A stretch of DNA of 64,000 nucleotides from Chiloscyllium plagiosum (taxonomy: Eukaryota). Below, in pieces: positions 1-64,000 of the stretch (positions are counted from its first letter, which is position 1; every line of letters starts with the position of its first letter). The stretch is taken from positions 3,331,470 through 3,395,469 of the forward strand of contig NC_057719.1 of assembly GCF_004010195.1 (NCBI RefSeq), given 5' to 3'. Position numbers and translations under genes: made by a program. A model generated the notes under the pieces. The model saw only the letters and a list, made by a program, of their open reading frames with translations, had not been told where the DNA came from and ran no database searches.

Positions 1-580
1 ACACACACACAGACAAAGACCCACATGCACACATATATTTTGTGGGGTGAATTTGTACTTGCAGAGTTACATTGCACTTTGCTCAAAAACTGCATGCATT
101 CATGTAGAACTCTGAGCTCAAAAACTGCATGAATTTATGTAAAACTCCGTTATCTCACGTTTTAGATTAGAATCAATCTAAACATCAGGTCATAGACAGA
201 GAACACAGGGGGCCATCACCTTCAACATATTGTCTAGCTATCACCATTGTTAACAGCTAACCCGAGAATGCTGTTTTTTAACTTTTTTAAAAAAAAAGTT
301 TTGTGATTTACACATGAAAGAAGTGAAACTATCACTGTATTCTAACAGATGAAAGGCTTAACAGACAATCAATTTTTCAATATATAATTTCAGTTACATC
401 ACACTGTAAATTTTTGCTATAAATGCTGTGTGTTAGGATTGAGCCCTCCACTACCACCTGATGAAGGAGCATCGCTCCGAAAGCTAGTGTGCTTCCAATT
501 AAACCTGTTGGACTATAACCTGGTGTTGTGTGATTTGTAACTTTTTACACCCCAGTCCAACACCAGCATCTCCGAATCAT
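1..580 (+). mobile_element. Penelope-like element 3' end / pseudo-LTR
   Basis: Homologous to the tail (26160-26650) of the RT + GIY-YIG element; CA microsatellite and hammerhead motif. Confidence 0.75.
455..489 (+). ncRNA. Minimal hammerhead ribozyme motif, family A
   Basis: CAC-CTGATGA-A-GGAGC-atc-GCTCC-GAAA-GC-TA-GTG: core boxes, helix II, CAC/GTG helix I. Confidence 0.75.
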
Positions 581-589
581 AGGCAGAAG

Positions 590-782
590 TAGGTCCTGCA
601 GATGTTGGAGATTAGAGTCAAGATTAGAGTAGTGCTGGAAAAGCACAGCAGGAAAATCGACATTTCGGGCAAAAGCCCTTCATCGTTCCTGATGAAGGGC
701 TTATGCCCGAAACATCAATACTCCTGCTCCTCGGATGCTGCCTAACCTGCTGTGGTGTTCCAGAACCACTCTAATCTTGACT
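590..782. mobile_element. Short Penelope-type terminal fragment in inverted arrangement, with hammerhead family B (686-720)
   Basis: AGTCAAGATTAGAGTAGTGCTGGAA...TTCCAGAACCACTCTAATCTTGACT inverted repeat; CTGATGA-A-GGGC-ttat-GCCC-GAAA core. Confidence 0.65.
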
Positions 783-1454
783 CAGTGAGTATTGATACAA
801 CTGTGACAAGAAAGTGCTGGAGAAACAGTCCCATAGGGCCTGTACTGTGCTGTAAGGTCTGTTTCCATGCTTTACATCTCTATGATTCTATGTTCTAAAC
901 TCAGGCAGTGGAGAGAGAAAGCCATGTTATTTTCGAATCTAGAATCATTCTTCATCATAAGGTTCTGATGAAGAGTCAATGGACATGAAATGTGAATTCT
1001 ACCCTCTCTCCACAAATACTGCCAGACCTGCTGAGTCTCTCCACCACTTTCTGTTTATCTATCAGATCTTCAGGGTCTGGAGTCCTTTGTTTTATTCTCG
1101 TGTTCCAAGCGAGACTGCCCTTTTTCTTTTTTTGAGATTTGGTAATCTACTTTTCGCACTGAGTAACTAAATACACTTAAGACATCAAATAAACCTTCAA
1201 CAGGGGATCTAAATTAACGCTGCTCTTTGATGTTGAGGTGAAAACTCAGCTGCTATCTCATTGTCAATGTTTCTTGCCTGGGCCCTGCTCGTTATTACAC
1301 AAGGTATCGTCAAAACCTGGGATCCCTTTCCTGAAAATCTGATAGTGCAAAAGACCACCTGAAATTTATAAGCCTGAGGTTGAGGTTCTTTTGTTGGGTA
1401 ATGTATCATGAGATATGGAGTGACGGCTTAGACAGATATTTAGCGGACAAGGAG

Positions 1455-1690
1455 CAACACGGTGGCTCAGTGGTTAGCACTGCTACCTCACAGTGCCAGC
1501 GACCTGGGTTCGATTCCAGTCTTGGGCGACTGTCTGCGTGGAGTTTGCATATTCTCCCCATGTCGGTATGGGTTTGCTCCGGTTCCCTCCTATAGTCCAG
1601 TGATGTGCAGGTTAGAGTGGGATTGGCTGTGGGAAGTGCAGGGTTATTGGGATAAAGTGGGGTGGTGTGGACTCGATGGGCCTGTCAGCT
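1455..1690 (+). mobile_element. tRNA-derived SINE (degenerate)
   Basis: A box GGTGGCTCAGTGGTTAGC and B box GGTTCGATTCC. Confidence 0.75.
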
Positions 1691-1902
1691 GACAAGGAAA
1701 GCTATCAGTTGTATTTTTATACAGCCCATGCACCATGGGGCACAGTGGTAGTGTCCCTACCTCTGAGTCAGAAGTCCCACCTGCTCCAGTGATGTATAAT
1801 AACAGCTCTGAACAAGATGAGCGGAAAGTATGTACCTTAAGACCCAGAGGGAGGCATCCCATTTCAGCTCATCAAACAGGCTGAGGGAAGTCAAAGGGGT
1901 AG

Positions 1903-2548
1903 TGTTATGGACCAGGTCAGACCTCCTCAAAACATTTCAAGAAAGTAGCCCAGACTCTAACTTTGCTGGTTGTTTGAAGCAGGTGTAAAGCAGATATTCC
2001 AGGAGGGATGCAGTTGGCCAAACCATGCTTTTTAAAAATAAAACGGCATTTATTTACAAGATTACCGAATGAAACACAAACGAAAGAGAACGGAATACAG
2101 GATAACGTAATCTGTCAGAAAACCAACCAGATCATCTCAACTTAATGATGTTGTTCCAAATATTTGCAACAATCCCCTTAAACACCCCTTGGCACAGAAG
2201 GTAAACTCAAACACAGCGTCTTCCAGGAGAGATGTCAGAGGAGGTAGGATTAGCCTGGACTGGCCTCTTTGGTTCCAGCAGCCTCTTCACTGCCTGATAG
2301 CCTTCAGTGAAGAGCCAGTCTGCTAAACCAGAAGAAAGCTGAGCTGGAAGAACTGGTCACTCCTCTTTCGTTCTACAAGTGCTTTTTTAAAACTTGAAAG
2401 CCTTTTTTCTGTGGCAGTATCTGTTAGCTATAATCGAATTGGCCATAAAACCCTTCAAAGCCCAGACTTTTTGGAGTCTGTGTCTTTTACGACCCCTCAG
2501 AAGAAAAAACGGACAGCATAACCTTGTTAAAGGAGCAGCATCATCTCA
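1903..2548 (-). mobile_element. Solo LTR related to the LTRs of the Gypsy element at 51818-58628
   Basis: Starts TGTTATGGACC, the reverse complement of the LTR end GTCCATAACA; flanks GTAG/GTCG resemble a 4-bp TSD. Confidence 0.7.
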
Positions 2549-3144
2549 GTCGATATGACACTTGAGTGGATAGAGAAAGGAAAGGGATTCACAGAATTCC
2601 GTCAAAGTGGGTCACCCACAGAAAGGATAACAATCACAGACTGCTTTGAGCTCAGCACCTGGCATGGCCGTAACAAGGTGATCAGTGCAGTTCAGCAGGC
2701 TAGAGGGAGAGGGACTGTCTGAAAGGAATAAGCTACAGACCCATCCCAGACACAGTTAGATCAATCTGAGTGTGATTATGGTAAAAACAAGTGATTCCTT
2801 GAAGTAAATAGAGAGAGCAGATCAGATAGGAATATCAAATTTCACTAATGCATTCACATCATTTCATCATAATAACAAAAGGGGGGCTTTGACCAAAGCA
2901 GTATAGAGAGACAAGTCATTGTTCACTTGTCCTCTCAGAAAGAGAATCAAAAAAGGGTTTGAATCAGGGAAAGGAACACATCATGTTCCAGTTGAAGAAC
3001 TAACAGTCATCTTAGATTCAGAGAAGAGCTTATGCCCGAAACATTGATTCTCCTGCTCCTCAGATGCTGCCTGACCTGCTGTGCTTTTCCAGCAACACAC
3101 TCTTGACTCTTATCTCCAGCATCTGCAGTCCTCACTTTCTCCTA

Positions 3145-5880
3145 ACATCCTCCTCAACCTCTTTTGCAATCTCTCCAAAGTCTCTACATCCTTCCTTTAG
3201 TGTGGGGATCAGGACTGCACACAGTTCTCCAAATGTGGCCTAACTAAAGTCTTAGACAGCTGTAACATGATTTGCTAACTTTTATACTCAGTGCCCTGAC
3301 CAATGAAGACATTTTTGCCAGAAGCCTTCTTTACCACCTTATCCACTTGTGATGCCACTTTCAGAGAGCTATGGACTCGAATCCCAAGATCCCTCTGTAT
3401 ATCAATGTTCCTAAAGGTCCTGCCATTTAATGTTCACTTTCCTCTTGCATTTGACCTCCCACAATGCATCACCTCACACTTGTCTGGATTAAACTCTATC
3501 TGCCATTTCTCTGTCCAACTGATCTGCATCCTTTGACAGCCGTCCTCGCTATCCACATCTCCACCAATTTTCACATCATCTTCAAACTTACTAATCAGAT
3601 CGCTTACATTTTCATCTAAGGGATGTTTATATTTATTACAAACAACAGAGGTCTCAGCATGAATTCTTATGGAACACAACTGACCACTTGAGCTAGAAAA
3701 CACCGTTTCACAATTACCCTTGGTCTTCTATGACCAAGCCAATTTTGTAGTTTACTCTGGATCCCATGTGACTTCATCTTCTGGCCCAACCTACCATGAC
3801 AGATCTTGTCAAACACTTTAATAAAGACTGTGTAGACAACATCCACAGACCTGCCCTCATCAATCACCTTTCTCAAAAGCTGCGATCAAATTTGTGAGAC
3901 AAAGCCATGCTGACGATCCCTAATAGGTCCATTCTTTTCCAAACATGAGCAAATCCTGTCAGTGAGAATCATCTCCAATAATTTCCCTCCCACTGGTGTA
4001 AAGCTCACCAGCCTATAACTTCCTGGATTATCCCTGTTGCCCTTCTTAAACAAAGGAACAACATTGGCCATTCTCCGATCTTCTGGCACTCTCTGGTGAC
4101 TAAAGAGGATACAAAGACCTTTGTTAAGGCCCCAGCATTCGCCTCCCTCAGTATGCTTGGATAGATCCCATCAGATCCTGGGATTTTTTTTTACCTTAAT
4201 GTTTTTCAAGACACCCAACACTTACTCCTTTATAATATCGACATATCTTAGACTAGCAACATGCCTTTCTCTAATAGCGTCATAGAGACATACAGCACAG
4301 ATACAAACCCATAACTTATCCACGCCAACCAGGTTTCCTAAATGAAACTAATTCCATTTGCCTGCATTTGGCCCATATCCCTTTGAACCTTTTCTATTCA
4401 CACACTTGCCTTTTAAATATTGTAACAGTACCCATCCCCACCACTCAGAAAAACCCATCAACTTATACAGGTTCCACGTTTCCCAGAAGCTGTCCCAATG
4501 ATCCAAAAGTACAAAGCCTTCCTGCCTCCACCATCCCTTCAGCCACATATTCATTTTCCTATTCCTATACTCCATAGTAGTGCGCAGAACTGGAAGTAAC
4601 CTGGAGATTACAACATTAATCCTCTTTAATCTACTGCTTAATTCTAAATTCTAGTTGCAGGACCTATTTTCTTTCTTACCTGTAATATTGGTACCAAGAT
4701 GTACTATGATCTTACCATCATCCATGTCCTTCGCCTTGGTGAATACTAATGTGAAATACTCTTTAAGGACCTCGCTCACTTCATCTGGCTCCACACATAA
4801 ATCCCCTCCTTTCTCCTTGACTGGAGCTATCCTTTCCAGATTAGAGTGGTGCTGGAAAAAGCACAGCAAGTCAGGCAGCATCCGAGGAGCAGGAGAATCG
4901 ACGTTTTGGACAAAAGCCCTTCATCAAGATTCCTGGACCTATCCTTTCCCTACTTATGCCTCTTGCCTTGGGATTCTTCATAATCCTACTTGCCAAAGAT
5001 ATTTCCTGACCCTTTCTCACTTTCCTAATTCCTTGTTTAAGTTTTTTTTCCCCCAGTTTCTTTATATTTTCTAAACAATCTTGTGTAATTCCAGTTTCCT
5101 AAACCTTACATATGCTTCCTTTTCCTTTTTAACTAAACTTCCAATATCTCTTGTCATCCAGGGTTCCATAAGACCATAAGATATAGGAGCAGAAGTTAGG
5201 CCATTTGGCCCATCGAGTCTGCTCTGCCATTCAATCCCATTTTCCCATTTTCTCCCTGTAACCTTTGCCCTTGGCAATCAAGAACTTATCTATCTCCATC
5301 TTAAATATACTCAATGACCTGGCCTCCACAGCCTTCTGTGGCAGTGAGTTCCATCGATTCCCCACTTTCTGGCTGAAGAAGTATCTCCGTTCTAAAAGGT
5401 CTTCCCTTTACTCACAGGCTGTGCCCTCAGGTCCCAGTCTCTCCTACCAATGGAAACATCTTCCCAATGTTCACTCTGTCCAGGCTGTTCAGTATTCTGT
5501 AAGTTTCGGTCAGATCCTCCTTCATCCTTCTAAGCTCCGTCACGTATAGTCCCAGAGTCCTCATACATTCTTCATATGTTAATCCTTTCATTCCTGAGAC
5601 CATTCTCATGAACGTCCTCTCGATCTGCTCCAGGGTCAATACATTCTCCCTGAGGTAAGGATTCCCGAGTCTCACCATTCTTATCTTTCATCCTCACAGG
5701 AACATGCTGGGCCTGAACTCTGATTAACTGGCCTTTAAAAGACTCGCACATGTCAGGCATGGATTTACTCTCAAACAGCTGTCCCCAATCTAGTTCCAGG
5801 CTAATACCGTTGTAACGAGTCTTCTCTCCCCCCCCAGTTTAGCACTATCACCCATTGGTCAGTTTTATCCTTATCCAAAA
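3145..5880 (-). mobile_element. Fragmented, nested CR1-clade LINEs
   Basis: Minus-strand peptides ANVVPLFKKG, QHGFV, KVFDKICH, SKFEDDVKIGG, WQIEFNPDKCEVMH; (CATAGA)/(CATAAG) tails. Confidence 0.85.
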
Positions 5881-6214
5881 CCGTCTACTTCTGTGATGTA
5901 ACTGTCCTGTAGTTACTATGGGACCTGCATTAGAAACGACATTGGAAACTATATTACATCAACTATTTGTGTGCAACTGGAACAGACCCTGTGTGCATTT
6001 TCTCTACCCTTTGTCTTCACTATGTACCTTTTTATTTCAAACAGCATGAAAACTATTTCTATTTTTTTTCACTGTAATGGAAAAGGTCATGAACATGGAT
6101 GGAATGCACTGTCAGTGGTGTTAGTAGAGTCAGAGACATTAAGGACATTTAAGTGACTCATGGATAGGCACATGAAAGATAGTATAATGAAGGGTATGTA
6201 GGTTAGACTGTTGT

Positions 6215-7555
6215 TTGGTACCCATGGGGATGACCTCAACTGGGACCTTGGGTTCATGTCACACTACAGGTGGCTCCACTGCATTACACACAAACACAGA
6301 CACACACACACACACAGACGCTCCTAGATTCTTGCAGACACACATGCACACAGACACACACAATCCTACAGACCCATACACTCACGCAGACCTCTCTCAT
6401 ACACAAGCTCTCTCTCATCCACTCCCACATACACTCCCACCCTCATACACACAACTTCTCACAAGCATATACCCCTTTACACTCAAACACATGCACACAT
6501 TCTCTCACAAACACTTATACGCCCCCCCCCATACACACACCCACATGCACACACACGCACACATGTTTGTGAGATGAATTTGTACTTGCAGAGTCACATT
6601 TTATTTTGCTCAAAAGCTGCTTAGATCAATGTAAGATTCTGTAAATCCATTTTTTAGATTAGAATCAGTCTGACCACTTTGGCATAGGCAGCCTCAAACA
6701 GGGTACCTCACACCTTCAATGCATTATCTGGGCTGACATGGCACCTATTATTAAAGTTCCCTTGAGAATGTAGCCTTAAGAAAGTTCTGGAATTTGAGAT
6801 GTGAGATTCTGTAAATCCATTTTTTAGATTAGAAACAGTCTGACCAGTGTGGCACAAACAGTCTCACACAGGGAAGCTCACAACTTAACTGCATTATCTG
6901 GGCCAACATGACACCAATTGTTAAAGTCCACTTGTGGGCGGCACGGTGGCCCAGTGGTTAGCACTGCTGCCTCACAGCGCCTGTAGACCCGGGTTCAATT
7001 CCCGACTCAGGTGACTGACTGTGTGGAGTTTGCACATTCTCCCCGTGTCTGCGTGGGTTTCCTCCGGGTGCTCCGGTTTCCTCCCACAGTCCAAAGATGT
7101 GCGGGTCAGGTGAATTGGCCATGCTAAATTGCCTGTAGTGTTAGGTTAAAGGGGTGGATGTAGGGGTATGGGTGGGTTGCGCTTCGGCGGGTCGGTGTGG
7201 ACTTGTTGGGCCGAAGGGCCTGTTTCCACACTGTAAGTAATCTAATCTAATCTAATGTAACTCTTAAAAAAGGTTTTGTGATTTACATATGAAAGAACTG
7301 AAACCAACATGGTCATTCCAAAAGATGAGAGACTTAATAAACAATCCAGGTCTTTTTCAATATATAATTTCAGTTACATCACACGGTAAATGTTTGCTAT
7401 CAATGTTTTATTTTACGATCTCATATTTCACAACCTGATGAAGGAGCAGCGCTCCGAAAGCTAGTGCTTCCAAATAAACCTGTTGGACTATAACCTGGTG
7501 TTGTGTGATTTTTAACTTCGTACACCCCAGTCCACCACTGGCACCTCCAAATCTA
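6215..7555 (+). mobile_element. Penelope-like 3' end with CA-rich tract, internal duplication, hammerhead (7432-7466) and inserted SINE
   Basis: Homologous to 25965-26650; CTGATGAAGGAGCAGCGCTCCGAAAGCTAGTG. Confidence 0.75.
6935..7255 (+). mobile_element. Full-length tRNA-derived SINE (HE1/V-SINE-like)
   Basis: A box TGGCCCAGTGG, B box GGTTCAATTCC, CR1-like tail GGGCCGAAGGGCCTGTTTCC and (TAATC)n end; near-identical to 52645-52960. Confidence 0.85.
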
Positions 7556-8187
7556 GGTTAGTCTGATCTTAGAGTAGTATTAAAGGTCGGCACAACATTG
7601 AGGGCTGAAGCGCCTGTACTGTGTTTCAATGTTCTCTGTTGTAGTTTCTATGTATCTCATGATAATGCAGGTTTTGAAGAACATTTAAAAGGACATTTCC
7701 ATTTTAAAACTCTGCACATTGGAAACATCGTCAATCACTTAAAAAACGCCTCTCCAAGATTGGAGTCTGCAGCAGGTCATTGTCTGTTGCAGAAGAATGT
7801 CTTTAAGAGATTTCCACAGGTTCCTAGTCGCATATCACAAAAGGAAGATGTGAGAATACAGCTAACCTGTATGAACATTGGAGAAAGAATAGGCTATTCA
7901 GCCCCTTTAGCTGAGTCACCACTCCTGCCCCAAAGCCATACTCCTGAGCTATCCACACAGCTTGCCTTTCCATCCTCACGGGACTGTGTACGGGCTTTTG
8001 GGCCGGGCCTCACCTGCTCCCATCTGCTTTCTTTTCCATTTATTTCTGCTCTTTGTTGTTCTCCTGTTCCTTGTTCATTTTCTCTTTTCTTTAAAGTCTT
8101 TTGATGAGTTGGGTTAATCAGTGGCTCCAGCAGATCAGAAACAGCAGGCCATGTGTGGAACAGTGGGCAGCTTCCCAGTGATTGGCA

Positions 8188-10690
8188 GCGGGAAAGGGAT
8201 CCTCCTGGGGTCAGGGAGAAGGGGATCCTCCTGGGGTCAGGGAGAAGGGGATCCTCCCAGGGTCAGGGGTAAGGGGATCCTCCCAAGGTCAGGGGTCAGG
8301 GGATCCGTCCAGGGTCAGGAGTAAGGGGATCCGCCCAGGGTCAGGGGTAAGGGGATCCTCCCAAGGTCAGGGGTAAGGGGATCCGTCCAGGGTCAGGGGT
8401 AAGGGGATCCGCCCAGGGTCAGGGGTAAGGGGATCCTCCCAAGGTCAGGGGTCAGGGGATACTGCCAGGGTCAGGGGTAAGGGGATCCTCCTGGGGGTCA
8501 GGGATAAGGGGATCCTCCTGGGGTCAGGGGTAAGGGGATACTGCTGGGGTCAGGGGTAAGGGGAACTGCCTGGGGGCCAGGGGTAAGAGTATCCTCCAGG
8601 GGTCAGGGATAAGGGGATCTGCCCACAGGGGTCAGGAGTAAGGGGATCCTCCTGGAGGTCAGGGGTGTGGGGATCCTCCCAAGGTCAGGGGTCAGGGGAT
8701 CCTGCCAGGGTCAGGGGTAAGGGGATCCTCCTGGGGGTCAGGGATAAGGGGATCCTCCTGGGGTCAGGGGTAAGGGGATACTGCTGGGGTCAGGGGTAAG
8801 GGGAACTGCCTGGGGGCCAGGGGTAAGAGTATCCTCCAGGGGTCAGGGATAAGGGGATCTGCCCACAGGGGTCAGGAGTAAGGGGATCCTCCTGGAGGTC
8901 AGGGGTGTGGGGATCCTCCCAAGGTCAGGGGTCAGGGGATCCGTCCAGGGTCAGGGGTAAGGGGATCCGCCCAGGGTCAGGGGTAAGGGGATCCTCCCAA
9001 GGTCAGGGGTCAGGGGATCCGTCCAGGGTCAGGNNNNNNNNNNNNNNNNNNNNNNNNNNNNNNNNNNNNNNNNNNNNNNNNNNNNNNNNNNNNNNNNNNN
9101 NNNNNNNNNNNNNNNNNNNNNNNNNNNNNNNNNNNNNNNNNNNNNNNNNNNNNNNNNNNNNNNNNNNNNNNNNNNNNNNNNNNNNNNNNNNNNNNNNNNN
9201 NNNNNNNNNNNNNNNNNNNNNNNNNNNNNNNNNNNNNNNNNNNNNNNNNNNNNNNNNNNNNNNNNNNNNNNNNNNNNNNNNNNNNNNNNNNNNNNNNNNN
9301 NNNNNNNNNNNNNNNNNNNNNNNNNNNNNNNNNNNNNNNNNNNNNNNNNNNNNNNNNNNNNNNNNNNNNNNNNNNNNNNNNNNNNNNNNNNNNNNNNNNN
9401 NNNNNNNNNNNNNNNNNNNNNNNNNNNNNNNNNNNNNNNNNNNNNNNNNNNNNNNNNNNNNNNNNNNNNNNNNNNNNNNNNNNNNNNNNNNNNNNNNNNN
9501 NNNNNNNNNNNNNNNNNNNNNNNNNNNNNNNNNNNNNNNNNNNNNNNNNNNNNNNNNNNNNNNNNNNNNNNNNNNNNNNNNNNNNNNNNNNNNNNNNNNN
9601 NNNNNNNNNNNNNNNNNNNNNNNNNNNNNNNNNNNNNNNNNNNNTCACTTGCCCTTCACTCCTCCCTAGAACATCTTGACACCAAGAACAGCTATGTAAG
9701 AATCCTACTCATTGACTAAAGTTCAGCCTTCAACACTATTATCCCCTGGAGACTGATTACTGAACTCAGTGATCTCGGACTAAGCCCCACTCTCTACAAC
9801 TGGATCCTCAGTTCCCTGACCCACAGGCCACAATCAGTGAAGATTGGGGACAATATTACATCCTCACTAACACTCAACACTGGAGTCCCCCAGGGGTGTG
9901 TACTCAGCCCTTACTGTACTCACTGTACACCCATGACTGCAACGCCAAATACCAGACTAATGCCATTTACAAGTTCACTGATGACACCACCATACTCGGT
10001 TGAATCTCAGATGGCAACAAAACAGACTACAGACGGGAGGTGGAAGACCTGGAAAAATGGTGCACTGAGAACAACCTAGCTCTCAATGCTGGCAAAACCA
10101 AGGAACTCATTATTGACTTTCGGCGGGATGTTACTCATGCTCCTCTACACATTAACAGCACAGAGGTGGAACGAGTCGAGAATGTCAAGCTCCTGGGAGT
10201 GGTCATCCACAACAAGCTTTCTTGGATTCTTCAAGTGCATGCACTGGTTACAAAGGCCCAACAACGTCTCGTCTTCCTCAGGAAGCTGAGGAAATTTGGT
10301 ATGACGGCGAATACCCTTGCCAGTTTCAAAGCAGTTACTGTTGTTAGATACTGAATGGATTCACAAGCTCTTAACGTTCACCTGTCCCTGTGTTTTTGTT
10401 TTTGCCGCTGTTTACCTGTTATTTACTTATCGACGCTACTTAACTCTGTGTCCTGCCTGTATTGCTCACAAAACAAAACTTTTCACTGTGCCTCTGTACA
10501 CGGGACAATAAATTCAACTCAAAGCAATCTTCCCAGGATCAGGGGTAAGGGGATCCTCCTGGGGTCAGGGGTCAGGGGATCCTCCCAGGGTCAGGGGTTA
10601 GGGGATCCTCCCGGGGTCAGCGGAAAGGGGATCCTTCCAGGGTCAGGGGTAAGGGGATCGTCCCGGGGATCAGGAGTAAGGGGGTCCTCT
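8188..10690 (+). repeat. G-rich ~26-27 bp minisatellite with a 240-bp higher-order unit, interrupted by a gap and a Rex1 fragment
   Basis: Unit GGGGATCCTCCCAGGGTCAGGGGTAA; 8521-8700 recurs at 8761-8940; array resumes at 10530. Confidence 0.95.
9645..10525 (+). mobile_element. Rex1/Babar-type non-LTR retrotransposon fragment
   Basis: [55 protein letters not shown] and short tail. Confidence 0.8.
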
Positions 10691-10693
10691 TCC

Positions 10694-10915
10694 GCAAGGT
10701 GGCAGTGACAGTGTGGTATGCCCAGAGCAGGGACACCTGATCATCAGCAAGGAGGCAGTGACAGTGTGCTATGCCCAGAGCAGGGACACCTGATCATCAG
10801 CAAGGTGGCAGTGACAGTGTGGTATGCCCAGAGCAGGGACACCTGATCATCAGCAAGGTGGCAGTGACAGTGTGCTATGCCCAGAGCAGGGACACCTGGT
10901 CATCAGCAAGGTGGC
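10694..10915 (+). repeat. 53-bp tandem repeat, about 4.2 copies
   Basis: GCAAGGTGGCAGTGACAGTGTGGTATGCCCAGAGCAGGGACACCTGATCATCA starting at 10694, 10747, 10800, 10853, 10906. Confidence 0.95.
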
Positions 10916-11829
10916 AGCGGAGTTGGGCACTGCTGGTTGAAGGAAGAGTGTGGGTTCAGCACGGGACCCAGCGCTGGCATTGATGTGGTGGGCCCAATGG
11001 CAAAGAGATGGTGCCCAAACAGTGGAGAGTCCTACATTGGCAGAAAGTGGTGAGATGCAGGTGTCATTGGTAAACCAGCTCAGGGTTATGGTGGGGGCAA
11101 CAGAGTGAAAGCAGACTCTCAGTTATATCTTTTTGTTCTTAAACTGTCCGACATGGCATTGGATGTTGTGACAATTAAAGCTTTTCACTGTATGATTGAC
11201 TGTAAAATGTAAATGAATATAAATCATTCAAATCAATTCATCTCCTTTATGTCATTAGCAACTGGAAATGTATGCACTTGTGTCTTGATCAAACACAATT
11301 TCTAGGGGTAGAGAACTTCAAAACTTCACTGAGTGAAGTTCCCCATCAGCTCTGTCCCCAGTGGTTATTTATTTGATACTGAATCCCTTAGTTCCAGACT
11401 GTACAGCTAGGGGGGGTCTCTCCTCACCTGCCTCTGTTAAGTTTACTGAGATTTCCTCTCATGCTTCTTGACTCCAGAGAATAATGGCTTCATCGCTTCC
11501 CAGCAGCAGCCAGGAAGTCAGTCTGGCAAACTCTCACTGCACTTCGTCATCAGCAAATACACCCTCCCTTTGGCAAGCAACCAGAGCTCCCCATCCTGTT
11601 CCCAGTGCAGGCTCATCACTGTGTGCTGCAATTAAAGAAAATTCTCTTTGCTTCTGGACTCAAATCCCTTTGAGTTAAATGCTAACTGCTTGCTATATCT
11701 GTTTGCTAGCTTTCAGATACAAATAAACCAGGAAACCTAGGACCCTTCTTTGAACATTGTCACTTCTCATTGTTGAAATACTCTTCCTCCACAATTCCTG
11801 TTATCAAAGTGATAAACTCACACTCATCA

Positions 11830-12088
11830 CAGAATCCTTACAGTGTAAAAGCAGCCCATCAAGTCCACGCCAACCCTCTGAAGAGGTTCCCACCCACACA
11901 CCATCCCTGTAACCCTCCATTATGGCCAATCCACTCAAACCTGCATATCACCAAACTGTGCGAGGAAACCTACATAGTCATGGAGAGTGTGCAAACTCCA
12001 CGCTGATAGTTCCCAAGGGTGGAATCCAACCCGGGTCCCTGGCACTGTAAGGCAGCAGTACTAAACACTAAGCCACTGTGCCACCACA
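11830..12088 (-). mobile_element. tRNA-derived SINE (degenerate)
   Basis: Reverse-complement A box (CTAAGCCACTGTGCCACC) and B box (GGAATCCAACCC). Confidence 0.7.
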
Positions 12089-12191
12089 CCTGCATTAGAA
12101 TCTATCTACCATGCTCTTGCCCACTCACTCAGCCTGAGCAAATCCTCTTGAAAGCTCTTTGCATCATCCTCGCAACTCCTATTTCTACAAG

Positions 12192-12582
12192 TTTGTTTTG
12201 GATGTAAGTTAGCTCACTGAGCTGGAAGGTTTGTTTTCAGGCGTTTCGTCACTGTACTAGGTAACAGTATCAATGAGCCTCCGGATAAAGCATGGTGCTA
12301 GTGACCCGCTTTCAAGCATATAAATAGAAAGTGGCCTACACCACCAGTGCTTCATCTGGAGGCTCACTGAAGCACATCGACCTGGACCCAATATACCGAC
12401 CACTGCAGCGGACAGCTGGAACTGACAACCGGAAGCGACAGATTCAAACCACTACAAATGCCGGAGGAAAGATCACAGAAGCGCTTCACAGGAGACTCCC
12501 AAGCACTGAGGATGTCACCTAGACAGGGGACGAAACGTCTGCAACACAAATTCCCAGCTCGGCGAACAGAACTGCAACAACC
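12192..12582. mobile_element. Penelope-type terminal fragments in opposite orientation
   Basis: 12195-12310 resembles the inverted pseudo-LTR at 46316; sense hammerhead at 12503-12542. Confidence 0.6.
12503..12542 (+). ncRNA. Minimal hammerhead ribozyme motif, family C variant
   Basis: GCA-CTGAGGA-T-GTCACC-tagaca-GGGGAC-GAAA-CG-TC-TGC. Confidence 0.7.
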
Positions 12583-13674
12583 TGAGAATGAGCCACATAA
12601 GCCAGCTGTCAGCTGTTAACCAATCCTCAATCCATGTTGGAATATTGCCCTCGCAAACCTATTGAATTTGTTCACTGACATCCAGTGTCATGCATCAGCA
12701 CAGTCTTGTTAGGCTGAAGGGCCTGTTCCAGGGCTCTATTGTTCATTATTTTTATTGAAAGTTCTTTCTGACAATCCAAATACACAACATTTCAATTTAG
12801 ATATAGGTTTAGATTGAAGTTTTACTGTCATGTGTTCTCAAGTACAGAAGTATAGTCAAAAGTGTATAATATCAAACACACACAGGACCAGTATAGGTAA
12901 AAAGGTACCCAGGGACAAAACATCACTCGGTCTGAGGAATACATACTCAGGGAAGTCAAGAGCAGCAACTTCAAACTTACATTTTCAAACTTACTCCACA
13001 GGGATTGTAACAAAGTTACTAATGAAAGATGTATCCTCTGGAATGCTAGATGTAGTTGATGTATTCTGGAAATTCTAATGAGTAGAGAGCAATTGTGCGA
13101 TGGCCTGGATTAGAAACTAAGGGTGTGACAGGCGCTAGTACAATTGTTTAACACAGAAAGGGGCTCAGGCAGAAAGTAAATCATTGTTGTCTCCTGCTGA
13201 AACTCAATCTTTGCAAGTTGGAACTGCTCAGCTTCCTTGTTCTTCCGCCCGGTGCTCAAACTCTTTGAGCTGTTTTTTATTTTTTGCTTAAATCTGGCAG
13301 TGTCCCAGTCTCTGACAGAGAACTCGCTGCCTAATTCTGAAACATCTGTTCTTGAGATCAGGATGCTTGATGCCTTGTTATTTTCCTTGAGCACTCGATA
13401 GATAACATGATGCAACAAGGACCTGCTAAAGGAATGAGTGCACTGACCACAGGATGCAGCCATTCCAGAAACTGGAAACTTATTGAATTGTTCACTGTCA
13501 CTTTTGAATTTATGACTGACTTCCTTCCATTCAGAAGGTCATGTCTGGGAAGCATTGCAGAAAATGCATGCTAGGTAGTTCATCAGCTGTAATTAAAGTG
13601 ACGACGATCTGAACACTTTACAATCCATGGACAGGATCTGGGTGTTTCCTCACCATCTCTACTTCCATAGGCTG

Positions 13675-14480
13675 AGGTGCAGAGGGGCAACAGCGTCAGG
13701 TTCCTAGGTGTGACCATCACCAACAACCTGTTCTGGGCCACTCATGTAGACACAATGATCAAAAAGGCACAACATTGCCTCCTGTTCCTCAGGCAACTCA
13801 GGAAATTCCGCATATCCATACGGACCCTCACTAACATTTACAAATGTACCATCGAGAGCATACTGTCTGGGTGCATCACGGCCTGGTACAGCAACTGCTC
13901 TGCCCAGGGCCGTAAGGAACCATAGAAGGCTGTGTGCACAGCCCAGTCCATCCCGCAAGCCAACCTCCCATCCATGGATTCCATCTGCATTTCCTGTTGC
14001 CATGGAAATGCTGCCCATATCATCAGAGACTCCTCCTGCCCCGGTAATGCTCTCTTCCAACCTCTTCCATCAGGCAAGAGGTGCAGGAGATTGAACACAC
14101 GCTCTGACCGGTTCAAGAACAGCTTCTTCCCCGCTGTTATTAGACTGATGGAGAGATTTCCTGATGAAGAGCTTATGTCTGAAACATTGATTCTCCTGCT
14201 CCTCGGATGCTGCCTGACCTGCTGTGTTTTTCCAGCATCCCACTCTCGACTCTGATCTCCTGCATCTGCAGTCCTCACTTTCTCCTGATGAATCGACCTC
14301 TCTAATTTCAAATCTAATGTTGATCTTGGTTTTGTGCACCTCCTGTGCAACTGTAAATTTGTGAGCCTCACACTGTTTGCCCTTTGATCTGTATGTTCTT
14401 GTATGTTATGATCAGCCTGTACTGCTCAGCAAACAAAACTTTTCACTGTACTTAGGTACATGTGACAACAATAAATCGAA
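13675..14480 (+). mobile_element. Rex1/Babar-type 3' fragment with an inserted hammerhead-bearing short repeat (about 14152-14284)
   Basis: VRFLGVTITNNL, IESILSGCITAWY, LPSGKR..RFKNSFFPAVIRLM; tail like 10470-10520. Confidence 0.8.
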
Positions 14481-15084
14481 ACAAGATGTAAGATGTAGGA
14501 GCAGGAGAAGTCCATCTGGTCCAGTGAGCCTACTCCACCATTCAATAAGATCATGGCTGATCTTTCTTGTGGACTCAGCTCCAGATTGTGTGCGTTTTGA
14601 ACAAGATAGAATGTATCCACAAATACTATTTTGTTCATAAAGCGCACACTCTGTCGGCAGTCAGTCCATGTGACATTTTTTAAATTCCTACTTTGGGAAT
14701 AGGACCAGTCTGACTCCAGCTTGGGATACAGACCAACTCTAGCCTCACACCTTTAATGCATTGTCTGAACTGAGATGTCACCTTTGTTTTATAAAACCCT
14801 AAGTTATCTCAGGAGTGTGACTTGAAAGGAGTATAAATAAATCGAAACCTGTATCCCCATTCTAACTGATTAAAACTGGTGGGAGCATGTTCAATGGAGG
14901 CATGAACATTGAAAACCATATGGATAAAAATAGTGCGTAGGGACATGCGGCAAATGCAGGAGATTGCCGCTAGGGGATAGAACCAATGTAGACACTGTGG
15001 CCCGAATAGCCTCCTCCTGCAGTGTAGTCGTTGGTGATGTCTTGGTGTAGTCCATATATGAAGGAGGTATATGTCAGGTATAGA

Positions 15085-18000
15085 CAACTGGGATCAATTG
15101 AATCCCAAAAAGATTAGAAAGACATTACGAGCATAATTAATAGGGAATTCAGGAGGGCAACAAGGGGACATTAGATCGGCTTTGCAGATAAGGTTAAGGA
15201 AAATCCAAAGAGATTCCAAAAATACATCAAGGGAAAAAGAGTAATTAGGGGAGAATAGGACTTCTTAAAGATCAACATAGCTGTCTATGTGTGGAACCAC
15301 AGGAGATGGTTGAGATATGAAACATGGATTTCCTGTCAGTGTTTATTGCGGAGAACAGTATAGAAGTGAGAAAACTTGGGGAAATAGGTGGTGACATCTT
15401 GCAGATTGCTCATATTACAGAGGAGGAGCTGTTGGATGTCTTCAAATGCACTAAGATGGAAAAATCCTCAGGACCTGGTTCGGTGTATCCCGGATGTTTG
15501 TGAGAAGCTAGGGAAGTGATTGCTGGGCCTCTTGTAGGATATTTGTATCATCGATAGTCACAGGTGAGATGCTGGAGGAGAGGATGTGGCTAACATGATG
15601 CCACAATTTAGGAGCGGTTGTAAGGAAAAGCCAGGGAATGACAGACTGGGGTTGTTGGAGAGAATCCAGGGGCAGGATTTACATACATTTGGAAAGGCAA
15701 GGACTGATTAGCAAAAGTGAACATGACTTTGTGCATGGGAAATCATGGCTCACAAACTTGAGTCTTTTTGAAGAAGTGACAAAGAAGATTGATGAAGGCA
15801 AGGTGTCTATATGAACGTCAGTTAAGCATTCAACAGAGTTCTGCAAGGTAGACTGTTAAGAAGTCAATGGCATGTACTTTACCTTTAAGAGAGATTGAAT
15901 ACTGTTCTGAACTGAGAGCTTATATGCATCTGTGAGGTGACAAGATGGCAGTCCCAGAGTGTAATAGAAAATTGAAAATACAGAACATTTGGCTGTGAAA
16001 CAAATACCTGAATTTTGGTTGCTATGTTTTCACAACAGTTTAAATTTAACTAATTAATTTAAGTTATGCCCCAGGATACTAAAACCCTATCAAATTTGAA
16101 TTTACTGTTTTGACAACATTGAACCAATGAGGTGATCCGATGTTTAGGGTGTCAAGAAACCGGCATTTTGAGAGTTAAAAAGAGACAGAGTGAGTAAACT
16201 GCTATCTGGAGAGAGATTTTCATTCAAAACACTCTCTATCAAAGGTACCTTTTCATATGAGACGTCTTTGCAGCAAATGACTGGAGATGATCCAGGGAGA
16301 TCGAGAGCCAGAGAAAGGAGGACACTGGAGACAACAGCTGCTGTGTGGTTTTGAAATTAACTTGATGTAATATTAGCATGGGCTCTATTTAGAACAGTAT
16401 ATTGTTATAGAGTTGGAGATAGATAACAAAACTTGAAGCAAAAGGAGGCTTAGAGTTGTAAATATTTAACGTTCACTTTTAGAATTAAAGAATAAATTGA
16501 TATTTTTTTCTTTAAATCATGGAATTTAGGAGTTCTCTATCACTCATACTTTAACAGATTAAGAGGCGTAGTGAGCTTTTCTGGGACTTTGGTTTAATTA
16601 GCAGAAGTGTTCACCGCAGTGTTGTAACGAGACTGGTTAGCAAAGTTAAATCACATGGGATCCAGAGGGAGCTCGCCATTTAGATACAAAATTGGCTTGA
16701 CAGTAGGAGACAGAGGGTGGGAGGGGGGTTGCTTTTCAGACTGGAGGCCTGTGACCAGTGATGTGCCACAAGGATTGTGCTGGGTCCAATGCTTTTTGTC
16801 ATTTATATAAATAATGTATACATGAATATAGGAGGTTTGGTTAGTAAGTTTGCGGATGACACCAAAATTGAAGATCTATTGGATAGGGACAGCCAGCACG
16901 GATTTGTGAAGGGTAGGTCTTGCCTTACAAGTCTTATTGAATTCTTCGAGGAGGTGACCAAGCATGTGGATGAGGGAAGAGCAGTGGATGTAGTGTACAT
17001 GGATTTCAGTAAGGCATTTGATAAGGTTCCCCATGGTAGGCTTATGCGGAAAGTCAGGAGGCATGGGATAGAGGGAAATTTGGCCAATTGGATAGAAAAC
17101 TGGCTAACCGGTCGAAGGCAGAGAGTGGTGGTAGATGGTAAATACTCAGCCTGGAGCCCAGTTACAAGTGGAGTTCCGCAGGGACCAGTCCTGGGTCCTC
17201 TGCTGTTTGTAATGAGGTTGAGGAACAGAGGGATCTTGGGGTCTATGTACATAGATCTTTGGAGGTTGCCACTCAGGTGGATAGAGTTTGTAAGAAGGCC
17301 TATGGAGTATTATCGTTCATTAGCAGAGGGATTGAATTCAAGAGTCGTGAAGTGATGTTGCAGCTGTACAGGACTTTGGTTAGGCCACATTTGGAGTACT
17401 GTGTGCAGTTCTGGTTGCCTCACTTTAGGAAAGATGTGGAAGCTTTGGAGGGGGTGCAGAGAAGATTTACCAGGATGTTGCCTGGAATGGAGAGGAAGTC
17501 GTACGAGGCTAGGTTGAGAGTTCTCGGCCTTTTCTTGTTGGAACGGCGAAGGATGAGGGGTGAGTTGATAGAGGTTTATAAGATGATCAGAGGAATAGAT
17601 AGAGTAGACAGTCAGAAACTTTTTCTCCGGGTACAACAGAGTGTTACAAGGGGACATAAATTTAAGGTGAAGGGTGGAAGGTATAGGGGAGATGTCAGGG
17701 GTGGGTTCTTTACCCAGAGAGTGGTGGGGGCATGGAGTGCGCTGCCCGTGGGAGTGGTAGAGTCGGGATCATTGGCGACCTTTAAGCGGCATTTGGATAG
17801 GTACATGGATGGGTACTTAATCTAGGTTAGAAGTTCGGCACAACATCGTGGGCCGAAGGGCCTGTTCTGTGCTGTATTGTTCTATGTTCTATGTTCTATG
17901 TTCTAAGTTTATCTCAGAGTACAATGCTACCTTTGGCAGATGGAGAAAGTTAAAAATCACATAACGTCAGGTTATAATTTATTTGGAAGCACTAGCTTTT

Positions 18001-18860
18001 AGAACGATGCTCCTTCATCAGTAGCAGATGGATCAATGGGCCAAGGAGTGGCAGATGGAGTTTAATTTAGACAAATGTAAAGCGCTGTATTTTGGAAAGG
18101 CAAATCAGAGCAGGACTTATACACTTAATGGTAAGGTCCTGGGAGTGTTGCTGAACAAAGAGATCTTGGAGTGCAGGTTCATCCTCCTTGAAAGTGCAGT
18201 CGCAGTCGGACAGGATAGTGAAGAAGGTGTTTGGTATGCTTTAATTTGTTGGTCAGAGCATTGAGTACAGGAGTTGGGAGGTCATATTGCAGCTGGATAG
18301 GACATTGATTCGGCCACTTTTGGTATACTGTGTGCAATTCTAATCTTCCTACCGCAGGAAAGATGTGAAACTTGAAAGGGTTCACAAGAGATTTACAAGG
18401 ATGTTGTGGAACTGAAAGGCTTGAGGGAGAGACTGAATAGGCTGGGGCTTTTTCCCTGGAGCATCGAAGGCTGAGGGGTGATCTTAAAAACTTATAAAAG
18501 CATGAGGGGCATGGATAGGGTGAACATCCAAGGTATTTTTCTTCCCACAGTAGGGTAGTCCAAAATGATAGGGTATAGATGTTAAGATGAGGGGCAACAT
18601 TTTCACACAGAGGGTGGTGTGTGTATGGAATGAGCTGCCAGAGGAAGTGATGGAGGTGGTACAATTACAACATTTAAAAGGCATCTGGGTGGGTATATGA
18701 ATAGGAAGGGTTTAGAGAGATATGGGTCAAATGCTGGTAAATGTGACGAGATCAGTTTAGGATAACTGATCAGTATGGATACTGATCAGTTTAGGATATC
18801 TGATGAGTTGGAACAAAGGGTATATTCTGAGCTGTGTAACTCTATGACTCTATGGCCCTA
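15085..18860 (+). mobile_element. CR1 LINE carrying a solo LTR and a younger nested CR1 (about 16875-17905)
   Basis: SQHGFVKGRSCLT, YMDFSKAFDKVPH, GVPQGPVLGP, VRPHLEYCVQFW; (TTCTATG)n tail at 17880. Confidence 0.9.
15854..16629 (+). mobile_element. Solo LTR (same family as 21296-22018 and 35901-36683)
   Basis: TGTT...TAACG flanked by 4-bp TSD AGAC (15850-15853, 16630-16633) inside CR1 sequence GGTAGACTGGTTAG. Confidence 0.88.
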
Positions 18861-19761
18861 TGATTCTACATGGTGGAAGTGCTGCCCCTGTGCTGTTGCA
18901 GTCAGTTCCTGTGATCATGAAGGGGCTATGAGGCATTAGGGCAGCACAGTGGCTCAGTGGTTAGCACTGCTGCTTCATAGCACCAAGGACTTGGGTTACA
19001 CCATGTTCCTCCCCCAGCCCAAATATGTGCAGGTTAGGATAGATTGATCATGCTAAGTTGCCCCTAGGGTCCAGTGATATGCAGGTGAGGTGGGTTGGCC
19101 ATGGGACATGCAGGGTTACAGGGATGGTGTGGGTCTGGGTGGGTTGTTGTTTGGAGAGTCAGTGTCGACTTAATAGGCCGAATGGCCTGCTCCCACCCTG
19201 TAGGGAATCTATAATTCCAAGTCAGAATATTCTGTAATGGTTGGAATTGATGCTGTTCCTGTGCCCTCTGGCCATGTTTATTAGAGAGGTATTGTCCCAT
19301 TTCACATCTGCGCCGTCTCTAGCCTGAGGGCTGGATGATGCCGCTGACAGTCACTTCCTTTTTTCACTGAAGGGGAAGTGCTTTGTACAAACTCCGCACA
19401 AAACAGCAGCTCGTGAAGAGCCAGCAGTGAGAGTGTGTGGAGCTACAGGAGAGATTCCTGTTTCAGCAGCCTCTCTCCCCCCCCTCCCCCCAGGGAAGAC
19501 AGCCCTCCCTCTCAGTCTCCTCACCTCTGGCTGGCCTCAGCAGCTCTTTCACAGCCTCTGGAGGTCTCTCACTCGGTAAGTGTCTGCTCATCTCTCCCTG
19601 ATTGCTGTCCATTGTCCTGGCTTCCACTTCCATGGGACCCCTCAGCCAGATTCCCAATACCGGATGCAATGGCACAAGTTGCAGTGGAGACTCCCGCATT
19701 TCGGAAATTTGGGGAAGACTTACCTTTTCTCCTCCCTGGGTGGGAGAGCATGAGACCCCCT

Positions 19762-19794
<33 letters not shown>

Positions 19795-21300
19795 GAATAA
19801 CAAGCAGTGAAATGATCAGTCAGGGCAGGTTTCCAAAAGAGAGTGAGGATCTGGTTCTGATGGAATGAGGGTTTCTGGAGAAGAGTTGACCCCGTTTCTC
19901 CTGCTCCTGCCAGAATTGCTGAGTTGCTGCAGTTTGGATTTCCAACATCTGCAATGCTTTGTTGTTGTCAGGAATGTGTCTGAGAAAGTACTTCAGGAAA
20001 GGTTGCTTAATGACACAAAAATATGCCATAGAGTCACAGAGCAGGGAAGCATATCCTTCAGTCCAACTTGTCCATGCTGAGCAGACATGCTAAATTATTC
20101 GAGGGATATGGGCTAAATGCTGGAATATGGGACTGGATTAATTGAGGATATTTGGTCGGCATGCAGAAAATGGACTGAAAGGTCTGTTTCTGTGCTGTTT
20201 ATTTCGATGACTCTGTAAGTTGGTGAATGTGGTAGTTCAGCCCAGACAGGGTGAGAAAGACAGAGACTAACTGAAAAAGTTGGGACTAAGTACTGATTGA
20301 GTAACAGCCGCTGGGCCTGGACTGACATTGTCCACAATGAGCTGGGGACGTTCTGCAGATGTGAAGACTATTGGGGAAGGCCGGACCGAGGGAAATCCCA
20401 TTGGTTGGCTGTTGCTCTCAGTTCGGAATCAGGTTATTTCAGAGAAGGAGATTTTCTATAATCAGCAGGAGGTTTCCTTGCACATGTTTTGAACATTGTT
20501 TTTGAGTGATTTATATGCTTTGTGAATTCTTAAGCCAATTTGTAAGGTCTGACTTAGCTGTATCTGCCATAAACGTATAATTTATTCTTCCCCTTTGTCT
20601 AAGGTCCCTATGGATAATATAGCTGTGTGTCCCTGTGTGTTGTTGCAATGGAGCGATGCTCCATGGTCTGGTTACAATTCTCTATCTTTGTCAGAAAGGC
20701 TAACTGGTCTCTGTCTCTTTTCTCACAGGCAGTGCCCCAATGAATGTCCACACAGCTCCCAACCAGTCCCTGGTACCGGCTCCTAATCTCAGCGCAGTCA
20801 ACAGCTCCAATGGCTCACTCGCTTGCCCCGAAGGTAATTTCTGGGAGTGGCTGTACACCTTTCAGCCGATTTACATCATGGTGGTGTGTGTCACTGGCGT
20901 TGTGGGGAACAGTTTTGTCCTGATGGTCCTGTGTTTACAGAAAGGACGTTGCACGGTGCCAGAGCTCTACCTGGGGAATCTGGCTGGGGCTGACCTGCTC
21001 CTGTTGGCTGGCCTCCCCTTCTGGGCCATTAACATTGCCCTACACTACGAATGGCCCTTTGGAGATTTCCTGTGCCGTTACGTCAACTCGGTGATTTATA
21101 TGAACTTTTATAGCAGTGTCTACTTCCTGGTGATGGTCAGCATTGACCGTTACCTGGCTCTGGTGAAAGTCCTTCATTGCGGCAGAATGCGGACACTCTC
21201 ATGTGTCAAGATCAACTGCTTCATCATCTGGATGTTCAGCTTGCTGATGAGTAGTCCCATCATCATTTTCCGAAGAGTGATCTATGTGGAAGATTTGAAC
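18660..21300 (+). repeat. Segmental duplication of the receptor 5' region (partner about 41660-44906), in three homologous blocks
   Basis: 18660-19677 matches 41660-42643; 20101-20560 matches 43021-43480; 20687-21300 matches 44293-44906. Confidence 0.9.
19430..19581 (+). other. Duplicated probable non-coding exon 1 and donor of the truncated receptor copy; start approximate
   Basis: Near-identical to 42400-42547, GTAAGT at 19576-19581. Confidence 0.55.
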
Positions 21301-21303
21301 TGA
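20740..21303 (+). pseudogene. Truncated duplicate of the B2-like bradykinin receptor (TM1-TM4, 187 aa)
   Basis: About 13 nt differences in 561 nt versus 44346-44906; homology stops after ...GATTTGAAC and the TGA stop comes from the adjoining LTR. Confidence 0.9.
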
Positions 21304-24147
21304 GAAATTACAAGCCCCTGTGTATGTCATGAGATGGCAGTCCCAGAGTGTACTGGAATATTGAAAATATGTAACGTTTAGCTGTGAAATGGATATCTGT
21401 TGCCGTTTTGTCAGCAATTTGAATTTAACCAATCAGTTTAAATTATGCCCCAGGATACTAAATCCCAATCGAGTTTGAATGTATTATTTTGCCAACATTG
21501 AACTGATGAGATGATCCGGTGCTATGGGGTATAAAATGCAGAACTTTTTAAAATTGGTTAGAGAACAACTGCCATTGACACAGAAACATAAGGGGAGCTA
21601 ACATCGAGCTCGCCAAGACATTAGGAACCACTCTGTATCAAAGGTACGTTTTCCCATGAAACATACTCGCAGTAAAAGGTAAGAAGATGACCCAGGGAGA
21701 TCTTCAGTGGAAGACTGAGGTACAGGAGAAGGCAGCAGCTGTGTGGTTTTGAAATTAAGTGGATGTATCTTTAATAAATGTCTTATTGGAACAGCATATT
21801 GTTATAGAGTTGGAGGCGTATAATAAAGTTAAGGGGAGTGTGTTTGAGTTGTGAATAGTTGCTTAGTGTTCACTTTTGGAGATAAAAAATAAATTGATGT
21901 TATTTTCTGAAAAAACATGAAATTAGCTCGTTCTCTGTCCCTCCTAGTTTTAATAGCTTACAAGCTTTCCTGGGAGTTTGGTTTAATTAACAGAGGAATT
22001 CGCATCTGTGTCATAACAGTTTGGGGTCTTGGGTCCGAGATTTGGACAGCTTTAGACAAATCCAGTCGGGGATTTGGACAGTTTGAACTGACTTGGGGTA
22101 CAGAAGACCCCAGCAGATTTAAAAACTTGCTGATTTGTGGCCTAGATCGCGAAATAAAACATAGGTGAGACAATTTGTAAAGTTTTGGTTACTTGTGAGT
22201 GGTTAATTCAAAGTGAGGGAAATGGCTCTTAACATTGCCAAGAGCTTCTGGGGTTTGAAGGTGCTTCCCAAATTTGCCAAGAAATTTAAAAAGACAGAAG
22301 AAGGGCATACTTTTAGAATTAGCAAATAGATTAGAATTGGGTTTAAGCTCGGATTCAAGGAAAGCTGAAATTGTCATGGAATTGGTCAAGCACTGTAACA
22401 GACAAGTGCAGTAGGGTTAAAAAAAACTTAAATTGCAATTGCAGCAAATGGAGTTAGAAAATTGAGAAAGGAAAAGAAGAGCCATGTTAGAGGAAAACAT
22501 GTATGTGTGTGTGTGTGTGAGAGAGAGAGAGAAGAAAGAAAAAGAGAGAAGGAAAGAGAGAAAGAGAGAAGGGAGAAAAAGAGAGAGGAAGAGAGAAGGG
22601 AGAAAAAGAGAATGAAGAAAGAGAAAGGACAATGAAAGGGAAGGAAGGTTCTTAGCTGAGCAAAGAAAGAGAAAAGGAAGTGAAAGAGAAGGGGAGGGAA
22701 AATTTGAACTTCAGAAGTTGAACTTAACAGGATAGAGATGAAGGGAGAAGATAGTGACGTATGTAAAGATGTTAAAGCATTGCCACATTGTGATGAGAAA
22801 GACGTCAAAGCTTTCTTTATTTCATTTGAAAAATTGGCGAGGCAGCTGGATGGGCTGGAGAACATGTGGGTAATGCTAGTTCAGACTGAGCTGGTAGGCA
22901 GATCTCGAGTTATTTGTACTGCTGCCAGATGAGGGGTGGAGAGATTATGCACATGTCAAACAGGCTATTTTGAGTGCTTATGAATTGGTACCAGAAGCAA
23001 ACAGGCAACAGTTCAGAAACATAAAGAAAGAACCAGGTCAGACTTAGGTTGAGTTTGAAAGAATTACACATCGTCATTTTGATAGATGGTTGTGGACCTA
23101 AAAAATAAATAGGACACACAAGGCTTTAAGAGAGATTATTCTGCTGGTGGAGTTTAAAAAGCTCACTGCCAGAGATGCTAAGAATTCATGTGGATGAACA
23201 GAAAGTTCAAGAACTGAGAAGAGCAGCAGAGATGGCAGATGAATATGCACTGGTGCATAAGGCAAAGTTTAGCTTCAGGCAAGAATTTCATCTTGTGAGG
23301 GATAGACATTCGGAGAAAGGGGGATCCTACATTACAAAACAAAGAGTAGAGCACCCTAGGAATAATTTACCACAGGTTAAAGAAGAAGCCCAAGGGCTAA
23401 AAAGGAAGTGAAAGGCCTCAGGTATTTTCACTGTAATGGAGTGGGACACAGAAAATTATAGTACCCGTGCTTTCAGAAGGGCACTGGGAAAGTTGTTTTC
23501 ACTGCCAGAAGGTGGGACACATAAAGACACAGTGCTAGTCATTAAAGAACGGCACTGTGGGGAAAGATGTGGTAAAAGAAGCTAAGCCAGTGGCATTAGT
23601 GAAGGTAGTAAAGGAGACCCCAAGAAGAGCTGAGCAGCTGCAGGAGAGTGCACATGTAGTAACAAGATCCCACTGTCATAAGACACAGCAAGAAGCAAAA
23701 ACTAAAGAGGAAGATGAAAGAGTTAGCTGACAACTGGTGCAGAACAATTCTGAACAGTTAAAGGGTCAGGCAGAAGTGTTTATCCCTGAAAAACACTTAC
23801 AACAGAAAGACGAGACAATAAAAGATATATTTATGTTAATGCATACTCAGAAAAGGAATCAGGATGCATTTTTGAGGGTTATTGTCTGAAAGATATAATC
23901 CTAAAACAAAAATGGAGACCACGGCAAGTTAGTGCAGAGGAGAAATGGGCCGAAGTGCACCAGATTGTGTTGCTGATAGCATACAGACAGAAAGTGTTAC
24001 AGGTAGCACATGAAATACCTGTAGGAGATCACCTAGGTGTGAGGAAGACTCAGGCTAAGGTACAAAAGCATTTCCATTGGCCTCGAATGCACAAGGATGT
24101 GGTTACATTTTGCCATAACTGTCAGACATGCCAAATGGTAGGTAAAC

Positions 24148-26650
24148 TTCTGAAGATACACAAAGTGAACACACCAGGATGTCCCATCATACCAGGAAAT
24201 GGGACCCTGTGTGAGAGCCTCTTGAAACCCATTGTACAGGGGACCGTCAGCTTCTGTTGCCACACTACAGATTTCTTACAGAAACTCAGCATCCATAGAC
24301 CAGTCCAACCGGGAACATTCCTCGTCACAATGGACAGTTCAGCACTCTACACCAATATCCCCCATAATTATGGCATCATGGCAACAGCTATAGTATCAAT
24401 CCCGACAACTGCCAATCTCCGAGCACCATCCTACAACTCATCCGCTTTATCCTCGATCACAACATAGAGTCATAGAGTCATAGAGCTGTACAGCATGGAA
24501 ACAGACCCTTCAGTCCAACCTGTCCATGCCGACCAAATATCCCAACCCAATCTAGTCCCACCTGCCAGCACCTGGCCCATATCCCTCCAAACCCTTCCTT
24601 TTCATATGCCCATCCAGCTGCCTCTTAAATGCTGCAATTGTACCAGCCTCCACCACATCCTCTGGCAGCTCATTCCATACATGTACCACCCTCTGTGTGA
24701 AAAAGATGCCCCTTAGGTCTCTTTTATATCTTTCCCCTCTCACCCTAAACCTATGCCCCTCTAGTTCTGGACTCCCCGACCCCAGGGAAAAGACTTTGCT
24801 GATTTATCCTATCCATGCCCCCTCATAATTTTGTAAATGTTCATGTTTGACAACCAGTTCTTCATCCAGACACATGGAACAGCCATGGGGACCAAATTTG
24901 CACCCCAATATGCCAACATGTTCACCCACAGGTTTGAACAAGACTTCTTTTCTATGCAGGATCTCCAACCAACATTATACACCAGGTACATTGACAACAT
25001 TTTCTTCCTCTGGACCCATGGCGAGGCGTCACTGATAAAACTACACAGTGACATCAACAAGTTTCATCCCACCATCAAACTCACCATGGACTACTCTCTA
25101 CTTTCTGTCTCATTCTTGGACACATGCATCTCCATCAAGGATGGACACCTCAGCACCACACTCTACCACGAACCCACGGATGACCTCGTGATGCTACACT
25201 TCTCCAGCTTCCACCCATAACATTAAAACAGCCATACCCTATGGACAAGCCCTACGCATACACAAGGTCTGTTCAGATGAGAAGGAATGTGATGGACACT
25301 TGGAAGTACTCAAGGATGCCCCCATTAGATTGGGGTAGAATGCTCAACTCATCGGCCGCCAGTTCCGACATGCCACAGTTAGAAACCTTAATGTCCTCCT
25401 CAGGAGACAGACATGAGCTGCACCGACAGGGTACCCTTCATTGTCCAGTACTTCCCAGGAGCCGAAAAACTGCGCCATGTTCTTTGCGGCCTGCAGCACA
25501 TTATCAATGAGGATGAGCACCTCACCAAGACCTTCACATCTCGCCAAACCTCAAACAGATTATTGTTTGCAGCAAACTGCCCGGCTTTCAGGACAACTCC
25601 ATACAACCCTGTCACGGGAGGCACTGCAAGAGATATCAGAGGGTCGACATGGATACCACCATGTAGCGTGGGGACACCTCCCACCATGTACATGGCAGGT
25701 ACTGATGTGACTCAGCCAGTGTAGTCTATTTCATACGCTGCAGCCAAGAATGCCCTGAGCCATGGTAGATTGGTGAGACCGAACATGGGCTACGGCAACA
25801 GATGAATGGGCACCGCACAACAATCAACAGACAGGAGTGTTCCCTCCCGGTTGGGGAACACTTCAGCGGTCCAGGACATTCAACCTCAGACCTTCGGGTG
25901 ACCATCCTCCAAGGTGGACTTCGGGACAGGCAGCAGTGCAAAGTGGTCAAGCAGAGGCTGATAGCTAAGTTCCATACCCATAGGGAGGGCCTCAACCGGG
26001 ACCTTGGGTTCATGTCACGCTTCAGGCAACCCATTGCATTATACACACAGACAGACAGACGCGCACACACACAGACACACTTGTACAGACACAGACAAAC
26101 AGACACTCCTACACAAACACATGCACACACACTCCTGCACACACACACACACTCACACACACACACACACACACACACATATGCATTTGTGGGGTGAATC
26201 TGTACTTGCAGAATTACATTTAACTTTGCTCAAAAATTGCATGAATCCATGTGAGATTTTGTAAATCCATTTTTTAGATTAGAATCAGTCTGACTACTAT
26301 GGCACAGACAGTCTCACACAGAACAGCTTACAACTTAAATGCATTATCTGGGCTGACATGACACTAATTGTTAAAGTTCACTTGAGAATGTGAACTTAAA
26401 AAAAGTTCTGGGATTTACAAATGAAAGAACTGAAACCAACATGGTCATTCTAAAAGATGAGAGACTTAACAACAATCCAGGTCTTTTTCAATATATAATT
26501 TCAGTTACATCACACTGTAAACTTTTGCTATACATCCTGTGTCTTACAATCTCATATTCCACAAGCGGCTGATGAAGGAGCTTCACTCCGAAAGCTAGTG
26601 CTTCCAAATAAACCTGTTGGACTGTAACCTGGTGTTGTGTGATTTTTACC
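24148..26650 (+). mobile_element. Penelope-like retroelement (RT + GIY-YIG endonuclease + pseudo-LTR), degenerate
   Basis: LxKIHK, LVTMDxxALYTNIPH, GTAMGTKFAPQYAN, RYIDNIFFLW, VVYFIRC..IGET..RMNGHR; hammerhead at 26569; CR1 3' piece inserted in reverse at 24464-24836. Confidence 0.88.
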
Positions 26651-26651
26651 T

Positions 26652-29600
26652 TCAAAACATACCACACTACAATCCAGATTGAATTGAGTATATTGACAAT
26701 CTTAAAAGCTAATGATGCAATCCAATGTTTTGGGGGTATAAGACGGGGATAAACTGAACAGTTGAGAGGAGAACTACCAAGGAACCAGCTTGGAAAAAAG
26801 ACTGCTCAAAAAGTAGCTCTCTTAAAGGTACCTTTATCAGCCAGTAAGCTGTAAAACAGAATCCCCAAGAAGAAGAAAATAAAACAGGAATACAGAGAAA
26901 ACTGAAAGCTGCCTGGTTTGGAGATATGAAGTTTTGTTTTGTAAATCTTAATCGGGGGTTTTATTGGACTAGTATTATAGAGGGAAAGGTAAAAGATAGG
27001 TTAGATGAAGGAGTTGTAAATAGTTGTTAGTTAGTTATTCTATGTTATACTTTAAGAAATAAAGTTGTTAATTTTTACTTTAAATAGATTTTGACCTCTC
27101 AAATTTTCACAGATTACTGCACGGGATAACTCTTTTCTGTGTTGTTGGTTTTAAATAAGCAGGAGGGATTACCCCATGTCATAGAGTCATAGAGATGTAC
27201 AGCATGGAAAGGACCCTTCAGTCCAACCCGTCCATGCCGACCAGATATCTCAACCCAATCTAGTCCCACCTGCCAGCACCCGGCCCATATCCCTCCAAAC
27301 CCTTCCTATTCATATACCCACCCAAATGCCTCTTAAATGTTGCAATTGTACCAGCCTCCACCACTTCCTTTGGCAGCTCATTCCATACACGTACCACCCT
27401 CTCGTAATCGTTTGGGGCTCGTCATCGGGAATTGAACTGGTTTAGATTGATTTGAATAGATTTGGGGGTACAAAAAATCCCAGCAGGTTTAAACATTTGC
27501 AGGTTAGTGTCCTAGGTCTTTAAATAAAATGTAGGTGAGACAATTTGTTTAGTTTTGGCAACTTGTGGTTGATTAAATTAAAAGTGAAAGAAATGGCTCT
27601 TAAAATTGCTAAAAAGGTTCTGGGACATGAAGATGTTTCTCAGACTTGCCACGAAAGTGTAGAAGGAAAGATGAAGGCCATTCTTTTAGAATTAGCAAAT
27701 AAGTTTGATTTGGGATTAACCAAAGATAAAGGTAAAACTAAAATTGCCAGGGAGTTACTCAAACACTTAGGTGTGTCAGAGAAACAGCCAAGTGCAGGAG
27801 AGATGTAAAACTTTAAATTACTATTGAGGAAAATGGAGTCAGAAGATAAACAAAGGGAGAGAGAAAGGGAGAGAAAGGAAAACAGGGAGAGAGAGAGGTT
27901 TTTAGTTGTGCAAAGAGAGAGAGAAGAAAGGGAGAAAGAGAGGAAAAAGAAAGAGAGAGCAAGTTCTTAGCTGAGCAAAACGAGAGAGAATTGGAATTTG
28001 AGAAGATGATGAGAAAGATGTTAAAATCTTTTTTATTTCATTTGAAACATTGTTGAGGCAAATGGAGTGGCCCGAGGATTCATGAATAATGGTAGTTGAG
28101 ACTAAACTGGTAGGCAGAGCTAGTGAGGGATTTGCTGCACTGTCAGATGAGGGGTCAAGAGATTATGAAGAGGTTAAACAGGTTATTTTAAGTGTTTATG
28201 AATTAGTACCAGAAGCATGCAGACAGCGGTTCAGAAACACAAAGAAGGAACCAGGTCAGACTTATGTTGAGTTCAAAAGAATTAAACATTGTCATTTTAA
28301 TCAATGGGTGCGTGCTTTGAAAATAGATAGGACCTTTGAGGCTCTGAGAGATTATTTAAAACTCACTTCCAGAGACGGAAAGAATTCACGTAGAGGGACA
28401 GAAAGTTCAGGAAGTGAGAAGGGCAGCAGAATTAGCAGTCAGAAGACAAGCTTTCAGCCAGAATATCGTCCTGTGAGGGATAGAAGTTGGGAGAAGGGGA
28501 AAGCCGACATTCCGAAAGAACGAGTAGAGAACATTGCTAATAATTTGCCACTTGTTAAAGAAGCCCAAGAGCGTGAAAAGGAGGTGAAAGGCCTCAGGTA
28601 TTTTCACTGTAATGGAGTGGAACACAGAAAATTACAGTGCCCGTGGTTTCAGAAGGGCCCTGGGAAAAGGTGTTCCCACTGTGAGAAGGTGGGACATGTA
28701 AAGTCACAGAGCTGGTCATTAAAGAAAGGCACTATGGGAAAAGATATGGTAAAGAAGCTAAGCCGATGGCATTAGTGAAGGTAGTAAAGGAGACCCCAAG
28801 AAGAGCTGAGGAGCTGCAGGTGAGTGCACAGCCCAGGCAGGGGCTGGATACGGAGTTAGTACCTGATCTCTATAAAGAATTCGCCTCTGTGGGTAAAGTT
28901 TACTCAGGAAGAACAGGGGGAAAAGGACAAGAAGTTATATTTTGAGAGATACAGGACCTAACCAGTTGCTGATAGCAAGGGATAAGCAAATATCCTCTCT
29001 TTCTGATCTGTTACTCGGGAGTGTGGTAATTCCTGGAATAGATGTTTTGCATTCCCCAATGTAAGGTCAGGTTAGAATGCCAACTCCAGACTGGGGAAGT
29101 TACTGTGGGAGTGACTGACAGAGTGTCAGTTCCAGGAATTCAGTTTGTTCTTGGGAATGATTTGGCAGGATCCAAGGTGGGAGTGGTACCCCTTACTGTG
29201 GAGAAGCCCAAGGAAGACCAAGAAACTGAGGAGTTAAAACAGAAATATCCTGGTATTTTCCTAGACTTTGGGGTAACCAGATCCCACTGTCATAAACCAC
29301 AGCACAAAGCAAAAAGTAAAGAGAAAGATGAAGGAATTGAGATTCAGTTAGTGGCCACCCTGTATTATGTAATGATGCAGGAAAAAATTGTATTTTTTGC
29401 CATTAGAGATGCCCTAAACGAAACTACTCAGTTCACTCCCTTTGGATTAATATTTGGGCATGAAGTGAGAGGCCCTTTGAAATTAATTAAAGAAAAATTG
29501 ACAGGCCCAAAGTCAGAGATCTCACAATTACATTATGTGTCGGAGGTGAGGGAGAGACTAAATCGAGTAGGTGAGTTAATTATACAGCACCTAAAGAGGG

Positions 29601-31648
29601 CACAGTGTAGAATGAAGCAGGTGGCAGATAAAAACTCTGAGACCCAGACGTTTTCCCGAGGGGATGACGTGTTAGTACCGTTACCACTGATAGGAGATCC
29701 CTTCAAAGCCAGGTTTAGTGGTCCCTATCAACTTGAGAAAAAGTTGAGTCAGGTGAACTATCTAGTAAAGATGCCAGATAGAGAAAAAAAGGTATCGGGT
29801 ATGCCATGTGAACATGTTGAAACTATATTATACTAGAGGGAGATACAGGTGTTAGTTACTGCCTTGCAGTGTGAGGAATCCAATCCAGATGATGTGGATT
29901 GTGATGTACCTCAAAATAGATTAAAAAATGAAGAAGTCCTTGAGGGGTGGGATAGGTTAGTAAGCTGTCTGTCTCGGGAGCATAGAACGTTGTTGAAAGA
30001 TTTGTCACTGCTGTATAAGGGCATATTTAAGAACAGAATTTGCTAAAGCAAAGGTAACATTCTTGAGACATAACATTGGTCATGGAAGGTTGACCTCACG
30101 GAACACAAAGACGAAGGTCATCGAGGAATTTCCATGACCAACCTCGAAGAAAGAGGGGCTTCGATTCTTAGCACTCAGTGGATTCTATCAGAAGTTTGTT
30201 CCAAATGTCAGCAGTGTAGTGGCACCATTAACCGATTTGCTGAAGAAGAACACAACGTTTTGGTGGACAGAACAATGCCAGGAGGCATTTGACCGTTTGA
30301 AATTGATATTAACCACCAAACCAGGTTTAGCTACACCAAACTTTTCAAAACCTTTTAAAGTCGCCATCAATGCCAGTGACAGTGGAGTTGGAGCTGTCCT
30401 CCTGCAGGAAAGTGAGGATGGGACTGAACTGTCAGTTGGTTACTTTTCAAAGATCAACATCCCCCAGAGAAAATACTCCACCATCGAAAAGGAACAACTG
30501 CGTTCGGTCCTGGCTTTACAGCATTTTAATGGGCATGTCACCAACAACGTGTCAGAGACGGTTGTGTACACAGATCTTTCTTAGAACACTTTAAAGGCAA
30601 GAATGAGACTATTTCATTGGAGTCTTATGTTACAACTTTTAATTTAAAAATTGTACGTGTTGCGGGTCATAAGAATGTAATTGCAAATGTGTTATCTTGG
30701 ATTTAACATGTAGAAATTTGTCTTTATTTAATGTTATGTATTTACAGGTATATGGGAAGAAATTAAGGTGAACTTATATTAAACTTATCAGTATGTTAGG
30801 GTAATGTGTTTAAAAAGTAGAGAAAAAATGAAGCCATCTTTTCATTATGATGGTTCATTTTTTCTTAATGGGGAGTGTTATGAAGATGTGGATGTAGAGT
30901 AAAAGCTAGCAGTGACAGCACCAAGTGTTCTCAATAAGCACAATGTAACGTGCTCCAGCTACTGGGGTAGCTAGTTACCTGGAAATGACAAAACAGATTT
31001 GAATTAGGTCAATCGGTTTAAATTATACCCTAAAAATTACCAAACCCCAATCCAGTTTGAATTGAGTATATTGACAATCTTAAAATCGAATGACACAGTC
31101 CGATGCTTTGGGGGTATAAGACTGGGGACAATTGAACAGTTGAGAGGAGAACTGCTAAGCTACCAGAATGTAAAGACTGCATGAAAAATACCTCTCTTAA
31201 AGGTACCCTTAGAGATCAGTAACCTGTAAAAGAGAACCCCAAGAAGAAGAAAAGAAGATAGGAATACGGAGAAAACTGAAAGCTGCCTGTTTGTGAGATA
31301 AAAAGTTTTGTTTTGTAAATCTTAATCGGGGGTTTTATCAAACCAAGGGCTTATGCCCGAAACGTCGTTTCTCCTTCTCCTTGGATGCTGCCTGACCTGC
31401 TGCGCTTTTCCAGCAACACATTTTTAAGTTTCATCAAACCGGTATGACAGAAGGGAAGGTAAAAGATAGGTTAGAGGAAGGAGTTCTAAATAGTTGTTAG
31501 TTAGTTATTATCTGTTGTACATTAAGAAATAAAGTTGGTAATTTTTATTTTAAATAGTTCTTGACCTCGCAAATTTTCACAGATTATTGCAAGGGATACA
31601 TCTTTTCTGTGTTGCTGGTTTTTAAATAAGCAGATAAGTGTCATAACA
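26652..31648 (+). mobile_element. Gmr1-like Gypsy element 2, internally deleted, nested in the integrase of element 1
   Basis: 5' LTR remnant 26652-27408 matches 3' LTR 30876-31648; PBS TTTGGGGCTCGTC; gag YELVPEACRQRFR, protease LRDTG, integrase C-terminus FSGPYQ, RNase H; integrase and RT cores missing. Confidence 0.8.
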
Positions 31649-33279
31649 CTTATCAAATTGAGAAAAAGAGTTGAGTCAGGTAAACTGTCTGATAAAGATG
31701 GCAGATGGTAAAAATTGTGTTGGGTGTGTTATGTAAATCTGTTAAAATCTTACTTTGGTAGAGACAGGGAACTGGAGAAACAGGTATTAGTTACTGCCCT
31801 GCACAGTGAGGAATTAAATTCAAATGTCAACGAGTTTTGATGTGTCTCAAAATATGTTAAATAATGAGGAATTCCTTGAGGAGTGGGATAGATTAGTGAG
31901 CTATCTGTCTCAGGAGCAAAGAAACGCGTTGAAATGTTTGTTGCAGCTGTATGAGGACCTGTGCAGGGATGAGTTGGGGAATACTAATACTATTGCGCAT
32001 GAGGTAGAAGTTGGGAATGCTGTTCCAATAAAACAATATCTCCAACAGACTTAATCCTCTCAAAGCCACACAGGTCCAGAAGAAAGTGGATGTGATGCTT
32101 AACGAAGATATCATCGAACCAGGTCAGAGTGAGTGGAGTTCACCGATTGCATTAGTTTCCAAACCTGACAGGACTCAACAATTGCGCATGGACTATCAGA
32201 AGGTCAACACCGCAACAAAATCAGACTCCTATCCAATCCCAAGATTGGAGGCATATATAGAGAAAGATGGACAAGCCACTTAAACCACAAAGTTGGACTT
32301 ACTGTGTGGTTATTGACAGGTACCTTTATCAGAGAAAGTGAAAGACCTTTCTGCATTTGTAATCCCAAATGAGCTATATCAGTTTAAAGTGACGCCCTTT
32401 GGAATGAAGAATGCCACATCCACATTCTAAAGGCTCATGAACAGAGTTGTGGCTGGGTTCACTAACTGTGCAGTCTATCGAGATGATGTAGCGATATTTA
32501 GCGAGTCATGGAAAGATCACATGGCCCACTTGGCAGAGCTCATTGAACGGATTACGAGAAGCAAAATGGGTAATAAACGTAAAGAAAACAGAACTTGCAA
32601 AGGTAGAGGTGATGTTCTTGGGACATGACATCGGTCATGGAAGATGGACCCCACGGAATGCCAAGCCGAATGTCATCGAGGAATTTCCATCCTCGAAGAC
32701 AGAGGTGTCTCGATTTTTGGGACTATGTGGATTCTATCGGAAGTTTGTTCCAAACTTCAGCAGGGTAGTGGCACCGCTAACTGATTTACGAAAGAAGAAC
32801 ACACAATTTTGGAGGCTTTTGAGATTTTAAAAGCAGTATTAACTATCACAACAGTTTTAGCTACACCACAATTTTTGAAACCCTTCAAAATTGCAATCAA
32901 TACAAGCAATAAAGGAGTTGGAGCTATACTGGTACAGGACGATGATGATGAATTGGCTACTTTTCAAATAAGATCAACACCCACTAGAGAAAATCCTTTT
33001 ACCATCGGAAAAGAGTTACTGAGTTTGTTCCTGGCCTTACAACATTTTATTGTTATTTTATTGTTGTATAATTTTATATTTTTTTTGTTTTACAACATTT
33101 TATTGTTTATGTGACGAACAATGTGTCAGAGACAGTTGTGCACACTGACCATAATCCTCTTACGTTGTTGGAATGATTTAGACAAAAATATGAGACAATT
33201 TCATTGGAGTCTTAGGTGTCTGACCTTTAGTTTGCAAGTTGTACATGTTGCAGGTTGTAAAAATGTGATATCACGGGGA

Positions 33280-35750
33280 TAAAGTAAAGAGGAAGAAGAA
33301 GGCTTATGTTAGGATGAGACATGAAGGCTCAGTTAGGGCGCTTGAGGGTTACAAGGTAGAAAGGAAAGACCTAAAGAGAGAGCTCAGAAGAGCCAAGAGG
33401 AGACATGAGAAGTTGTTGGCAGATGGGCATCAAGGAAAGCCCTAAGGCCTTCTATAGGTATATCAGGAATAAAAGAATGACTAGAGTAAGATTAGGACCA
33501 ATCAAGGACAGTAGTTGGAAGTTGTACGTGGAGTCCGAGGAGATAGGAGAAGCACTAAATGAATATTTTTCGTTGGTATTCACACTGAAAAAAGACAATG
33601 TTGTCGAGGAGAATACTGAGATGCAGGTTACTAGACAAGATGGGATTGAGGATTAGTGGTGCTGGAAGAGCACAGCAGTTCAGGCAGCATCTGAGGAGCA
33701 GTAAAATCGATGTTTCGGGCAAAAAGCCCTTCATCAGGAATAAAGGCAGAGAGCCTGAAGGGTGGAGAGATAAGCTAGAGGAGGGTGGGGNNNNNNNNNN
33801 NNNNNNNNNNNNNNNNNNNNNNNNNNNNNNNNNNNNNNNGATCTTTATGTCATCATTGTTTACAGGAATAGTGCCAGAAGACTGGAGGATAGCAAATGTT
33901 GTTCCCTTGTTCAAGAAGGGGAGTAGAGACAACCCTGGTAGACCGGTGAGCCTTACTTCGGTTGTGGGTAAAGAGTTGGAAAAGGTTATAAGAGATAGGA
34001 TTTATAATCTTCTAGAAAGGAATAGGTTGATTAGGGATAGTCAACACGGAATTGTGAAGGGTAGGTCATGCCTCACAAACCTTATTGAGAAGGTGACCAA
34101 ACAGGTGGATGAGGGTAAAGTGGTTGATGTGATATATATGGATTTCAGTAAGGTGTTTGATAAGGTTCCCCACGGTAGGCTATTGCAGAAAATACAGAGG
34201 CACGGGATTGAGGGTGATTTAGTGGTTTGGATCAGAAATTGGCTAGCTGAAAGAAGACAGAGGGTGGTGGTTGATGGGAAATGTTCATCCTGGAATTCAG
34301 TTACTAGTGGTGCACGGCAAGGATCCATTTTGGGTCCACTGCCATTCATCACTTTTATAAATGACCTGAAAGAGGGCTTAGAAGGATAGGTTAGTAAATT
34401 TGTGGATGACACTAAGGTTGATGGGATTGTGGACAGTGCTGAAGGATATTGCAGGTTACAGAGAGACATAGATAAGGGGGATACACGCAGCAAGTACATT
34501 ACACAGAGGGTGGTAGTTTCTGGAATGCTTTGCTAGCAGAGGTAGTAGAGGCAGTAGTTTCATTTCAAATGTGTCTGGACAGATGCATGAGTAGGTGGGG
34601 AGCAGAGGGATACAGATCCTTAGGAATTGGGTGACAGGTTTAGACAATCGATTTGGATTGGCTCAGGCTTGGAGGGCTGTAGGGCCTGTTCCTGGGCTAT
34701 AAATTTTCTTTGTTTCCTTTTTCTTTTTAAGCTGCAGAGCTGGGGTGAGAGGTGGCAAATGGAGTTTAATGCGGAAAAGTGTGAGGTGATTCACTTTGGA
34801 AGGAGCAACAGGAATAAAGAATACTGGGCTAGTGGTAAGATTCTTGGTAGTGTGGATGAGCAGAGAGATCTCAGTGTCCATGTACATAAATCCCTGAAAG
34901 TTGCCACCCAGGTTGATAGGGTTGTTAAGAAGGCATATGGTGTGTTAGCTTTTATTGGTAGAGGGATTGAGTTTTGGAACCATGAGGTCATATTGCAGCT
35001 GTACAAAACTCTGATGTGGTTGCACTTGGGAGTATTGTGGGGAGTTCTGGTCACTGTATTCTCGGAAGGATGTGGAAGCTTTGGAAAGGGTTTAGAGGAG
35101 ATTTACTAAGATAGTGCCTGGTATAGAGGGAAGGTCTTATGAGGAAAGGCTGAGGGACTTGAGGCTGTTCTTGTTAGAGAGAGCAAGGTTGAGTAATGAC
35201 TTAATTGAGACATACAGAAAGTCCTGGGGTTACAAACGTCCTGTACGTACGAACCAACCTCAGCTTCTCATTTATAAAAATTAGTTTAAAAAATCTGATT
35301 TACCTACAATGTTTCATCCTAATGAATGGGCAGACTAATTTACCCATATCTGTTCCAACTTACACATAAAGTTAGCTTATGAACAGCAGAAAAAATGGAA
35401 CCCTGGGGAGTTCCGGTATAAGATAATCAGAGGGTTAGATAGGGTGGACAGTGAGAGCCTTTTCCTCGGATGGAGATGGCGAGCATGAGGGGACATAGCT
35501 TTAAACTGAGAGGTGACAGATAGAGAACAAATATCAGAGGCATTTTCTTTACTTAGAGAGTAGTAAGGCCATGGAATGCTCTGTCTTCAACAGCACTAGA
35601 CTCGCCAACTTTAAGGGCTTTTAAATGGTCATTGGATAGATATATGGAGAAAAATAGAATAGTGTAGGATAGATAGGCTACATATTGGTTCCACAGGTCG
35701 GTGCAACATCCAGGGCTGAAGGGCCTATACTGCGCTGTAATGTTCTATAA
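33280..35750 (+). mobile_element. CR1 LINE inserted near the 3' end of Gypsy element 1
   Basis: [58 protein letters not shown]. Confidence 0.9.
35215..35416. mobile_element. Tc1/mariner (Tigger-like) MITE
   Basis: TA|CAGAAAGTCCTGGGG...CCCTGGGGAGTTCCGG|TA interrupting CR1 sequence GAGACATA/TAAGATAATC; imperfect TIRs. Confidence 0.55.
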
Positions 35751-37039
35751 GACTGGACAGATTCCAATGTAATATATATGTGTGTGCAGAAATTAATATG
35801 AATTTAGATTAATGACCTATGTATTTCATTGTAATGGGATTAAGAATTGGAAAAAAAATCTTTTCATTCTGATGGTTCATTTTTTTCTTAAAGGGGGAGG
35901 TGTTATAAAGTTGAAGGCATGTACTGTACCTTTAAGAGAGAGTGAATGTTGTTGTGAACTGAGAGATTCCAAACACCTGTCTATATGATTATATCACCAT
36001 GTCCCAGAATGCACCGAAAAATTGAAAATATGTAACATTTGGCTGTGAAATGGATACCTGTGTTAATTGCTGTTTTGACAACATTTTGAATTTAACCAAT
36101 CAGTTAAAACTATGCCCCAGGATGCCAAAACCCAATTGCGTTTGAATCTATTGTTTTGCCAACACTGAACTGATGAGATGATCTGATGTTGGGGACATTA
36201 AAATACAGGAATTTTGAAAATTGGAGATAGAGCAACTGCCATCAAGAGAGAGAGCCAAGAAATTCGGAAACACTTTTTCTCAAAAAAGGTACCTTGTCAT
36301 ATGAAACATATTCACAGTAAAAGGAAAGATGATGACCCAGGGAGATCAGCAGCTAGAAGAAGAAAGATGCAGAAGACATCAGTGGCTGTGTGGTTTTGAA
36401 ATTAAGTTGATGTAATTTTAATAAGTGTTTTACAGGAACAGTGTACTGTTATAGAGTTGGAGGCAGGTAATAAGCAGTAAAGAGAAAGGGGGGTGCTTAG
36501 AGTTGTGAATAGCTGTTGTTTAATGTTCACTTTTAGAGTTAAAGAATAAATTGATGTCATTTTCTTTAAATAGTGGAATTTGGGAGTTCCCTGTCATTCA
36601 TATTTTAACAGATTATGGGGTGAAGTGAGCTTTTCTGGGTGTTTGGTTTATTTAACAGAAAGTTTAACCGTTGAGTCATAACACAGGTTCAGTTCATTGA
36701 TTCCAAGAAAATGCTGGAATCTTTAATCATTGTAAATTCCAATTAACTTTCAAGACATGAATCCAGTTTCCTCCCACAGTTTGGTGATGTGCAGGTTAGG
36801 GTAGATTGACCATGTTAAATTGTTCATAGTTTCCAGGGATGTGCAGGTTAGAGGGAGGATTTAGCCATGGGGAATGCAGGGATCCAGGGATAGGGTGGGT
36901 CTGGGTGAGACGTTCTTATGAGCGTCGGTGTGGACTCAGTAGGCCGAACGGCCTGGTTCCACCTTGTGGGGATTCCACAAAACAAAATAGCAGACTATGG
37001 GATAACAAGACCTGTTGTGTGGGTTTAGAGTAAAGACAT

Positions 37040-37590
37040 GGGAGAGCTCAGGCACCAAAGTTATTGAACTCGATATTGAGTCCAGAAGACTGCTGGGGAT
37101 TTGTTTTCCAGCTTGCATTGAACTTCACTGGAGCACTGCAGCAAGCCTGAGACAGAGATGTTGGCCAGGGAACAGGGGAAGGGTTGGTAGGCAACTGGAA
37201 GCTCAGACAGAACGTGGATGTTCCATGAGGCGGTCACCCAGTCGACACTTTGCCTGCCCAATGTAGAGGAAACCACATTGTGAGCAGTGAATGCAGTAGA
37301 GTAGATGGTGTGAAGTCAAAACGTGTGGTGCTGGAAAAGCACAGCCAGTCAGGCAGTATCTGAGGAGCAGGAGAGTCGACATTGAGAGCATAAGCTCTTC
37401 ATCAGGAATGTAACATCTGTTCCTTGGATGATGCCTGACCAAAAGTGCTTTTCCAGCACCACCTTTTTTGACTCTGATCTCCAGCATCTGCAAGCCTCCC
37501 TTTCTCCTCGATGGTTTGGAGGGCAGGTAAAGTACTGCTTCACCTGGAAGGTGTATTTGGGCCCTTGGATACTAAGGAGGGGGGAGGTAA
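37040..37590 (-). mobile_element. Penelope-like GIY-YIG fragment with inserted inverted terminal repeat
   Basis: LLYCIHCSQCGFLYIGQAKCRLGDRLMEH. Confidence 0.7.
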
Positions 37591-37594
37591 ATGG

Positions 37595-39160
37595 ACATGG
37601 GATTCAGAGTGAGCTGGCCAATTGGCTATATAATTGGCTTAATAACAGGAGACAGAAAGTAATGGTGGAGTGTTGCTTTTCGGACTGGAGGCCTGTGACC
37701 AGCGGTGTTCCACAGGGATTGGTCTGGGTCCTCTTGTGTTTGTCGTTTATATAAATGTTTTGGATGAGAACGTAGGAGGTATGGTTAGTACTTTTCCAGT
37801 CGTCAACAAAATTGGTGGCAGCGTGGACAGTGAGGAAGGTTTTCTAAGATTATAAAGGGGTCATGATTAAATGGGTCAATGGGCTGAAACATGGCGGATG
37901 GAGTTCAATCTGAATAAATGCGAGGCATGGCATTTTGGTAAAACAAACAAAGGCAGGGCTTATACAATTAATGGTAGGACCCTGGGTGGTGTTGTACAAC
38001 AGAGGGACTTAGCGGGGCAACTACATAATTCGTCGAAGTTTCCTTGTATATAAACAGGGTGGATACAGAGTTGAGCTGGAAAAAGCACAGCAGGTCTAGC
38101 AGCATCAGAGGAGGAAGGGAGTCGATGTTTCAGGTTGGAATGTCTCATGAGACGTTTGATTAAAAGGGCATTTAGCATGCTTGCCTTAGTTACCCAGTCC
38201 GTTGAGTGCTGAAGTTGGGGTATCATGTTGAGGTTGTACAGGACGTTGGTGAGGCCTCTTCTGGAATACTGTGTCCAGTTCTGGTCACCCAGTTATAGGA
38301 AGGATAGCATTAAGCTGGAAAGGGTTCAGAAGAGATTTCCCAGGGTGTGGCTGGATATGGAAGGTTTATAGACAATAGACAATAGGTGCAGGAGTAGGCC
38401 ATTCTGCCCTTCAAGCCTGCACCAGCATTCAATATGATCATGGTTGATCATCCTCAATCAGTATCCTGTTCCTGCCTTATCTCCATAACCCTTGATTCCA
38501 CAATCCTTGAGAGCTCTATCCAACTCTTTCTTAAATGAATCCAGAGACTGGGCCTCCACTGCCCTCTGGCAGCCACCACTCTCTGGGTGAAGAGATTTCT
38601 CCTCACCTCTGTCCTAAATGGTCCACCCCGTATTTTTAAGCTGTGTCCTCTGGTTCGGCACTCACCCATCAGCGGAAACATGTTTCCTGCCTCCAGAGTG
38701 TCCAATCCTTTAATAATCTTATATGTCTCAATCAGATCCCCTCTCAGTTTGAGTTATATGAAAAGCTGGAGAGCTCGTGACTCTGTTCATTGGAGTGTAG
38801 GAATTTCAGAGGCGATCTGATCAAAGTTTATAAAATAATGAGAGATATAGATCGAGGTAATGCTAAGTTGTCTTTTCCCTCGGATGGAGTTTTTGAAGAC
38901 TAGGGAGTACACTTTTCAGGTGAGAGGCGAGAGATTTAAAACAGCATTAGAGGAAGATGTTTACACGGAGGGTGCTTTGTCTGTGGAATGAACTACCTGA
39001 GGACATTTGATGGATGCATGAATCAGAAAAGTTTGGAGGGATATGGGCCAGGCGTAGGCAGGTGGGACTAGTTCAGTTTAGGATCATGTTCAGCATGGAC
39101 TGGTTGGACCGAAGGGCTTGTTTCTGTGCTGTATGACTCTACAATTCTCTGACTCTATGG
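37595..39160 (+). mobile_element. CR1 LINE fragment with nested reverse CR1 3' end (38370-38747)
   Basis: [31 protein letters not shown] on the minus strand. Confidence 0.85.
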
Positions 39161-39164
39161 CAGA

Positions 39165-40500
39165 TGTTACACCTTTGGCAGTTGTAGAGGAAAAGGCATG
39201 GAGTTGTGGGGGGGGGGAGGGGGGGGGGTTGGGAGTAGTGCTGCTGGATGTTGGGAATGAAGAAGCAGTGGGACAGAGTATCCCAGAGGGAATGGTCTCT
39301 GTGGAAGGCAGACAAAGGAAGGGAGTGGGATAGGTGTCTGGTGGTTGCATCTTGCTGGAAGTGACAGAAATGGCGGCTAATGATCCTCTAGATGTGGATG
39401 TTGGCGGGATGGTAGGTAAGGACAAGGGGAACAGTCTCACTGTTGTAGGAGGGAATAAAGGGGGTGAAGGTGAATTGTGAAAGATAGATCAGACCCAGCT
39501 GAGGGTCATATCAACAATAGCACTGGAGACCCCTAGATCGAGGAAGAAGGTGGACATCTCGGAGTCTCCCTGGTCAGAGTTGGCAACATCAGAACAGATG
39601 CCACGGAAACAGAGGAAATGGGAGAATGGAGTAGAGTCTTTCCAGGAAGCAGGGTGTGAGGATGTGTAGTCATGGTACCTGTGGGTGGTGGTGGGTTTAT
39701 AATGCATGTTGTTGGGCACTTTATCCCCAGAAATGGAAACAGAGATGTCGAGGAAGGGAAGGAAGGAGTCAGAGATGGATCAAGTTAAGGTGAGAGCGGG
39801 TTGGAACTTGGAAGGGGAATTGATAAACTTTTCTAATTCCAGACGAGAGAGGGAGGCAGTTGTCAATATACCAGAAAACATTGCAGGTGGGGTCTGGAAT
39901 AGGATTGGATCAAGGAATGTTCCACATCCACCACAAAGAGACAGGTATAACTGGAGCCATGCGGGTCCCCATGGCCGCCTCTCTGAGCTGAAGGGAGTGA
40001 GAGGAATGAAAAGAGAAGTTGTTGAGGGTGAGGGTGGGGTCGGCTGGGTGGTGGAGGGTGCTGGGGGGTGGGGACTGTTCAGGCCTTTACTCCAGGAAGA
40101 AATGGAGAGCCCTGAGACCATCCTGGTGGGGGATGGGTGTGGAAGGGGGGGTTGTACTTCCATGGGAAAGGGGAGGTAGCTGGAGCCCATAAACTGGACG
40201 ATCCAAAACTGGAGTAAAGCATCAGAGGAATCACGGATGTGAGTGGGCAGAGACTGGGCGAGGGGGAGAAAACACGAGTCTAGTCTGGGAGAGCTGAGCT
40301 CTGTGGGGCAGGAGCAGGCAGGTACAATGGGACTGCCTGGTCAGTCCTGTTTGGGGGTTTTAGGATGAGATTGAAGTGGGGTTGGGAGACTACCAGCTGT
40401 GTAGTGGGGAAGGGGGGAGATCACCGGGGGAATGAGATTAGTGACCATAACTGACACAATAGCCTGGTGTTCAAAGGTGTGCTCATGGTCCAGGGGGAGA
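39165..40500 (-). mobile_element. Degenerate Penelope-like RT region
   Basis: Minus-strand YKPTTTHRYHDYTSSHP, LEKFIN..FQPAL, MGSSY-like motifs. Confidence 0.6.
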
Positions 40501-40649
40501 AAGGAGGCCTCTGCCAACAGCAACACCAGCCTTATCAGCAACTTTCTCTGACTTCTCTCCATAGATTCTGCCAGACCTGCTGAGTTTTTCCAGCAATTTC
40601 TGTTTTTGTTTTTGACTTCAAGCATCTGCAGTTCTTTTGGTCTTTTTAC

Positions 40650-41830
40650 AGAGTGGTGGATGTTGTCTGTATGGACATCAGCAAGGAGTTTGACAAGGTT
40701 TCATGTGGCTGACTGGTTAGCAAGGTTAGATCACATGGAATACAGGGAGAACTAGCCAATTAGGTACAAAGTTGGTTTAATGATAGAAGACAGAGGGTGG
40801 TGAGGGTGGGTTGTTTCTCAGACTGGAGTCCTGTGACCAGCAGTGTGCAGCAAGGATCTGGGTCCATTACTTTCCATCTTATATAAATGTTTTGCACGTG
40901 ATCATATGGTATGGTGAGTAAGTTTGCAGATGACACCAATATTGGAGGTGCAGTGGACACCAGGCAGGTTACCTCAGATTACAACAGGACCTTGATCAGG
41001 TGGGCCAATGGGCAGGAGTAGCAGATGGAGTTTAATTTAGATAAAGGTACGGTGGGTTTTGGTAAGGGAAACCAAGGCAGAACTGATGAACTTAATGGTA
41101 AGGCTCCTGGGGAGTGCTGCTGAACAAAGAGACCTTGGAGTGCAGGTTCATAGTTCCTTGAAAGTGGAGTCGCAGGTGGATAGGTTGGTGCAGAAGGTTT
41201 TGGTACGCATGCCTTCATTGATCAGTGCGTTGAGTATCGGAGTTGAGAGGTCATGTTGCAGCTGTACATTAGTTAGGCCACTTTCAGAATACTCTGTTTA
41301 ATTCTGGTCTCTCTGCTATAAGGAAGATGTTGCAAATTTGAAAGCATTTGTAAAAGATTTACAAGGATGTTGCTGGGACTGGAGGGTTTGAGTTATATGA
41401 AGAGACTGGATAGAATGGGGCTATTTTCCCTGGAATATCAGAGGCTGAGGAGTGACACTATGGCATTTTATAAAATCATGAGGGACATAGACAGGGTCAA
41501 AGCCAAGATATTGTTTTACAGAGTAGGGGCATTGAAAACTAGAGGGCACAGGCTTAAGGTGAGAGTGAAAAGATTTAAAAGAGACCTAAGGGGCATTCCA
41601 TTCACCCACAGGTTGGTGCATGTATGGAGTGAGCTGCCGAGGAAGTGGTGGAGGCTGGTCCTATTACAACATTTAAAAGGCATCTGGTTGTGTATATGAA
41701 TAGGAAAGGTTTAGAGGGATATGGGTCAAATGCTGGTAAATGTGACTAGATCAGTTTAGGGTATCTGATCATTATGGGCGAATTGGAACAAAGGGTATAT
41801 TCTGAGCTGTGTAACTCTATGACTCTATGG
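40650..41830 (+). mobile_element. CR1 LINE 3' part directly upstream of the receptor promoter region
   Basis: SKFADDT, QRDLGVQVHSSLKV, TRGHRLKV, (CTATGA)n tail. Confidence 0.85.
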
Positions 41831-42399
41831 CCCTATGATTCTACATGGTGAAAGTGCTGCCCCTGTGCTGTTGCAGTCAGTTCCTGTGATCATGAAGGGG
41901 CTATGAGACATTAGGGCAAAACAGTGGCTCAGTGGTTAGCACTGCTGCTTCATAGCACCAAGGACTTGGGTTACACCACGTTCCTCCCACAGCCCAAAGA
42001 TAAGCAGGTTAGAGAGGACTGGTCATGCTAAATTGCCCTTAGTGTCCAGGGATATGCAGGTGAGGCAGGTTAGCCATGGGACATGCAGGGTTACAGGGAT
42101 GGTGTGGGTCTGGGTGGGTTGTTGTTTGGAGAGTCAGTGTCGACTTAATAGGCCGAATGGCCTGCTCCCACACTATAGGGAATCTATAATTCCAAGTCAG
42201 AATATTCTGTAATGGTTGGAAATGATGTTGTTCCTGTGCCCTTTGGCAGCGTTTATTAGAGAGGTATTGTCCCATTTCACATCTGCGCCGTCTCTAGCCT
42301 GAGGGCTGGATGATGCCGCTGACAGTCACTTCCTTTTTTCACTGAAGGGGAAGTGCTTTGTACAAACTCCGCACAAAACAACAGCTCGTGAAGAGCCAG

Positions 42400-42547
42400 C
42401 AGTGAAAGTGTGTGGAGCTACAGGAGAGATTCCTGTTTCAGCAGCCTCTCTCCCCCCCGGGGAAGACAGCACTCCCTCTCAGTCTCCTCACCTCTGGCTG
42501 GCCTCAGCAGCTCTTTCACAGCCTCTGGAGTCTCTCACTCGGTAAGT
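42400..42547 (+). other. Probable non-coding exon 1 of the receptor with splice donor CG|GTAAGT (intron 42542-44334); start approximate
   Basis: Consensus donor GTAAGT at 42542 in non-repeat DNA, conserved in the duplicate at 19576; no transcript evidence. Confidence 0.6.
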
Positions 42548-44303
42548 GTCCGCTCATCTCTCTCTGATTGCTGTCCATTGTCCTGGCTTCCACTTCCATG
42601 GGACCCCTCAGCCAGATTCCCAACACCGGATCCAATGGCACAAGATCCTGTATGTCGTAAATTCGGGGAGCATCAAGGATGTTGCCAGGGTTGGAGGCTT
42701 TGAACTATAGGGAAAGGCTGAGTAGGCTGAGACTGTTTTCACTGGAGTGTTGGAGGCTGAGGGGTGACCTCACAGAAGTTTACAAAATAATGAGGGGCAT
42801 GGATAGGATAAATCGGCAAAGTCTCTTCCTTGAGGTGGGGGAGTCCAGAACTAAAGGGCACAGTTTTAGGATGAGAGGGGAAAGCTATAAAAGAGACTGA
42901 AGGGGCAATGTTTTCACACAGAGAGCGTGTCTGGAATGAGCTGCCAGAGGAAATGGTGGAGACTGGAACAATTACAACATTTAAAAGGCATCTGGGGGGG
43001 TATATGAATAGGAAGGGTTTAGACGGTTATGGGCTAAATACTGGAATATGGGACTAGGTTATTGAGAATATTTGGTCGGCATGCAGAAAATGGACTGAAA
43101 GGTCTGTTTCCGTGCTGTTTATTTCGATGACTCTGTAAGTTGGTGAATGTGGTAGTTCAGCCCAGACAGGGTGAGGAAGACAGAGACTAACTGAAGAAGT
43201 TGGGACTAAGTACTGATTGAGTAACAGCCGCTGGGCCTGGACTGACATTGTCCACAATGAGCTGGGGACGTTCTGCAGATGTGGAGACTATTGGGGAAGG
43301 CAGGGCCGAGGGAAATCCCATTGGTTGGCTGTTGTTCTCAGTTCGGAATCAGGTTATTTCAGAGAAGGAGATTTTCTATAATCAGCAGGAGGTTTCCTTG
43401 CACATGTTTTGAACATTGTTTTTGAGTGATTTATATGCTTTGTGAATTCTTAAACCAATTTGTAAGGTCTGACTTAACTCGATCTGCTAACGTATAGCTT
43501 ATAATTTACTGTCAACTGGAATCTGCCTGTGAAGTCATGCTTAACTGGGAGTGATGGGTTTCAAATGTAGGGGTTATCAGGCAAAATCTTCTCTATGTTT
43601 GACTGTTGCAGAATAAGTTTATTTTCAATTCATTCAGGGGACGTGGATGTCACTTGCTGGGTCAGCATTTATTGTTTATTCCTAATTATCCAGAGGCCAT
43701 TTAAGATTCAACCACATTGCAGTGTGTCTGGAGTTACATGCAGGCCAGACCAGGTCAGGATAGCAGATTTTCCTCCCTCAAAGCCATTGGCGACTCCAGT
43801 GGGTTTTTCCAAAAATCATTGATGGATTCAGGGTCATCTTCAGAGTTGGTTGGGATCAATTCCAGGTCTGAGTGACTATCTCCCTGCTGCACATTCTCCC
43901 TGTGTCTGTGATATTTTCCTCTGGGTGCTCTGGTTTCCTCCCACAGTCTGATAATGTTCAGGTTAAGGGGATTGGCCATGTTAAATTGCACACTGTGTCC
44001 AGGGATGTGCAGCTCAGTTGGGTTAGCTTTGGGAAATGCAGGGTTACAGTAGGGGGGGTGAGTCTGGGTGCGACACTCGTCAGAGAGTCAGCATGGGCTT
44101 GTTGGGTGGAATGGCCAGGTTCCACATTGTAGGGATTGTACGGAGCTCTTCATTCCAGATGTTATTAAATTATGACTTCACCGTTTGCCATGGTGAGATT
44201 AAAATCCGTGTTCCCAGAATATTGGCCAGAGTTTCTGGACATTGAGGGGAAGAACAATGTTACTTCATTTTGTTTGTAAATTACTGAGATTTCTTGTCAG
44301 AAA

Positions 44304-44334
44304 GGCTAACTGGTCTCTGTCTCTTTTCTCACAG
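44304..44334 (+). promoter_or_regulatory. Branch point, polypyrimidine tract and splice acceptor of the coding exon
   Basis: GGCTAAC...TCTCTGTCTCTTTTCTCACAG 11 nt before the ATG; same sequence at 20698-20728 in the duplicate. Confidence 0.75.
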
Positions 44335-44345
44335 ACAGTGCCCCA

Positions 44346-45371
44346 ATGAATGTCCACACAGCTCCCAACCAGTCCCTGGTATCGGCTCCTAATCTCAGCG
44401 CAGTCAACAGTTCCGATGGCTCACTCGCTTGCCCCGAAGGTAATTTCTGGGAGTGGCTGTACACCTTTCAGCCGATTTACATCATGGTGGTGTGTGTCAC
44501 TGGCGTTGTGGGGAACAGCTTTGTCCTGATGGTCCTGTGTTTACAGAAAGGACGTTGCACGGTGCCAGAGCTCTACCTGGGGAATCTGGCTGGGGCTGAC
44601 CTGCTCCTGTTGGCTGGCCTCCCCTTCTGGGCCGTTAACATTGCCCTACACTATGAATGGCCTTTTGGAGATTTCCTGTGCCGTTACGTCAACTCGGTGA
44701 TTTATATGAATTTGTACAGCAGTGTCTACTTCCTGGTGATGGTCAGCATTGACCGCTACCTGGCTCTGGTGAAAGTCCTTCATTACGGCAGAATGCGGAC
44801 ACTCTCATGTGTCAAGATCAACTGCTTCATCATCTGGATGTTCAGCTTGCTGATGAGTAGTCCCATCATCATATTCCGAAGAGTGATCTATGTGGAAGAT
44901 TTGAACATCTCTGCCTGCTTACTTGATTACCCCAATAAGTATTGGGTTCTGAACGTGGACATTCTGATGGTTGCCATTGGTTTCCTGATCCCTGCGTTTA
45001 TCCTCAGTTTCTGCACATTTCAGATCCTGAAGGTCCTGAGGAACGACCAAATGCAGCGCTTCAAGCAAGTGCACAAGGAAAGCAAGGCAGCCATCTTGGT
45101 GCTCGCTGTCCTTTTGGTCTTTGTCATTTGCTGGCTGCCCTTTCAGCTGCTGCAGTTCCTCAGGATCTTTCTGTTTTCAAACATCCTGCAGGGCTGCTCA
45201 TTAGAAAGAGCGATTAGTAACAGCAATCAGATTGCGAGCTTCCTGGCCTGCACCAACAGCTGCATTAACCCCGTGCTCTATGTCCTTGTGGGAAAGCAGT
45301 TCAGGAAGAAAGCACGGGAGGTGTGGGTCCGAGCTGTGGTCAGGAAGAGAGCTGAAACACAATCTCAGTGA
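44346..45371 (+). CDS. bdkrb2: Bradykinin receptor, B2-like (class A GPCR), 341 aa, single coding exon
   Basis: Seven hydrophobic segments with GN, LAxAD, DRY, W (TM4), P (TM5), CWLP and NPVLY motifs; N-terminal NxS sites. Segments CTVPELYLGNLAGADL, GLPFWA, MNLYSS, SIDRYLALVK, GRMR, VGKQFRKKA closely resemble vertebrate B2 receptor as I recall it. B2 versus B1 orthology needs a tree. Confidence 0.88.
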   Translation: MNVHTAPNQSLVSAPNLSAVNSSDGSLACPEGNFWEWLYTFQPIYIMVVCVTGVVGNSFVLMVLCLQKGRCTVPELYLGNLAGADLLLLAGLPFWAVNIALHYEWPFGDFLCRYVNSVIYMNLYSSVYFLVMVSIDRYLALVKVLHYGRMRTLSCVKINCFIIWMFSLLMSSPIIIFRRVIYVEDLNISACLLDYPNKYWVLNVDILMVAIGFLIPAFILSFCTFQILKVLRNDQMQRFKQVHKESKAAILVLAVLLVFVICWLPFQLLQFLRIFLFSNILQGCSLERAISNSNQIASFLACTNSCINPVLYVLVGKQFRKKAREVWVRAVVRKRAETQSQ

Positions 45372-46315
45372 CTCACTGAAGACCCACGACACACTGCCCA
45401 CACACAAGGAGCTGATTCGTTTGCAGATTCTCTTGTGAATGAGATAGATGGCACTAACACCTCCAACCTGACAATATTTCTTGTGATACGTGGTGTTAGT
45501 CTAGTTAGCAGCTGGCATGATGGGAAAATGAATCCAATCTCTGTATAATGTCAAGGAATGTAATGAAGTGTCCAGATCCCAAGCCTGTTTGTAGGCATCT
45601 GCTTTCACCCAGGGAATGGGAGGGAGATGTCGTCATACCATTTAGCTCCTATCGGTTGGGATGAAAACTCAGCAATGTCTTTGTGTGTCCATATGATGAC
45701 TCCTGGTCCTTAGATCCCCTGGTACTGTGTATCAAAAGAGGATAAATTTGAAGATGCTTGTCTCACCACCAGAACACTTTACTGGCCTGCACCTCTTTGC
45801 TGCCTTGGCTGACATGTGGATTCTGGTTGAGGGATGATGGGATATGGAGCAAAGGTAGATAGATGCAGTTAGGGCATGGAACCGCCATTACCATATTGAA
45901 CGATGGAACTGACTTGAGGGGCTGAATGACCTCCTCCTGATTTAAAGATTCATTCGGTTGGGTTGCTTATTCATGTCTTGAAAGTTAATTGGATGATGAT
46001 GATAAAAAGTGATCCACCATCTGGAAGGATTGCCAGCATTTTTCTGGAATCAATGAATTGAATTTGGATGTTGCCATTGGATTACATAACATTGGATTGT
46101 TATGTAATCCAATGGCAACAACCCTTTGGAACTGAGATGAGGAGGAATTTCTTCAGCCAGAGGGTGGTGAACCTGTGGAACTCATTGCCATTGAGGGCTT
46201 TGGAGATCAAGTCATTGAGTGTATTTAAGACAGAGACAGATATGTTCTCGATTAGTGAGGGGATCAAGGGTTCTGGGGAACATGGAGAGAATAGGGCTGA
46301 GAAACATGTAAGACT

Positions 46316-47055
46316 TTTGGATGTAGGTTTGCTCACTGAGCTGCAAGGTTCATTTCCAGACGTTTCGTTACCCTACTAGGTAACATTTTCAGTGGGTCTC
46401 ATGTGAAGCAATGCTGAAAATTCCTGCTTTCTATTCATATGTTTGGGTTTCTTTTGGTTGGGTGATGTCATTTCCTGTGGTGATGTTATTTCCTGTGGTG
46501 AAGTCACTTCCTGTTCCTTTTCTCAGGGGGTGGTAGATGGGGTCATTTACAAAATACCGTGCAAGGACTGTAACAAACACTACCTTGGACAAACAAGCAG
46601 AAAACGAGCCACCAGGATACAGTAACACCAACTAGCCACAAAAACACATGACCCTCTCTCACTAGTATCCTCACATACGGATGAGGAAGGACACCACATC
46701 CATCCTAGGTCAAGCCAAAACAAAGACATGATCGAGAATTCCAAGTAGCATGGCATTCCAACCCGGAACTCTATCAACAAACACATTGAGTTAGACCCCA
46801 TCTACCACCACCTGAGAAAAGGAACAGGAAGTGACTTCACCACAGGAAATAACATCACCACAGGAAATGACATCACCAACCCAAAGGAGCCCAAACATAT
46901 AAAGAGAAAGCAGGAATTTTCACCAATGCTTCACATGAGACCCACTGAAGATGTTACCTAGTAAGGTAATGAAACGTCTGGAAATGAACCTTGCAGCTCA
47001 GCGAGCAAACCTACATCCAAAACCTCAACCTGAGCTACAAATCTTCGCAAAACTC
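46316..47055 (+). mobile_element. 5'-truncated Penelope-like element with inverted pseudo-LTR and 12-bp TSD
   Basis: TSD ACATGTAAGACT at 46304-46315 and 47056-47067; VIYKIPCKDCNKHYLGQT GIY-YIG; 46316-46543 is the reverse complement of about 46795-47020. Confidence 0.88.
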
Positions 47056-47618
47056 ACATGTAAGACTATAAAGTTAAAAATGAAACTACAGCAGATTATA
47101 GTCCAACAGTTTTAATTGGAAGCACTAGCTTTCGGAGCACTGCTCCTTCATCAGCTTAAACTGCAAAGTGAGACTCTAAGAAATAGGAGTAGAATTAGGC
47201 CATTCAGCCCATTGAATCTGCTCCCTGATTCGATCATGGAGGAAATGACATCACCAACCCAAAGGAGCCCAAACATATAAAGAGAAAGCAAGAATTTTCA
47301 CCAATGCTTCACATGAGACCCACTAACGATGTTACCTAGTAGGGTAATGAAACATCTGGAAATGAACCTTGCAGCTCAGCGAGCAAACCTACATCCAAAA
47401 CCTCAACCTGAGCTATAAATCTTCTCAAAACTCACATGTAAGACTATAAAGTTAAAAATGAAACTACAGCAGATTATAGTCCAACAGGTTTAATTGGAAG
47501 CACTAGCTTTCGGAGCACTGCTCCTTCATCAGCTTAAACTGCAAAGTGAGATTCTAAGAAATAGGAGTAGAATTAGGCCATTCAGCCCATTGAATCTGCT
47601 CCCTGATTCGATCATGGC
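46863..47618 (+). repeat. Tandem duplication of about 378 bp
   Basis: GGAAATGACATCACCAACCC...GATTCGATCATGG at 46863-47239 and 47241-47618 with a few substitutions. Confidence 0.9.
46942..46981 (+). ncRNA. Minimal hammerhead ribozyme motif, family C
   Basis: CCA-CTGAAGA-T-GTTACC-tagtaa-GGTAAT-GAAA-CG-TC-TGG; antisense twin at 46356-46396. Confidence 0.72.
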
Positions 47619-48539
47619 TGATATGTCTGGCCAACTATACCTTCTTCCATCACTGCTGGCCATGTGGTTACAAAGATGTCCATTTGTTATGTAATCCAAT
47701 GGCAACATCCAAATTCAATTCATTGATTCCAGAAAAATGCTGGCAATCCTTCCAGATGGTGGATCACTTTTTATCATCATCATCCAATTAACTTTCAAGA
47801 CATGAATAAGCAACCCAACCGAATGAATCTTTAAATCAGGAGGAGGTCATTCAGCCCCTCAAGTCAGTTCCATCGTTCAATATGGTAATGGCGGTTCCAT
47901 GCCCTAACTGCATCTATCTACCTTTGCTCCATATCCCATAATCCCTCAACCAGAATCCATACACCGGCTGCTCTCTCATGGACTCTAGCCACACATATCA
48001 TCCCCTTCCCCAGCCAACATATACTGTACCCTTGTATGAAAGCTGAATGGACAGGTGCAGTAAGGTCCCACACTGGGAAATCTTCATCGGAACTGAAACC
48101 CCATGCTCCAACAGTACCTCCTCTTCTTCATTTAGTTCCTCTCTCTCTGTAAACCTCCACTGGAGGAAGATCAGTTCTTCAAAGGAAGATCTCTCAGGGT
48201 GAGCTTCGCTGGACCAAGAAGCTGCCTTGAATGTGAACTGTGTGGGAATGCCAGGTCTGAATGAGTTAACATACCTAAAGACATCAGTGTGTCCCCTAAC
48301 AAGTCCTTGGCCAAGCATGCTGTATGAAGAAATCGGAGTTGCAGTAGTCCAGCCTGAGGGAGGCCACATCACGGTTATTAAAATTGTGAACGAGCAGGTG
48401 GGAGCTAATTTCCAGATAGTGATAATTAACTAAGCTTCACAATGAAGAATATAAATTAAGAATTTCTTTTCGCAAAGGAACTTGTTAAGACACTGAAATA
48501 TCTGCATAGAGATGGGGTCTGGTCACCAAGTCCCCATCA

Positions 48540-50430
48540 ATTATACCCCGACCTTTACGTCTCTGTCATTTATACCGTGACCTTTACATCTCTGATATTT
48601 ATACTGTGACCTCTATGTCTCTATCATTTATACCCCGACCTTTACATCTCTGTCATTTATACCGTGACCTCTACGTCTCTGTCATTTATACCGTGACCTT
48701 TATGTCTCCGTCATTATACCGTGACCTTTACATCTCTGATATTTATACTGTGACCTCTATGTCTCTATCATTTATACCCCGACCTTTACGTCTCTGTCAT
48801 TGATACCATGACCTTTACATCTCTGACATTTATACCGTGACCCTTACGTCTCTGTCATTTCTACCGTGACCTTCACATTTCTATCGTTACTACCATTAAC
48901 TTTACGTCTCTGTCTTTTATGCCCTGACCTTAACATCTCTGTTCATTCCCGTGACCTTTATGTCTCTGTCATTTATACCATGACCCTTACGTCTCTGTCA
49001 TTTGTACCGTGACCTTTACCTCTCGGTCATTCATACCGTGACCTCTATACTCTGTGTTTCCATCATTTATATCCCGACCTTTCCATCTCTGTTATTTAAA
49101 CTGTCACTTTTATGTCTCCGACATTTTAACTGTGACCTTTAGGTCTCTGTCATTTATACCATGGCCTTTAAGCTCTGTCAGTTATACTGTGACTTTTAGG
49201 TTTGCTCGCTGAATTGGAAGGTTCACTTCCAGATGTTTCGTCACCATACTAGCTAACATCTTCAGTGGACCTCCAGGCGAAGCACTGTTCATGATTCCTG
49301 CTTTCTATTTATATATTTGGGTTTCTTTGGATTGGTGATGTAATTTCCTGTGGTGATGTCATTTCCTGTGGTGATGTCACTTCCTGTTCTTTTTCTTAGG
49401 GGGTGGTAGATGGGGTCTAACTCAATGTGTTTGTCGCTAGAATTCTGGTTGGAATGCCTTGCTTCTAGGAATTCTCATGTGTGTCTCTGTTTGGCTTCTC
49501 CTGGAATGGATGTGTTGTCCCAGTCGAAGTGGTGTCCTTCCTCATCTGTATGTAAGGATACTAGTGAGAGTGGGTCACGTCGTTTTGTGGCTAATTGATG
49601 TTCGTGTATCCTGGTGGCTAGTTTTCTCCCTGTTGTCCAATGTAGTGTTTGTTACAGTTCTTGCACGGTATTTTGTAAATGACATTAGTTTTGCTTCTTG
49701 TGTGTATAGGGTCTTTCAAGTTCCTTAGCTGCTGTTTCAGTGTGTTGGTGGGTTTGTGCCAAGGGTCAAGTGTGTGATAAGGCACAGGTCCACTTGCTTG
49801 ATGATACTGTCCTTGCCGTTGAAGTTAGTGGTGTTCGGTGTGCCTTACCACACACTTCATCTTTAACAACCTACAGCATCTAATGAACTTGAAAGACCCA
49901 GGTCATTTATACCGTGACCTTTACGTCTCTGCTGTTTATACCATGACCTTTACGTCTCTGTCAGTTATCCCGTGACCTATACGTCTCTGACATTTATACC
50001 GTGACCTTTACATCTCTGTTATTCATACCGTGACCTTTACGTCTCTGTCAGTTATCCCATGACCTATATGTCTCTGACATTTATACCGTGACCTTTACGT
50101 CTCTGACATTTATACCGTTACCTTTACGTCTCTGTCATTCATACCATGACCTTTACGTCTCTGACATTCATACCGTGACCTTTACGTCTCTGTCAGTTAT
50201 CCCGTGACCTATACGTCTCTGACATTTATACCGTGACCTTTACGTTTCTGTCATTCATACCGTGACCTATACGTCTCTGACATTTATCCCGTGACCTATA
50301 CGTCTCTGTCATTCATACCGCGACCTTTGCATCTCTGACATTTATACCGCGACTTTTACCACTCCGTCATTTTAACCCCAACCTTTACATCTTAGTCATT
50401 TATACCATGACCTTTATGTCTTTGACCTTT
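48540..50430 (+). repeat. 29-bp minisatellite split by a Penelope fragment
   Basis: Unit TTTATACCGTGACCTTTACGTCTCTGTCA at 48540-49195 and 49903-50430. Confidence 0.95.
49196..49900 (-). mobile_element. Penelope-like 3' fragment (GIY-YIG + pseudo-LTR), same family as 46316-47055
   Basis: Reverse complement of NVIYKIPCKNCNKHYIGQ; antisense hammerhead 49229-49268. Confidence 0.8.
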
Positions 50431-52644
50431 TTGATTCCCTTTGGCAGTGGGAGGAGTAGCAGGCGGCTTGAATATGAGGAGTTGGAGAACTGAATGAGTG
50501 AGAGGAAAGTGAGATGGGCACCAAAACGATTTGAAGCAGCTGCACAGAGACCAGTATCCCATTCCTAAATGATGTTGTATTTACCTGATTTGGAGGAGCC
50601 CGTGTTGGACTGTGGTGGGCAAAGTCAACCTTTGTTGTAGATTTTATGTTTTATGATGTTATACTCCACAGCCACCTGCTGAAGGAGCAGTGCTCCGAAA
50701 GCTAGTGCTTCCAAATAAACCTGCTGGACCATACCCTGGTGATGTGCGATTTTTAACATTGTACACCTCATTCCAACACCAGCTTCTCCACATGTACAGG
50801 CGCACACATACACTAACACACACACCACAAACACACACAGAATACACACAAACACAGACACACACATACACAGAGAGAGAAACGCAAACAAACAACAAAC
50901 CACCGACAGAGACAGGAGTACACACAGCGACAGAGCACACAGGCAATGTCAGAGCCCACACACTGGAACAAAAGTGCATGCCTGAAGGCAGAGTTCACAC
51001 ACACTGGCAGCATTCACTCCCGGTGGGGTTGGTGGGGGTAGGGGTGGGGGTTGGGGTTGGTGAAGCAAAGTCCGCTTTCGAAGGTAAAGCCACACACGAA
51101 ATCAAGTGCACACACATGGATAAAGTCTACTCACAGAGCCAGACGGCAATCATAGAGGCACAGTCTACATATTGAGGATCAGTCTTACCCATGAAGGCTC
51201 AGTCCATGATCCAACAGCAGCACAGCCAGGTCACTTCACCAAGTCATCCTTCCGCTCACCAGAATGCCATAGTGCACACTGACTGTAGCCAGCCAGCTCA
51301 GAAATTAGTCCTTAACTGAGGAGATTCTCATCTCCTAGTAATTTTGTTCGTCTATTTTTTTGCTTCTATTCCTCCATTCCCATGGTTGTGTGTATGTAGG
51401 TGCAAGTGCAAATGACTTTATTAACATTCCACCACCAGGAAAGACATCCATGTGCCCAATGACAAGCAAAGCCCAGAGCAAGCAATGCCTATGTGGAAAA
51501 GGCGAAGGAGAGGGTAGGGACTAAATCAAAATAGAATCGTAGAGGGAAATAAAACACTCCACCCCCCTGGTGCTCAGCTAGATATTTCTTTTTCCTAACC
51601 CCTCCCCACACTACTGTCAAACTGTGGTAGTGCTTATTCTCCCCCAGCACCCATGTCGTGAGTGCGCAGGTGTAGGGCACAGTGAAGAACAACGCGTGCA
51701 GAAATCTTTATTCATATTTCACCACCAGGAAGAAAGGAAACACCCAAGTGGCCAGTGACAAGCAGAGCCCTTCACAAAAAAGGGCAATGCTGCATGATCA
51801 AAAAAGTGGAGGGAAGGTGTGACGTCCTGTTCCTTTAAGGTTAGGGTGTCCTTGGTGTTTTTCAGAGAGGTTGTAAATGACACAAAGGTTCTGACCAGTT
51901 TGAGTTTGGATGGGTTTTACGGCCAATTTGCTTACAGCAAACAGATACTGCCTCAGGCAGAAGGCTTTCAAGTTTTGAAAGAAACTTGCATAGTGAAAGA
52001 GGAGTGGCCTTTCATTTTGGTTTTAGGTTTAATGTAGCAGTGGCTGCTGGACACAAGCTCAGGCTGAACCCTGTCTCTCTCTGTCTGACTTCAAGCCTGT
52101 CAGACCTTGTTTGATTTTTTCTTTTGTGCCAAGGGGGAGTTTCTGTGGATTGTTGCAGGAATTTTGAAACAGTACAATTAAGTTGGGATAGTCTGTTAGG
52201 TTTTTGGATAGGATACGTTATTCAGTATTCTGTTTTCTGCTCTTTGTGTTTCATTCAGGAATCTTGTAAATAAATGTCATTTTGTTTAAAACTAAATAAT
52301 TTGACCAGCTGATTCTCTCCTGGAATATCCACTGGACACTTGCTTAAATCAAGCAGCAAAGTTAGGATCTGGGCTACCCTCTGGAAATGTTTGGAGGGGT
52401 CGGGCCTAGTCCATAACAGATTGGGGGCTCTTTGTGGGATTTGTTCGATAGTTCCAAATTTGGGATTAGAGTTGCTGGACTGGAAGGCAGCGAATGGTAG
52501 GTGTTAGTGTCTTTTGTTCCGGGTTCGTTTAAACAATGCTGGGGACAGTAATGGCTCTTGCAGTCACCAAGAGTTTTCTGGGGGTGGAAGAAGCGACTTT
52601 GAGGGTTTTACAGAAGGTGGTTAATGCCAAACTGCGAGAATTAG

Positions 52645-52960
52645 TGGCGGTACGGTGGCACAGTGGTTAGCACTGCTGCCTCACAGCGCCAGAGACCCAG
52701 GTTCAATTCCCGCCTCAGGCGACTGACTGTGTGGAGTTTGCACATTCTCCCTGTGTCTGCGTGGGTTTCCTCTGGGTGCTCCGGTTTCCTCCCACAGTCC
52801 AAAGATGTGCAGGGTCAGGTGAATTGGCCATATTAAATTGCCCGTAGTGTTAGGTAAGGGGTAAATGTAGGGGTATGGGTGGGTTTCGCTTCGGCGGGTC
52901 GGTGTGGACTTGTTGGGCCGAAGGGCCTATTTCCACACTGTAATCTAATCTAATCTAATG
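52645..52960 (+). mobile_element. tRNA-derived SINE inserted in gag
   Basis: A/B boxes, (TAATC)n tail, AATTAG duplicated at both ends. Confidence 0.85.
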
Positions 52961-53472
52961 TAATTAGCAGACAAACTGGAGTTGGAACTGCCTCCTTCTG
53001 TGAGGAAAGGAGAGATTATTACAGCAGCAGCTCAGCAGAATCTTTAGAGATGGCTAAAATTCAATTGAAAATGAAGCAGCGTGAGTGAGAGGCAAAAGAT
53101 AAGGAGAGGGCAAAAGTAATGAAACTGTTTGAATTACGATTAAAAGCAGAGGAAAGAGAAAAAGAACGAATGCCTTTAGCAGAAAAGAGAGCGCATTTGA
53201 ACTTCGGAAATTGGCAGTTAGTCAGGAAAGTCAGCTTAAAAGGATGGAGATGAAAGTAAGCTTATTGAGGAAGAGAGTGAGGATGAGCAAACCCATGGGA
53301 GCCAAAGCCCTGGTGGGGATCTATTTGAATATATTCATGCATTGCCTAAATGTGATGCCAAGGATGTGGAAGCCTTTATCGTCTCATTTGAACAAGTGGC
53401 TACACAAATGCCGTGACCATGTGGGTTTTGTTGATCCAAACGAAACTTGTAGGTAGGGCTAGAGTGGTATTT

Positions 53473-53658
53473 TAGATCAGTGGTGCTGGAAGAGCACAGC
53501 AATTCAGGCAGCATCCGAGGACAGGCAAAATCGACGTTTCGGGCAAAAGCCCTTCATCAGGAAACCTGCCTGTCCTCGGATGCTGCCTGAATTGCTGTGC
53601 TCTTCCAGCACCACTGATCTAGAATCTGGTTTCCAGCATCTGCAGTCATTGTTTTTAC
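53473..53658. mobile_element. 186-bp fold-back Penelope-type insertion with 14-bp TSD and antisense hammerhead (53530-53563)
   Basis: TSD CTAGAGTGGTATTT at 53459-53472 and 53659-53672; ~55-bp inverted arms. Confidence 0.8.
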
Positions 53659-54914
53659 CTAGAGTGGTATTTGCATCCCTATCAGAGGAGGTATCTGGAT
53701 AGTATGGCGAAATGATGAAAACCATTTTAACTGCCTATGAGCTTGTACCAGAAGCCTCCAGACAATGTTTCAGGAATCCAAGAAAGGAACCTGGTCAAAC
53801 CTACACTGAGTTTGAAAGGATCAAACAAAGTAATTTAGACAGATAGATAAGAGTGTTAAAAATAGAACAAACCTACGACACTCTTAGAGAGTCAGTTAGT
53901 TGGAGGAGTTCAAAATTTCACTGCCTGAGGTAATGAGAACGCGTGAAGAGCAGAGAGTTAAAACAGTGAGGTTAGCAGCTGGAGTGGCTGATGGTTATGA
54001 GCTGGTCCATAAAACACGGTTTGGCTTCCAGAATCAATTTCAGTCCATGAGGGATAGAAACTGGGGCAAAGAGATACCCTCACGTGGAAAGGGAAAGGTA
54101 GATCTCAGTGAAGATCATAAGGAGAACTTACCACAGGGTGAAAAAGAAACCCTTGAGGGGGACAAAGAAGTTATAGCACTTCATTGTAATAAAGTGGGCC
54201 ACATGAAATCACAGTGTGGGTTAGGAGAAGCCAGATTTAGGAAAACAGGATAAGCCAGGGAATTTTGTTGGAATGGTAATAGAAAGCACAGTGGATTATA
54301 AAAAGCTGTGCCGGAATGTACAACCTGTTTGGTTAAGGAGGAAGTGCCAGATCTGGTTAAAAAATATACCTGCGAATGTAAAACTTACTCACATAGGCCA
54401 GGAGTAGCAGGTATTAAGCAGGACACAGGATCCTCTCAGTCTGTGATGCTGAAGGAAGAGGAGATATGTGCTCCTGAGGGACTATTGCCAGGAAAGGTAC
54501 TGATAACAGGAATTCACGGTGAGACAAAAAGTGCTCAGTTACATAAAGTGAGGTTAGAGTGTCAAGGGAAGAGTGGAGAATTTGTGGTAGGACAAACTCT
54601 CAGCTCCAGGAATACAATTTGACCTTGCTAATGATATAGCAGGAGTGCTGCCTACTGTGGTTGAAAAGTCAGTGGAAACTCAGGCAACTGAACAATCACA
54701 GGACACACATCCTGGAATTTTTTCTTGACTGGGTGGTAACGAGGTCACAAAGTCACCAGTTGAAACAGGAGAGATCAAAGACTACAGATAAGAAAGTTGA
54801 AGTGGAATTAGCAAAGATCCTGTTTGGTCAGATAGTTGAGACAAACCAGGAGCAGATAGATAGCAATGAAAAAATCTTTAGCTCAGATAAATTAACTGAG
54901 TTACGGCAGAAAGA

Positions 54915-55215
54915 TTAGATTCCTTACAGTGTGGAAACAGGCCCTTTGGCCCAACTAGTCCACACTGGCCCTCCAAAAAGTAACCCATTCAGACCCACTC
55001 TCCCTGACTAATGCACCTAACACTATGGGCAATTTAGCATGGCCAATTCACCTAACCTACACATCTTTGGACTGTGGGAAGAAACCAGAGCACCCGGAGG
55101 AAACCCAAATAGAGAACATGCAAATTTTACACAGACAGTCACCTGAGGCTGGAATCGAACCCAGGTCCCAGGCACAGGGAGGCAGCAGTGCTAACCACTG
55201 AGCCACCACGCCACC
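54915..55215 (-). mobile_element. tRNA-derived SINE inserted in Gypsy element 3
   Basis: Reverse A box CTAACCACTGAGCCACC and B box GGAATCGAACC. Confidence 0.85.
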
Positions 55216-58200
55216 ATGAAAATTTAAAACAGTTCTACCAAAAGGCATACACAGAGAAGGAATCCAAATGTATCCCTGAATGTTATTACCTTAAACATAA
55301 TGTCTGAATGAGGAATTGGAGACTTTCACATATTCAGGCAGATGAGAAATGGGGCAGAAATGTATCAAATCGTATAGCCAGTGGGGTATAGGAAGGAGGT
55401 GCTGCAAGCTGCGCATAAGCTACCACTTACAGCTCATTTTGGAGTGAGGAAAACCCAAGCTAAAATGCAAAAACAATTTTACTGGCCTGGACATCACAAG
55501 GCTGTAGTTGGATTTTGCCAGACGTGTCATACATGTCATGTAGTCGGAAAACCACAGGCAGCAATAAAGCCTGCACCTTTAATACCGATCCCTGCATTTG
55601 AGGATCCTTTCACAAGAGTCTTGATTGATTGCGTAGGTCCCCTACCTCAAAAAAAACATTGGGAATCAGGATTTGTTCACAATAATGGATGTATCGACTC
55701 GATTTCCAGAGGCTGTTCCAGTCCGCAATGTCATAGCTAAAAGAATTGTAGAGGAATTACACAAATTTTTCACTAGATGTGGACTACTGACAGAGATACA
55801 ATCAGATCAAGGGTCAAACTTCACATTAAAATGATTCAAGGAAGTTATGGACAGTTTAGGAATAAAACAATTCAAATCTACTGTGTGCCATCCAGAATCA
55901 GAGGGAACGATATAAAGGTGGCATCAGATCATGTTGAGAGCTCACCGTCAGGATTATCCAGATGATTGGGATAAGGGAGTTCCATTTGTGTTTTTTGTGA
56001 TCAGAGATGCACCAAATGAACCGACCAATTTCAGCCCATTTTAATTGGTTTTTGGGCATGAGCTGAGAGGACCATTAAAACTGATTCAGGAGAAATTGGT
56101 GAGTCAGAATTAAGAGACCACCCATTTGGGCTATGTATCAAATTTTAGGGAATGATTAAATAGAGCTGGGGAGTTAGCTAGCCAGCATTTAAAAGGAAAC
56201 AGGAAGCAGACAAGAAATCAAAAATTAGTAATTTTGCTATCGGGTTACTTCCAGTGATAGGTAAACCATTAAAAGCAAGGTTTAGTGGACCTTATCAAAT
56301 TGAGAGGAAATTGAGTGAGCTGAACTAATTGTTAAGGACTCCAGACAGGAAGAAATCCCACAGAGTGTGTCATATAAATATGCTCAAAAGGTATTTTGAT
56401 AGGGAAGGAAAGCAAGAGGAGAAGGTGTTAATGATTACAGCACAGAAGGAAGAACTGTTCAGAGCATTCTAATTTAGACATTCCTCACATCAAATTGGGC
56501 AATGAGGAAGTTGTCAAAAATTGAGGTAAATTATTGAGCTACCTTCCAGATGAAAATTAAACTGACCTGAAAGAGTTATTACTATCACATGGGGAGATAT
56601 GTAGAAATAAGCTGGGAAGTACTAACCTAATTGTGCATGATGTAGATATAGGAGATACTGTTCCGATTTAGCAACATCCTTATAGGCATAACCCTCTAAA
56701 GTTGGCAGAGGTTCAGAAGGAGAGTGAAAGCATGCTCCAAGATGACATCATTGAAGTGAGGTACAGTGACTGGAGCTCTCCCATAGTAATGGTGCCAAAA
56801 CCAGATGGTACCCAAAAGTGATGTGTGGACTTTCGCAGTCAATGCAGTTACAAATATGGAAGACTGTGCTGAGAAGGTGGATAATCAACTTATATTTCTG
56901 AGTTGGTTTTGCTCAGAGAATATTGGCAGGTACCTTTGTCAGAAAAAGCAAAGGCAACTTCAGCTTTCATAATGCTGAATGGACTGTATAGGTTTAAAGA
57001 CATGCCATTTAGCATGAAAGATGCACCAGCCACATTTCAGACAGTAACCAATAAGGTCATTTCCGGATTACCCAACTGTCTTGTTTATATAGATGACCTG
57101 CTGACTATTAGTCACCCATGGAAGGAACATTTACAACTTTATCAGACTTGTTCAATCGACTTCGGAAGGCAAGATTCATGATAAAGCTGCCTAAAAGTGA
57201 ATTTGTCAAAGCCCTTGTCACCTTCCTGGGTTGTGTTATTGGACACGGACAAATAGCCCCACTGGAAGCAAAACAAAGTTAATTGGGGAGTTTTCCATAC
57301 CATCGACAAGAAGAGCAGTTTTACAGTTCCTGGGATTGAGTGGATTTTATTGAAAATATGTACCATATTTTAGCAGCGTGGTTGCCCCACTCACTGAATT
57401 GCTGACAAAAAGCAAGACGTTTCAGTGGACAACGAACTGTCAGAAGGCAGGTGACAGCCTTAAAGCTGTGTTACCCACTCCCCCAGTATTGGCCACACCG
57501 GATTGCACAAAGCCATTCAAGGTGGCTGCTCATGCAAGTGATGTGGGTGTCGGTGCTGTGCTCTTGCAAGAAGTCATCAAGAAGATGGAAAGACCTATCG
57601 GGAATTTCACCAGGGCGGTGAACACTCATCAGCAGAAATATGCGAGAGTTGAGAAGGAGACCTTGAGCTTAGTGTTGGTGTTACAACGTTTATGTTGCCA
57701 GTCATGCATCTGAGACGATCGTAACCCACTGAAGTTTGTGGAGAGATTTTAAGGACAAAAATGCCAGCCTGTTTAGATGGAGCTTGTTGTTACAGCCCTT
57801 CCGTTTGAAAGTTGTGCCTGTGGCAGGATGAGAAAACATGATTGCTAACGTATTGTCAAGACTAGAATGAGAAAAGGATTACCACAGACTGAAATGGAAT
57901 ATAGTTGTGTGTGTTTTGCATGTTTATAGTCAGTATTTGCATCTGTGTGTTTTCGAGCAGTCACCGATTTTTTTTTAAAGGGGTTTTAAAATGAAGCGAT
58001 CTTTGGATATTGATGGTTCTTTTGTTTTGAAAGGGGGCGGAGGTGTGACGTGCCTGTTCCTTTAAGGTTAGGCTGTCCTTGGTGCTTTTCAGAGAGGTTG
58101 TAAATGACACAAGGTTCTGATCAGTTTGAGTTTGAATGGGTTTTAGGGCCAATTGCTTACAGCTAACAGATACTGCCTCAGGCAGAAGGCTTTCAAGTTT

Positions 58201-58628
58201 TGAAATGAAAGGGGAGCGGCCAGTTCTAGCAGCTGTTCATTTTGGTTTTGGGTTTAATGGGTTTAACCTGGAAGCAAACTCAGGTTGGACCCCCTATCTC
58301 TCTGACTTCAAGCCCGTCAGACCTTGTCTGATTATTCCTTCTGTGCCAAAGGCTGTTTATGGGGATTGTTGCAAGTATTTTGGAACAGCATCATTAAGTT
58401 GGGGTAGTTTGTTAGGTTTTCGGATAGGCTGAGTTATTCAGTATTCTATTCTTTATGTTTCATTCAGTAATGTTGAAAATAAATTCTGTTTGGTTTAAAA
58501 CTAAGTAGCTTGACCAGCTGATTCTCTCCTGGAATATCCACTGGACAGTTGCTGAAAATCAAACAGTAAAGTTAGGAGCTGGGCTACCCTCTGGAAAGGT
58601 TTGGAGGGGTCGGGCCTGGTCCATAACA

Positions 58629-59528
58629 GGGGGCAGGGGTTAAATCAAAACAGAGTTGCAGGGGAAAATAAAACACTCCGCGTTCTACGGCGCCCACCTT
58701 TCCCAGAAAATCTCGAGGATGTTGGTGGACACTGCATGCTCCTTCTCCAGAGACACCCGGGCTCTGAAATAGCGATGGAAGAGGAGCAGGCAATCAGCCA
58801 TAACGACCCCCTCCACGGCCCGCTGCCTGGACTTGTTTATGGCCAGTTTGGCCAGGCCCAGGAGCAGACCCACGAGGAGGTCTTCAGACCTGCCCTCCTT
58901 CCTCCGTACCGGGTGCCCAAAGATCAGGAGCGTGGGACTGAAGTGCAGCCAAAAACAGAGGAGAAGGTCCTCTAGAAAACTAAAAAGGGAGTGCAAACGC
59001 CCACACCCAATATATACGTGGTCCACGGACTCCACAGCGCCACAGAACAAGCAGTTAGGCTGGGAGTCCATGAACCACCGCAACCTGCGATTGCAGGGGA
59101 CCGCTGTGTGCAGCACCCTCCACCCCAGATCCCCGAGAGAAAGGGGGAGGACTCCCACGCAGAGAGCCCTCCACTGGGGATCCCCACCGCCCGGTGGCAA
59201 ATGGGCACGCCAAGGTGTGTCCGGATTGTGGATGAGGGAGAAGAGGTGGACGGTGTGCAGCAGCAGTCTGTACAAGGGCCCGCCATTTTATGTCCCTAAA
59301 AGGGGCAAAGCTAAAACTCCAGACACAGCTCAGGTTATGGGTTACAGGCTCCCGTGTCCCGTATCCCACAATGTGAAATTCCGTCCGGGCAGGGGTGAGC
59401 GCAGATGGGATTCCACCGCACACCTGAGCATCCTCCAACTGGTGCACTACCTCATTGCTGAGCACCACCCCCGATTTAAGATGTCGAATGGCGTTGGCTA
59501 CAAACCAAACATCTGCCGCTGCACTGCT
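58629..59528 (-). mobile_element. Tx1/L1-clade LINE ORF2 C-terminal fragment; its 3' UTR continues at about 51300-51817 across Gypsy element 3
   Basis: DLGWRVLH..CLFCGAVESVDHVYIGC..LLGLAKLAI..F.ERW CCHC tail typical of Tx1-like ORF2; 58629-58680 resembles 51505-51560. Confidence 0.75.
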
Positions 59529-59934
59529 CCCACCTGGTTATATTTTCTTTCTTTTTAGTAAAGAAAACCAACCAAAAACACAAAAACATAGAAGGGAAAT
59601 ATCTCCTTAGTCAAGGGAAACTTTTCCAGCTGCAACACACTGTCTGTGGCCCAGCCAACTGAGGAGATTGCTCCTGGCTATACTGTTCTTGTTTCTTACC
59701 CTCATGCTATCACCAAACAGTGGGAGTGCGTATTCCCCACCCTACCCCCAGCACGCATGTGGTGTGTATGCTGTTGTTGGACACAGTGAAGAAGGAAGCA
59801 CCCGATTGGCCAGTGACAAGCAGTGCCCTTCTCAACAATGGCCAATGCTGTGTGATCGAAACGTAACAGGGAGCCTACCTGTTTTTTGCCTCCCTTTTTC
59901 TCTTTCTCTTTTTTCTTTATTTCCGCCCCCCCCC

Positions 59935-62340
59935 AAGGGAATTTTAACTTTCCAAACATAGACTGGAACTGCCATAGTGCTAAGGGTTCAGATGGAAAGG
60001 AATTTGTTAAGTGCATACAAGACAATTTTCTGATTCAGGATGTGGATGTACCTACTAGAGAAGGTGCAAAACTTGACCTACGCTTGGGAAATAAGGCAGG
60101 GCAGATGAATGAGGTGTCAGTGGGGGAGCACTTTGGGGCCAGTGACCATAATTCTATTCGTTTTAAGATAGTGATGGAAAAGGGTAGATCAGATCTTAAA
60201 GTTGAAGTTCTAAATTGGAGAAAGGCCAATTTTGACGGTATTAGGCAAGAACTTTCGATAGCTGATTAGGGGCAGATGTTCACAGTTAAAGGGACGGCTG
60301 GAAATTGGGAAGCCTTNNNNNNNNNNNNNNNNNNNNNNNNNNNNNNNNNNNNNNNNNNNNNNNNNNNNNNNNNNNNNNNNNNNNNATAAAGGCAGGAGGA
60401 GTATACTTAAGAGAGAAATCAGGAGGGCAAAAAGGGGACTTGAGATATCTTTGGCAAATAGAATTAAGGAGAATCCAAAGGGTTTTTACAAATATATTAA
60501 GGTCAAAAGGGTACCTAGGCAGAGAATAGGGCCCCTCAAAGATCAGCAAGGCGGCCTTTCTGCGGAGCCGCAGAAAATGGGGGAGATACTAAATAAGTAT
60601 TTTGCATCAGTATTTACTGTGGAAAAGGATATGGAAGATATAGACTGTAGGGAAATAGATGGTGACATCTTGTAAAATGTCTTGAAACACATAAAAGTGG
60701 ATAAATCCCCAGGACCTGATCAAGTGTACCCGAGAACTCTGAGGGAAGCTAGAGAAGTGATTGCTGGGCCTCTTGCTGAGATATTTGTATCATCGATAGT
60801 CACAGGTGAGGTGCTGGAAGACTGGAGGTTGGCAAATGTGGTACCAACGTTTAAGAAGGGCGGTAAAGGCAAGCCAGGGAATTATAGATCGGTGAGCCTG
60901 ACCTCGGTGGTGGGCAAGTTGTTGGAGGGAATCCTGAGGGACAGAATGTACATGTATTTGGAAATAAAGGCAGGAGGAGTATACTTAAGAGAGAAATCAA
61001 GAGGGCAAAAAGGGGACTTGAGATATCTTTGGCAAATAGAATTAAGGAGAATCCAAAGGGTTTTTACAAATATATTAAGGACAAAAGGGTACCTGGGCAG
61101 AGACTAGGGCCCCTCAAAGGCTTTTGCCCGAAACGTCGATTCTCCTGTTCCTTGGATGCTGCCTGACCTGCTGCGCTTTTCCAGCAACACATTTTCAGCT
61201 CTGATCTCCAGCATCTGCAGCCCTCACTTTCTCTCATGTATTTGGAAAGGCAAGGACTGATTCGGGATAATCAACATGGCTTTGTGCGTGGGAAATCATG
61301 TCTCACAAACTTGATTGAGTTTTTTTGAGGAAGGAACAGAGAGGATTGATGAGGGCAGAGTGGTAGATGTGATCTATATGGGCTTCAGAAAGGCGTTCGA
61401 CAAGGTTCCCCATGGGAGACTGGTTAGCAAGGTTAGATCTCATGGAATACAGGGAGAAGTAGTCATTTAGATACAGAACTGGCTCAAAGGTAGAAGACAG
61501 AGGGCGGTGGTGGAGGGTTGTTTTTCAGACTGGAGGCCTGTGACTAGTGGAGTGCCACAAGGATCGGTGCTGGGTCCTCTACCTTTTATCATTTATATAA
61601 ATGAATTGGATGTGAACACAGGAGGTATAATTAGTAGGTTTGNNNNNNNNNNNNNNNNNNNNNNNNNNNNNNNNNNNNNNNNNNNNNNNNNNNNNNNNNN
61701 NNNNNNNNNNNNNNNNNNNNNNNNNNNNNNNNNNNNNNNNNNNNNNNNNNNNNNNNNNNNNNNNNNNNNNNNNNNNNNNNNNNNNNNNNNNNNNNNNNNN
61801 NNNNNNNNNNNNNNNNNNNNNNNNNNNNNNNNNNNNNNNNNNNNNNNNNNNNNNNNNNNNNNNNNNNNNNNNNNNNNNNNNNNNNNNNNNNNNNNNNNNN
61901 NNNNNNNNNNNNNNNNNNNNNNNNNNNNNNNNNNNNNNNNNNNNNNNNNNNNNNNNNNNNNNNNNNNNNNNNNNNNNNNNNNNNNNNNNNNNNNNNNNNN
62001 NNNNNNNNNNNNNNNNNNNNNNNNNNNNNNNNNNNNNNNNNNNNNNNNNNNNNNNNNNNNNNNNNNGGAAAGATATAAAAGAGACCTAAGGGGCACCTTT
62101 TTCACGCAGAGGGTGGTATGTGTATGGAATTAGCTGCCAGAGGATGTGGTGGAGGCTGGTACAATTGCAACATTTAAGAGGCATTTGGATGGGTATATGA
62201 ATAGGAAGGGTTTGGAGGGATATGGGCCGGGTGCTGGCAGGTGGGACTAGATTGAGTTGGGATATCTGGTCGGCATGGATGGGTTGGACTGAAGGGTCTG
62301 TTTCCGTGCTGTACATCTCCATGACTCTGTGACTCTATAA
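59935..62340 (+). mobile_element. CR1 LINE (endonuclease to 3' end) with gaps and a local duplication
   Basis: [44 protein letters not shown]. Confidence 0.9.
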
Positions 62341-62602
62341 CACATGACTGCCTAGCAATAGTGCTTATTTTTCCCCAGCATCCATATCATGTGTGCGCGG
62401 GTACCCACCTGGTTATATTTTTAAAAGTTTTTCTTTATTAAACAGTACAGCTCACAAACAATTAGCATGAACAGCTGTATACAGAGAAACAACAATTTAT
62501 ACGGGACAGGAGTGGCAAAGCCAAGCCCTAGACCCCCCATCCCCCCCAGGTTATATATCCGGTTTGTTGCAGTGAACTTTGACACAGCACAATCCACACA
62601 AG

Positions 62603-62684
62603 TGGCCGCAGAAGGGTTTGAACCCACTCCTTCTTTCAGACTGGAACCTGAAACCAATACCTTCCACCACTCACCAATGCTACC
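62603..62684 (-). pseudogene. Degenerate tRNA-Leu-derived sequence (head of a SINE-like element about 62419-62690)
   Basis: Minus strand GGTAGCATTGGTGAGTGGTGGAAGGTATTGGTTTCAGGTTCCAGTCTGAAAGAAGGAGTGGGTTCAAACCCTTCTGCGGCCA, 82 nt, colinear with the GGTAGCGTGGCCGAG...GGGTTCGAATCCCACCGCTGCCA tRNA-Leu type; stems broken. Confidence 0.7.
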
Positions 62685-63129
62685 AGCCATCCCACCTGGT
62701 TGTATGTATTTTTTCCTGGTAACATTTTAAAAATGTTATTAAACAATACTCTACCTGGTTATATTGGTCGACCAGGGCTTTCCTGATTGGCGGAGATTAA
62801 CAATGACCTCATAGTTAACAAGTTCCACCTCGTCCCAATCGCTACTGGAACAAAACACATGTGGTGGAATCGGGTTGCTGCAATACTGACAAAAGTGGTT
62901 GCCAAAAACAGATTTGATGGGCTATTAGAATCATTCTAAGGTGTGGAGCTAAATCATTTTGAGCTGTTATAGCAGCCGAACAGGCATAGTCTTCTGTGCT
63001 GTGAGATTCCAACTCTTTACAAAATAGAGAGAGAGAGAGAGAGTGAGAATGAGGTCAGAATAAATGCAAAATCTTGCAAGCATGTCAAAGGTTAGATATG
63101 TGTGGAAATAGAAGTTGTCCAGTACCTGG

Positions 63130-64000
63130 AGATGGTACTGAGGGATAAAATCTATTTGTATTTGGAAAATAATAGGTGCATCAGTGATAGGCAACATGGT
63201 TTTGTACAGGGGAGATCGTGCCTTACCAACTTAATAGAGTTCTTTGAGGAAGTGACCAAGTTGTTAGATGAAGGAAGGGCTGTAGATGTCATATACATGG
63301 ACTTTAGTAAGGTGTTTGATAAGGTTCCCCATGGTAGACTAATGGAGAAAGTAAAGTCACATGGTGTGCAGGGTGTTCTAGCTAGGTGGATAAAGAACTA
63401 CTTGAGCAACAGGAGACAGAGAGTAGTAGTTGAAGGGAGTTTCTCGAAATGGAGAAAGGTGACCAGTGGTATTCCACAGGGGTCAGTGTTGGGGTCACTG
63501 TTGTTTGTAATATACATAAATGATCTGGAAGAGGGCACTGTTGGTATGATCAGCAAGTTTGCAGATGACACAAAGATTGGTGGAGTAGCAGAAAGTATAA
63601 GGGGACTGTCAGAGAATACAGGAGGATATAAATAGACTGGAGAGTTGGGCGGAAAGTGGCAGATGGTTTTCAATCCAGACAAATGTGAGGTGATGCATTT
63701 TGGGAAGTCTAATTCTAGAGCCAACTATACTGTAAACAGGGGAGCCTTGGGAAAAGTTGATGAGCAGAGAGATTTGGGAGTGCAGGTCCATTGTACTCTA
63801 TGGGTGGATAGAGTAGTCAAGAAGGCATTTGGTATGCTTGCCTTCATCGGACGGGGTATTGAGTATAAGAGCTGGCATGTCATATTAAAATTGTACACGA
63901 TGTTGGTTCAGGTGCATTTAGAATACTGTGTACAGTTCTGGTCGCCACATTACCAAAAGGATGTGGACGCTGTGGAGAGGGTGCAGAGAAGGTTTAAGAG
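63130..64000 (+). mobile_element. CR1 LINE RT region, running off the window
   Basis: [43 protein letters not shown]. Confidence 0.92.

Follow-up and report, generated by a model that had tools for sequence, protein, structure and literature searches.

The window, as the analysed stretch of 64,000 nucleotides from the white-spotted bamboo shark, Chiloscyllium plagiosum, is called here, contains two copies of one gene unit, both on the plus strand (Table 1). One of them carries an intact B2 bradykinin receptor-like gene. Among its solved relatives B2R is closest (E=1.5e-97), followed by B1R (4e-64) and AT1R (1.6e-51). The other is a half copy. Its ORF starts with the ATG at 20740, ends with the TGA at 21301-21303 after 187 codons, and is identical to 44346-44906 of the intact gene at 548 of 561 bases (97.7%). 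Of the codon changes, exactly 8 are synonymous and 5 are non-synonymous, the latter leading (from intact to half copy) to S13P, D24N, V97I, L123F, and Y147C. This bears out a first-pass annotation that had reported an open frame with about 98% identity and the same number of changes.

A third, likewise intact copy, coding for 351 residues, is found for C. plagiosum in the NCBI protein set beside both proteins from the window. The tails of the two intact genes differ, one being of the …RKRAETQSQ type and the other of the …SRTTTVKS type. Counted with these two, the half copy is the third tandem copy of the B2 bradykinin receptor gene of this shark. It is a separate gene and not a TM1-4 isoform, as it had been called. 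Its exact protein is already present in the NCBI protein set, where it was annotated automatically, and the 90% cluster to which it belongs has 8 members. Tandem multiplication with incomplete copies is also described for the Bdkrb2 array of Sebastes schlegelii, which comprises eight genes, five of them predicted to have six TM (PMC7968187). The shark copy differs from the cases described there by having four helices and a defined LTR junction. A further tandem comparison to the shark array is provided by the six annotated cluster members from Amblyraja.

Table 1 Features of the two receptor gene copies and of the LTR retrotransposon between them (positions are those of the window).
Feature	Position	Strand	Remarks
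Solo LTR, same family as junction LTR	15854-16629	+	4-base target duplication AGAC; reference for the true 5' end
LINE-derived fragment, outer diverged edge of the duplicated unit	18036-18640	+	shared with 41008-41638, ~80% identity, K2P 0.25
Upstream / putative promoter region of half copy	18641-19404	+	93-96% identity to 41639-42379
Putative non-coding exon 1 of half copy, start approximate	19405-19575	+	97.5% identical to 42380-42541
Half-copy intron	19576-20728	+	donor GT 19576 (TCG|GTAAGT), CTAAC 20700-20704, AG 20727-20728
Half-copy ORF	20740-21303	+	187 codons: N-terminus, TM1-TM4, start of ECL2 of B2 bradykinin receptor
TGAAC microhomology at deletion junction	21296-21300	+	5 bases; found in intact gene and other LTR copies
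5'-clipped LTR, first 54 bases missing	21296-22018	+	supplies stop, putative 3' UTR, AATAAA signals
Decayed Gypsy-type internal region	22019-35900	+	gag-like, integrase before RT/RNase H; nested second element, other repeats
Full LTR after purine tract, likely 3' LTR of element	35901-36683	+	pairing with junction LTR putative
Putative exon 1 of intact gene	42380-42541	+	match to half-copy exon 1
Intact B2 bradykinin receptor-like gene, short-tail type	44346-45371	+	341 residues; 7tm_1 positions 1-260

Over its upstream region and exon 1 (18641-19575) the half copy is 93-97.5% identical to the intact copy. By this likeness both parts have been kept, as had been proposed, while promoter activity stays putative. 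No ATG is present in 19380-19575, and near 19563 exon 1 carries a one-base indel between the copies. The length of exon 1 was derived from two sequencing runs (X14 and X17), in which contigs of the intact gene carry 146-171 non-intronic letters ahead of the acceptor. Donor, branch-like CTAAC and acceptor are all in place, in agreement with the earlier description. The intron consists of a shared block (20098-20579, 96% identity) flanked by copy-specific segments. Because nothing in the intron of the intact copy corresponds to the segments 19679-20097 and 20580-20687, the alignment indicates that it is not simply a retained intron. The intron end contains four ATGs ahead of the ORF (20610, 20648, 20656, and 20663). 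On the 3' side, AATAAA signals are found in the LTR at 21773, 21822, and 21888. The last of these had been placed correctly, the first had been assigned to 21772, and the second is additional. There are no N letters in 18660-22020. The outermost fragment of the unit was labelled LINE-derived on the basis of RT-like ORFs and repeat matches.

The junction with an LTR retrotransposon

The ORF of the half copy runs directly into an LTR. The solo LTR and the full LTR of the window both begin with TGTTA, 54 bases ahead of a shared TGAAC, while the junction LTR begins at TGAAC itself. The same pentamer sits at codons 186-187 of the receptor gene, the 3' half of which was not found elsewhere in the window. 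Because the LTR is without its first 54 bases, the gene is without its 3' half, and both share TGAAC, the half copy is best explained as cut by a deletion that joined the gene to the LTR at a 5-base microhomology. Such a deletion would have removed the last 154 codons of the gene, whatever followed them, and the first 54 bases of the LTR. A clean insertion of an LTR element would be recognized by a whole LTR end, a target duplication, and the rest of the gene beyond the element, none of which is seen for the junction LTR within the window. Insertion of the LTR into the gene was ruled out, as there is neither an LTR 5' end nor a 3' half of the gene. The TGA had been attributed to the LTR, and it is indeed LTR sequence. 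It corresponds to the internal LTR bases 60-62, not to the TG terminus, and was reached by a deletion join rather than by a simple insertion.

The element is of the Gypsy type and integrase-first, with TG...CA LTRs, a 4-base target duplication, a purine tract, and integrase before RT/RNase H, an order that we take to be Gmr1-like. Between the junction LTR and its likely partner LTR there is 80% identity (K2P 0.23), and each plus frame of 22220-24460 contains 33-42 stops. The element is judged to be old because of this divergence of the LTR pair, because its gag region is full of stops, and because a second element is nested inside. Its age bounds the deletion but does not date it. The order of events would have been duplication of the gene, insertion of the LTR element, and then deletion.

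The human duplicates SRGAP2C and ARHGAP11B, as described in PMC6169893, resemble the half copy in that the upstream region and first exons were kept, the 3' part was lost, and new sequence serves, in the half copy putatively, for polyadenylation or fusion. Compared to what is described there, the half copy differs in that the deletion cut a single GPCR coding exon and led into an LTR, in that it is part of an old, converted tandem array, and in that any function is putative.

Probable transcripts and predicted product

Of 24 listed sequencing runs, 20 contain some of 20600-22020, and in 10 at least half of the words of this stretch are found, up to 0.82. The exon accounts for a share of 0.39 of this query. 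None of these 24 runs is on record as an RNA run, which is no evidence either way. Depth of reads and contigs was examined on 19800-22480 in four of the 24 runs, exon 1 being outside this stretch.

Run X10 carries the same organism label as the best holders and is tagged 'DNA?'. Depth is zero in its unique intron bins 19800-19979, 20250-20429, and 20520-20609, though 20250-20429 is present in at least two copies, and amounts to 10-25 in the exon. One contig (21112-21300, depth 14.2) stops exactly at the junction, as at a fork, and carries intact-type letters at 21150, 21179, and 21267. Another contig (21271-21443, depth 7.84, 2 other letters) crosses the junction. On its gene side are 30 bases, one short of the 31-base bridging rule but what is to be expected at a fork in a 31-mer graph. 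Next comes a contig of 367 bases (21433-21799, depth 11.9, 1 other letter) that represents the junction LTR copy; the other LTR copies of the window match this span at 68-74%. Beyond the LTR, the contig 22019-22220 has a depth of 3.5. Toward the 3' end the half-copy-type depth takes values of 5.6, 5.2, 7.84, and 11.9, before it drops past the LTR. Such a profile is in line with polyadenylated RNA that ends in the LTR. Much of the receptor signal in X10 seems to come from the half copy, which is more than leak. Because the intron end 20610-20699 is covered at a depth of 5.78, about that of the half copy's exon, X10 may be capture-type DNA, or RNA that is unspliced at 20610-20699. We consider it quite probable that X10 is RNA. 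The half copy, which had been proposed to be expressed and not silent, is thus likely transcribed, by the absence of intron depth, the exon depth, and the junction and LTR contigs of a run that nevertheless bears the tag 'DNA?'. Transcription would start from its own promoter, continue into the LTR, and probably end there by polyadenylation.

In X14 and X17, which carry other organism labels, contigs of the intact gene part from the stretch both at the acceptor and at position 21300. No junction contig was seen among their listed pieces, beside which there are 1126 further ones. The small word share of X17 is due to one intact-gene contig with 96% identity. For the raw single-cell run X22, of which about 6% was read, 0 reads fell on the stretch, so that it provides no test.

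The predicted protein matches positions 1-125 of the 260 positions of the 7tm_1 profile. It has four hydrophobic segments, and four long helices are found in its AlphaFold model, which is of low confidence (pLDDT 61.6, pTM 0.47) and was used for the helix count only. At the protein level it is 97% identical to the intact copy, whose closest solved relative is B2R. The DRY motif at the end of TM3 (D136 R137 Y138) is kept, as are all 19 columns that are invariant over residues 1-187. TM5-7 have been lost, and with them the seven-TM architecture. Also beyond residue 187, and so lost, are the invariant C191 and C284, W263 (CWxP, the W6.48 toggle), N308, and Y312 (NPxxY). In human B2R, the counterparts of C191 and C284 pair with C112 and C29 in two disulfides (TM3-ECL2 and N-terminus-TM7) (PMC8821558). 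Going by the same account of B2R, the fragment also lacks helix 8 and that portion of the peptide pocket which TM5-7 contribute. As the seven helices, the disulfides, and the activation motifs are incomplete, we consider the product to be B2R-derived but not a receptor. In the predicted topology it ends in early ECL2, on the luminal side, and it should be without productive kinin binding or Gq coupling.

GPCRs that have been cut to 4-5 helices are described as mostly held in the ER, with many being dominant negative in vitro (PMC3477067). The four-helix product would probably share this fate, being retained in the ER and degraded without signalling. Dominant-negative action on the full receptor is possible by analogy, and any such damping would be a side effect and not a selected function. 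The closest parallels are CCR5-delta32 (PMC8829453, PMC3477067) and the 4TM variant of the GIP receptor (PMC3477067), which share with the half copy the break in ECL2 after TM4, the loss of TM5-7, and, as predicted for it, the loss of signalling and retention in the ER. As reported there, CCR5-delta32 is an allele and the GIP receptor form a splice variant, whereas the half copy is a gene of its own, closed by a clean stop and without a tail from a frameshift.

Likeness of the tandem copies

Intact genes of both the short-tail and the long-tail type occur in C. plagiosum, C. punctatum, Hemiscyllium ocellatum, and Stegostoma. As both types are present in these three genera, the duplication that gave rise to the intact sisters predates the genera. 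Carpet-shark families are reported to have split before the K-Pg boundary (PMC8529718). Within species, the bodies of the intact sisters differ at 5, 6, and 14 of 330 residues in the three hemiscylliid species (5 in C. plagiosum), but between these species they differ at 23-29 of 330. In a tree of 15 rows with tails removed, copies group by species with supports of 90/89, 100/98, 95/97, and, for Stegostoma, 100/99; the node of the C. plagiosum copies reaches only 90/89. That paralogs are more alike within than between species has been given as the hallmark of concerted evolution (PMC2720389). Because the sisters are more alike within than between species, though their duplication predates speciation, this comparison, made at the protein level, indicates concerted evolution by gene conversion among them. 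Within-species likeness and mosaic identity are likewise described for CCR2 and CCR5 (PMC2720389, PMC8877049), a system compared to which, as described, the shark array is special in that one of the homogenized partners would be a truncated copy.

The half copy differs from the two sisters at 4 and 5 of 185 residues, and the sisters differ from each other at 3. Compared to the intact copy, the DNA of the half copy gives a mosaic: identity is 80% in the outer LINE fragment, reaches 93-98% in both exons, in the upstream region and in one block of the intron, and two intron segments cannot be aligned. I97 and F123 are also found in the third, intact copy, both other species have N24 as well, and P13 and C147 alone are shared with none of the sequences compared. 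For the half against the intact copy, dN/dS amounts to 0.18, a departure from neutrality by a binomial test (p=0.003). Because of the shared I97, F123, and N24, most of this signal may have been inherited from functional donors. Selection on the fragment would fit the value as well. When 13 random substitutions were placed in an ORF of this length, the frame stayed open in 59% of the trials. We rejected the view that 98% identity must mean a recent or a selected copy, as the intact sisters are equally alike. For the same reasons the identity, the open frame, and dN below dS, which had been implied to be signs of function, count for little.

We consider it likely that gene conversion from the intact sisters keeps the half copy near-identical and in frame, although for this copy a recent duplication of the third copy may explain the mosaic identity and the shared alleles too. 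Overall, we cautiously favour the interpretation that a third tandem copy was cut after codon 187 into an old Gypsy LTR, is likely transcribed, has been kept alike by conversion, and codes for a non-signalling four-helix product.

Alternative readings and the epaulette-shark models

The 187-residue fragment might instead have been selected as a dominant-negative regulator that is co-expressed with the full receptor, binds it in the ER while it is nascent, and lowers its surface delivery and kinin signalling. Such a role would agree with the preserved promoter, exon 1, and splice sites, with likely substantial expression in X10, with the intact invariant columns and low dN/dS, and with the frequent behaviour of 4-5 TM truncated GPCRs in vitro, the GIP receptor variant and CCR5-delta32 among them (PMC3477067). 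However, conversion explains identity and frame without selection, the frame is expected to be open in more than half of all cases anyway, and transcripts carrying 20610-20728 would put four ATGs ahead of the ORF. Among 185 like-sized candidates of 102-328 residues there was no other TM1-4 fragment at E<=1e-50, the sole match being an N-terminally short whale-shark model that is not such a fragment. Ten shark and ray clusters (23 members) contain neither a TM1-4 fragment nor a fusion, and no C. punctatum protein of the 187-residue type is listed in the 8-member cluster. We regard a selected regulator as rather unlikely.

Alternatively, the half gene could be a very recent duplicate that arose by unequal crossover between LINE copies near 18640 and was cut soon after, thus being a young pseudogene without conversion. 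The jump of identity from 80% to 93% inside the shared LINE fragment is what such a crossover would give, an open frame needs no upkeep at this divergence, and the deviating intron could derive from the unseen third copy. Against this stand the LTR at the junction, which has diverged by about 20% from its likely partner, and the situation in H. ocellatum, which also has three receptor units, one of them modelled as ending at codon 185, and which hints at an older origin. We consider a young duplicate unlikely.

In the H. ocellatum RefSeq models XP_060685468-70, 185 residues that make up a TM1-4 unit are joined in frame to a full receptor of 341 residues. Models from this epaulette shark with 529 and 574 residues are found in the same 90% cluster as the half-copy protein. 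The join runs through residues (D)SAPM, which are encoded at the acceptor in the window, and lies 8 bases before the truncation in the window. The first unit, like the half copy, is nearest to the long-tail gene (4 versus 9 differences). These features hint that the truncation may be old and shared, and that a receptor with 11 helices and coherent topology is possible. We also considered that the coincidence of join and cut has a chance of about 2%, an argument that is weakened by a model from the unrelated Channa striata that joins at the same codon, 185. Junction reads like those of such a transcript would also arise from a circular RNA formed by back-splicing. No report on this locus or on an 11-TM tandem fusion was found in open-access papers. 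It is quite unlikely, in our estimate, that the half gene predates the bamboo/epaulette split and was kept in frame by conversion, acting as a free damper in Chiloscyllium and, after gain of a donor, as the front module of a 4+7 GPCR in Hemiscyllium.

For C. plagiosum itself, the half gene could be an N-terminal module that is spliced, upon read-through, from its 3' end to the acceptor of the next gene, which would yield a receptor with 11 helices (4+7). Besides the H. ocellatum models, it would be in line with this that four helices place the join on the extracellular side, where the N-terminus of a GPCR belongs, and that 3'-truncated human duplicates are described as often fusing to downstream genes (Dougherty et al. 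2018, PMC6169893). But the matching site in the window reads GAAG|AT and offers no donor, and the phase-1 GT sites in 21200-21300 are weak and located in or before TM4. No go-back joint was seen among 15 listed of 26. Models that fuse two units of tandem receptor genes are common (11 of 13 other long matches, which were chosen by length), the Channa striata model using the very same codon, and circular RNA would mimic the product. We consider such splicing very unlikely.

An assembly artefact, be it of the junction or of the half copy as a misassembled haplotype, might be suspected as there are four N gaps elsewhere in a repeat-rich window and near-identical tandem genes invite misjoins, but it is extremely improbable, given that an X10 contig spans the junction and that of the shared exon stops right at 21300, that 10 runs hold at least half of the query words although the exon makes up only a minor part of them, and that copy-specific intron segments exist.

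The favoured interpretation remains that of a truncated copy that is likely transcribed and likely kept by conversion, with a product that would probably not signal. If the half copy is a transcribed, converted relic only, it serves as a warning that function does not follow from near-identity, an open frame, and a low dN/dS in a tandem GPCR array. Should the fragment be made and damp the full receptor, this shark would have a natural dominant-negative GPCR encoded by a gene of its own. If the 4+7 model of the epaulette shark is a real transcript, it would show how a broken paralog can become part of a receptor with extra helices.

Intron and exon letters of the truncated receptor copy

The intron of the intact B2 bradykinin receptor-like gene contains a segment (43738-43845) that resembles the extra first coding exon of Hemiscyllium ocellatum isoform X1 (86% over 36 residues), and the half copy, which retains TM1-4, has no counterpart of it. 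The half copy in turn has its own intron end (20580-20728), with four upstream ATGs and a second acceptor-like site, consisting of a pyrimidine tract and an AG at 20602-20603. In the public sequencing run X10, which is RNA-like but labelled "DNA?", depth over 20610-20699 within this intron end was 5.78.

On the half-copy exon, G is not found at 20809 in X10. The one X10 contig listed for 21112-21300 has intact-type letters (21150, 21179 and 21267, at full depth), although it feeds the junction. Either conversion tracts that are polymorphic or the collapse of a bubble could account for this pattern.

Repeats and other elements

Shortly after the stop of the intact gene, a 275-base inverted repeat (45817-46091 and 47685-47959, 99.6% identity) encloses a 386-base direct duplication (46862-47247 and 47240-47625, 97%). 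This structure may be a recent insertion, an inversion or an assembly feature.

Other elements, arrays and gaps in the window
Feature	Position	Matches
Further decayed integrase-first Gypsy element	53670-57692	gag, integrase, RT/RNase H
Tandem minisatellite array	8186-9033	
Tandem minisatellite array	10527-10689	
Tandem minisatellite array	48530-50430	
N gaps	9034-9644, 33791-33839, 60317-60385, 61643-62066	

Fused receptor models in fishes

Two tandem bradykinin receptor genes are fused in many models from ray-finned fishes (database matches P0141-P0147, P0062, P0149 and P0150), seven of which have 7+7 helices. The model from an unrelated fish, Channa striata (P0148, 531 aa), consists of four helices and a full receptor, and its join codon, in ECL2, is the same as in the epaulette-shark (H. 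ocellatum) model. This common codon may mean that a cryptic donor recurs there, or that the same annotation error does.
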